A DNA stretch of 64,000 nt from Malacoraja senta (taxonomy: Eukaryota), in contig CM075994.1 of NCBI GenBank assembly GCA_038087875.1, forward strand, positions 5,954,001-6,018,000, written 5' to 3'. The position numbers and the translations under genes are program-made. Positions 1 to 64,000 of the stretch are shown one piece after another. The notes below the pieces were generated by a model. It ran no database searches, was not told where the DNA came from, and worked only from the letters and a program-made list of their open reading frames with translations. Each line of letters starts with the position of its first letter. Within the stretch, counting starts at the first letter, position 1.

Positions 1-265
1 AATTCCAATTTTGGTTGTGCGGGAAATCATGCGCAGCAGAATTATGAATATGTGCCTCAACGAATATACGACGAATAAGGTCGTATTGACCATTGGTCCT
101 CTGGTTTTGAAAATTATTTAGCAATGCCAATGTCAGACATTAAATAATATGACATATTTCCACATTTTCTAACTTAATCCTGAGCCAACTTGCCCAGCTG
201 AACAAGTATTTTGTATAACAATCTTCATTGTCCACGTTACCACCTACTTAAGTGCCATATTAAAA

Positions 266-2745
266 GGTACCCGGACGTGGCGCCGACGGACGAGAAGCCG
301 AAGCAAAGAAGTGGAAGCCAAATAACCGAATGGAAACGAAGCCGAAACGCCAAATAACCGAATGGAAACGAAGCCGAAACGCCAATTGACCGAAAGGGTG
401 GGACGTCTAAATGCATACTAACCGAAAGGGCGGGACGCCTAAAAGCCAACTAACCGAAAGGCTGCGTCGCCTAAAAGCAAACTCACCGAATGGCCGCTCT
501 GCCGAAACGCCACCTACCCGAAAACCGGCGTCGCCTACAAGCGAACGGACCGAATGCCGCTCAACAGAAAAGTCGAATATCGGGCATGACGTTGCCGGGA
601 GCGGGACATGTCAGCAATTGGTCCAAACCCCCGCGTCCATCACATCACTGTGGAGGGATGAACTTTGTCCCCTTCTCTCTTTGTCCCATTCTCTCTCTCC
701 CCTTCTCTCTTTCTCTCCCTCTTCTGTCTTCCCCCTTCTCTCTCTCCTCCGTCTCCACCGGCGGGAGGATGGGGGCCATTTTCCCACACAAGCCATAGGT
801 GACTGGGCAATCTGAACCCAAGCACCAAGTTGTAAGCGGCCGAAGGTGCGCATCTTTCGGGACAGCCCCCACTCTCCCACGGCCTCATCTCCCCCGTGCG
901 GCTGCACTGTGACGGGCTGTATGTCGGGTGGAGTAGATGTATGGGACAGGCTGGTGCCTCCGCACACCCAGAGTCACTGACCGCGATGCACCGCCATCGG
1001 ACCCCAACCCACACACCAGGGCGACCTCCCCGCACCTCCGATCCCCGGATCCTGACACCCACACCGGGTCATTTACCCAACCCCAGCCGCGGGGCCAGGC
1101 CGCTCGGGCATTGTAAATCGTTTTTAAAACATCGGGGGACACATTCCCTGGAGGGCCGAAGGGAGAGAGAGCGGGGGGGAAGAGAGAAGAGGGGAGAGAA
1201 AGAGAAAAGGGGGGAGAGAGAGAGAAGGGAGTGAGCGGGGGGAGAGAGAGGAGGGGAGAGAGAAGGTGAGAGAGAGAAGATGGGAGAGAAAGAGCGAAGG
1301 GGAGAGAGAGAAATGAGAGAGAGGGGGAGAGGGCACGTGCAGAAAGAGGCGGAGAGAGAGAAGGGGGAGAGAGAGGAGGGAGAGCGAGGGGGAGAGAGGG
1401 AGGTGGAGAGAGAGAAGAGGGGTGAGAAAGAGAGAAGGGGAGAGAGAAGGGAGAGAGGGGGGAGAGGAGAGGAGGGGAGGAGAGAGAGAAGAGGAGAGAG
1501 GAATAGAGAAGGGGAGAGAGACAAGGGAGACAGAGGGGGTGAGAGGGGAGGGAGAGAGAGAGGATGAGAGAGAGAAGTGGAGAGAGAGAAGGGAGAGAGA
1601 GGGTGGAGAGAGAGAGGGAGGAGAGAGCGAAGAGGGGAGAGAAAGGGAGAAGGGGAGAGAGAGGGGGAGAAGGGTGGAGAGAGAAGAGGAGAGAGAGAAG
1701 AGGGAGAGAGAGAAGGGAGAGAGGTGGAGACATAGCGGGAGGAGAGAGAGAAGAGGGGAGAAAAAGAGAAATGGGGAGAGAGAGAAGGGAGAGAGAGGGG
1801 GAGAGAGAGGAAGTGGAGAGAGAGGAGGAGAGAGAGAAGGGGAGAGAGAGAAGAGGGAGAGAGAGAAGGGAGAGGAGGTGGAGACATAGAGGGAGGAGAG
1901 AGAGAAGAGGGGAGAAAAAGAGAAATGGGGAGAGAGAGAAGGGAGAGAGAGGGGGAGAGAGAGGAAGTGGAGAGGGAGGAGAGAGAGACGGGGGAGAGAG
2001 AGAAGGGAGAGTGGGGGGAGAGAGAGGGCCGTGGGAGGGAGAAGGGGGCAGAACGAGAAGGGAGAGAGAGGGGGAGAGAGATGGCGGGGGGAGGGAGAAG
2101 GAGGGAGAGAGAGAAGGGAGAGAGAGAAGGGAGAGAGAGAGGGGGAGAGAGAGAAGAGGGGATAGAGAAGGGGAAGACTTGAGCGTTGGGGTCATTTTCC
2201 CACACAAGCCATAGGTGACTAGGCAATCTGAACCGAAGCACCAAGATGTAAGCGGCCGAAGGTGCGCATCCCTCGGGACAGCCCACACTCTCCCCCTGAC
2301 ACCCTCCGCGGGCTGTGTGTCGGCTGGAGCGGAGGTGTGGGACAATGTTCATCCCTCCACAGTGATGTAACGGACGCGGGGGGTCTGGGCCAATCGCTGA
2401 CAAGTCCCGCCCCCCGGCAACGTCATGTCCGTTATTTGACTTTTCTGTTGAGCGGCATTCGGTCGGTTGGCTTGTAGGCGACGCCGCATTTCGGTAGGTG
2501 GCGTTTCGGCAGAGCGGCCATTCGGTGAGTTTGCTTTTAGGCGACGCAGCCTTTCGGTTAGTTGGCTTTTAGGCATCCCGTCCGTTCCTTTACTTTGCAT
2601 TTAGCCGTCCCACCCTTTCCGTTAGTTGGCGTTTCGGCTTCCTTTCCATTCGGTTATTTGGCGTTTCGGGTTCGTTTCCATTCGGTTATTTGGCTTCCAC
2701 TTCTTTGCTTCCGCTTCCCGTCCGTCGGGGCCACACCCGCACACG
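266..2745. mobile_element. Non-autonomous foldback DNA transposon, probably Mutator-like (MULE)
   Basis: ~405-bp terminal inverted repeats (266-671 / 2339-2745) built from ~30-bp subrepeats (aaataaccgaatggaaacgaagccgaaacgcc); 9-bp TSD atattaaaa at 257-265 and 2746-2754; no transposase ORF. Confidence 0.75.
1160..2178 (+). repeat. GA-rich polypurine low-complexity tract inside the foldback element
   Basis: Nearly pure G/A degenerate repeat; source of the spurious RE/SL-rich ORFs. Confidence 0.95.
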
Positions 2746-3483
2746 ATATTAAAAATGTCTAATGAATGTAATGCAAACCGTTGTATCGTAAATATTGTGT
2801 GCATCTTGAATTACAGAGCGTGCATTATTATTTTCTATCCTTAGTTTGATATTCATTTGGTCAAAATATGTATTCGACTATTGAATTGTTTCACAGTACC
2901 TTTTAGTAGCTACAAAAAATTATGAATTCTCTTCGATTTTTTCAAATTTCTCTCTCGGCATTTTTCTATTTTTATGTCACATGATGCAAATTCTATGAAA
3001 TTATTCACACGTTTTTCATCGATCAAATATCTAAATGACATTCATTCTTCGATTTTCTGCTCCACCATCTGATTTCAGCATATCCATAACGAATTTATTT
3101 TGTTAAGTAAACCAGATTATATTTCATGGTGCTGAAATCAATTGGAGGACGTTTCATATGGGTGCATTTCGAAATAATGTATTTTGTCCCAGAGATCTGC
3201 AGGGAATTGACAGTCTTATAATCGATTAATCATAAAACAATTATAATGCAAACAGCCTAATCCTTCAATGTAAGATACAGGCTATGCAGCGGAACCGTGC
3301 TATATCCTTTCCCAGAAGTGTTTCAATATATTTGTCGTCGAAATAAAGATTTTCACTGACTGTTTATTGATTGTAATTCTTACAAAATCGTACTCATCCA
3401 ACAGTAAGGAAACTAGTTTTAGACGTTGGCGGAAAGGATTAACTTTTATATTCATGCTTCTCTTGCTTCGTTCCTTGGAATAG

Positions 3484-3519
3484 AACCTGACCGGCTGAAA
3501 AAAGCTCTTGTTGATATTG
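3484..3519 (+). CDS. Putative 36-nt phase-1 micro-exon of coiled-coil host gene, (E)PDRLKKALVDI
   Basis: Long pyrimidine tract ...cttcgttccttggaatag acceptor, TTG/gtgagg donor, open in phase 1. Confidence 0.6.
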
Positions 3520-3699
3520 GTGAGGCACTGATTTCAAACATAGAATCCACTATTCAAAGTGAAATTCCGTCAAACTTAGCAACGGTTGCCAATATTTATT
3601 AAAATGCTATTAATGTTATAATGCATTATTTATGCTTTTCATTTGATGTATGAACAGTTGCTACATTTTAAATACATAAATGGATAGTACACGGTGCAT

Positions 3700-4444
3700 G
3701 TCAGATTGGGGAATTTATTATGGGGAACAAAGAAATGGCAGTTGAGTTGAAAAGGTACTTTGGATCCGTCTTCTCTAAGATGGACACAAACAATCTTCCT
3801 GATATAGTAGTGGCCAGAGGATCTGGAGTGAAGGAACAATTGAAGGAAATCCACATTAGGCAGGATATTATGTTGGGTAGACTGACGGGACTCAAGGCTG
3901 ACAAATCCCCAGGGCCCGATGACCTGCATCCCAGAGTACTTAAGGAAGTAGCTCTAGAAATCGTGGATGCATTGGTGATAATTTTCCAATATTCTCTAGA
4001 TTCAGGGTCCGTTCCTGTGGATTGGAGGGTGGCTAATGTTATCCCACTTTTTAAGAAAGCCGGGAGAGAGAAAACAGGGAATTATAGGTCAGTTAGCCTG
4101 ACATCGGTGGTGGGGAAGATGCTGGAGTCAATTATAAAAGATGAGATAGCCGAACATTCGGATAGCAGTAGCAGGATCGGGCCGAGTCAGCATGGATTTA
4201 CGAAGGAGAAATCATGCTTGACTAATCTTCTGGACTTTTATGAAGATGTAACTAGGAAAATGGACAAGGGAGAGCCAGTGGATGTAGTGTACCTGGACTT
4301 TCAGAAAGCATTTGATAAGGGCACACATAGGAGATTAGTGGGCAAAATTAGGGCACATGATATTGGGGGTAGAGTGCTGACATGGATAGAAAATTGGTTG
4401 CAGACAGGAAACAAAGAGGTGGGAGTAACATGTCCATTTCAGAA
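3700..4444 (+). mobile_element. CR1 LINE ORF2 fragment (RT N-terminal part), cut at L1 junction
   Basis: KSPGPDDLHPRVLKE, DWRVANVIPLFKK, NYRSVSLTSVVGK, DVVYLDFQKAFDK motifs. Confidence 0.92.
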
Positions 4445-6662
4445 TCTTCAAAATTCGAATTATCTAGGGGCAACAGACAAGGATGTTCACTATCACCGCT
4501 GTTATTTGCTTTGGTAATTGAACCCCTTGCTGAAAAAATAAGAACACACTCGAATATTCACGGTTATAACACAAAATATTCAAACAACAAACTATCCCTA
4601 TATGCTGATGATGTACTACTGTACATCACAAAACCACAAATTAGTATACCAAATATATTAAACTTAATTGAGGACTTTGGATCCTTTTCAGGATATAGAA
4701 TAAATTGGAACAAAAGTGAAATTATGTCGATTAAACCAAAAGACTCAACACATCTCAGGAAATTCCCTTTTAAAATAGCTATGGAAAAATTCAAATATTT
4801 AGGAATTGAGATTACTAGAAATTACCATGATATGTTTAAAGCTAATTATAATCCCCTACTTAAGAAATTAAATAATCTGATTAAATTTTGGAAAACACTT
4901 CCGATGTCCTTAATAGGTAGGATAAATGCTATAAAAATGATTTTCTTACCACAAATCCTTTACCTATTTCAATCAATACCTATATATCTCCCAAAAAAGT
5001 TTTTCAAAAAACTGGACTCAGACATTACAAATTTTATATGGGATTACAAATCCCACAGAATACAAAGAACACACCTTAACAAACGAAAAGAGGTGGGGGG
5101 TCTAGCGCTCCCTAACTTTATGTATTATAACTGGGCAGTAAATATTAAAAATATGATTCACCTGCTGGACAATTCTGCCCAGCAGGTGGACTGGATTATA
5201 ATGGAAAAAGGGGATTGCTCCCCGAATAATATAGGAGCGATTATTCTCTCTCCAATAAATTTGAATAATAAAAATTATAATAAAAATCCAATTATATATA
5301 GCACTATTAGAACATGGAAGCAAATAAAACAGAATCTAAAATTAAGAAACCTATCTCTCTTAATACCAATAGTCAATAACCCATCGTTTAAACCTTCAAT
5401 CATAGATAAAGCATTTATACAATGGGAAAGAATGGGAATTAAAACGCTCGAAGATCTGTATGAATTAGAAAAATTACTATCATTCCAACAACTACAACTG
5501 AAATATAATTTGAAAAATAATCAATATTTTAAATATATACAAATCTGTGACTATTTGAAAACACACACAAAAGATTATTATAATATGCCTTCCGACTTAC
5601 TAGATGAAGCAATGAAGACAAAGGCGGAATCAGTTAATTTAATATCATACTTATATAATATCATCTTAAATATAGAAATACCCACAACAGATGGAATTAG
5701 AAGAGATTGGGAACAAGATCTAGGTATAAAAATTTCAAAAGAGAGTTGGGATAATCATTTATTACAGGTGCATAAATGCTCGATCAACGTACGACATACG
5801 CTTATCCAATTTAAAACATTACATAGATTATATTATTCAAAAACCAAACTAAATAAAATCTTTCCTAACGTCTCACCAATCTGTGATAAATGTATATGTC
5901 AAGAAGCTACCATAGCACATTCTTTTGTTTTTTGTACAAAAATCCAAAAATTCTGGTTTGAAATATTTGATATTTTTTCAAAATTAATCAAAATAAAACT
6001 GGTACCAAAACCAGAATGGATTATTTTTGGAATATCGGAAGGTATTCCTGAATTAAACGTGTATCAGAAGAATTTACTCAATTATGGGCTAATAATGGGA
6101 AAAAAGCTTATACTTAAATTCTGGAAAAATGCGCCCACACCAACAATAAAAATGTGGACATCAAATATGTTGGAAACATTACATCTGGAAGAGATGAGAT
6201 TCCTCCTAGTAGGTAAAGTAGATCAATTTCAAAAGACGTGGTCTACGTTTTTGGACCTATTACAAGCATGAGGTGCAATAGTAATTTAGAAAAACAAATA
6301 AATAAATAAAAGGTATCTGGACCTGGTAATGGGAGGTAAAATAAAAACAGACTTGGTTGGTAGTTCCTTCTCTATGAAGTATGGTATAAGAGTTATAATA
6401 GAGCGATTGTTCCTTCTTTCTTTCTCTTTTTTTTTCTAGGGTCTATTTTCTAACTTTACTTCCTTCTCTAACCTCTTCTCTAAGGGGCTTTCTTTTCCCA
6501 ACACTCTTTTGCACTTCACAACCTTTGCGCACTTTCTTCACTTTTCTTACTTCTTTCTTTTTCTTTCTTAAAGTTTAAAAAAAATGAAGCGGTACAAAAA
6601 ATGTATTAATATATACGTGTTGTACATTACTGTAATCTACCGTACTTCTAAAAAATAAAATA

Positions 6663-6700
<38 letters not shown>
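4445..6700 (+). mobile_element. 5'-truncated L1-clade LINE #1 (ORF2 RT C-half and CCHC C-terminus, stop 6271; 3' UTR; poly(A))
   Basis: RGNRQGCSLSPLLF, LYADD, GGLALPN, CDKC..HSFVFC; uninterrupted ORF; aataaa plus A-tail to 6700. Confidence 0.95.
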
Positions 6701-6702
<2 letters not shown>

Positions 6703-7926
6703 ATCGATTAATCATAAAACAATTATAATGCAAACAGCCTAATCCTTCAATGTAAGATACAGGCTATGCAGCGGAACCGTGCTATATCCTTTCCCAGAAG
6801 TGTTTCAATATATTTGTCGTCGAAATAAAGATTTTCACTGACTGTTTATTGATTGTAATTCTTACAAAATCGTACTCATCCAACAGTAAGGAAACTAGTT
6901 TTAGACGTTGGCGGAAAGGATTAACTTTTATATTCATGCTTCTCTTGCTTCGTTCCTTGGAATAGAACCTGACCGGCTGAAAAAAGCTCTTGTTGATATT
7001 GGTGAGGCACTGATTTCAAACATAGAATCCACTATTCAAAGTGAAATTCCGTCAAACTTAGCAACGGTTGCCAATATTTATTAAAATGCTATTAATGTTA
7101 TAATGCATTATTTATGCTTTTCATTTGATGTATGAACAGTTGCTACATTTTAAATACATAAATGGATAGTACACGGTGCATGTCAGATTGGGGAATTTAT
7201 TATGGGGAACAAAGAAATGGCAGTTGAGTTGAAAAGGTACTTTGGATCCGTCTTCTCTAAGATGGACACAAACAATCTTCCTGATATAGTAGTGGCCAGA
7301 GGATCTGGAGTGAAGGAACAATTGAAGGAAATCCACATTAGGCAGGATATTATGTTGGGTAGACTGACGGGACTCAAGGCTGACAAATCCCCAGGGCCCG
7401 ATGACCTGCATCCCAGAGTACTTAAGGAAGTAGCTCTAGAAATCGTGGATGCATTGGTGATAATTTTCCAATATTCTCTAGATTCAGGGTCCGTTCCTGT
7501 GGATTGGAGGGTGGCTAATGTTATCCCACTTTTTAAGAAAGCCGGGAGAGAGAAAACAGGGAATTATAGGTCAGTTAGCCTGACATCGGTGGTGGGGAAG
7601 ATGCTGGAGTCAATTATAAAAGATGAGATAGCCGAACATTCGGATAGCAGTAGCAGGATCGGGCCGAGTCAGCATGGATTTACGAAGGAGAAATCATGCT
7701 TGACTAATCTTCTGGACTTTTATGAAGATGTAACTAGGAAAATGGATAAGGGAGAGCCAGTGGATGTAGTGTACCTGGACTTTCAGAAAGCATTTGATAA
7801 GGGCACACATAGGAGATTAGTGGGCAAAATTAGGGCACATGATATTGGGGGTAGAGTGCTGACATGGATAGAAAATTGGTTGCAGACAGGAAACAAAGAG
7901 GTGGGAGTAACATGTCCATTTCAGAA
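6701..7926 (+). repeat. Right copy of 1226-bp duplication
   Basis: Begins immediately after the L1 poly(A); ORFs 7121/7183/7202 duplicate 3639/3701/3720. Confidence 0.95.
6966..7001 (+). CDS. Duplicate of the 36-nt micro-exon (EPDRLKKALVDI)
   Basis: Identical exon and splice sites to 3484-3519. Confidence 0.55.
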
Positions 7927-8495
7927 CGGCAGGCAGTGACTAGTGGGGTACAGCAAGGCTCGGTGCTGGGACCGCTGCTATTTACAATATACATCAATGA
8001 TTTGGATGAAGGGATTCAAAGTCACATTAGCAAATTTGCAGTTGGCTCAAAGCTGGGTGGCAGTGTGAACTGTGAGGAGGATGCTATGAGAATGCAGGGT
8101 GATTTGGAGAGGTTTGGGGGGTGGGCAGTTGTATGGCAGATGGAGTTTAATGTAGATAAATATGAGGTTATCCACTGATATAAAAACAGGAAGGCGGATT
8201 ACTATCTAAATTCCGTCAAGATGGGAAAAGGTGAAGTATAACGGGTTCTGGGGGGGGGGTCCAGAACCACGGGCCACAGTTTAAAAATAAGGGGTAAGCC
8301 ATTTAAAACGGAGACGAGAAAACACGTTTTCTTTAAAGAGTGAGCTAGATAGGGCTCTTAAAGATAGCGGAGTCGGGGGATATGGGGAGAAGGCAGGAAC
8401 GGGACACTGATTGAGCCATGATCACATTGAATGGCGGTGCTGGCTCGAAGGGCCGAATGACCTACTCCTGTACCTATTGTCTATTGTCTATTGTT
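7182..8495 (+). mobile_element. Decayed CR1 LINE with internal deletions and 3' tail
   Basis: RT motifs GVQQGSVLGPLLFTIYINDLD; CR1 3' end ggctcgaagggccgaat..ctcctg + (ctattgt)n. Confidence 0.9.
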
Positions 8496-8987
8496 TCCAT
8501 CTTATAACGAATTCATGCAGAATATGGCGCGTACCATGCTTCGTCGACCTAATGCTGCAGCACCGCCACCGCGTCAAAAATTTTAATGAGTTTGTAAAGA
8601 CCATGAAATGAACCAATGTTTTGCAACTGATCTTCTTCGTTGTCTCACCCGCGAGGTATAACTAAATCCAGTCCAGAACCATGCAGAAAATTAGGCTTCC
8701 ACGGTGGATGGATGCTCTGGAAAGTCAATGATTAAAGGGAAAATTGAGCAGCATCCGTCAGTGTAGATGTGTCGTTTTGCCCGCGATGACCACCATTATG
8801 ATGGTCAGAAGGACATTGCTGTTACGTTTCCTACTGCGCAGCCTAATTTTGAGGCAACACATTACTGATAGAATTACTGAGACTTCTTTCTTGAAAAGTC
8901 AAGTTGCAGCCTTTGCATTATTCTTATTCTTTGTTTCTTCTTCTTTTATTCTTTCACGTGACTGAACCTGTGGGCTAAGTGCGGATA

Positions 8988-9140
8988 CAGGGGCGGCACA
9001 GTACCTGTAGAGCAGCGGCTTCACATCGTCAGGGGTGCGGGTTACAAGTGCTGTTTGTACGGACTTTGCACGTTCTCCCTGTGACTGGGTGGGTTTCTTC
9101 TGGGTGTTCCAGTTTCTTCCCACATTCCAGAGACGTGAAT
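8988..9140 (+). mobile_element. V-SINE (HE1-like) fragment
   Basis: ggggcggcacag head; tttgcacgttctccctgtgac..gggtttc..ccagtttcttcccacattccagagacgt V-domain-like core. Confidence 0.6.
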
Positions 9141-9192
9141 GCGTTGACAGTTGTGGGATGCTTACGTGATTGTATCCACCTTTGGTTTTATG

Positions 9193-9338
9193 GTGAAGAT
9201 AGACACAAAAAGCTGGAGTAACTCTGCGGAACAGGCAGCATCTCTGGGGGAGAGGAATGGATGATGTTTCGGGTGAATTACTCAAGCTTTTTGTGCCTAT
9301 CTTCGGTTAAACCAGCATCTGCAATTCCTTCCTTCACA
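9193..9338. mobile_element. Palindromic Penelope-derived short element, internally deleted
   Basis: gaagatagacacaaaaagctggagtaa ... ttactcaagctttttgtgcctatcttc inverted arms; same sequence as the Penelope tail at 35920. Confidence 0.6.
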
Positions 9339-9447
9339 TTCGGTTTCATGGTCGTATTTTTCTGGCTAACTTTTTCTCTCGAAGTAGCATTTTCTTTCAT
9401 GAGACAATTTATGTGCCGGAATATAAAATGAGCCTTACAATCGTTAA

Positions 9448-9585
9448 TTAATTGATAAATAATCGAAAGTCATCTCTGCTTGATGTAGCTTCCATTTTAA
9501 ACTGGAATTTTGCACCGTTCTTCGGCAACAGGATATGAGATCTTGAAATGTGTTTGCTATATCAGAGCAGATCCCGGTAGATTCA
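9448..9585 (+). repeat. Left copy of 138-bp TSD of L1 #2
   Basis: Matches 11704-11841 (offset 2256). Confidence 0.95.
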
Positions 9586-11703
9586 TACTAAAGACTCATA
9601 TAATAAAATATCTTTATACGCGGATGATATATTATTGTATATTACAAAACCTCAAATCACTATACCAAATATATTAAATTTAATTGAAGACTTCGGATCT
9701 TTTTCTGGATATAGAATAAATTGGAATAAAAGTGAAATTATGTCAATAAAACCGAAAGATTCAACACATCTTTTAAAATTCCCTTTTAAAATAGCTACAG
9801 AAAAATTTAAATATTTGGGAATCGAAATTACCAGAGCATATCAAGGTATGCTCAGGGCAAATTTTGACCCCCTACTTAATAAACTGAATACATTAATTAA
9901 ATTCTGGAAAACGCTTCCGATGTCTTTAATAGGCCGAATAAACGCAATAAAAATGATCTTTTTACCACAAATTTTATACCTATTTCAATCAATTCCTATA
10001 TACTTACCTAAGAAGTTTTTTAAAAAACTCGACTCAGATATCACTAATTTTATATGGGACTATAAATCACATAGAATACAAAAAACCCATCTGAATAAAT
10101 CTAAAGTATTGGGGGGTCTAGCACTACCCAATTTTATGTATTATTATTGGTCAGTAAATATTAAAAACATGATTCAACTGATGGATAACTCCGCCCAGCA
10201 AGCAGACTGGATTGTAATGGAGAAAGAGGATTGCTCCTCTAGAAACATTGGAGCGATCCTCCTCTCTCCAATGAAATTGAATAACATAAACTATAATAAG
10301 AACCCAATTATTCATAGTACAATCCGTATTTGGAAACAAATAAAACAAAATTTAAAATTAAGAAACTTATCACTTTTATTACCTATAGTCAATAACCCTT
10401 CGTTTAGTCCTTCTATTATAGATAAAGCTTATACACAATGGGATAGACTAGGAATTAAAACGCTTGGTGACTTGTATGAAACTGGAAAATTACTTTCATT
10501 TCAACAATTACAAATAAAATATAAACTCGGAAATAATCAATATTTTAAATACTTTCAAATATGCGACTATTTGAAAAAATATATAAAAGATCATCATAAT
10601 AACCCAGCAGATGTACTGGACGAGGCAATGCAGACAAAAGCGGAATCAGCAAACTTAATATCATATTTGTACAATATTATCTTAAATGTACAAATACCAT
10701 CTACGGAGGGTATCAGAAGAGACTGGGAACAAGAGTTAGCTATTAAAATTTCAAAGGAAAGTTGGAATGAATACTTATTAAAAGTACATAAATGCTCGAT
10801 TAATGTAAGACACACTTTAATACAATTTAAAATTTTACATAGATTATATTATTCGAAAACTAAAATTCATAAAATTTTCCCAAACGTATCATCTATTTGT
10901 GATAAATGTCAATCCCAAGAAGCAACTATAGCGCACTCATTTGTCTTCTGTACAAAAATTCAAAAATTTTGGAATGAAATTTTTGAAATCTTTACAAAGT
11001 TATTTAAAACAAGACTGATACCCAAAGCAGAATGGATTATCTTCGGAATAACGGAAGATGATCCAGAACTAAATGTGTTTCAAAAGAAATTAATGGATTA
11101 TGGGTTAATAACTGGAAAAAAGCTAATTCTAAAATTTTGGAAGAAGGCTCCAATACCAACTATAAATATGTGGATTTCAAATATGTTTGAAACACTACAC
11201 CTTGAAGAGATAAGACTCCTCCTAGCAGGTAAACCAGATCACTTCCACCTGACGTGGTCTGCATTTATAGAATTATTACAAACATAGGGTGCAAAAGTAC
11301 TTTAAAAAAATAAAAAATTGAGGTCGGGTAAGGGGGGATGATAGTTGAAGAGTTGGTATGTCCTATTTACGTGATGCTCAAAAAAAAAAAACATTTGTTT
11401 TTCTTTTTTTCTCTCTCTCTTTTCTTTTCTTAAGGCCTATTTCTTAACTCTTTTTCTTTTTGTTTTTAATTTCGCTCTCATAGGGTCCTCGTCCTTTTTT
11501 TTTGTTGTTACATTTTCTACACTTTTCTACACTTGCACTTTTTCCTTCACTTTCTTCTCTCTTTCAATCTTTTCTTTCTTTAGTGTAAAAAAAAATAAAG
11601 GGAGTACATTAATTGTAAGAAGATATAAATGACGAGTATTAATGTATGTGGCTGTGATGTAATGTACTTCTAATAAATAAAAATTAAAAAAAAAAAAAAA
11701 AAA
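9586..11703 (+). mobile_element. 5'-truncated L1-clade LINE #2 (same family as #1, different subfamily)
   Basis: ISLYADD at 5' end, open ORF to 11287 collinear with L1 #1, T-rich 3' UTR, aataaa and poly(A). Confidence 0.95.
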
Positions 11704-11841
11704 TTAATTGATAAATAATCGAAAGTCATCTCTGCTTGATGTAGCTTCCATTTTAAACTGGAATTTTGCACCGTTCTTCGGCAACAGGATATGAGATCTT
11801 GAAATGTGTTTGCTATATCAGAGCAGATCCCGGTAGATTCA
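11704..11841 (+). repeat. Right copy of 138-bp TSD of L1 #2
   Basis: Starts right after the poly(A); matches 9448-9585. Confidence 0.95.
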
Positions 11842-11989
11842 GCTTCGTTAAGATCTTTGCGAATTGAATATGTGTGGCAACATATTTGTTTATTAGTGTC
11901 AATTAAATGCTGTGTTTGGAGAGATATTGCCTTTAGTGAGGCACCGTCAATGTAAGTTAATCCTTAACAAACACAAGATTGTGCTAATA

Positions 11990-12222
11990 GTGTGGAGTTT
12001 GCACCTTCTTCCTGTGACTGGGTGGGTATCTTCGGGGTGTTACAGTTCCCTCTCACTTTCCAGAGACGTGAAGGTTTGTATGTTAATTGGCTTTGTAAAA
12101 TTGCTCCTAGTGTGTGGGATGCGAAAGTGGGATAACATAGATCTATTGTAGGGTAATCGTTGATCGGCACGAACATTGATGGAGCGAAGTGCCTGTTGCC
12201 AACTTTTATCTCTAAACACTAA
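11990..12222 (+). mobile_element. V-SINE fragment
   Basis: gtggagtttgcacc..cctgtgac core and ..tctctaaacactaaa tail. Confidence 0.55.
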
Positions 12223-12835
12223 ATTCCACCGAATGTCCATCAGGAAAAGAAAATGTATTCACATCTGTGGGATGTTAACATTATCGTATCTACTTTTCGT
12301 TTTATGGTCATGTTTTTCCTCTATCTAACGGTGCTTTGCGATTTGTATACTGACTCGACAGCACGCGACTGGATAGCACTCAACAAAAACCTTTTCACTG
12401 TAACTGGGTTCACGTGACAATAAACTAAATGAACTGAACTAAATCAGTTTTAGACGTGAAACGAATGTGGCAAACAATAGCACATGAAACAAGAGAAAAA
12501 TGGTAAACTGTGTTTTTTTTAATGACGTATTAATTACAAGATGTGTCATTGTGTCCCGCTGCTCTGATGTGTCATTAATGTCTCAGTGGGCTGATTACCA
12601 GCCTTATCACAGCCTTGGAAAAGAGGAGAGAGAAAATACACCAGTCTTAAATTTGTTAACGAAATATATATTCCAAATACTGCCAATAAAATAAGATCGC
12701 CTCTAACAACGGACATCGTTCTAGAATACGAAACGGCTGTATTAACGCAGAGAAATCTATCATTAATATTGATTTTACATTTCGAAATTCTTTCGCCATT
12801 TGATAATAATTATGTTTTCCCTCTGCCCGTTAAAG

Positions 12836-12859
12836 ACGTGCTAGTAGAAACAAATGCAG
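12836..12859 (+). CDS. Putative 24-nt phase-1 micro-exon, (D)VLVETNA
   Basis: tgttttccctctgcccgttaaag acceptor, CAG/gtaaag donor, open. Confidence 0.5.
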
Positions 12860-12984
12860 GTAAAGGAAGATAAAGCACTACTTTTCATTGGTGCGAATAT
12901 AATTGATATACAAGAAACATAATTTCATGGGTCACACTTAATTGTGATACTCCACTTCAAGCGTCGGAGAGTTTTTAGTTGCCA

Positions 12985-13560
12985 TAAGGGCATAAGGGAT
13001 AGAAGCAGGATTAGGCCATACAGCCTATCAAGCCTGCTCCGCCATTCAATCATGGCTGACCTAGCTCTCCCTCCGAAACCCATTCTCCTGCCTGTTCCCC
13101 ATATCCCATGACACATGTACTAATCATGAATATATTGAACTCTGCCTTCAAAATATCCATTGGCTTGGCCTCCACCCCCTTCTGTGGCAAATAATTCCAC
13201 AGATTTACCACAGTCTGACTGAAGAAATTCCTCTAAATCTCCTTCCGAAAGGAAAGTCCTTTAATTCTGAGGCTATGTCCTCTAGTCGTAGACTCTCCCG
13301 CTTCTTCTTTCGTGCCCAACTTCCATGTTTCAAATGTTGACATCGCTGTCATCTTCCGTCCTGAAAAGGGCGCAAGCATCCGGCGACTATCAGTGGGAGC
13401 CATCACTTGTTGCAATAGATGATGGTGGTGGCATAATTAGCACGGGATATTACCAGTTTCCAGCCCCGCGACGTGAATGCTTCTAGTATGGGGCCAGACT
13501 CTCCCATTAATGGAAACATCCATTCCTCATCCACTCTATCCAGCCCTTGCACTTAATCGG
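12985..13560 (-). mobile_element. CR1 3' fragment interrupted by a short retroposon
   Basis: TRGHSLRIKG motif and CR1 tail on the minus strand. Confidence 0.8.
13300..13495 (-). mobile_element. Short retroposon with (GAA)n tail, possibly Ingi/Vingi-related
   Basis: 10-bp TSD agactctccc at 13290-13299 and 13496-13505; minus-strand end ..ggcacgaaagaagaag. Confidence 0.6.
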
Positions 13561-14378
13561 TAGGTCTGCTTTGTGACATCGTCGCATTGGACCCGCGGAG
13601 AGTTATTTCAATATGGTCGCACTTCATCTATGAACATATAGACACTTTAAATCTGAAGAATGAAAATCGGGATTCTTCCCGGCGTGTTGAGCAATTGCAG
13701 AATTTACTGTTTGTGTGTGAAAACTGTTGACTAGCCAGACAGCGGGTGGAAAATATCACGATTGTTAATATTCGCAAGCTTCGAAAACTGTCCGTGCTGC
13801 CCACAGAGGAAGCTCCTTCCCCATCGTCGTAGCCATCGTTTAGCATATTATACGCATTTAATTCTGCCAGGCAATAGTTTGTCTGCGAATACATTGCCCA
13901 TGTTTACTTAAACTGGTCCATCGATTGTCGATAATTGACTACTTTCGGCATCGAAAGATAAAACGTTAATCATTTTTCATGATCTCAAATCTGCGCATTT
14001 AATTTAGTTTTTGTGGTGCAAATGGTAACACACAGTTTGAGTAAGACGGGTAAACCAGATAACAAGCTAACGTTCATTAAATCCTGAATTTAAATGGAAG
14101 TGCATTGCCGATGGAACTGGTACACTTGGCTGCTTCCTCGGAAAACAATAGTTCTCCACGTCTCTCTCACGGCTAAACCCTGAATGAACAATACACTTGA
14201 AATATCTGTCTCCAATACTTATACATGTTTTGTGTACGTTTTGAGTAAAATTCTCTGTGCGCATAAATATCAGGAAATGCAGTTACTTGTATTCACAGAT
14301 ATTCAAAGCACCCGAGAAGTCAGTTATTGTTGATCGTTCGTGTAAGTTTAATTTGATTTTGCAATCATTTTTTTTTAG

Positions 14379-14405
14379 AATTGGAAAAACTTATTGTGGA
14401 GAGCA
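14379..14405 (+). CDS. Putative 27-nt phase-1 micro-exon, (E)LEKLIVES
   Basis: tcatttttttttag acceptor, GCA/gtgagt donor. Confidence 0.65.
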
Positions 14406-14581
14406 GTGAGTACCGACCTTTTAAAATAATCACATTTTCTGAAAGATAAATATGCACTTAAATGAGAATTATAGTCCAGGATATTTTACATGTGATGCAT
14501 GGATCTGTTTTATCTAGTTTTATTTTATGTTGCCTAATGATCGGAGATAATAATAGTTTGTTTTTTTAATCGTTCTTACAG

Positions 14582-14608
14582 TGAAACAAATGCTTGGAAA
14601 AGATATGG
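14582..14608 (+). CDS. Putative 27-nt phase-1 micro-exon, (M)KQMLGKDM
   Basis: tttttttaatcgttcttacag acceptor, TGG/gtaatt donor; resembles DKLLKQKDE exon. Confidence 0.65.
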
Positions 14609-15212
14609 GTAATTTTTACCCTCTATCAGTAAATACATTTCAGAATATACGTTGTTTATTTTTATTGATGTGAACTTTCCAAAAGAAATGCATCGAATAG
14701 TAAGCTAATCATGCCGTATGTGAGGCTCAATAGGTAACTTAATTATATAAACATTCAACATCTGTATCGGATCAGCAACAATTATTCTGGAATACGCTTA
14801 TACACATAGAGCAGGATAAATGGCTTGACATGAAGCAAATACACTAGTATATTTTACCATCGGATGCGGTATTATTAACACATGGTTGGGTTTTCCACTG
14901 AGCTAATTAATCCATAACGCCCTCCTGCTTCTGGCGACATTGCAATTCTACCCTTGATGGAACCCAATAATTGTCTGGGAACTGACATCAAGTTCCATAT
15001 GTCTATTGCTCTATTGCATGATTGCTTCGATATGCATCGTCTTAAAAGGGGAAATCGATCTTAGAAATGATGCTCATAAATGATGACCTATGCAACAAAT
15101 AGCTGTGTCGTCATTCAAAAGTCAACTACTGAGGATTTAAATATTTATACTTCAAAAGTCTACATTATACACATGGAATAACCTGACATTGTGTAATATT
15201 TTATTTCATAAG

Positions 15213-15245
15213 AGATTGAATTTCTCAAGTTAAAGATGTCAAACA
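15213..15245 (+). CDS. Putative 33-nt phase-1 micro-exon, (E)IEFLKLKMSN
   Basis: ttttatttcataag acceptor, ACA/gtaagg donor; paralogous to EIRYLRKQM and EILELKKQI exons. Confidence 0.6.
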
Positions 15246-16634
15246 GTAAGGAATGTATTACTTCTACTAAATTAAAACTGCGCGATTGTTTCACTTCTAC
15301 TTTCAACCAGAAAACATATTTGTGTAATTTGCTCAATGACCGGATTCTATTGTCCCCTGTGGCTGACGCAGTTGATAATTTGTATGTATTTCTAATGTCC
15401 CTTGGTCTCTGAATGGAAACATTAATTATCTTGTGTAGGATATATAATTTCAGCTAATATATTTGCCTTTCCTCTTCAATAATCCTTTAAAGATGAATGA
15501 GCATCAAAGTTCTGTTTCACATTGCTCTGGAGTTATCATTTGGACACATTTGTTGTGCATTATTTAATTGTGAAGGACATAAGTGACGGAAATTATTGGC
15601 AACCAGTTTATTTATTTCGTATTCATATCTCTATTAGATTCATTACATTGGCTGTAATGGCAATGTGCACAATGGAAGAACTGAAGACTCAGTGTGTTAT
15701 ATAGAATAATATGCTTCCAAAACACATTGAAAACTGCATTTGAATCTTATTGCAATAATGTTAGAATATTAAACATTGTACCTCGAGAAGTTAGGACATA
15801 TTTTCAATGAATGATATTTGTTTTAAATGTCTCTGTATGGGACTGAATCGCAGTAAATGCAAGGGGCTGGTTGCAGGAATATTAAACGAAATACACTTAT
15901 TGTCATTATTAACATTACCGAGTCGCTCATCAAGATAAAGATGGATTAAATTGCAAGGAGGACGAATAAAACGTGTGTCAGGATGATTCTTATGCAAAAA
16001 TATCTGCTAAACAATTTTTCAGATTTTCCAAATGCCCTTTGAAATAACAGTTTTCGCCAAAAGACGTAGGCTACAGCCGTACGGGAAGGTCATGAAATGC
16101 TGTTGATAATTTAAGCATTAGCGCTTACAAGACGGCACTCTATCATAACGTTAACGGGTCCACAAAAATTAACTCACGCCTTCCAAGATGTGACTGTCAC
16201 AAGCATTCGCAAGGAGGGGCAGCGTGGTTGCGTAACACTTCATTATGGATGTTTTAACTTAAAGTTGAACTAAATTGATTTTGAAAATGAAGACTTTGAC
16301 TAATGATGCTCAAGTAATATTTCGGATTGTAATGCAAGACAACATTAGAAAAGTGATTTGGATCTTAATAATACGGATTTGTTTTGAGCAACATAATTAA
16401 ACCAAAGTTGTTTACAGGTGATTTTACTCCCCCATGAAAGAGTTTAGTTTAATTAAATATGCGAAATTGGTTCGTATTTCCTCGTTGTTTATTGATGTGG
16501 AAAGTCCATATTTCTTGTAGTCGTATTATATCACAACTGGAAAACCAAACTGAAAACTTGTAGATATAACTCGCTGCAGTCTACCACATTACAGATTGTA
16601 TTTCATCGTTAAGCATTTACATATTTTTTCTCAG

Positions 16635-16652
16635 AAAGCAGAAGCGACATGG
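16635..16652 (+). CDS. Putative 18-nt phase-1 micro-exon, (K)SRSDM
   Basis: atattttttctcag acceptor, TGG/gtaagt consensus donor. Confidence 0.65.
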
Positions 16653-16890
16653 GTAAGTTACCAGCATTGTTTATCATGCTTGATATCACATGAACGGATC
16701 ATAAAGTGACGCACTCCATGCAACGGCAGATTTTTCATATCTTTCGCGAAACGAATTCTCTAGCGGCTATTTGGATGAGAATTGATAAGGGGAATATCTT
16801 CGATACGCATGCAAGCTTCCTCAGAGACCTTCAGAGCTTCTTCACTCATAAAGCTTCAACAAGCAGTCTTTTGTTGAATAAATGCTTTAT

Positions 16891-17201
16891 TGTTGATGGT
16901 AAACAGCAAGATACATCCAAGTTTCTTCCGACTCGTTACTGCAATCTTCCTTGAATTCCGACTTGCAACTTTAAACATTACAAAACTCCTCGTGTCTCCG
17001 TAACATTGACATGGTCGAAGGATGAACATTCTCCATCGTCTCTCCAAACTAATCTAAAAACTAGAGTTCTGCGCTAGCATCTAAGCTCCAAACACGCCCC
17101 AAAACACGTCATAAATCCCACCCACAATATAACGGGCAGTCTAAAATTAAAGGCACATGCCATCATCAGTGACATGCAAAACAGGCCAAATGGCCACTAC
17201 A
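16891..17201 (-). repeat. Probable 3' LTR of the BEL element
   Basis: Starts TGTAGT right after the PPT on the minus strand and ends ..ATCAACA; distal boundary inferred because no second LTR is available to compare. Confidence 0.55.
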
Positions 17202-17293
17202 TACCGCCCCCTAATTGTTCCGAGTAACTAACGAGGCAATTACCAATAAACATTTTTTTAAAGTGGCCCTAAAGGCTATACATATATCAAAAG

Positions 17294-17365
17294 CAAAATG
17301 TCATGGAATTAAACCCCGGTCTACTGCGTGACAGGCGGGGTGGCCAACCACTATACTACCGAGGA
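17294..17365 (-). pseudogene. tRNA-Asp(GTC)-like sequence in the BEL 3' UTR
   Basis: Minus strand TCCTCGGTAGTATAGTGGTTGGCCACCCCGCCTGTCACGCAGTAGACCGGGGTTTAATTCCATGACA; A box, GTC anticodon loop, decayed B box, broken acceptor stem. Confidence 0.8.
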
Positions 17366-20300
17366 AAATAGCATGCACTATATATTCGCAATCATGGCTC
17401 TTCATCGACTCTTCCATCTTCACGTTCGCCTTCTAGAAGCAAGCACAACTTGGTTATTGGTCTTATTAAAACATTGTTTTTTTTGTTTAAAGTCGTACCA
17501 TACGCACCAAACCCTCAACGTCAGGCATGATTTCTAGTATTCTTCCCATCAACCAAGAACCTCGTGATGCTGTGGAGTCAGCCTTGATAACCCAATATTG
17601 TTTACGAAGTTGGGATAACATATAATTTCTTCCTCCATGTCCAACTTGTTCATGAATATGTCGTGATAATAATGTCGTTATGTAAAAGTCCTTTGAGAGA
17701 ATGATAGGACGTTTAGTTTTTTCGGGCATTGCCAATTTGTTTAGGCGACCACCCATCTGCTGAAAACCTTCCTCCCAGACTGGGTCGAGCTTGTACAATT
17801 GACTGTTTCTTTTTACCCCCTGTCCTCCAGCTTCCAATGTTAGTATTTCTTCTTTGTATTTCTGTCTTTGACAGAAAGAGATGGTCGCATTTTCCGCCTT
17901 GAGGAGATCATCAAGATGTAAACCCTGAACGCCATATGAAGCTTCAAAAACTTGCATCTGGCCTTCAATCTCTCCTTTCCGTTTATCAGGATTCTCTTCC
18001 AGGATACTCTCTGTAATTTGTCTCCTTTTCCGAGCCGCCAGCAATAATCTTGTTTTTATTTTAAGAAACCAGGCTACGGAAGTTATCAATTTATTCCATG
18101 CTGAAAAGTGGGTAATTAAATTGTTCACGGTGTCATATGAGTCTTTAGCAATCACATTCACCGAAATGTTTTGTTTAATTTCCGGATCATTTACAGATAT
18201 TTCAAATCCGAGTTCAAGCTTTGGCCATTCTCTGCTTGGTTCACAAAGAAACTTTAGCCCGTGGATCCATCTACTGTTATATAGAAATCAATTTCCTGTT
18301 AATCCTCTAGAGGCTTCGTCCGCGGGATTTTCTTTTGTGCTAACATATCTCCAATGAGAAACATTAGTAGCTCCCAATACAAAAGAGACTCTATTTGCTA
18401 CAGATGACATAAAGCGTTTGTTTTCATTATTGATGTATTTCAGAACCGTAGTGCTATCGGTCCAGAAGATAGATTCTTCCAGTTGAAATTGTAGTTCCTT
18501 TTGCAGCATTATGTCAATTTTAACAGCTAAGCCTGCTGCTGTAAGTTCCATTCTGGGAATGGTCATTTGGTTCAGTGGTGCCACTCTGGCTTTTCCCATT
18601 AAGAATTCAACATGCATTTCATGCAGTCTTAAACATGAAACAGTCCCGTAACCACTTTCACTGGCATCCGAAAAATGATGCAATTGTGCACCTGATCTTA
18701 CCAAAGTTTTTAGGCTTTATGCACCGATCCACCTTAAACTTTGAAATGTTATGGAGGCCTGTTAACCATTCTGTCCAACGGTGCGAGGATGTTTGAGTTA
18801 TGCCCTCATCCCATCCAAGTTTTCCTTACAAAGATTTTGTAAAATTAACTTGGCTGGCAGTGTAAATGGTGCAAGAAATCCCAAAGTGTCGTATACTGAG
18901 CCAATCACAGATAAGATACCCCTTCTTGTACATGGTCGCTCCTGGATCGACAATTTAAACTTAAACACATCCGTCTCCACGCACCAGTGCAGTCCCAGTG
19001 CCCTTTCCATTGGCAAAATGTTTTTATCTAAATCTAACTCCTTGGTTTCTTCAGCTCTATCATCCGGTGGAATGCTTTCCAATACAACACCATTTGAATT
19101 GCCTCCTGCTCAGTAGATATGGATTTTAGGCAATCGTCCACGTAGAAATTATTTTTCAAAGTGGAAATTACCTCCTCTGGGAAATAATCTTTATTATCCT
19201 CTGCCGTCTTCCTTAAAGCGAAATTCGCACAACTTGGAGATGACACCGCTCCAAAAAGGTGTACTTTCATCCGGTAATCAACAAGATCTTGCTGCACATC
19301 CCCTTCAGGTCACCATAAGAATCGCAGGTAATCAATATGTTTACCAGCTACTTTCACTTGATGAAACATCGATCTGATGTCAGCCATTAAAGCAATCGGT
19401 TCTTGCCTAAATTTGATGAGAACTCCAATGAGTGAATTGGTAAGGTCTGGACCTTGCAGTAGTTCACTGTTAAGCGATGTACCTTTAAAGACTTTAGCAC
19501 AGTCAAAGATCACCCTCAATGTCCCTTTCTTTGAGTGATCCACCCCATGGTGCGGAATATACCAGAGCTCTCCATCACCTCGATATAATTGATTCGTTGG
19601 TACCATTTCGGCATTATCATTATTAATCATATCCTGTAAGAAGGATATATATTCCTCTTGAAATTTCGTGTACTTAGCAAACTTACGTTTCAAATTCTGG
19701 ATACGCTGTTCAGCCATATGACGATTATTCGGTAAACTAACACTTTCTTGCTTGAAAGGTAAGTCCAAACAATAATGTCCATTAATCATCTTAATTGAAT
19801 AGTTCATAATATCCAAGAATTATAATTCTTCTCTGGACATTTCTTCAGATTCTTTGCTGGTACTTTCATTGAAGTCATGACTATATTACTTTATTAACAG
19901 CTTTTCCAATTTACCCGTAGATATTTGATTAACAGCAACAGCACGGCAGTTCACCTGGCTAACGTTTCCATTATTCTTGCTCAAGGAGCCATAGATAACC
20001 CATCCAAGTAGGGTATTCACAGCATACGGTCCATCCCCTTGGCTCCTAACAATCTGTATACATTCTAATGCTTTCAGAGCATTCGTTCCAATAAGCAAGT
20101 CAATATCAGAATTTATCTTTGATATTTTCACATCATTCAGGTAAGGCCATTGCTTTAAGTCTTCACATCTGGGTATATTCTGACGCCCAACATGCATAGT
20201 TCCACGTGTAAAAACTTCTGAAATAGGAATAAAATTATCTTCATCCAAACTGGATATCTCCATATTTGTAATGTAATGACTAGGGTACTCTTTCTCTTTA

Positions 20301-23300
20301 TTCGTGGTACGCATTTGAATTTTAACTTTCTCTCCAGTAATGTCCAGCCTTCTCATCAAATTCTCTGTACAAAAAGTAGCTGAACTTCCGAGGTCCAGAA
20401 ATGCATATGTTTGCAACACTACATTTGTTTCCCTATTTCTCACTTGTACTGGTAAGATAGAGAAAATGCTTGCTTCAACCCCGGCCCCAGTATGAGCAGT
20501 TACTTGACGCGAGGTGACAGTATTAATAGCAGCTGACTCCTCCTTCACCTCTGCATGGTCCGGCTCTTTCTTTACAGGGTGAAGCACATCAGGATGATTC
20601 TGCTTACACTTGTCACAAATTATTGGGCACTTACAGTTTTTTACCATGTGCCCCTTCTTTAGACATCCATAGCAGGTTCCATTTCTTTTTTAAAAGTACA
20701 TCTTTTCTTCACATTTCTTCTCTTTAAATTTACGACACCATGGTGTGACCCACTTCATCACAAAACTGACAAAATCCCTTCTTCTTAATAGTCGGCGCAT
20801 CTTCTATGGCTCCACCTGTCGTCTTCTTGGGTATTATAGTGGTAGCAAAATTGCTTTTCTTAGGCCCTGTTCTTTCTTTAGTTTTGGTAAAGGTAGAATC
20901 TTTATAAGTTGCAAGTGGTCTGCGATCTTCAATAGTTCCGTGGTACGAGTCTAACATGTACCGTACTTCTCTTTCTAAAAATTCCACCAGGTCTGGCAGC
21001 CTGGCTGCTTGTCTGCTCTCATCTCGTATTTTGCCAGCTTCATCTATCCACTTTTCTCTCATTCTTCTTGGCAACTTGCTAATGATGATTCTAATATTAC
21101 TCGCAAGATTCATTTCCTCCATGTAGCCGAGATTTTTCATCGAGCTGCAACAATCTCTCAGAAATATTGCATAATCACTCAATTTTTCCCCATCTTCTGG
21201 CTTGATTTCTTTCCAAGCATGGGCCTTCTCAATGTATGCGATTGCGATCCTCTGTTCATCACCAAAACGTTCTTCACGTAATCTTCTCGCCTTTTTTATA
21301 GCCCTGGTTGCCTGGCTTCTTCTGACAACTGTTAACAAGTACCTTCACACTTCCACTTGTGTACTTCAACAGAAATCTTAAGCGCTCTTTTCCATCCTTA
21401 ACTTTCGTCTCTAATTCCCCCACTAGTGCTCTTACGAAAGTTTCATACTCCAAAGGATCTCCACCATACGTAGGAATTTCTACTGGTAGTAGAATGAGAG
21501 AGATATTTTGTCGAGCTATAATCTCGTTGAATTCTGTTTCCCTATTCAACAGTGCCAATAATCCATCCTGATTCCCTTAGCTTGACTCCACCTGTTGCTA
21601 AACAGGTCTTGGCTCAAACTGGCTTGCTCGAGCCCGTGCTTTAGGCCTTGGAAAAGCGTGGTCCGCTATTGGTCTATCTCGAGCTTGTACGGATGCTCCA
21701 ATAGTAGTTGGTTTCAATTTAGCACCCATTTGCTGAGATGAAGTTTTACCCAACATATTTAGGTTCTCCAAGCCAAGGTATCCGGTCGACCTTGACCGTG
21801 GAATCGATCCAACTGCCAATTCACTCTGAGCATTTTTCTTCTTGGTCTAGAGCTCATCGTCTTCGACGATCTAGAGCATCATCTTGACCCCTCATTTTCC
21901 ATTATGTCCTTCTTGGCTTTGGCCACCGCCATCGTTGTATCTAATTCCAGTTGTTCCTTACGTCCCCTCAGCTCCTCCTGCTGTCGCGTCATCTCTTCCT
22001 TCCTCTGATCGTTCCGTTGTCTCATCTCTTCTTCTTGTCGCGTTATCTCTTCTTTTTGTCTCTCCGTGACTTCTTGATCCCGCTCGATCTCATGTTTTTT
22101 CTTCATGGCATCCGCTTCTATTGAGAGCGCAGCTAACTCAGCTTTAACTTCCAATTGAGCAGAAGCCCTCGAAACCGAACTGGCTGAGCAACCATATCTG
22201 CGGCCTGATCTTCGTGAAGATACCTTTGAGATACTGTCTCCCGGTGCAATATCATTACCTTCTTATTCTTCTTCTTCTTCTTCTGCTTGCTTAGCATCTC
22301 CTTTTCTGTAACATTCACTTTGGCCAACTTCAGCTAACCATGTTTCTGCAACTTCCATGGATTCATCATAAGACTCCGTATTTTCTGAATACCACTTATA
22401 ATGACTTTGACATTCCTCTTGAGATCGCTCTGCTTCCAGCAGTGTGTCCTGCTTTTCTTTAAGGTCATTATTAAGGCTACGTATCAGGCGTAATTTATCC
22501 TTCACATTCTCCAGGTAAGCTTCTGATTCCATGGCTACCTTCACACTTTCAAGTAGCCTTCTAATCCTCTTCCACAACTTGTTTCTATCTGATTCGGTTT
22601 CCTTGAGAACATGAAGTCGACCTTTCTCAGTGAGTTTAACGTGTCTGGCTGGTCTTCTGGTGCATACTGGTGCTCCATCAATCACGAAACTTCCTCCCAC
22701 TTCTTCGCTCATAGTTTAAAGAGGTCTTGGCAGATCGCCAAGTCTTAAAATTATGCGAAAGGAGTAGTCTGCTGGCTTGTTCTTGTATTTTGTCAACAAT
22801 TCTGTCTTAAAGCCTAACAAACTGAGATGGTTTTGAACTTCTCTAACATCCAGGTGCAAAAAGATGATGCCAATTCAAATGGAATTCATGCTTTCACAGG
22901 ATTCAAAACAATCCAAGGTCGGTCTGGCTGGAATCTCTCTTCCACAGACAAATTGAGAAAAACGTTTTCTGATGGCTCTGTTATAAGCAGCCTTTTATTT
23001 GCCGTATAAAATTAAAGCTGTAATAATTCAGTCATAATTGATTTGTACTCACAAATCCACAGATACCTCTTCAGATAAGTCTCGATGCTGTCGATAGACC
23101 TCAAGGCCTCATCTGGCCGAGGTCTTTATCTTCAGTTCCTCCTAGAACCAGTCTTCTTCTGGCTAAGCCTCACCGAGATTTGAAATTATGATGCTTTGTT
23201 TGGTTAGATTTTTTTAAGTACACCCATCCCTCTATTGTTTTATGTGAGATAAATAGGATATACTTTGCGTCGAATCAAATTTCCCGTGTTGATTTCCCCT

Positions 23301-24988
23301 GCAACCTATTCACATTTGCGCACAATCGGATTTCCTCGTTTCTACCTGTCATCTGTATTTTTATGACAGCCATTGAACTCTACCAACCTGCGCATGACTC
23401 AGCAGCTCGGCTAAACGCGTCACTGCCATTCTGTTTAATTAAAATTCCGTATAAAGGCGAAGCCAACGTCCAAAACGCATTATTTTGTCACTTTAATATA
23501 TTTGTAAAATGAGATTAGTTACGTTACGGCCACTGGAACCAGTGAACCACCCGGAGACTTTTCTGACATCAGCAGACGGGAACAAAATAACTACGTGCTG
23601 TAAATGATTATGTTACACAGATCTGGAGATTAAATTCATCTTTAATTATAGTACATAGTATAGCGGTACAGCAGATTGTTAGTTGCTAATTAATCATCAC
23701 CGCTTCCAAGACTACATAATGTAGGAAGTGGGTGTTAATATAAATCATACAGTAAGGTGGGGTTATTGATGCTACTCTACTATGATTGGTTCGCATGCAA
23801 TAACCAATCTACATCCTTCCCTGTAAAGAGCGAATATAGTTAAGCACATGTAAGACGCGCGAATTTAAACATACCCGCCGTATCTGTCAGGCGGTCTACT
23901 AATACGACCCTAACGCGTACGGACCAACCCCTCTCCTACCGCACCAGAAAAGTTAGTGGGTGGGGGAGGCATTGAACCCGGAGGGGAGAAAGCAGCTGGG
24001 GGCACTTTAGGCGAAAGATAGGGTGAGCATGCGGGAGAGGTAGTGTTGTTGTTAGACAGGGACGCCGGTCGAGGCGGAGAACGGGACACGCTGGGACTAG
24101 GGATGGCAGCAGCAGCAGCAGACGGTTTGAACATCAGAGGAGGAGCAAAGGGATCGGCTGGTGGCGGTCGAGGTTCTTTTACAAGCAGCAAGTGTTGGCG
24201 GCTCCGCCTGTACAGGGCACCATCGACGTTGACAAGGTAGGAGCGGGGTTCCTAATACGGGCCAACAACGAAACCTAGACGGGAATGTCCCACAGTAGTC
24301 TGCAAACGGACGACGTGGCCCTGTAGTAGTGGTTTCAGCGGTTTGATGGACTTGTCATAGGATCGTTTCTGGATGTTGTGTTTCTCCAGGATGTGCTTCT
24401 GGACCGCGGCTGGTTTAAACACTTGTGGCACCAGCTTCTGCTGGGCAATTGGTATCGGAGGTCGTGTTGTCCTAGACATCAGTCGTTGTGCTGGTGAGCC
24501 TAGGACCCTGTCTCTAGTGATGGTTCTGTGGTTTAAAAGGTCCAGATACACATCCGACTTGCCCAGGTGGGAGCATTCCATTAGTTGGTTTGCGCACCTG
24601 ACGGCCTGTTCAGCGAGCCCGTTACTTTGAGTGTATTCAGGGCTGCTTGTGACATGGTGGAAGTTCCATCGGTTGGCAAAGTGTTTGAATGCGTGACTGG
24701 TAAATTGTCTTCCGTTGTCAGTTTGCAGGCGGACTGGTGCGCCGAATGTGGAAAAGTGTTTCTGTAGCTTTTGAATGACCATTTCTGATGTGATGGTGGG
24801 CAGTAAATCGAGTTCGAACCAGTTAGAGTAGGAGTCGACCAGGACTAAATAGTGTTTACCGTCCCATTCGAAAATGTCTGCTGCCAGCGACGTCCAGGGC
24901 ATTGCAGGTGGGGGTTGTTGTAGCAGAGGCTGTTTCTGTTGGTGTGGTGCCAAACTGTTGCAGATGGGACAGGAGGCAGCATCTGTCC

Positions 24989-25595
24989 TTTTTAAAAAAA
25001 ATATTAGAAGCAAATGTACAAAAATAGAATCAACGGCATATGAAATAATACAGTTATTGTACAGCTTTACGTTTACCTTTAAGCTATAGTTGGAAGAAAA
25101 GAAAGGAGAAAAAGCAAGAAAGAGAAAAAGTGAAATGTGCAAAGATAGAACCCCTAGACTACCAAAGTGGTGTAGCCAAAGAGTGAATAAATGAAAGAAA
25201 GAAGAGAGGAATAGAAAAATAAGAAAAATAAAAGGACAAAAAGAGAAAGAAAGAAAAAAGTGGTGATATACCTGCCTCTCATCCCTCCCCACCCACCTCA
25301 CCCAACCCGTAATTAGATTTAAGTCCAGTTGTTTTGTACCATACTATCCTTGTAATAAATCAATGAATGGTGTCCTTGTCTTCGAAAAATGATCTGGTTT
25401 TTCTGCCAAGACAAGTCTAATATTTTCAAGATGTAGCTTCTCGGACACGTTCATAATCCACATCTTAAGAGTAGGGACTGATGTATGTTTCCAAAATGTA
25501 AGTATTCGTTTTTTCGCCGTTATCAGGCCATAATTAAGGAAACGTTTGAAATAATGATAGCTCAGAGCAGGCTTCTAACGTACCTAGAATGATCA
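24989..25595 (-). mobile_element. L1 3' fragment inside Gypsy (copy 1)
   Basis: T/CT-rich L1-type 3' UTR and ORF2 C-terminal remnant on the minus strand; paralog at 29793-30423. Confidence 0.75.
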
Positions 25596-26260
25596 ATCGG
25601 CAGATGTTTGAAGGCAGGTTGCGCCCAGCCCGATTGTGAGGCATCACAGGTTATCGTAACAGGACGCTTCAGGTCGAAGAATGTCAAGGTGGGAGCGCAG
25701 GCCAGCTTGGTTTAAAAAAATCAAATACTTGTTGATGCTGCTGGTACCAGGTCCACTGAGTGTCCTTTCGGGTGCGTTGTCTCAGTGGCGAACTTAGTTC
25801 GCTGAGATTCGGTATGAACTTTCCCAGATAGTTCACCATACCCAGAAATCGTTGAAGGGTTAAATCGTCGGTGGGGGCTGGCATCTCTCTGATGGCAGCA
25901 GTTTTCTTCGGGTCGGGCTTGAGGCCCTCAGAAGTGAACACGTTTCCGACATAGGGGACCTCTGGAACCCGCAACTTGCATTTATTAGGGTTGAATTTCA
26001 GCTTGTTCTCACGTGCCCTGTCCATAATACGCTTTAGGTTGATGTCATGCTCCGTTGCGTCTTTGCCATAAACCAGGATGTCATCTACGATGATGGCACA
26101 CGGTAGTCCTTCGAACATCTGTTCCATGGTTCTTTGAAAAACCTCGCTGGCCGGGTTGATGCCGAATGGCATCCTAAGAAATTTGAATCTGCCGAATGGT
26201 GTGGCAAGCGTGGTGAGGTTTGATGACTCGTCATCCAGTGGTATCTGCCAAAACGAGCTT

Positions 26261-26362
26261 TCAAGTTCAAGTGAGTTTATTGTCATATGTCCCTGATAGG
26301 ACAATGAAATTCTTGCTTTGCTTCAGCAAAACAGAACATAGTAGGCATTGACTACAACATTT
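26261..26362 (-). mobile_element. Short Rex/Babar-type LINE 3' tail inserted in Gypsy RT (second copy at ~31084-31187)
   Basis: Same tail as 39620-39678 (gaaatttcattgtcc..aataaactcacttga); gagctt duplicated on both sides. Confidence 0.65.
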
Positions 26363-27041
26363 TTGAGCTTTTTGCGTCGAGGACAGAAAAAACTGTTGCA
26401 CGCCCGATTTGTGCAGCGATGTCCTCGACAGTTCTCATCGGATAATGCGGGCGCTTAATGGCAGCGTTCAAGTATTTTGGATTGATGCACACGCGGAGCT
26501 AGTTTTTGTCTTTCTTATAAGTGACAACCATGGTGGAGACCCAGTTTGTGGGTTCGCTGATTTGGGCTAGTACACCCATGGAGACCATGTTTTTTAGCTC
26601 AGTCTCAATTCTGTTTCGCATGGCATGTGGCACACGGTGGGGGGCACGGACGGCTGGGTCGATGGTGGGGTCAATGGCGATCTTATAAGTCACAGGCAGC
26701 TTGCCTAGCTTGCCATCGAATAGATCAGGATATCTTTTAATCGGGTCCTCAGATATTAGCAACTTGTGAACGGTGCGGTCGAAGGAAACCAGCCCTAGGT
26801 CTTGGCAGGCATGTATGCCCAGTGGAATCACAGTCAGATTTAAGATATAGAAAGTCAGATTTCTTGTGGTGTTTTTCAGAACACATTTAAAGATAGTTCT
26901 TCCAAGAGGATACAGGACTTCCTGTCCATAAGCATGTACGGTAGAGCTGTCTCTAGTCAAGGTCTAATTATTTCTTATCTTGTTGTAGACATTCACAGAC
27001 ATTACATTCACGTGGGCCCCAGTACCCAGCTTGGCCTTCAC

Positions 27042-30000
27042 AGGTCGATCTGTTTGGAATCTCTCTTCCACAGACAAATTGAAAAAAACGCTTTCTGATG
27101 GCTCTGTTATAAGCAGCCTTTTATTTGCCGTATAAAATTAAAGCTGTAATAACTCAAAGTCATAATTGATTTGTACTCACAAATCCACAGATACCTCTTC
27201 AGATAAGTCTCGATGCTGTCGATAGACCTCAAGGCCTCATCTGGCCGAGGTCTTTATCTTCAGTTCCTCCTAGAACCAGTCTTCTTCTGGCTAAACCTCA
27301 CCGAGATCTTGAAATTATGATGCTTTGTTTGGTTAGATTTTTTTAAGTACACCCATCCCTCTATTGTTTTATGTGAGATAAATAGGATATACTTTGCGTC
27401 GAATCAAATTTCCCGTGTTGATTTCCCCTGCAACCTATTCACATTTGCGCACAATCGTATTTCCTCGTTTCTATCTGTCATCTGTATTTTTATGACAGCC
27501 ATTGAACTCTACCAACCTGCGCATGACTCATCAGCTCGGCTAAACGCGTCACTGCCATTCTGTTTAATTAAAATTCCGTATAAAGGTGAAGCCAACGTCC
27601 AAAACGCATTATTTTGTCACTTTAATATATTTGTAAAATGAGTTTAGTTACGTTACGGCCACTGGAACCAGTGAACCACCCGGAGACTTTTCTGACATCA
27701 GCAGACGGGAACAAAACAAATACGTGCTGTAAATGATTATGTTACACAGATCTGGAGTTTAAATTCATCTTTAATTATAGTACATAGTATAGCGGTACAG
27801 CAGGTTGTTAGTTGCTAATTCATCATCACCGCTTCCAAGACTACCTTATGTAGGAAGTGGGTGTTAATATAAATCATACAATAAGGTGGGGTTAATGATG
27901 CTACTCTACTATGATTGGTTCACATGCAATAACCAATCTACATCCTTCCCTGTAAAGAGCGAATATAGTTAAGCACATGTAAGACGCGCGAATTTAAACA
28001 TACTCGCCGTATCTGTCAGGCGGTCAACTAATACGACCCTAACGCGTACGGACCAACCCCTCCCCTACCGCACCAGAAAGGTTAGTGGGGGGGGGGGCAT
28101 TGAACCCGGAGGGGAGAAAAGCAGTTGGGGGCACTTTAGGCGAAAGATAGGGTGAGCATGCGGGAGAGGTAGTGTTGTTGTTAGACAGGGACGCCGGTGG
28201 AGGCGGAGAACAGGACACGCTGGGACAAGGGATGGCAGCAGCAGTAGCAGACGGTTTGAACATCAGAGGTGGAGCAAGGGGATCGGTTGGTGGCGGACGA
28301 AGTTCTTTTACAAGCAGCAAGTGTTGGCGGCTCCACCTCTACAGGGCACCATCGACGTCGACAAGGTAGGAGCGGGGTTCCTAAGACGGGCCAACAACGA
28401 AACCTAGACGGGAATGTCCCACAGTAGTCTGCAAACGGACGACGTGGCCATGCAGTAGTCGTTTCAGCGGTTTGCTGGACATGTCATAGGATCGTTTCTG
28501 GATGTTGTGTTTCTCCTGGATGCGCTTCTGGACCGCGGCTGGCTTGAACACCTGTGGCACCAGCTTCTGCTTGGAAATTGGTATTGGTATTGGTATCAGT
28601 CGTTGTGCTGGTGAGCCTAGGATCCCGTCTCTAGAGATGTTTCTGAGGTTTAAAAGGTCCAGATACACATCCGACTTGCCCAGGTGGGAGCATTCCATTA
28701 GTTGGTTTGCGCTCCTGACGGCCCGTTCAGCGAGCCCGTTACTTTGAGGGTATTCAGGGCTGCTTGTGACATGGTGGAAGTTCCATCGGTTGGCAAAGTG
28801 TTTGAATGCGTGACTGGTAAATTGTCTTCAGTTGTCAGTTTGCAGGCGGACTGGTGCGCCGGACTGGTGTTTCTGTAGCTTTTGAATTACCATTTCTGAT
28901 GTGATGGAGGGCAGTAAATCGAGTTCGAACCAGTTAGAGTAGGAGTCGATCAGGACTAAATACTGTTTACCGTGCCATTCGAAAATGTCTGCTGCCAGCG
29001 ACGTCCAAGGCAGTGCTGGTGGGGGTTATTGTAGCAGAGGCTGTTTCTGTTGTTGTGGTGCCAAACTGTTGCAGATGGGACAGGAGGCTCTGTCCCGTAT
29101 GTACTTGGCCATACCGGGCTAGTAGAACATGCTCTGTGCGTGGGCCAACGTGGCATCGGTACCTGGGTGACCGTTGTGTGCCTCTTTGTAGCATTCGTCT
29201 TGTAAGGATGAAGGGATCACGAGTTTGTGGCCTTTAACTATGACACCGTCGTGTATTACCAACTCATCGCGGACTAGGAAGAACGGCTGCACCTCCAGTG
29301 GCGTGCTGGATTGCCTGTCTGGCCAGCCTCTTTTGATTATGGATGAGAGTAGCTGAAGAGTGCCATCAGCGGCTGTGTGTTCAGCCAGACGTCGCAATCG
29401 TTCCGTGGGAACGAAGTCGATCTTGAGAACCGTAAGCTCATCCCATTCATAGGGGTGTCGTTCACTGGATGCACGTGGTGCACGAGAGAGAGTTTCAGCA
29501 ACGAGCATGTCCTTTCCTTTTTTGTAAACGATTCTGAAGTCGAACCGCTGGAGCTACATCATCATGCGCTACAGTCGTGCAGGTGCTGCGTGCATAGGTT
29601 TATTAAGGATGGTTACAAGTGGCTGGTGGTCTCTTTCGACAGTGAAAGTGTTGCCGAAAATGAAGTCTGAATTTTGAATAAGCGAAGACCACAGCTAGCA
29701 GCTCTTTCTCGATCTGCGCATAGCGCTGTTCGGTGTTCGTCATGGTGCGGGAGTCGTAAGATATAGGTAGTACAGTCCCATCGGCAGATGTTGTTTTTTT
29801 TAATATTAGAAGCAAATGTGCAAAAATAGAATCAACGGCATATGAAATAATACAGTTATTGTACAGCTTCCCGTTTACCTTTAAGCTATAGTTGGAAGAA
29901 AAGAAAGGAGAAAAAGTGAAATGTGCAAAGATAGAACCCCTAGACTACCAAAGTGGTGTAGCCAAAGAGTGAATAAATGAAAGAAAGAAGAGAGGAATAG

Positions 30001-31859
30001 AAATAAGAAAAATAAAAGGACATAAAGAGAAAGAAAGAAAAAAGTGGTGATATACCTGCCTCTCATCCCTCCCCACCCACCTCACCCAACCCGTAATTAG
30101 ATATAAATCCAAAGTTGTTTTGTACCATACCATCCTTGTAATAAATCAATGAATGGTGTCCATGTCTTCGAAAAATGATCTGGTTTTTCTGCCTAGACAA
30201 GTCTAATATTTTCAAGATGTAGCGTCTCGGACACGTTCATAATCCACATCTTAAGAGTAGGGACTGATGTATGTTTCCAAAATGTGAATATTCGTTTTTT
30301 CGCCGTTATCAGGCCATAATTAAGGAAACGTCTGAACTAATGATAGCTCAGACGTACCTAGAATGATCAATCGGCAGATGTTTGAAGGCAGGTTGCGGGC
30401 TTCTGACGTACCTAGAATGATCAATCGGCAGATGTTTGAAGGCAGGTTGCGCCCAGCCCGTATTGTGAGGCATCGCAGGTTATCGTGACAGGACGCTTCA
30501 GGTCGAAGAATGTCAAGGTGGGAGCGCAGGCCAGCTTGGTTTAAAAAAAATCAAATACTTGTTGATGCTGCTGCTACCAGGTCCACTCAGTGTCCTTTCG
30601 GGTGAGTTATCTCAGTGGCGAACTTAGTTCGCTGAGATTCGGTATGAACTTTCCCAGATAGTTCACCATACCCAGAAATTGTTGTAGGGTTAAAACGTCG
30701 GTGGGGGCTAGCATCTCTCTGATGGCAGCAGTTTTCTTCGGGTCGGGCTTGAGGTCCTCAGAAGTGAATACGTGTCCGACATTGGGGACCTCTGGAACCC
30801 GCAACTTGCATTTATTAGGGTTGAATTTCAGCTTGTTCTCACGTGCCCTGTCCATAATACGCTTTAGGTTGATGTCATGCTCCGCTACGTCTTTGCCAGG
30901 ATGTCATCTACAATGATGGCACACGGTAGTCCTTCGAACATCTGTTACATGGTTCTTTGAAAAACCTCGCTGGCCGTGTTTATGCCGAATGGCATCCTAA
31001 GAAATTTGAATCTGCCGAATGGTGTGGCAAGCGTGGTGAGGTTTGATGACTCGTCATCCAGTGGTATCTGCCAATACGAGCTTTCAAGTTCAAGTGAGTT
31101 TATTGCCATGTGTCCCTGATAGGACAATGAAATTCTTGCTTTGCTTCAGCACAACAGAACATAGTAGGCATTGACTACAGCATTTTTGAGCTTTTTGCTT
31201 CGAGGACAGAAAAAACTGTTGCGCGCCCGATTTGTGCAGCGATGTCCTCGACAGTTCTCATCGGATAATGCGGGCGCTTAATGGCAGCGTTCAAGTCTTT
31301 TGGATTGATGCACACGCGGAGCTAGTTTTTGTCTTTCTTATAAGTGACAACCATGGTGGAGACCCAGTTTGTGGGTTCGCTCATTTCGGCTAGTACACCC
31401 ATGGAGACCATGTTTTTTAGCTCAGTCTCAATTCTGTTTCGCATGGCATGTGGCACACGGTGGGGGGGCACGGGCGGCTGGGTCGATGGTGGGGTCAATG
31501 GCGATCTTATAAGTCACAGGCAGCTTGCCTAGCTTGCCATCGAATAGATCAGGATACCTTTTAATCAGATATTAGCAACTTGTGAACGGTGCGGTCGAAG
31601 GAAACCAGCCCTAGGTCTTGGCACGCATGGATGCCCAGGAGAGTCACAGTCAGATTTTAAGATATAGAAAGTCAGATTTCTTGTGGTGTTTTTCAGAACA
31701 CATTTAAAGGTAGTTCTTCCAAGAGGATACAGGACTTCCTGTCCATAAGCATGTAAGGTAGAGCTGTCTCTAGTCAAGGTCTAATTATTTATTATCTTCT
31801 TGTAGACATTCACAGACATTACATTCACGTGGGCCCCAGTTTCCAGCTTGGCCTTCACA
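27042..31859 (+). repeat. Tandem segmental duplication copy 2
   Basis: Junction ..ttggccttcac|aggtcg.. at 27041/27042; collinear with copy 1. Confidence 0.9.
29793..30423 (-). mobile_element. L1 3' fragment inside Gypsy (copy 2) with ordinary 13-bp TSD
   Basis: atcggcagatgtt at 29780-29792 and 30424-30436; local ~54-bp tandem duplication at its 5' end. Confidence 0.8.
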
Positions 31860-32619
31860 TGCTTGTTGTTAATTGACATTGAAACAGATGGATCTAAAAG
31901 CTTACCAGCTGTGTGAAGGAGTGTATGCACAGTGGACTCCTCGTATGTGCTAATTGGATCATCCTCGTGGGCAGCTTCGAGCTGGTCCTGTGAGTCTTGA
32001 AATGTCTGGGCTTGTTGCAACAGGTGCAGATTAGACGCTGAGCTGGAAGTTCTGTTCCCACGGGACCTGCAGACAACGGCGAAGTGATTCATCTTTATTG
32101 CAGTAATTACATGGTTTGCCGTTCGCTGGACAGAACGCTCGTCCCTTGTTGTGGAAATAGTTGCAATTCTGGCATCTTTGCGGAGGCTCATTTGTAAATC
32201 CCCGGTTAGCCATTTGCGGTGATTTGTTCATAAATCTTCTGTTAGCTGTGGCTCCTTTGTTGAAACCCGTCAGATTTATGGTCTTCTTCTGAGTGTCAAA
32301 CTGGTCACTAAGTGGAGCCACAATCTCAGACGTTCGGCAGGCATGCACAGCTTTTCAAGGGTTGAAACCCGTCAGCATTCCGCAGCAACTCAGTCTTTAG
32401 CTTTTGATCAGTCATGCCACTGACAAGCTTGTCCCTGATTAATTCGTTCGACATGACCCCGAAGCGGCATCGTTGAGCCATATATTTCAAGTCACAAATA
32501 AGTCTTTCCACCGGCTCGTCGGGAAGCTGGCGTCTCGCGAAGAATGTTGCTCTTTCTAAGATACCGTTTGAGGGTAGGTCGCATAGTTCACGGAATTTAC
32601 GCAGTAAAACATTGGGGTC

Positions 32620-33376
32620 ACGCACAATGGTGGCGAATTGAGGAATGCAATTGAACAGAGGGATCTAGGAACAACTGTGCATAGTTCCCTGAAGGTGGAA
32701 TCTCATGTAGATAGGGTGGTAAAGAAAGCTTTTGGTGTGCTGGCCTATGTAAATCAGAGCATTGAGTATAGAAGTTGGAATGGAATGTTAAAATTACACA
32801 AGGCATTGGTGAAGCCAATTCTGGAGCATGGTGTACAATTTTGGTCGCCAAATTATAGGAAAGATGTCAACAACATAGATAGAGTACAGAGGAGATTTAT
32901 TAGAATGTTGCCTGGGTTTCAGCAACTAAGTTACAGAGAAAGGTTGAACAAGTTAGGTCTTTATTCTTTGGAGCGCAGAAGACTAAGGGGGGACTTGATA
33001 GAGGTATTTAAAATGATGAAAGGGATAGACAGAGTTGACGTGCATAAGCTTTTTCCATTGCGAGTAGGGAAGATTCAAACAAGAGGACATGATTTGAGAA
33101 TTAAGGGACAGAAGTTTAGGGGTAACATGAGGGGGAACTTCTTTACTCAGAGAGTGGTAGCTGTGTGGAATGAGCTTCCAGTGGAAGTGGTGGAGGCAGG
33201 TTCGATTTTATCATTTAAAAATAAATAGGACAGATATATGGAGGGGAAAGGCATGGATGGTTATGGTCTGAGTGTAGGTAGATGGGACTAGGGGAGAGTA
33301 AGTGTTCGGCACGGACTAGAAGGGACGAGATGGCCTGTTTCCGTGCTGTAATTGTTATATGGTGATATGGTTATAT
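32620..33376 (+). mobile_element. CR1 3' fragment inserted in Gypsy gag
   Basis: LYSLERRRLRGDLIEVFK, TRGHDLRI, FFTQRVV motifs; (ttatatgg)n tail. Confidence 0.9.
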
Positions 33377-34175
33377 GGTCTCAGCAAGTACAACTACCTG
33401 ATCGTTGGCATCGAGAACGGCTGGCGTGTAGTCAAATGTCTGCGCTCTCATCAGAGCCTCCGGTCCCGCCAGGTTTAGTAGAAGAGAAGCCTTGACAGCA
33501 TCTGGTTCATTACGATGGCGATGTTGATATAGTGTTCGTAGTCGATTTCAAATAGCCTCCAACGTTCCCCGATGTCAGAATCGAAGATGAGCTGCGTTGG
33601 CTTTCGGCACGAGTGAGCCATGGTGATACAAATGAAACTGATAAACAGAAATAAAACCCGACATACGGACGCAGTGGGTTACTTCACGCTGACTGACACA
33701 GTGTAAATGATTATGTTACACAGATCTGGAGTTTAAAGTCATCTTTAATTATAACACATAGTATAGCGGTACAGCAGGTTGTTAGTTGCTAATTCATCAT
33801 CACCGCTTCGAAGACTATTTAAGGTGGCAAGTGGGTGTTAATATAAAGCATACAGTAAGGTGTGGTTAGTGATGGTACTCTACTAGGATTGGTTAACATG
33901 CAATAACCCATCTACACGTGCCTTACGATATATATGTGAAACATGTTTTGGACTGCTCTGTTTAAGCAAATATTTTCGGTAATTCCAGAAATTTGATGTT
34001 TCCGTTTTGCGCGCCATTCAGTGAAAACAAGTTTATCAAGTTAGCAGAAGGGAGAAAAATAAACCGAGTGCAGATCACAGAGTTGCAGCGACAGATAATG
34101 TGCGATGGAAAGGGTGGAAGGACTGCAAGGAAATAGATCGTCAGATCTGGAAATCATGCTTCCCATACGGAGGCT

Positions 34176-34490
34176 TTGGTTTAGTTTAGTTTAGTATAGT
34201 TTAGTTTACTTTATAATAGCTTAGAGATACAGCACGGAAACAGGCCTTTTGGCCCTCCGGGTCCAGGTGAAACCAGCGATCCCCGCACATTAACACCATC
34301 CTACACCCACTAGGGACAATGTTTACATTTACACCAAGCCAATTAGCCTACAAACCTGTACGTCTTTGGAATGTGGGAGGAAACCGAAGATCTCGGAGAA
34401 AACCCACGCAGGTCACGGAGATCGGGATCGAACTCGGGTCTCCGGCGCTGCATTCGCTATCTGCCGCTGCTCCACCGTGACTGCCGTGGC
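34176..34490 (-). mobile_element. V-SINE (HE1-like)
   Basis: (ctaaa)n tail, ctccggtttcctcccaca-like V core and tRNA-like head on the minus strand. Confidence 0.75.
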
Positions 34491-35117
34491 TTATTGAAGA
34501 GTTTGATAATCGCGGGAAAGAATTAGCTCTTGAATCTGGCGGCATGTAATTTCATGCAACTATGTACCTGTACTCCTAGGTCCCTCTGATCTGCAACACT
34601 ATTAAGGCCGCTATCATTCACTGTGAATGTTTTGCCCATGGTTGACTTACCATAAGGCAACACCTCGCACTCAGCTGCATTAAAATCTAATATTCCGGCA
34701 TTATTCAGTCCACTTGTCTTGCTGTTCAAAGGCCTGCGGTAACTTTTGCTGCTTGTGAATATTCTGCTGTCGAAATGATTGTTATGTGTACTTTGTGATT
34801 ACTTTTATACATTTGATTTTGTTATTGTGTGCAGCATGTTCGTTATTCTGTGGTCTTCCAATACGTTTCCAGAGCGTTTCGGTTTTGACCGTTATCAATG
34901 AGGAGCGTGGTCAGCACACGTAAAATAAAGAAAAATCCTGGAGCACAACCGTCATCGGCACGCAACTCCGCAATACTCTGTACCAGAAAACGGCGTCTTT
35001 TAATATCGAAGCAGTTAAAATAAATATCCCAGAGAGAATTAGCAATAAATGTACGGGTTAGCTCGTTGTTCGAATGAAAAAGAAAGATACCGGGAAATGT
35101 AGATACTCGCTTACAAA

Positions 35118-35772
35118 CATACATAGATACATAGATACATAGAAAATAGGTGCAGGAGTAGGCCATTCGGCCCTTCGAGCCTGCACCGCCATTCAACATG
35201 ATCATGGCTGATCATCCAACTCAGTATCCCGTACCTGCCTTCTCTCCATACCCCCTGATCCCTTTAGCCACAAGGGCCACATCTAACTCCCTCTTAAATA
35301 TAGCCAATGAACTGGCCTCAACTACCCTCTGTGGCAGAGAGATCCAGAGATTCACCACTCTCTGTGTGAAAACGTTTTTCCTCATCTCGGTCTTAAAGGA
35401 TTTCCCCCTTATCCTTAAGCTGTGACCCCTTGTCCTGGACTTCCCCAACATCGGGAACAATCTTCCTGCATCTACCCTGTCCAACCCCATAAGAATTTTG
35501 TACGTTTCTATAAGATCCCCTCTCAATCTCCTAAATTCTAGCGAGTATAAGCCAAGTCTATCCAGTCTTTCTTCATATGAAAGTCCTGACATCCCAGGAA
35601 TCAGTCTGGTGAACCTTCTCTGCACTCCCTCTATGGCAATAATGTCCTTCCTCAGATTTGGAGACCCAAACTGTACGCAATACTCCAGGTGTGGTCTCAC
35701 CAAGACCCTGTACAACTGCAGTAGAACCTCCCTGCTCCTATACTCAAATCCTTTTGCTATGAAAGCTAACAT
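35118..35772 (-). mobile_element. CR1 3' fragment
   Basis: LYRVLVRPHLEYCVQF, GLYSLEFRRLRGDLIETYK; (tctatgta)n tail. Confidence 0.92.
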
Positions 35773-35819
35773 AGCAGTTGTGTAACTCGGGTCAGAGAGT
35801 ATCTCCGGAGGCCATGGTT

Positions 35820-36170
35820 AGGCGGCGTTTCGGGTTTGACCTCTCTTCACACATATCAGAGTGGTGGACAAAACAGGGAAAGGGGTGGATGTAGAACCGA
35901 GCCGAGCAACTGTTAGGTGGAAGGTAGACACAAAATGTTGGAGTAACTCAGCGGGGCAGGCAGCATCTCTGGAGAGAAGGAATGGGTGATGTTTCGGGTG
36001 GAACAGAGATAGAATGTAGTCGGAGACAGTAAGACTGGTGGGAGAACAGGAAGGGGAGGGTATGGAGAGAGATGGAAAGCAATGGCAATTTGAAGTTAAA
36101 GAAGTCAATGTGCACACTGCTGGCGTGCAAGCTACCCAAGCGAAATATGAGGAGCTGTTCCTCCAAATTG
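35820..36170 (-). mobile_element. Penelope-like element 3' end with degenerate hammerhead-like remnant
   Basis: EEQLLIFRLGSL..IDFFNFK GIY-YIG C-terminal motif; tgaagagaggtcaaacccgaaacg at 35826-35849 on the minus strand. Confidence 0.65.
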
Positions 36171-36689
36171 GATTAGGTCGATACAGTTGAGGGGGCAGGG
36201 GGGGGGGTTTGATAAAGTTGTGGACAAAAGATAGAAATTAAACAAGCAAAATAATCCAGATAACAGACACGATTGCATTGTTTCTGAGTTTGCTCTTACG
36301 TTTGCTCTTGCTATACGCTTCCGTACCTTCTGCCGGACGAAATAACGAAGTAGAAATGAGCGGGTTAGGACACGTCTTTGGATATGTTTTTTTCCGGGGC
36401 AGCATGAAGATAGATTCAGGGTGGGAAGTCTGATCTGTGTGATAGATTGTGCTGCTTCTACAACTCTCAGCAGATTCTTGTGATCTTGGGCAGAGCAGTT
36501 ACGAAACTAAGCCGCGATGCAACCCGGCAGTATGGTACATCTGCAGAAGGATGAAAGAGTCATTTCAAGACCTTCCGAATTTCATCTGATCGTCTGGGAG
36601 GCATTGGTGTGTATTTGCGCCTGTCGCATCAATGTAGTGGCCCCAACGGACCTGTTACAGTTGATGATGCTAACGCTAAGGAACAATAT

Positions 36690-37265
36690 ATACATTATAT
36701 ATTAATGCTTTAGATGAAGGGAATAAAAGTAACATGAACAAATCTGCAGATGACACAAAGTTGGCTGACAGTGTGAACTATGAGAAGGATGCGATGAGGA
36801 TTCAGGGTGACTTGGACAGGTTGAGTGAATGGGCAGATGCATGGCTGATGCAGTTTAATGTAGATAAATGTGAGGTTATCCACTTTGGTGGCAAGAACAG
36901 GAAAGCATATTATTATCTGAACGGTGTTAAGTTAGGAAAAGGGGAATTACAACGATATCTGGGTGTCCTTGTTCATCAGTCACTAAAAGTAAGCATGCAA
37001 GTACAGCAGGACGCGAAGAAAGCTAATAGAATGTTGGCCTTCATAACAAGAAGAGTTGAGTGTAGGAGCATATATGTCCTTCTGCAGTTGTACAGAGCCC
37101 TAGAGAGACCACACCTGGAGTATTGTGTGCAGTTTTGGTCCTCAAATTTGAGGATGGAATCATATAAGATTATTAAGGTGTTGGACACGCTAGAGACAGG
37201 AAAGATGTTCTCGGTGTTGGGGGAGTACATATCCAGGGGCCACGGTTTAAGAATAAGGGGCATTA
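36690..37265 (+). mobile_element. Decayed CR1 fragment
   Basis: ADDTKL, FNVDKCEVIHFG, RPHLEYCVQFWS motifs. Confidence 0.88.
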
Positions 37266-37781
37266 TTCCTAGGTGCAGCCGTTTTGAGATGAGCGTGCAG
37301 ATGTGTTTGGATGGGATTATGGTGTAAAAAGCGGAGATGTGTTCCATGAAGAGAGATCAAACGCTGGAAATTCTTGTTGGGTTGCTGTTCCAGTGATGCG
37401 TTTAGATAGAAACATAGAAAATAGGTGCAGAAGGAGGTCATTTGGCCCTTCGATGTGTTCCTGTCGGTTTACTCCTGGGCCTGGCCAAGATGGCTATTCG
37501 CGGGTCCAGACAGCGGGCGGTCGATGGTCACACCAGAGATGGCTGACTGCCCCTCTTCCGACCTACGTCCGTGCTCGCGTGTCCGTGGAGATGGAACACG
37601 CGATGTCCACGTGGCTCTGGAGGCCTTCCGTGAACGCTGGTCGCCGCGGGGGGTCGAGTGCATTGTACATACAGATTGCACCACTGTACCATAATAACTG
37701 CTTGATGTATTGTGGCCATTGAACGTTTGTGTACTTTTGGTACTCTATAATATGCAATTGTTGAATAAAGTAATGGAAAAA

Positions 37782-38151
<370 letters not shown>

Positions 38152-38188
38152 TTTCTAAATTATTTTATTCCGTTTTATTCCTCTTCAG

Positions 38189-38215
38189 AAATTAGATATC
38201 TTCGCAAACAAATGG
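38189..38215 (+). CDS. Putative 27-nt phase-1 micro-exon, (E)IRYLRKQM
   Basis: ttttattccgttttattcctcttcag acceptor, TGG/gtaagt donor. Confidence 0.7.
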
Positions 38216-38399
38216 GTAAGTTAAAACAGACGATCTAATGATTGCTTCAGTATTTATGGTTAAGCCTGGAAAGGTATAATATTTCAGAGACAATATTAAA
38301 TGTCGTAGAGCCACTTGGAACACGAATTGGATTTATCAATTGTCAAGAGTTAAGTTTGACCACGTTCATGCTTTACGCCACGTGACACCATAGCCCTTA

Positions 38400-38907
38400 A
38401 CCAATTGCAGGATCAAACTGAAAGAAACAGGAAAAAGCAGCGACTCTCGGACAGGGCGGCTGGGCGGATCTCGGGCTGGGCGGCTCGCGGGCTGAGCGGC
38501 AATCGGGCTGGGCGGCTCTCGGGCTGAGCGGCTGGACGGCTGGACGGCTTGGCTCTCTCACTCACGGCTTCTGGATTCTCTCACTCACGGACTCTGAGCC
38601 CAACCCGGCCTCCAGGGTTTATTCTCCTCGCACCAGTGATTGACAGCGGGTGCCGGGAAGGGCCGCTACCTTGATGGTGACCGACAGGCGAGAAGACCAA
38701 TCGGCTGATTTCACGATTTTTTTAACCTTCATAACGTTTGTAATATACCACCGATCGGAACGCTTAGAGGGCTTGGTGTGCTTAGAGCACAGGACTACGG
38801 TAAGTAAGGTGGGCGAAAAAATCCTGTTGATATAGGATACCGTTTTTGCGCAAATTAAAACAAACCCAAACCGGAAGAGGACAAGAGAGTTTTAGTAATA
38901 GTATAGA
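38400..38907 (-). mobile_element. Possible truncated non-autonomous Helitron-like element
   Basis: Minus-strand start TCTATACTATTACTAAAAC resembles Helitron 5' ends; internal gggctgggcggct minisatellite; no CTAG 3' end found. Confidence 0.35.
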
Positions 38908-38965
38908 ATACTATTACTACTATACTATTACCAAAACTATATATAGTGTATATATATGCGCGTGT

Positions 38966-39855
<890 letters not shown>

Positions 39856-40386
39856 GAACGGGATTATGTTCAATCTGAAACTGAAATTTACAACCTGAAA
39901 TTTAAAGTTCAATGAAGATGTCACATGAAATGGGAAAGCTTCCACGCCAAATGCCGTCTCCGTTTTAGTGTCATAGTCAATGACCTTGGGCATCCGCTTT
40001 TTGCTATCCACGGGAAGTCTAGCTGCTCACTTCCTCGCAAATACACAGGATCGGTGAAATTCGCGCATATATATAAGCTATATATATATATAGCTTATAT
40101 ATATAAATTATATAATTTTTTTTAAAAATTAAATGTTCGGCACGGACTTGAAGGGCCGAGATGGCCTGTTTCCGTGCTGTTATGGTTATATATGCGCGTG
40201 TATAAACAGACACATAGACACACACATATACATATATCTAAGTGTGTATGTGGGTGGGTGTCTGTGTATGCGCACACATATATAAGCTACAGAATGCAGT
40301 ACGGCATACACGCTGAATCACATTACATATACATGTCTATATATGTAATTTGATTCAGTGTGTATGGCGTCCTGCATGTTGTACTT

Positions 40387-40590
<204 letters not shown>

Positions 40591-40644
40591 TGTGTATACA
40601 CACACATATATAAGCTACAGCATGCAGTACGCCATACACACATG

Positions 40645-40990
40645 TTCCGAGGATGCTTCCACTAGTGGGAGAGTCGAGGACCAGATGCCATAGCCCCAGA
40701 GTAAAGGACGTGCCTTTTGAAAGGAGGTGAGGAACAATGAGGAAGAATGACTTTAATCAGAACGTGGCGAATCTGTGGAATTCATTGCCAAAGAAGTCGG
40801 TGTAAGCCAAGTCAGTTGATATCTTTAAGGAGGAGATTGATAGATTCTTGATTAGTAAGGGTGTCAGGGGTTATCTCGTGTAGGCAGGAAAATGGGGTTG
40901 AGAATGATAGAAAGATCATTCTTTATTTAATTGGCAGTGCAAACTTAATGGGCTGAATGGCGTAATTCTGCTCCTTTCTCTTCTGAACTT
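40645..40990 (+). mobile_element. Old CR1 3' fragment
   Basis: Degenerate ..aatctgtggaattcattgcc..gatagattcttgattag..gggctgaatggc CR1 3' region. Confidence 0.7.
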
Positions 40991-41705
40991 ATCAACACAC
41001 CATAGAAGACAATTTGATGCATAGACCCGGCTCTCAGACGAAACCCCGACATTCCCATCGGAACAATTTTTTCTTATAATATATTTCCCTTCATATGCTC
41101 ATCAAATGCCGCGCCCCATCGCAGTGCGGTTGCCACGCCCTTGCAGTGGGAGCAATTTACAACAGATGCTTAATTTATGACACATTTCTGGGATAAGGAA
41201 ATAAATAGTCTGCCTGGAAGGGCTGAATTGACAGTATTCGCAAAATGTAAAACTGAACTAGAATTACTGAGTTGGCGCGAATTTCACCGGTCCTGAATAT
41301 TAGCGAGGAAGAGAGCAGCCGGACTTCCCGTGGATAGGTTGTACATTTCAGTTTCATATTGAACATAATCCGTCGTACACGTGATCTCCGATAGCAAACC
41401 CAACGCAAAACGTTCCTGGCTCCCAATATTCCCAACCATGATCTCACCAAAATTTCGCGACCTATTACGTGCACTTAAGCCGCACCGTGAAGTATGTTGT
41501 TAATTACATTGTAACTTTGATAATCTTAACTCAATTCCCAGCGCATATAATTTTGATTTAATTTAAGTAATTTTCGCAAGGCAATAATTTAATGTCTTTA
41601 ACCTACAAAGCATGGCATTAAAGCTAATTTATATGAATGGTACGGATAAATGACAAATGAATATTTGGAAGGAATACTGAGCTGAAACTATCTATGTGTC
41701 TTCAG

Positions 41706-41735
41706 AAGACAAGAAGACATTTCGGAGAACTCGAC
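41706..41735 (+). CDS. Weak candidate 30-nt phase-1 micro-exon, (E)DKKTFRRTR
   Basis: tatgtgtcttcag acceptor, GAC/gtaatt donor, open, multiple of 3. Confidence 0.3.
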
Positions 41736-42748
41736 GTAATTCTGCAGCTAAGTTCATTGAAAATCTCATCATTTGCATTGTCTAAGTGTTGTTGGTCTTT
41801 TACTGTCATCCATTTGTGGCTATGTTATAATCATTTCCAATATGGATAAGTATAGCAACATTCTTGGTTAAATTTACTATTAGCCTTACATGGATTTTTG
41901 CTCTTTCGCCTAATTTTCTGAAGACATTCTAATGTAAATGTATTACGAAATTGTGTATTGTTATTCTGATTTTCCTGTTGGGATGCTGCATTTAGTGGGT
42001 GCGTGTGACAAAGACTGCATATTTCGCGGTCGTGACACAACCTACTAAAGAAATAGCGCAGGGAATGTCAGGATGTGGGCGAAGCTTGTGTAAGACTTTT
42101 ATTGAATTATAGATTTCATATTATTGTATTTTTTTATTATTCTCTTTTATATTTAGGCAACCCTCCAAAACTGAATTTGCTTGGCTATTGATATACATGA
42201 ATTCAGGCAGCAACTAGTTCATACCTGAAAAACTATCTTGGTACATAGACCGATTGCTAAAATGGCTATGTTTCTATCATTCAACTATTCAGGCTAAAAT
42301 CAAATATTTATTTTTTATAATGAAGGCTCAGTCTACAAAGACCGTATGATCTATTCCTTCCCCATTTCTTATGATCTCGTATTTCAGTCATCGAGTTAAC
42401 GCTCATCTTGCACATCTACCGTTTACTTCTGTTTTTTGGAAATCTAAAAATGCACATCCTCTTTGCACCCCAACTCTGTGATGTAATTCCATAATCATAA
42501 CGTTATCGATTTATTATACGTGCCTTTCCATATTTACCAATATTGCAATAATGGCTGCGTAAAAATAGTCGCACTTTATAATTGTTTTTATTTCACTAGC
42601 TGCTACACCCCTCAGTTCAGGCTCAATTGGGAATACTTAATTCGCATCTAAAGCTCTTTACACCTTTTACTTTCCTTCTTAAACGTATTTGTCTTGTTGA
42701 TGTAGCTAACGATGTACAGGATTTAATTACATATTTTCCGGTCTTCAG

Positions 42749-42784
42749 ATATGGAGGGTTTGCGTGCATCCACGGATGACGTAG
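42749..42784 (+). CDS. Putative 36-nt phase-1 micro-exon, (D)MEGLRASTDDV
   Basis: atattttccggtcttcag acceptor, TAG/gtaaga donor. Confidence 0.65.
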   Translation: MWRVCVHPRMT

Positions 42785-42943
42785 GTAAGAAATGCGAGCA
42801 AAGACCTATACTTCATATTATTGCATTTTTTAAATTTTAACAGCAGGCTAACGTGAATATTATGGCGCAGCGTAGACGACAGTCCACGAGTGGACTATGT
42901 GCGCCGATTATAGATTATGCTCTGTTGTATGATAAAACAAATT

Positions 42944-45030
42944 ACATAGAAACATAGAAAATAGGTGCAGGAGGAGGCCATTCGGCCCTTCGAGCTAGCA
43001 CCGCCATTCATTGTGATAATGGCTGATCGTCCCCTATCAATAACCCGTGCCTGCCTTCTCCCCATATCCCTTGACTCCACTAGCCCCTAGAGCTCTATCT
43101 AACTCCCTCTCAAATCAATCCAGTGACTTGGCCTCCACTGCCCTCTGTGGCAGGGAATTCCATAAATTGACAACTTTCTGGGTGGAAAAGTTTGTTCTCA
43201 CCTCAGCCTTAAATGACCTCCCCTTTATTCTAAGATTGTGGCCCCTGGTTCTAGACTCGCCCAACTTTGGGAACATTTTTCCTGCATCCAGCTTGTCCAG
43301 TCCTTTTATGATTTTATATGTTTCTATACGATCACCCTCATCCTTCTAAACTCCAGTGAATGCAAGCCTAGTCTTTTCAATCTTTCCTCATATGACAGTC
43401 CCGCCATCCCAGGGATCAATCTCGTGAATCTACGCTGCACTGCCTCAATCACAAGGATGTCCTTCCTCAAATTAGGAGACCAAAACTGTACACAATACTA
43501 CAGATGTGCTCTCACCAGAGCCCTATACAACTGCAGAAGAACCCGTTTACTCCTATACTGAAATCCTCTTGTTATGAAGGCCAACATTCCATTAGCTTTC
43601 TTCACTGCCTGCTGTACCTGCAAGCCAACTTTCAGTGACCGGTGTACAAGGACGCCCAGGCCTCGCTGCACCCCCCCCCTTACTAACCTAACCCCATTGG
43701 GATAATAATCTGTCCCCTTGTTTTTGCCGCCACAGTGGATTACCTCTTTAATAATTGACTCCAGCATCTTTCCCACCACCGAAGTCAGGCTAACTGGTCT
43801 GTAATTCCCCGTTTTCGCTCTCGCTCCTTTCTTGAAAAGTGGGATAACATTAGCTATCCTCCAATCCACAGGAAACTGATCCTGAATCTATTGAACATTG
43901 GAAAATGATCACCAATGCGTCCACTATTTCTAGAGCCACCTCCCTGAGGACCCTGGGATGCAGACCATCAGGCCCAGGGGATTTATCATCCTTCAGTCCC
44001 ATTAGCCTACCCAATACTATTTCTCGCCCAATGAAATGTCTTTCAGTTCCTCTACCCCCTAAGATCCTCTGTCCTCCAGTACATCTGGGAGATTGTTTGT
44101 GTCTTCCTCAGTGAAGACAGATCCGAAGTACCTATTCAACTTTTCTGCTATTTCCTTGTTGCCCATAATAATTTCATCCGTGTCTGCCTTCAAGGGACCC
44201 ACATTTGACTTTGCTACTCTTTTTCCCTTAACACATCTAAAGAAGCGTTTACTGTCCTTCTTTATATTCCTGGCCTGCTTCCGTTCGTACTTCATCTTTT
44301 CAGCCCGTATTGCCCTTTTTGTTTCCTTCTGTTGTCCTATGATAGTTTCCCAATCCTCTGGCTTCCGGCTACTCTTTGCTGTGTTATACATCTTATCTTT
44401 TAGTTTTATTCTATCCCTAACTTCTCTTGTCAGCCACGGTTGACTCCTACTCCCCTTAGAATCTTTCTTTCTTTTTGGAATGAAATAATCCTGCGTCTTC
44501 CGGATTATGCCCAGAAATTCCTGCCATTGCTGTTCCACCGTCATTCCTGTTAGGATACCTTTCCAGTCCACCTTGGTCAGCTCCCCTCTCAGGCCTTCAT
44601 AGTCCCCTTTGTTCAACTGCATCACTGACACTTCCGCTTTAACGTTCTCCTTCTCAAATTGCAGATTAAAACTAATCATATTATGATCACTAACTCCAAG
44701 CGGTTCCTTTACCTCGAGTTCTCTTATCATATCTGGTTCATTGAACTTTTCTCTGGTCGGCTCCATTACAAGCTGCTCTAAGAATCTATCTCGGAGGCAT
44801 TCTACAAACTCACTTTCTTGGTGTCCTGAGCCAACCTGATTTTCCCAGTCTACCTGCATATTGAAATCCCCCATCACCATAGTCGCATTACCTTTGTTAC
44901 ATGCCAGTTTTAACTCCTGCTGCAACTTACACCCTACATCCGGGCTACTTTTTGGGGGTCTGTAGATAACACCAATTAGTGTCTTCTTGCCTTTACAATT
45001 CCTCAACTCAATCCACAGTTACGCTACCTC
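42944..45030 (-). mobile_element. CR1 LINE with internal deletions (APE endonuclease, RT and 3' tail remnants)
   Basis: GVIYRPP, MGDFN, SDHN endonuclease motifs; DWRIANVIPLFKKG, NYRPVSLTSVVGK; (ttctatgt)n tail. Confidence 0.92.
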
Positions 45031-46849
45031 ATTACGAGCTAATGAAACATACACAACGTGATGTCGAGCAAATAAAATGATAGTAAGGAGCTGCTATTTT
45101 ACACGATTTAAATTAGAATTATTTTAGCTTTTCCTTTCAAAATCTGCCGGGCTGTTACTTTCGCTCTGGGGAACTTACGTTCAAACAGTTGAATGGCGTA
45201 TAGATAACACTTTGATAATGGTTATGATTACTTATATGTCTTCAAAGTTCGAGAGAAAAACCAATGCAACAATACGTGATCCATATGTCTTGTATTGCTC
45301 ACTATTGGCATTGAAAATGAAAAATTCGATCGGACAATGCGATATTATGCAATTAAATGTACAAATTATGGTAACAGCCATGAGTAACGCACCGCTATAA
45401 GTATAAATGTTTGTAAGGTGGTTAGACTTGGGTGCGTTAAACACTAGAATCAGCATTGATGGATTCAGCTCAGATAGAAAATTAATCAAATTTTCTGATA
45501 GACAAAGATGTTAATGATTCTCAATAGTGTAATTTTACGAATAACATATTAAACTCGGGGGAAAAGAGCTTGATATGCACTTAAAGGACAGGTGCTCTTA
45601 ATTATGATCAAGAACTTCGATCCGGAGGGATTATATAGATTGGTCTTATTGTGAGAGATGTTATAACATTTTGGGCGTTTATAAAATCAGGGGGGCTTAG
45701 GTAGAAAGATAGAGATTTTTGTTACTACCATTATTGGGAAGATTAGAACTAGAAGAAGCATGTATATGGCGAGAGGGTCGAAAATTCACGGATATCTTTA
45801 CGCAATAGGATAGGCACGAATAATACTGTGATTATCCGCAACGATTGGTTATAGGATACGGTAGAGGTGGAAGCATTTGTCATGCTCTGTGGGATTTTCA
45901 TGTATACAGCCGATACAGTACGTGCGATACAGACCGAAAATAGGCAAATGGGGCAAATGGGGCCAGAAATTCCCTTTCCATTCTACATGGTTCTGTGGTT
46001 CCAAAAGCCCGGTATGTTTCTGTGCGTAATTTCCTCAACTTTAGTACACTCCAAAGCCATGATATACTTACCTAACATACATTTTCTCAGTTGTGTCGAG
46101 GACAATTCATTGAAAATTTTCACAAATCATTCGAAATTACCACAAATCTATCGAATATCTATGCTTCTGGCGGCTATGATTATAATCAGAATTTTTTTTT
46201 GTACTCCACCTACTAATATGAAATCTACCGCACATGAATCTGTCGTGCTATCTTTCGCCTTTCGTGGGTCCTTGGAGCAAATGGAACTCCAGTCCAAAGG
46301 TTTGGCTGAAAGCTTGTGCAGGAAGATTTCAATGTCAGATCGTGTACACTAGCTCCCTCCCCTGTGAACGACAATACTAACTAAAGGCGTCTAATATTTG
46401 AAGGAATAGACAAGGAGTAGAATGCATATTAACGTATTAATATTAATTAAAAATCACGTATTACGTATATACATTTATATCCAATACTGGAAATTGAATC
46501 CAAACCATTACGTTAATCGAAATAAACAAATAGTGAATGAAATGTGCCCGTCTTTTCAATCACAGTCGTAGATCCTATTTAATTGAACAAGTCTTCGTTA
46601 TATGTAGAATGGATTTAATTACTCATGAACATAATCATTTTTTCAAAGGTACTACATCCCTTGACGAAACATCTTTGATGTAATTTCTCAATTTCGAAAA
46701 GGAGAACTGACAACTACACGAGAGACAAGCACTAATTCGATATAATCCGAAATGTACGACTGACAACTCAATACATGCGATTAGATTTTTGCTAGCTGTA
46801 TCCGGGAATTGTTTGGCATTCAGAGATACATTCTTGGATTCTATATGTT

Positions 46850-47140
46850 ATAAGGACTGCCTTCAGCAGCAGAATGGTTCCACCCAGGTGCAGTACAGAA
46901 CGCCACAGGAAATCCTTCTACCCGGTAACAATCAAACGGGACAACTTCTCCACCTTTTGTTGTGGGGTAGACTGATCCCCCCCGCCCCCAACCCCTCCCC
47001 AATATTTATCTTTGCACATCTTCACTTCTTTCGACTCGTCATTTTAATTTCATGTTTGATGTTTGTTGTCTTTTATGACTGTTGGCAGATCAATTTCTCT
47101 CCTGGGATAAAAAAAAAGTTCCATCGGATCGAATCATATC
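46850..47140 (+). mobile_element. Rex/Babar-type LINE 3' remnant
   Basis: Degenerate ..cgccacaggaaatccttc.. C-terminus and ..cctgggataa..(atcg)n tail. Confidence 0.5.
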
Positions 47141-47303
47141 GTTATATGAATTTTCAGTACCCTATTTTTTGCGTCGTCAGATGCTCGCAAATCTCTCAAT
47201 TGACTGCCTTATTACTGCCAATTATTTCACCAGTTATTAAGAAATGTTCCAAGAAATATCTGTTGGATATCATGGAGTTTCCAAGAATATCCATGCAGGA
47301 TAG

Positions 47304-50300
47304 TATCAGAACTGAACGAGGAGGAGGACTCAAATGCAAGCTCAGACACAGGGCAGATCAGTTTCCAGAGTTTAATCGGTCCAAGTCGGTACAAAGGTAA
47401 GCAAAAATGGAGACAACAGTACAATCTAGGAGCAGCAAAAACAGTGGTCGAAGACGGGCACTGGTCGAGATAACAAGGTCAAAAGATTTCTAGAGCTGGC
47501 ACGAGGTGATACAAAGTAACATACACAACGAACTGGCAATGAGAACTAAAACACAAAGGGCTTAACTACACAGCCTAACAGGGGATAATGAGACACAGGT
47601 GAAACACATCAGGGCGGGGCCAACAATCACACGAGGGGAAACGACATGACAGGAAATGGGACCTGAAACGAGAGGAGATGTGAGACACCAAAATAAAACA
47701 AGAATGCAACCAATAACACTAAAAACAATAAGAAACAGAAAGTAGATCAAACGTGAGACCTGACAGTACCCCCCCCCCCCCCCCCCCACGGCCGGCTCCT
47801 GACGGCCCAGGATCTTCAGGATGTTGGTGCCGATATTCCCTGATAAGTTCAGGGTCGCATATGTTGCGAGTCGGCACCCAAGAGCGCTCCTCGGGTCCAT
47901 AAACCTCCCAATCCACAAGATACCGATGACCACGACCATGCCGGCGCATCCCCAGCAACCGGCTGACCGTAAACACTGGACCCCCATCAAGGAGCCGGGG
48001 TGGCGGAGGGGGTTTGGAGGCAGGGACCAGAGGACTCTCCTTAAATGGCTTCCGTCGGGAGACATGGAAAGTAGGGTGGACCCTCATGGCACGGGGGGAG
48101 TTGGAGACGAACCGCCACAGGATTGATGACCTTCGATATGGGGAAAGGACCAACAAAACGAGGAGCCAGCTTCCGGGATTCCACTCTCAGAGGTAAGTCT
48201 CGAGTGGAGAGCCACACCTTTTGGCCAGGCGAGTATACTGGAGCCGGCGTTCTTCCCCGGTCAGCCATTCTCTTGTAACGCGCAGCACTGCGCAACAGCA
48301 TCTGACGAGCCTCATTCCAAACCTTGTGACAGCTACGGACGAGAGCCTGAGCGGAGGGCACACTGGACTCCTTCTCCACAGCAGGGAACAATGGCGGTTG
48401 ATAACCATAGGCACACTGGAATGGAGAGAGACCAGAGGATGAGCAAGGAAGTGTGTTGTGTGCATACTCCACCCAAATAAGGTGTTTGCTCCAAGTTGAA
48501 TGGTTCTGTGCCACCAAGCACCGCAGTCCTGTATCCAATTCCTGGTTAAGGCGTTCAGTCTGTCCATTGGATTCCGGGTGATAACCAGATGTAAGGCTGA
48601 CCGTGGCGTCCAACAGAGTACAAAACTCCTTCCAAAACCTGGACACGACCCGAGGGCCCCGGACAGACACAATGTATCTGGAAAATCCATCAATTCGAAA
48701 AACACGAGACAACATGACCTCCGCCGTTTTCTTGGCGGAGGGAAGCTTGTGCAATGGAATGAAGTGGACCATCTTAGAAAATCTGTCCACTAAAGTCATG
48801 ACTGTGGTGTTACCTTCAGAAGAGGGCAGGCCCGTGACAAAGTCCATGGAGATGTCTGACCAGGGGCGTGAGGGGACAGGCAGCGGACTCAGGAGGCCAA
48901 AGACAGGCCGACGTGAGGTCTTGTTCTGAGCACAAATACTGCAGGCGGCGACGTACTCCTTAATCCCCCTCTCCATGGAAGGCCACCAAAACCGCTGTTT
49001 GGCCACAAACAGGGTTCGGCGGACACCGGGATGACAGGAGATCCGAGACGTATGAGTCCCGTGAATCACCTGTGAGCGAAGAGACTCGGGAACAAACAGA
49101 CGATTAGAGCGACACCCTAGCGGGGTCTGACTACCAGCAGTAGCCTCGGAAACTCTCTTGTCAATCTCGCAAGTAACCGCCCCAACAACACAGGAAGCAG
49201 GCAGAATGGGAGTTGAAACCTTAGGGGCCGGGTCAGGATCAAACTGTCTGGAGAGAGCATCAGGTTTGCCATTCTTGGCACCAGGGCGGTAAGACAGTAC
49301 AAAATCAAACCGATTAAAGAAGAGAGCCCATCTTGCTTGGCGTAAGTTGAGGCGTTTGGCTGACTTGATGTATTCCAGGTTCTTCTGGTCTATCCAAAAT
49401 AGATACGGCTGCTCGGTGCCCTCCAACCAGTGTCTCCATTCCTCCAAGGCTGCTTTAACCGCTAACAGTTCACGGTTACCCACATCGTAATTTCTCTCAG
49501 CAGGCGAAAGTTTTTTTTGAGATGAAAGCGCAGGGATGCATTCGACCATCCGAGGGCGATTTCTGGGAGAGTACGGCCCCGATGCCCACACCCGAGGCGT
49601 CCACCTCAACCACGAACTGAAGTGCCTGGTCAGGGTGAACCAGGACGGGGGCTGAGGTGAAGCTCCTCTTGAGTCTCATAAATGCAGTTTCTGCTTGAGG
49701 GGACCAAGAGAAAGGCACGTGGGGTGAGGTGAGAGCATGAAGTGGTGCCGCAGTGACACTAAAGTACCGTATAAACTTCCTGTAAAAATTAGCAAACCCA
49801 AGGAACCCCTGAAGTCGGTTACGACTGGAGGGTGTAGGCCAGTTGGCCACAGCACTGACCTTGCTCGGGTCCATCTGTATACCAGCAGGTGATACAACAT
49901 AACCAAGGAATAGAACAGTGTTAGCATGAAATTCACATTTCGCAGCTTTCACAAAGATCATTCCGGAGCCATCGTCCCAGCACCTGGTGTACATGCTGCA
50001 CATGGGAAGTTTCGTCTGGAGAAAAGAGCAAAATGTCCTCAAGGTACACAAACACAAATTTGTTCAGCATGTCACGTAATACATCATTAACCAGGCCTTG
50101 AAAAACTGCTGGAGCATTAGTAAGACCAAACGGTATGACCAGATATTCATAATGACCACTGGATGTGTTAAACGCAGTTTTCCTTTCATCCCCCTCCCTT
50201 ATCCTCACCAGATGATAAGCATTTCTAAGATCTAACTTAGTGAATACTTTAGCGTATTTTAACAGTTCAAATGCAGAGGAGATCAGAGGAAGAGGGTACC

Positions 50301-52698
50301 TGTTCTTAACAGTAATGTCATTGAGTCCTCTGTAGTCAATGCAGGGCCGAAGTGTTTTATCCTTTTTATCCACAAAGAAGAATCCAGCTCCTGCAGGTGA
50401 AGAGGAAGGTCTGATGATCCCGGCAGCAAGGCCGTCGCCAATGTACTTTTCCATGGCGAGCCGCTCAGGTGAAGACAAGTAGAGATGACCCTTTGGAGGC
50501 GCTGTAGCTGGCAGAAGGTTGATGCAGCAGTCTTACGGTCTATGCGGCGGAAGAGATGTGGCCTTGGCCTTGTTGAACACCTCCTTCAGGTCCAGATAAC
50601 ACGAGATCTGGAAAGACCCCCTCCCTTGAACGGGGAGGCTGCCGGAGAGTGGTCCTGGAAGACCCCAGCAAACTGCTCCTCGACAGATCCTTCATAGGCT
50701 CAGGAGAAGAATCATGCACCAGACAGGTGAGTTTACAGTTATTCCCCCAGGAATTTACTTCCCCAGTACCCCAGTTCATGTGAGGATTATGGTCAGACAG
50801 CCAACGGAGCCCCAAAACCAGAGGATGAAGACAAGAGTTGAGGAGGTGAAACCTGATGGTCTCAATGTGATTACCTGCCACGATGAGTTGAACATGTTGA
50901 GTTCGGTGAGTTACCCTGCACAGTATGCGCCCATCCAGTGCACTAGCCTCCTTATGTTTTTGAAGCTTTCACGTTCCAGCTTGAATTCATCAGCCAAGCG
51001 AATGTCCAAGAAGTTCTCATCTGCCCCAGAATCAACCAAAGCCTGCAGGGAGTGACGCTGGGAATGCACCAACAATTGTACAGCCGTGCGTTGACGAGAG
51101 GAAAGGCTCATAGGAGCGGTACAACTCACCAATGTCCTCTCTTACATTGGTGAGCTTTGTATTTTACTGAACAGCTGTTCAACAAATGTCCCAGTTCACC
51201 ACAGTAAAAACACCTCCCCTCCCTTAGGCGGCGCTGCCGCTCCTCCGGGCTGCGTTTGGCTCGTCCCACCTGCATGGGCTCCTCCGAAGAGACAGGTGGC
51301 GCTGTCGGCTGACTGGACCGGTCGAGAGGGAAGAAGTCCCGACCGGAAGGCGAAGGGCGATGCTGCCGCCACTGCTGGGGGGGAGGACCGGACTGCAGCC
51401 GATCTCCTCTCTCGCTCTCTTTCTCTAAGCCTGGCGTCAATCTGGACAGCCAGGGAAATCATAGACTCGAAGTCGGAAGGCAGGGTTAGTGGAGCCAACT
51501 GATCTTTGATAGCTTCTGACAATCCATTGCGAAAAGCATCCAACAAAGCAGCCTCATTCCATCCACTCTTAGCAGCAACAGTTCGAAAGTCAATAGCAAA
51601 ATCCATAACTGTGCGATTACCTTGTTTCATGGAGACCAGGTTCTGTGAAGCCTCTCGGCCAGGATTGGAGTGATCAAACGTGCGGGACAGAGCTTCCATG
51701 AACAGGACCGACGCCTGGCAAACAGGAGAATTCCGAGACCATTCCGCCGTGGCCCAAGCCTCCGCTCTTCCCGACAGGTGCGTGATGATAAAGGCTACCC
51801 TTGAGCATTCTGATGGAAAGGAAGCAGCTTGAAGTTCTAAATACAGTCCACACTGAATCAAAAAAGGTCTGCACTTCTCCGATTCCCCCGAGAAGTGTTC
51901 CGGTCTTGCCAGGTGGACGAATGGAGACGTTGCGGCATCCGTGGCCATCAGAGCTCCTGGAGACACAGACAAGGAAACAGACTCGGCCGGCACTGGAGCC
52001 GCGGCAGGGAAAAAATAATCCAGCCGCGCAACCAGGTGTTCAAACCGGGAACTGAAAGTGTTCACCTGTGAGCCGATGTCCGTCTGGAACCCCTGCTGGC
52101 GCTCGCCGAGATCCCGGAACCCGGCGAAGATCGAGGTGAGTTGACCCTCGTAATGTGAGATGCGCTCCTCTTGCTTATGGAGCGCTGCACGAAAAAGATC
52201 AGAGCCCGCTGAGTCCGTTGTTGGCCAGTTCGTAATATCAGAACTGAACGAGGAGGAGGACTCAAATGCAGGCTCAGACACAGGGCAGATCAGTTTCCAG
52301 AGTTTAATCGGTCCAAGTCGGTACACAGGTAAGCAAAAACGGAGACAACAGTACAATCTAGGAGCAGGCAAAAACAGTGGTCGAAGACAGGCACTGGTCG
52401 AGATAACAAGGTCAAAAGATTTCTAGAGCTGGTACGAGGTGATACAAAGTAACATACACAACGAACTGGCAATGAGAACTAAAACACAAAGGGCTTAAAT
52501 ACACAGCCTAACAGGGGATAACGAGACACAGGTGAAACACATCAGGGCGGGGCCAACAATCACACGAGGGGAAACGACATGACAGGAAATGGGACCTGAA
52601 ACGAGAGGAGATGTGAGACACCAAAATAAAACAAGAATGCAACGAATAATACTAACAACAATAAGAAACAGAAACTAGATCAAACGTGAGACCTGACA
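47304..52698 (-). mobile_element. Full-length sushi-type chromoviral Gypsy LTR retrotransposon (frameshifted gag-pol; LTRs 47304-47765 and 52236-52698)
   Basis: PEHFSG/HLSGRAEAWA gag, EPMQVG..CFYCGELGH, ALVDSGA protease, [24 protein letters not shown]ase [38 protein letters not shown] chromodomain; poly-G PPT; ggatag duplicated at 47298-47303 and 52699-52704. Confidence 0.96.
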
Positions 52699-52849
52699 GG
52701 ATAGAGTGCAGTGCACTATTTGAAAAACTGTCGTATCTCTGTTTTTTTCTGCAGTAACATCGTTCTTTCCAAGCATTCGCTGCTAAACAAAATAGTCAAG
52801 CTGAAATTAGTAAACATCAATATGATATAATGACGTATTTTCGGAACAG

Positions 52850-52876
52850 ATAAACTGCTGAAGCAAAAAGACGAAG
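52850..52876 (+). CDS. 27-nt micro-exon A1, (D)KLLKQKDE
   Basis: tattttcggaacag acceptor, AAG/gtaagt perfect donor. Confidence 0.72.
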
Positions 52877-54409
52877 GTAAGTGCATAACCTTATTTTACT
52901 TGCCGCCACCAGCAGTTCTTTTCTTAAACCATAAGGTATCCCAACAATATTTAGCATTTAGATAACCATTTGTTGCTGATTTTATGGGGAATTGTAACAA
53001 TTTGTTGTCCTCCTTTGTTATGGAATTTGCATGGTAAAATAAGTTGTTACATTCCCTTCAAAACATGATGTGTTTACAACTTTTTGTTATGGCAACGCAT
53101 AGCATATTCACATTAGTAAGTGAATGAAATTGGTAGCTACATGACAGTGCAAAATAATATTTTTATATTCGGAAGGAAAGCAATCCAATTCTGCTATTTA
53201 TTGGCATGTCAAACCATCGTCATCATCAGAAAAGTAAGGAAAGGTGGCATGAATAAAGTTTTGGTGGAAATATCAACTTTTCATTTGCAAAATGTGTTGC
53301 GGTGTGAACAGTCAATTCTAATCCCTCCATAGCCTTTAATCAAAGAAAACTCACTGTGCCGCATTGCACTAAGGTGTTGAAAGTGAATGATATTAATTTA
53401 ATATCAGCATTATTATCCGGGGTGCGATAGTACGGATCTCCGGTTAAAGTGAAATCAAACAGCATCCTGTTGCAAGGACAGAAGATGTATGCAAACAGTT
53501 GCATATTTTGTAAAATACATAATTCTTTGCTTTTAAACTCCACGCTACTCGGTCAGAGAATATTGTCCGAATGTTTTACCGATTTAAATTCCCCGATTTG
53601 CACTGGTAAGTCAAGATAAAATTATTAATGTATCCTTAAACAATACAATTTAGGCCTATCAAAAATAGCCTTAACGGCACCTACCGAACCTTCTTTCACC
53701 AGCACCATTGGAACGTGTTCCAAGCAGTAACTATCATCTGTGTAAACGTTTCCTCCGCACATCTCCTTTCATTTCCTTCCGCACCTCAAATATATGCTCA
53801 AACATTTGATATTTCCAATCTGGGGGGGAAATGATGATGACATTCTTTCGTGCCTGCACCATTCATCATACTGTATTCGTCTATATGGTCATCTCTCAAC
53901 CTCCGACGATGCGGCGAAACAATCTAACAGTTTCCAACCTCTTTATAAAATGTAAAACTCTTCTGCATCATCTCAAAGCTTTCACTTTATTCATGTAATG
54001 TGGCGAACAAAACTGCACACAATACTCTAAATAGTCCCGACCAAAGGTACAATGCTGCTACTTTGAGGGAATTATGGACTTAGATTCGGAGACCACTAAA
54101 TGCATTAATGTTAACGATATTGTCACTTATTGCACATTCCCACGTTACATTTGCTCTCTGAAAGTGCAACAGCTCACACACTCGGACTAAACTACTTATT
54201 CAATTTCTCCTCTAATGCCTGTTTCTGACCTATACACTAATTCATCCCTTGACAGCCATCTTCACTCTCCACCCCTCCACCAATTGTTGTGTCGTCTGCA
54301 TACCTACAAACCAAACCTTACAAACAAGAGAAATCTGAACAATTCCCGATGCAAAACCCCACTGTCCACAGCTAACAATACAAATTTGTATTTTACATTT
54401 TCTATACAG

Positions 54410-54445
54410 AAATACTTGAATTAAAAAAACAAATTGAAGAAGCAG
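54410..54445 (+). CDS. 36-nt micro-exon B1, (E)ILELKKQIEEA
   Basis: gctaac branch point, ttttacattttctatacag acceptor, CAG/gtgaga donor. Confidence 0.75.
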
Positions 54446-56779
54446 GTGAGAGTTGAACCTTCAAATAGCATTTTCCTCGTCAATGTCAGCTGCGTTATAG
54501 CATTCTAGCTTCTGCTACTGGTGAAGACATTGTGTTATTTCGTCCTTGTGAAAGATGTCTGATCAGAAAATAACAATATGTATATGGTGATGTCCTACCG
54601 TTTCCCCTTGTACCGCAATAATCAAATTAGAATTCGTATGCGGTAAGGAACATTTGACCGGACCAAAATATCCCAAAGAAAACTGACAAGTGTATCGCAT
54701 CGTTGATCAATTCCCTTTTAATTAACGTGGAAAGTTACATTTGGCCTATTGGAGCGCCTATGAGCATAAAATTAGGTCAAGATTGGTCAACTTAACTTGG
54801 GTTCCCCATGGGGAATGGAAGGTTATAAAATGTCAACGGAATTCAAAATGTGACATGCGTTTTCTTCACGCACAAGATAAAACAGAGACTAGATACTTGG
54901 AGAGCCAAGGGTTCTGAAACAATGGGGAAATAAAGTAAATATTACGTAGGTAGAAGGAAAAACAATATGATCAGCCATGATCATATTCAATGGCGGTGCA
55001 GGCTCGAAGGGCCGAATGGCCTACTCCTGCACCTATTTTCTATGTTTCTATGTTTTTAAAACGTAAATCGACATGAAAATGAATTCAAAATTCAAATATT
55101 TGAGGCTCCATCATTGTATTTCGACATAGGTAGCCGCGCAGAAAATGAAGGCTCCAGTAAACATAGTCCCATGCAACAGGCCTTAGAATGAACGAGAGCA
55201 TGTTGAATAGCGGTTTAAAAAAAAGCCCGAGCGTATTTAAAGCATGTAACCTATCACGAATACGTAGCAAAACCATTCTGGTGATGCTGAAATTCATTTG
55301 AATATTACAATCATCCACAGTTTTGTTTGCCAACCGTTCCGAATGCCTTGCTCTCACAGGATTGCCAGTAGGTGGAGATGTAGGCCAGTGATACATGTAA
55401 ACAAATGGTGAATCCTGTGCACTTCAATCCGTTTGCGACTGGTGGGGTTAGATATGCCACAGGTCTCAGAAGGGTTTAAGCGGTTCGTATAACGCGCCTG
55501 TTGCGTGGGGAAATTTACAGGCTTTAGTGTTGACTTAAATAATTTAAATATTTAAGAAGATGAGGAAAACATGTAGTCATGCACATTTGTGTTCGGAATT
55601 GACTAATAACAAACTGTCAAGTAATGCGAACACCGGAGAGGCACGGTGGCACAGTGGTAGAGTTGCTGCCATAAAACGCCAGAAAAACTGGATCGATCCT
55701 GACTACTTGTGCAGCCTGTCCGGAGTTTGTACTTGTTCCGTGATCTGCGTTGGCTTCCTCCGGCTGCTGCGGTTTCCTCCCACTTTCGAAAGACGTAGGA
55801 TAATTGATTTGGTAAATTTGTAAATGGTCCATAGTGTGTTGGATAATGTTCGCGTGCTGGTCCACGAGGGGTTGGTGACCCGAAGGGCCTGTATCCGCGC
55901 TGCATCATAAATTCGCGTTCTTTTATTTTCTCAATCAATCGAGCTCACGGAGAGAGCTCAAATTCGCAGACATGATATATCGGCGAAGTAACAAAAAGTT
56001 TAATTAAAACAGCGGTTCAGACAGCATCTCCGGAGAAAAGGAATAATTGATGTTTCGGATAGAGGTGGAGATCCTGTTTGACCGGCTGAAATGCTCCAAC
56101 CATTTGTGCCTTTCTTCGGTTTAAACCAGCATCGGCTGTTCGCTCCATTGTTGGCCAGTTCGTAATATCAGAACTGAACGAGGAGGAGGACTCAAATGCA
56201 GGCTCAGACACAGGGCAGATCAGTTTCCAGAGTTTAATCGGTCCAAGTCGGTACACAGGTAAGCAAAAACGGAGACAACAGTACAATCTAGGAGCAGGCA
56301 AAAACAGTGGTCGAAGACAGGCACTGGTCGAGATAACAAGGTCAAAAGATTTCTAGAGCTGGTACGAGGTGATACAAAGTAACATACACAACGAACTAGC
56401 AATGAGAACTAAAACACAAAGGGCTTAAATACACAGCCTAACAGGAGATAACGAGACACAGGTGAAACACATCAGGGCGGGGCCAACAATCACACGAGGG
56501 GAAACGACATGACAGGAAATGGGACCTGAAACGAGGGGAGATGTGAGACACCAAAATAAAACAAGAATGCAACGAATAATACTAAAAACAATAAGAAACT
56601 GAAACTAGACCAAACGTGAGACCTGACAGGATAGAGTGCAGTGCACTATTTGAAAAACTGTCGTATCTCTGTTTTTTTCTGCAGTAACATCGTTCTTTCC
56701 AACCATTCGCTGCTAAACAAAATAGTCGAGCTGAAATTAGTAAACATCAATATGATATAATGACGTATTTTCGGAACAG

Positions 56780-56806
56780 ATAAACTGCTGAAGCAAAAAG
56801 ACGAAG
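56780..56806 (+). CDS. 27-nt micro-exon A2, (D)KLLKQKDE
   Basis: Identical to A1 with the same splice sites. Confidence 0.72.
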
Positions 56807-58359
56807 GTAAGTGCATAACCTTATTTTACTTGCCGCCACCAGCAGTTCTTTTATTAAACCATAAGGTATCCCAACAATATTTAGTATTTAGATATCCATT
56901 TGTTGCTGATTTTATGGGGAATTGTAACAATTTGTTGTCCTCCTTTGTTATGGAATTTGCATGGTAAAATAAGTTGTTACATTCCCTTCAAAACATGATG
57001 TGTTTACAACTTTTTGTTATGGCAACGCATAGCATATTCACGTTAGTAAGTGAATGAAATTGGTGGCTACATGACAGTGCAAAATAATATTTTTATATTC
57101 GGAAGGAAAGCAATCCAATTCTGCTATTTATTGACATGTCAAACCATCATCATCATCAGAAAAGTAAGGAAAGGTGGCATGAATAAAGTTTTGGTGGAAA
57201 TATCAACTTTTCATTTGCAAAATGTGTTGCGATGTGAACAGTCAATTCTAATCCCTCTTCATAGCCTTTAATCAAAGAAAACTCACTGTGCCGCATTGCA
57301 CTAAGGTGTTGAAAGTGATGAAAGTGAAGGATATTAATTTAACACCTTAGTGCGATAGTACGGATCTCCGGTTAAAGTGAAATCAAACAGCATCCTGTTG
57401 CAAGGACAGAAGATGTATGCAAACAGTTGCATATTTTGTAACTTACATAATTCTTTGCTTTTAAACTCCACGCTACTCGGTCAGAGAATATTGTCCGAAT
57501 GTTTTATCGATTTAAATTCCCCGATTTGCACTGGTAAGTCAAGATAAAATTATTAATGTATCCTTAAACATTACAATTTAGGCCTATCAAAAATAGCCTT
57601 AACGGCACCTACCGAACCTTCTTTCACCAGCACCATTGGAACGTGTTCCAAGCAGTAACTATCATCTGTGTAAACGTTTCCTCCGCACATCTCCTTTCAT
57701 TTCCTTCCGCACCTCAAATATATGCTCAAACATTTGATATTTCCAATCTGGGGGGGAAATGATGATGACATTCTTTCGTGCCTGCACCATTCATCATACT
57801 GTATTCGTCTATATGGTCATCTCTCAACCTCCGACGATGCGGCGAAACAATCTAACAGTTTCCAACCTCTTTATAAAATGTAATCCAGAGAGCGCGGCCT
57901 GCTAAAACTCTTCTGCATCCTCTCAAAGCTTTCACTTTATTCATGCAATGTGGCGAACAAAACTGCACACAATACTCTAAATAGTCCCGACCAAAGGTAC
58001 AATGCTGCTACTTTGAGGGAACTATGGACTTAGATTCGGAGACCACTAAATGCATTAATGTTAACGATATTGTCACTTATTGCACATTCCCACGTTACAT
58101 TTGCTCTCTGAAAGTGCAACAGCTCACACACTCGGACTAAACTACTTATTCAATTTCTCCTCTAATGCCTGTTTCTGACCTATACACTAATTCATCCCTT
58201 GACAGCCATCTTCACTCTCCACACCTCCACCAATTGTTGTGTCGTCTGCATACCTACAAACCAAACCTTACAAACAAGAGAAATCTGAACAATTCCCGAT
58301 GCAAAACCCCACTGTCCACAGCTAACAATACAAATTTGTATTTTACATTTTCTATACAG

Positions 58360-58395
58360 AAATACTTGAATTAAAAAAACAAATTGAAGAAGCAG
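58360..58395 (+). CDS. 36-nt micro-exon B2, (E)ILELKKQIEEA
   Basis: Identical to B1 with the same splice sites. Confidence 0.75.
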
Positions 58396-60729
58396 GTGAG
58401 AGTTGAACCTTCAAATAGCATTTTCTCGTCAATGTCAGCTGCGTTATAGCATTCTAGCTTCTGCTACTGGTGAAGACATTGTGTTATTTCGTCCTTGTGA
58501 AAGATGTCTGATCAGAAAATAACAATATGTATATGGTGATGTCCTACCGTTTCCCCTTGTACCGCAATAATCAAATTAGAATTCGTATGCAGTAAGGAAC
58601 ATTTGACCGGACCAAAATATCCCAAAGAAAACTGACAAGTGTATCGCATCGTTGATCAATTCCCTTTTAATTAACGTGGAAAGTTACATTTGGCCTATTG
58701 GAGCGCCTATGAGCATAAAATTAGGTCAAGATTGGTCAACTTAACTTGGGTTCCCCATGGGGAATGGAAGGTTATAAAATGTCAACGGAATTCAAAATGT
58801 GACATGCGTTTTCTTCACGCACAAGATAAAACAGAGACTAGATACTTGGAGAGCCAAGGGTTCTGAAACAATGGGGAAATAAAGTAAATATTACGTAAGT
58901 AGAAGGAAAAACAATATGATCAGCCATGATCATATTCAATGGCGGTGCAGGCTCGAAGGGCCGAATGGCCTACTCCTGCACCTATTGTCTATGTTTCTAT
59001 GTTTTTAAAACGTAAATCGACATGAAAATGAATTCAAAATTCAAATATTTGAGGCTCCATCATTGTATTTCGACATAGGTAGCCGCGCAGAAAATGAAGG
59101 CTCCAGTAAACATAGTCCCATGCAACAGGCCTTAGAATGAACGAGAGCATGTTGAATAGCGGTTTAAAAAAAAGCCCGAGCGCATTTAAAGCATGTAACC
59201 TATCACGAATACGTAGCAAAACCATTCTGGTGATGCTGAAATTCATTTGAATATTACAATCATCCACAGTTTTCTTTGCCAACCGTTCCGAATGCCTTCC
59301 TCTCACAGGATTGCCAGTAGGTGGAGATGTAGGCCAGTGATACATGTAAACAAATGGTGAATCCTGTGCACTTCAATCCGTTTGCGACTGGTGGGGTTAG
59401 ATATGCCACAGGTCTCAGAAGGGTTTAAGCGGTTCGTATAACGCGCCTGTTGCGTGGGGAAATTTACAGGCTTTAGTGTTGACTTAAATAATTTAAATAT
59501 TTAAGAAGATGAGGAAAACATGTAGTCATGCACATTTGTGTTCGGAATTGACTAATAACAAACTGTCAAGTAATGCGAACACCGGAGAGGCACGGTGGCA
59601 CAGTGGTAGAGTTGCTGCCATAAAACGCCAGAAAAACTGGATCGATCCTGACTACTTGTGCAGCCTGTCCGGAGTTTGTACTTGTTCCGTGATCTGCGTT
59701 GGCTTCCTCCGGCTGCTGCGGTTTCCTCCCACTTTCGAAAGACGTAGGATAATTGATTTGGTAAATTTGTAAATGGTCCATAGTGTGTTGGATAATGTTC
59801 GCGTGCTGGTCCACGAGGGGTTGGTGACCCGAAGGGCCTGTATCCGCGCTGCATCATAAATTCGCGTTCTTTTATTTTCTCAATCAATCGAGCTCACGGA
59901 GAGAGCTCAAATTCGCAGACATGATATATCGGCGAAGTAACAAAAAGTTTAATTAAAACAGCGGTTCAGACAGCATCTCCGGAGAAAAGGAATAGTTGAT
60001 GTTTCGGATAGAGGTGGAGATCCTGTTTGACCGGCTGAAATGCTCCAACCATTTGTGTCTTTCTTCGGTTTAAACCAGCATCGGCTGTTCGCTCCATTGT
60101 TGGCCAGTTCGTAATATCAGAACTGAACGAGGAGGAGGACTCAAATGCAGGCTCAGACACAGGGCAGATCAGTTTCCAGAGTTTAATCGGTCCAAGTCGG
60201 TACACAGGTAAGCAAAAACGGAGACAACGGTACAATCTAGGAGCAGGCAAAAACCAGTGGACGAAGACAGGCACTGGTCGAGATAACAAGGTCAAAAGAT
60301 TTCTGGAGCTGGTACGAGGTGATACAAAGTAACATACACAACGAACTAGCAATGAGAACTAAAACACAAAGGGCTTAAATACACAGCCTAACAGGAGATA
60401 ACGAGACACAGGTGAAACACATCAGGGCGGGGCCAACAATCACACGAGGGGAAACGACATGACAGGAAATGGGACCTGAAACGAGGGGAGATGTGAAACA
60501 CCAAAATAAAACAAGAATGCAACGAATAATACTAAAAACAATAAGAAACTGAAACTAGACCAAACGTGAGACCTGACAGGATAGAGTGCAGTGCACTATT
60601 TGAAAAACTGTCGTATCTCTGTTTTTTTCTGCAGTAACATCGTTCTTTCCAACCATTCGCTGCTAAACAAAATAGTCGAGCTGAAATTAGTAAACATCAA
60701 TATGATATAATGACGTATTTTCGGAACAG

Positions 60730-60756
60730 ATAAACTGCTGAAGCAAAAAGACGAAG
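60730..60756 (+). CDS. 27-nt micro-exon A3, (D)KLLKQKDE
   Basis: Identical to A1/A2. Confidence 0.72.
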
Positions 60757-62314
60757 GTAAGTGCATAACCTTATTTTACTTGCCGCCACCAGCAGTTCTT
60801 TTCTTAAACCATAAGGTATCCCAACAATATTTAGTATTTAGATATCCATTTGTTGCTGATTTTATGGGGAATTGTAACAATTTGTTGTCCTCCTTTGTTA
60901 TGGAATTTGCATGGTAAAATAAGTTGTTACATTCCCTTCAAAACATGATGTGTTTACAACTTTTTGTTATGGCAACGCATAGCATATTCACGTTAGTAAG
61001 TGAATGAAATTGGTAGCTACATGACAGTGCAAAATAATATTTTTATATTCGGAAGGAAAGCAATCCAATTCTGCTATTTATTGGCATGTCAAACCATCAT
61101 CATCATCAGAAAAGTAAGGAAAGGTGGCATGAATAAAGTTTTGGTGGAAATATCAACTTTTCATTTGCAAAATGTGTTGCGATGTGAACAGTCAATTCTA
61201 ATCCCTCTTCATAGCCTTTAATCAAAGAAAACTCACTGTGCCGCATTGCACTAAGGTGTTGAAAGTGATGAAAGTGAATGATATTAATTTAACACCTTAG
61301 TGCGATAGTACGGATCTCCGGTTAAAGTGAAATCAAACAGCATCCTGTTGCAAGGACAGAAGATGTATGCAAACAGTTGTATATTTTGTAACTTACATAA
61401 TTCTTTGCTTTTAAACTCCACGTTACTCGGTCAGAGAATATTGTCCGAATGTTTTACCGATTTAAATTCCCCGATTTGCACTGGTAAGTCCAGATAAAAT
61501 TATTAATGTATCCTTAAACAATACAATTTAGGCCTATCAAAAATAGCCTTAACGGCACCTACCGAACCTTCTTTCACCAGCACCATTGGAACGTGTTCCA
61601 AGCAGTAACTATCATCTGTGTAAACGTTTCCTCCGCACATCTCCTTTCATTTCCTTCCGCACCTCAAATATATGCTCAAACATTTGATATTTCCAATCTG
61701 GGGGGGGGGGGAAATGATGATGACATTCTTCCGTGCCTGAGCCATTCATCATACTGTATTCGTCTATATGGTCATCTCTCAACCTCCAACGATGCTGCGA
61801 AACAATCGAACAGTTTCCAACCTCTTTATAAAATGTAATCCAGAGAGCGCGGCCTGCTAAAACTCTTCTGCATCCTATCAAAGCTTTCACTTTATTCATG
61901 TAATGTGGCGAACAAAACTGCACACAATACTCTAAATAGTCCCGACCAAAGGTACAATGCTGCTACTTTGAGGGAACTATGGACTTAGATTCCGAGACCA
62001 CTAAATGCATTAATGTTAACGATATTGTCACTTATTGCACATTCCCACGTTACATTTGCTCTCTGAAAGTGCAACAGCTCACACACTCGGACTAAACTAC
62101 TTATTCAATTTCTCCTCTAATGCCTGTTTCTGACCTATACACTAATTCATCCCTTGACAGCCTTCTTCACTCTCCACACCTCCACCAATTGTTGTGTCGT
62201 CTGCATACCTACAAACCAAACCTTACAAACAAGAGAAATCTGAACAATTCCCGATGCAAAACTCCACTGTCCACAGCTAACAATACAAATTTGTATTTTA
62301 CATTTTCTATACAG

Positions 62315-62350
62315 AAATACTTGAATTAAAAAAACACATTAAAGAAGCAG
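62315..62350 (+). CDS. 36-nt micro-exon B3, (E)ILELKKHIKEA
   Basis: Same splice sites; two substitutions relative to B1/B2. Confidence 0.72.
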
Positions 62351-62369
62351 GTGAGAGTTGAACCTTCAA

Positions 62370-63160
62370 GAAAAGTGCGGCGGCGCGGATTACTGCAGCG
62401 GCCCCTACAGCCCGTCTGTCTTTCTTTTTATTTTTGTCTAGTTAAATGTAGTTGTTTGTGGGGTTTTTTGTACTGTTTTAATTGTGTATATGTGGGGGGG
62501 GGGGGGGACTTTAAAAAAATCTCTTCCCTGCACGGGAGACCCGACCTTTTCCCTGTCGGGTCTCCGTTGTCGTTGGGGCCTAGCTCCGTGGAGCGGCCTC
62601 TGACCGGGACGACCTGGCGGCTCCAGTAGCGGAGCCTGTGGAGCTGCGGACTCACCATCGTGGGGCTGGCCGGCCTCGGAGCGCGGGGGGCGGTGGTGGC
62701 TCGCTGCTGCGGCCCGACTCCGGAGCTCCAGCTCCAGCTGCAGACCCGTGGACTGGGACATCGGGAGCTCGCGGGTCCGGGTGAGAGACCGCTTTCCGGA
62801 GCTCCCGCAACGCAACCTCTCTTTAATGTTAAAGCCGCGGGATATTCCAGCGCCCGCCGGGGGCTCCAACTTGGTGACTTTTGGGCCCGGAGCGAAGCTG
62901 TATATACCGCCCAGCGCGGCCTCAACGGCCGTGGGACTTAACATTGCCCGCCTGGGGCTTCAACATCGGGAGAAAATTGGTGCAGGGGAGAGAAAGGACT
63001 TTGCCTTCCATCACAGTGAGGAGGAGATTCACTGTGATGGATGTTTTTCTGTAAATTGAATTGTTGTGTGTCGTGTAGGAATTGTTTTATTTGTATGGCT
63101 GTGGAAACGGAGTTTCGTTTGAGCCTCTTTGAGGTTCAAATGACAAGGAATAAAATCAAA
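62370..63160 (+). mobile_element. Young GC-rich non-autonomous retroposon, present only in unit 3
   Basis: Absent from units 1 and 2 at ttcaa|atagc; catcacagtga..tcactgtgatg hairpin; LINE-like tail tttgagcctctttgaggttcaaatgac..aataaa. Confidence 0.8.
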
Positions 63161-64000
63161 AATAGCATTTTCTCGTCAATGTCAGCTGCGTTGTAGCATT
63201 CTAGCTTCTGCTACTGGTGAAGACATTGTGTTATTTCGTCCTTGTGAAAGATGTCTGATCAGAAAATAACAATATGTATATGGTGATGTCCCACCGTTTC
63301 CCCTTGTACCGTAATAATCAAATTAGAATTCGTATGCGGTAAGGAACATTTGACCGGACCAAAATATCCCAAAGAAAACTGACAAGTGTATCGCATCGTT
63401 GATCAATTCCCTTTTAATTAACGTGGAAAGTTACATTTGGCCTATTGGAGCTCCTATGAGCATAAAATTAGGCCAAGATTGGTCAATTTAACTTGGGTTC
63501 CCCATGGGGAATGGAAGGTTATAAAATGTCAACGGAATTCAAAATGTGACATGCGTTTTCTTCACGCACAAGATAAAACAGAGACTAGATACTTGGAGAG
63601 CCAAGGGTTCTGAAACAATGGGGAAATAAAGTAAATATTACGTAAATAGAAGGAAAAACAATATGATCAGCCATGATCATATTGAATGGCGGTGCAGGCT
63701 CGAAGGGCCGAATGGCCTACTCCTGCACCTATTTTCTATGTTTCTATGTTTCTAAAACGTAAATCGACATGAAAATGAATTCAAAATTCAAAAGTTTGAG
63801 GCTCCATCACTGTATTTCGACATACGAAGCCGCGCAGAAAATGAAGGCTCCAGTAAACATAGTCCCATGCAACAGGCCTTAGAATGAACGAGAGCATGTT
63901 GAATAGCGGTTTAAAAAAAAGCCCGAGCGTATTTAAAGCATGTAACCTATCACGAATACGTAGCAAAACCATTCTGGTGATGCTGAAATCCATTTGAATA

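What the first reader, a model, noticed from the sequence alone, without database searches (positions are those of the whole stretch)
9448..11841. Second, independent L1 of the same family also has an oversized (138-bp) TSD
Seen: 9448-9585 matches 11704-11841 around a diverged sister L1, with nick context gtt|aatt. An unrelated older L1 fragment in this window (29793-30423) has a normal 13-bp TSD. Inference: long TSDs may be a property of this L1 family or of host repair, making it a systematic generator of local duplications.
Basis: partly seen in the sequence, partly recalled or inferred. Interest (0 to 1): 0.7.

Follow-up and report, generated by a model that had tools for sequence, protein, structure and literature searches.

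The report
Skate L1 insertion with 140-bp duplication
A recently inserted, truncated L1 jumping gene in what is likely a skate genome is bracketed by a perfect 140-base copy of its landing site (another sample carries that site once, without the L1), and a neighbouring sister L1 is bracketed by a 1,227-base copy, so these L1s likely make oversized duplications far more often than the usual 7-20 bases, although this is untested across the family.

Summary
Observation confirmed and strengthened. 9446-9585 equals 11702-11841 (140 bp, 100%; 138 bp if two leading A's belong to the tail), around a 5'-truncated, poly(A)-tailed L1 with an open ORF2 end. A contig from another sample is the empty allele: upstream flank, one copy of the 140 bp, downstream flank, no mismatch. 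So this is a real target-site duplication (TSD) of a segregating insertion. The neighbour with the 1,227-bp duplication is a sister lineage, not the same young family (80% nt, dS 1.1). The older L1 fragment's 13-bp TSD is confirmed. Likely mechanism: endonuclease-primed reverse transcription completed at a distant top-strand break supplied by host replication or repair. Single long TSDs are known from cultured cells, and family-wide ones from Dualen and R9. I found no report for a vertebrate germline L1 lineage, and three surveys I read cap TSDs at 25-30 bp. Family-wide frequency was not testable (no genome held). Three distant fish L1s had 15-16 bp TSDs. The scan noted one-off 113-bp TSDs in two other genomes. 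Odds that long TSDs are at least a frequent tail here: about 0.7; the usual outcome: about 0.35.

The parts
9446..9585 (+). Left copy of the 140-bp target-site duplication; begins at a TT|AA step; last base is a 1-nt microhomology with the L1 body
   Evidence: microhomology from the loose ends at 9585 in runs X11, X12, X13
9586..11287 (+). L1b: 5'-truncated L1 ORF2 (end of RT to C-terminal Cys/His motif), frame open to the stop
   Evidence: 49% to full-length fish L1 ORF2s, 81% over part to a Leucoraja erinacea protein
11288..11701 (+). L1b 3' UTR with AATAAA signal and poly(A) tail (A-run 11686-11703, the last two A's shared with the TSD)
11702..11841 (+). Right copy of the 140-bp TSD, 100% identical to the left copy
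3218..4444 (+). Left copy of the 1,227-bp duplication around the neighbour L1a; cuts an old RT-bearing (CR1-like) fragment
4445..6699 (+). L1a: 5'-truncated sister L1 with open ORF2 end, 3' UTR and poly(A); homology to a full-length L1 ORF2 starts exactly at 4445
6700..7926 (+). Right copy of the 1,227-bp duplication (1 mismatch); the cut RT-bearing fragment continues beyond 7926
29780..30436 (-). L1c: older, unrelated-family L1 3' fragment (29793-30423) inside a Gypsy pol region, with a 13-bp TSD (29780-29792, 30424-30436); the in-window control

Best explanation
This is a young, still-segregating, 5'-truncated L1 insertion whose 140-bp target was duplicated, likely because reverse transcription primed at an endonuclease-type nick was finished at a top-strand break 140 bases away that host replication or repair, rather than the L1 endonuclease, would have supplied, and such events are likely frequent among young L1s of this host. 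Steps: (1) bottom-strand nick at TT|AA 9445|9446 and priming on the poly(A) (junction shown, nick inferred); (2) cDNA synthesis stops after about 2.1 kb (shown as 5' truncation); (3) the cDNA end joins a top-strand end at 9584/9585 through 1 nt of microhomology (junction shown); (4) the 140-nt staggered gap is filled on both sides, giving two identical copies (product and empty allele shown; origin of the distant break inferred from cell-culture work). The same route with a break 1,227 bases away explains the neighbour L1a (inferred; its empty allele was not tested).
For: Empty allele: run X12 record 11 (311 nt, depth 29.2) maps 9312-9463 then 11720-11878 with 0 differences and 0 gaps, i.e. 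274 + 37 = 311 nt with one copy of the repeat. In run X11 the contigs break exactly at the first 31-mer of the repeat (record 3 ends at 9475; record 7 has 18 unplaced letters before 11720), as expected if the poly(A)-side junction is in the reads (inferred). Hallmarks: poly(A), AATAAA, TT|AA context at both L1a and L1b, open ORF2. Human ORF2p nicks the top strand only at +7, +11, +19 and models at about 20 nt (PMC7617806, passages), so 140 bp is beyond that reach. TSD length depends on host factors: median 1,495 bp in NER-deficient cells against 14 bp after complementation, and over 100 bp in at most 10% of HeLa events (PMC5223499, passages); cell-line dependence also in PMC4245944 (passages). 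Two separately selected lineages (dS 1.10, dN/dS 0.09) both give long TSDs of different lengths, which points away from a fixed protein ruler. Nearest full-length ORF2s carry only APE endonuclease and RT (3 of 3 full-length ones scanned).
Against: Frequency rests on 2 of 2 copies that lie 1.5 kb apart, so a locus effect is not excluded. The third L1 in the window has a 13-bp TSD, and a recent ~790-bp insertion at 62370-63159 has a 0-2 bp duplication, which argues against a host that always makes long TSDs. Of 23 distant fish L1 loci with an A-run, 3 had clear TSDs, all 15-16 bp, and none had a long one (short-read contigs would tend to break at long repeats). X11's contig runs unbranched through the repeat's right end, so the 5' junction was not seen in that graph. 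All mechanistic support comes from human and chicken cells, none from this host.
Confidence: 0.62

Rival explanations
1. Both long duplications are true TSDs but rare outliers of an ordinary 7-20 bp distribution, seen together by chance or because this particular locus favours distant breaks (for example a replication-stalling site).
For: One-off long TSDs occur in wild-type cells: 1 of 25 ZfL2-2 inserts had 1,228 bp in DT40 (PMC2666801, passages). Two earlier scan notes describe one-off 113-bp TSDs in other genomes (unchecked). The two insertions are 1.5 kb apart, near a 1.1-kb polypurine tract, in a window with other tandem duplications.
Against: At a 1-3% rate two independent long TSDs in the only two young L1s have probability 1e-4 to 1e-3; my rough bookkeeping with assumed priors left 0.01-0.18 for this class. 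The other tandem duplications show no poly(A) at the junctions inspected.
Confidence: 0.22
2. Long TSDs are encoded by this L1 lineage itself: its ORF2p unwinds or slides much further before the second nick, or has lost the ability to make the near second nick.
For: Both long-TSD copies belong to one subclade (81% aa) while the short-TSD copy is a different family. Family-level precedent exists: more than half of Dualen-4b insertions had duplications over 50 bp, median 900 bp (PMC9977147, passages).
Against: No second nuclease domain in the nearest full-length relatives, though these are only about 49% identical and the family's own 5' half is not in hand. Lengths differ ninefold. The short-TSD control is older, and long-TSD copies would be lost faster by recombination (inference).
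Confidence: 0.3
3. The repeat is an assembly artefact or a pre-existing tandem duplication into which the L1 landed.
For: No listed contig spans the filled allele, and X11's contig is unbranched at the repeat's right end.
Against: The empty allele has one copy, not two. The repeat starts exactly after the poly(A) and ends exactly at the truncation point with 1 nt of microhomology. X11's graph branches at the repeat's first 31-mer.
Confidence: 0.04

Closest known systems
Human L1 insertions with large TSDs in cultured cells, above all NER-deficient cells (Servant et al., PMC5223499; Gilbert 2002/2005 and Symer 2002 as cited there)
   Same: Poly(A)-tailed, endonuclease-site, 5'-truncated L1 with a variable TSD of hundreds to thousands of bases
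   Different: Here natural, inherited and segregating in a likely skate; two sister lineages; no known repair defect
Dualen-4b_cRei LINE of Chlamydomonas (PMC9977147)
   Same: Variable, very long TSDs as a common outcome (median 900 bp)
   Different: Dualen has both RLE and APE endonucleases; the relatives of this element have APE only and match human ORF2p end to end; frequency here is unmeasured
R9 of the rotifer Adineta vaga (126-bp TSD; seen only as cited in PMC9977147)
   Same: TSD of similar size to 140 bp
   Different: R9 is rDNA-specific with one TSD length; here targets are unrelated and lengths are 140 and 1,227 bp
Ordinary vertebrate L1-clade copies (TSD 7-20 bp; PMC7617806, PMC2912911, PMC12633430)
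   Same: ORF2 architecture, poly(A), TT|AA-type nick, 5' truncation with microhomology
   Different: TSD 7 to 60 times longer than the upper end of that range

Membership tests
L1 clade non-LTR retrotransposon | ORF2 reverse transcriptase most similar to L1 ORF2p | tested here: met
   RVT_1 hit; named hits are LINE-1 RT-like proteins; a profile of the two copies plus 21 relatives matches human ORF2p at E 5e-263 against 4e-33 for R2
L1 clade non-LTR retrotransposon | N-terminal APE endonuclease and ORF1 | not testable with these tools
   Both copies are 5'-truncated; relatives at about 49% identity have the endonuclease domain and an upstream ORF
L1 clade non-LTR retrotransposon | C-terminal Cys/His motif, 3' poly(A), 5' truncation | tested here: met
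   C-X2-C-X8-H-X4-C read in the translation and weak zf-RVT hit below cut-off; A-run 11686-11703
L1 clade non-LTR retrotransposon | First nick at a TT|AAAA-like site | tested here: met
   GTT|AATT at L1b and CTT|ATAA at L1a, degenerate matches only
Canonical L1 insertion product | TSD of 7-20 bp | tested here: not met
   140 bp with single-copy empty allele
Same young family as L1a (4445-6699) | Near-identical ORF2 and 3' UTR | tested here: not met
   80.3% nt, dS 1.10, 3' UTR at most about 70% in a gapped global alignment; L1b has its own 99%+ copies (13,562 of 57,939 contig pieces laid in X11, a count that also includes other repeats of the stretch)
Dualen-type long-TSD LINE | Both RLE and APE endonucleases | tested here: inconclusive
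   No RLE in 3 of 3 full-length relatives scanned; the family's own full-length element was not available
Dualen-type long-TSD LINE | Most insertions with duplications over 50 bp | not testable with these tools
   No genome held; no family copies found in metagenome, viral or prokaryote collections
R9-type fixed long TSD | One target sequence and one TSD length | tested here: not met
   Two unrelated targets, 140 and 1,227 bp; no Rfam scan for rDNA was run

The most novel reading that the evidence does not exclude
Skates carry active L1 lineages for which TSDs of hundreds to thousands of bases are a usual germline outcome, making L1 a routine generator of local tandem duplications in a vertebrate; this has been missed because TSD surveys stop at 25-30 bp.
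Probability: 0.35. Interest if true: 0.75.

Novelty: new variant of a known kind. Interest (0 to 1): 0.5.

Why it matters
How the second strand is broken and joined in L1 insertion is still disputed (ORF2p nick against replication intermediate; PMC7617806 and PMC10830416). A natural vertebrate lineage with frequent long TSDs would give thousands of germline events to test this, and would add a route to exon- and enhancer-sized local duplications. The surveys I read define TSDs as 5-30 bp (PMC2912911), 5-25 bp (PMC12016303) or under 30 bp (bioRxiv 10.64898/2026.06.26.733778), so such events fall outside their TSD counts. If the family-wide test fails, this is one well-documented outlier of modest interest.

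Tried and rejected
Genome-wide TSD tally: impossible, no genome is held. Family copies with flanks: none in metagenome contigs with the single protein, viral contigs or prokaryote genomes. A profile search gave 80 distant L1 loci; 53 whose match reached near the ORF2 end were scanned, 23 of those with an A-run were checked, 3 gave clear TSDs (15, 16, 15 bp), one a doubtful 10 bp; the rest gave nothing usable. Runs X13 and X14 (other organisms) cover only the L1 body and repeats, so no orthologous empty site was seen. L1a was outside the stretch laid, so its empty allele is untested. 3' transduction rejected: the repeated DNA lies after the poly(A) and matches this copy's own upstream flank. 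A single compound event for L1a and L1b rejected: 80% identity and separate TSDs. An endonuclease-like top-strand site hidden by 4 nt of microhomology at L1a's 5' junction was considered; the closest homologues have a different residue there, so it is not supported. No poly(A) at the junctions of the window's other tandem duplications, so they are not evidence for L1-made duplication. No earlier scan notes for this genome or look-alike DNA. Literature searches without a report of family-wide long TSDs in a vertebrate or cartilaginous-fish L1: (listings only; open-access library; figure 4K and supplements of the 2026 vertebrate SV preprint, which may show skate TSD lengths under 30 bp, were not visible).

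Full report
Observation. Exact extension shows 9446-9585 identical to 11702-11841 over 140 bp. The longest exact repeat in 200 shuffles of the region was 16 bp. Between the copies lies the 3' part of an L1: an open 568-codon frame 9581-11287 with the end of an RT domain and a C-terminal Cys/His motif, a 3' UTR, AATAAA and an A-run at 11686-11703. A profile of this protein, its neighbour and 21 relatives matches human L1 ORF2p end to end (E 5e-263) far better than R2. The closest named proteins are from Leucoraja erinacea (81%, 69%, 63%, 61% over parts), so the host is likely a skate or close relative (inference).

Is it a true TSD? Contigs of four public runs were laid on 8500-13000. In run X12 (organism C, sample S8), record 11 is 311 nt and maps to 9312-9463 and then 11720-11878 with no difference and no gap. 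That is the upstream flank, one copy of the 140 bp and 37 nt of downstream flank: 274 + 37 = 311. This is the empty allele. In run X11 (same organism label, sample S7) one contig ends at 9475 and the next has 18 unplaced letters before 11720, a break exactly at the first 31-mer of the repeat, which is what a second incoming path from the poly(A) would cause (inferred). Against this, the X11 contig runs unbranched through the repeat's right end, no listed piece spans the filled allele, and X11 could be the assembly's own source. Loose ends at 9585 in three runs continue into upstream L1 sequence, so the 5' junction is a clean truncation with 1 nt of microhomology. Runs X13 and X14 covered only repeats.

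The neighbour. L1a (4445-6699) is flanked by 3218-4444 and 6700-7926, 1,227 bp with one mismatch. Homology to a full-length ORF2 begins exactly at 4445, and the old RT-bearing element cut at 4444 continues after 7926, as expected of a TSD; its empty allele was not tested. L1a and L1b are 80.3% nt and 81.5% aa identical over 558 codons, dS 1.10, dN/dS 0.09, with poorly alignable 3' UTRs. They are sister lineages that were active separately, both recently. Both start their duplication at a TT|A(A/T) step.

The control. L1c (29793-30423, minus strand) has a 13-bp TSD inside a Gypsy pol region. It is 59-61% aa identical to L1b and predates a tandem duplication whose two L1c copies are 94% alike. 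It differs in both family and age, so it does not separate element from host. A recent ~790-bp insertion of unknown kind at 62370-63159 has only a 0-2 bp duplication.

Mechanism. Shown: poly(A)-primed 3' junction, truncated 5' junction, duplicated target, single-copy empty allele. Inferred: the source of the far break. Human ORF2p nicks the top strand at +7, +11 and +19 and is modelled to reach about 20 nt (PMC7617806, passages); the alternative model uses a replication intermediate instead of a second nick (PMC10830416, passages). In NER-deficient cells TSDs had a median of 1,495 bp against 14 bp after complementation, and the authors propose a distant unrelated nick; over-100-bp TSDs never exceeded 10% in HeLa (PMC5223499, passages). 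Break-induced replication is proposed for 1-10 kb duplications at L1 sites (bioRxiv 10.1101/2024.12.14.628481, passages). TSD patterns vary with cell line for the same L1 (PMC4245944, passages). Variable lengths in two lineages with no second nuclease in their nearest full-length relatives favour a host-supplied break.

Is it systematic? Not testable directly: no genome is held and no family copies turned up in contig collections. Of 80 distant L1 loci, 53 were scanned and 23 with an A-run checked; 3 had clear TSDs of 15, 16 and 15 bp (28-40% identity to L1b), none long, but short-read contigs would tend to break at long repeats. A rough calculation with priors I assumed gave 0.29-0.76 for 'about half long', 0.20-0.64 for 'a 10-20% tail' and 0.01-0.18 for 'rare, chance or locus'. 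I shade this down because the two copies are 1.5 kb apart and two unchecked scan notes describe one-off 113-bp TSDs elsewhere: about 0.7 for at least a frequent tail, about 0.35 for the usual outcome.

Comparison with what is known. Single long TSDs are known in cell assays, including 1 of 25 ZfL2-2 inserts at 1,228 bp (PMC2666801, passages). Family-level long TSDs are known for Dualen-4b (over half above 50 bp, median 900 bp) and, as cited there, R9 (126 bp) (PMC9977147, passages). In 51 of 51 de novo human sperm Alu insertions TSDs were 8-18 nt (PMC12633430, passages). A dog study notes that very long apparent TSDs can come from recombination rather than retrotransposition (PMC13141329, passages); here the poly(A), nick site and unique target argue against that. 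Surveys cap TSDs at 5-30 bp (PMC2912911, passages), 5-25 bp (PMC12016303, passages) and under 30 bp (bioRxiv 10.64898/2026.06.26.733778, passages and one methods section). Seven searches of the open-access library (listings) showed no report of frequent long TSDs in a vertebrate germline L1; subscription papers, figures and preprint supplements were not visible.

Verdict. A real, segregating L1 insertion with a verified 140-bp TSD, next to a sister L1 with a probable 1,227-bp TSD: a new variant of a known kind. The family- or host-wide claim is open and cheap to settle with any skate long-read assembly. Interest 0.5.

Noticed in passing
window 22916-31859: Tandem duplication of about 4.1-4.8 kb (93-95% alike) inside a minus-strand Gypsy element, carrying both copies of L1c; the first copy has lost about 700 bp next to L1c's tail, and the second has a 57-bp repeat at L1c's 5' junction; no poly(A) at the 27042 junction.
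   Followed up: partly
window 47304-52698 and 52214-64000: Minus-strand Gypsy element with 97%-alike LTRs and a 6-bp flanking repeat, followed by a tandem array of period about 3.93-3.95 kb in which each unit starts with about 20 bp of internal sequence plus one LTR copy.
   Followed up: no
window 62370-63159: GC-rich insertion of about 790 bp in only the third array unit, ending in an AATAAA-containing tail, with a 0-2 bp duplication; kind unknown.
   Followed up: partly
window 272-671 / 2339-2734: 397-bp inverted repeat (91%) around a 1.1-kb polypurine tract, about 500 bp from the L1a duplication; a candidate for a locus effect on replication.
   Followed up: no
window about 17460-22900, minus strand: Decayed LTR-retrotransposon-like element (weak integrase zinc-domain hit); looks BEL/Pao-like from recalled motifs, not tested.
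   Followed up: no
runs X13, X14 on window 9585-11670: Contigs 98-99% alike to the L1b body occur in runs labelled as two other organisms (for example 682 nt with 6 differences), so the family is shared and little diverged across species.
   Followed up: no
window 9194-9310: High-copy short element with inverted ends just upstream of the TSD (many opposite-strand joints).
   Followed up: no
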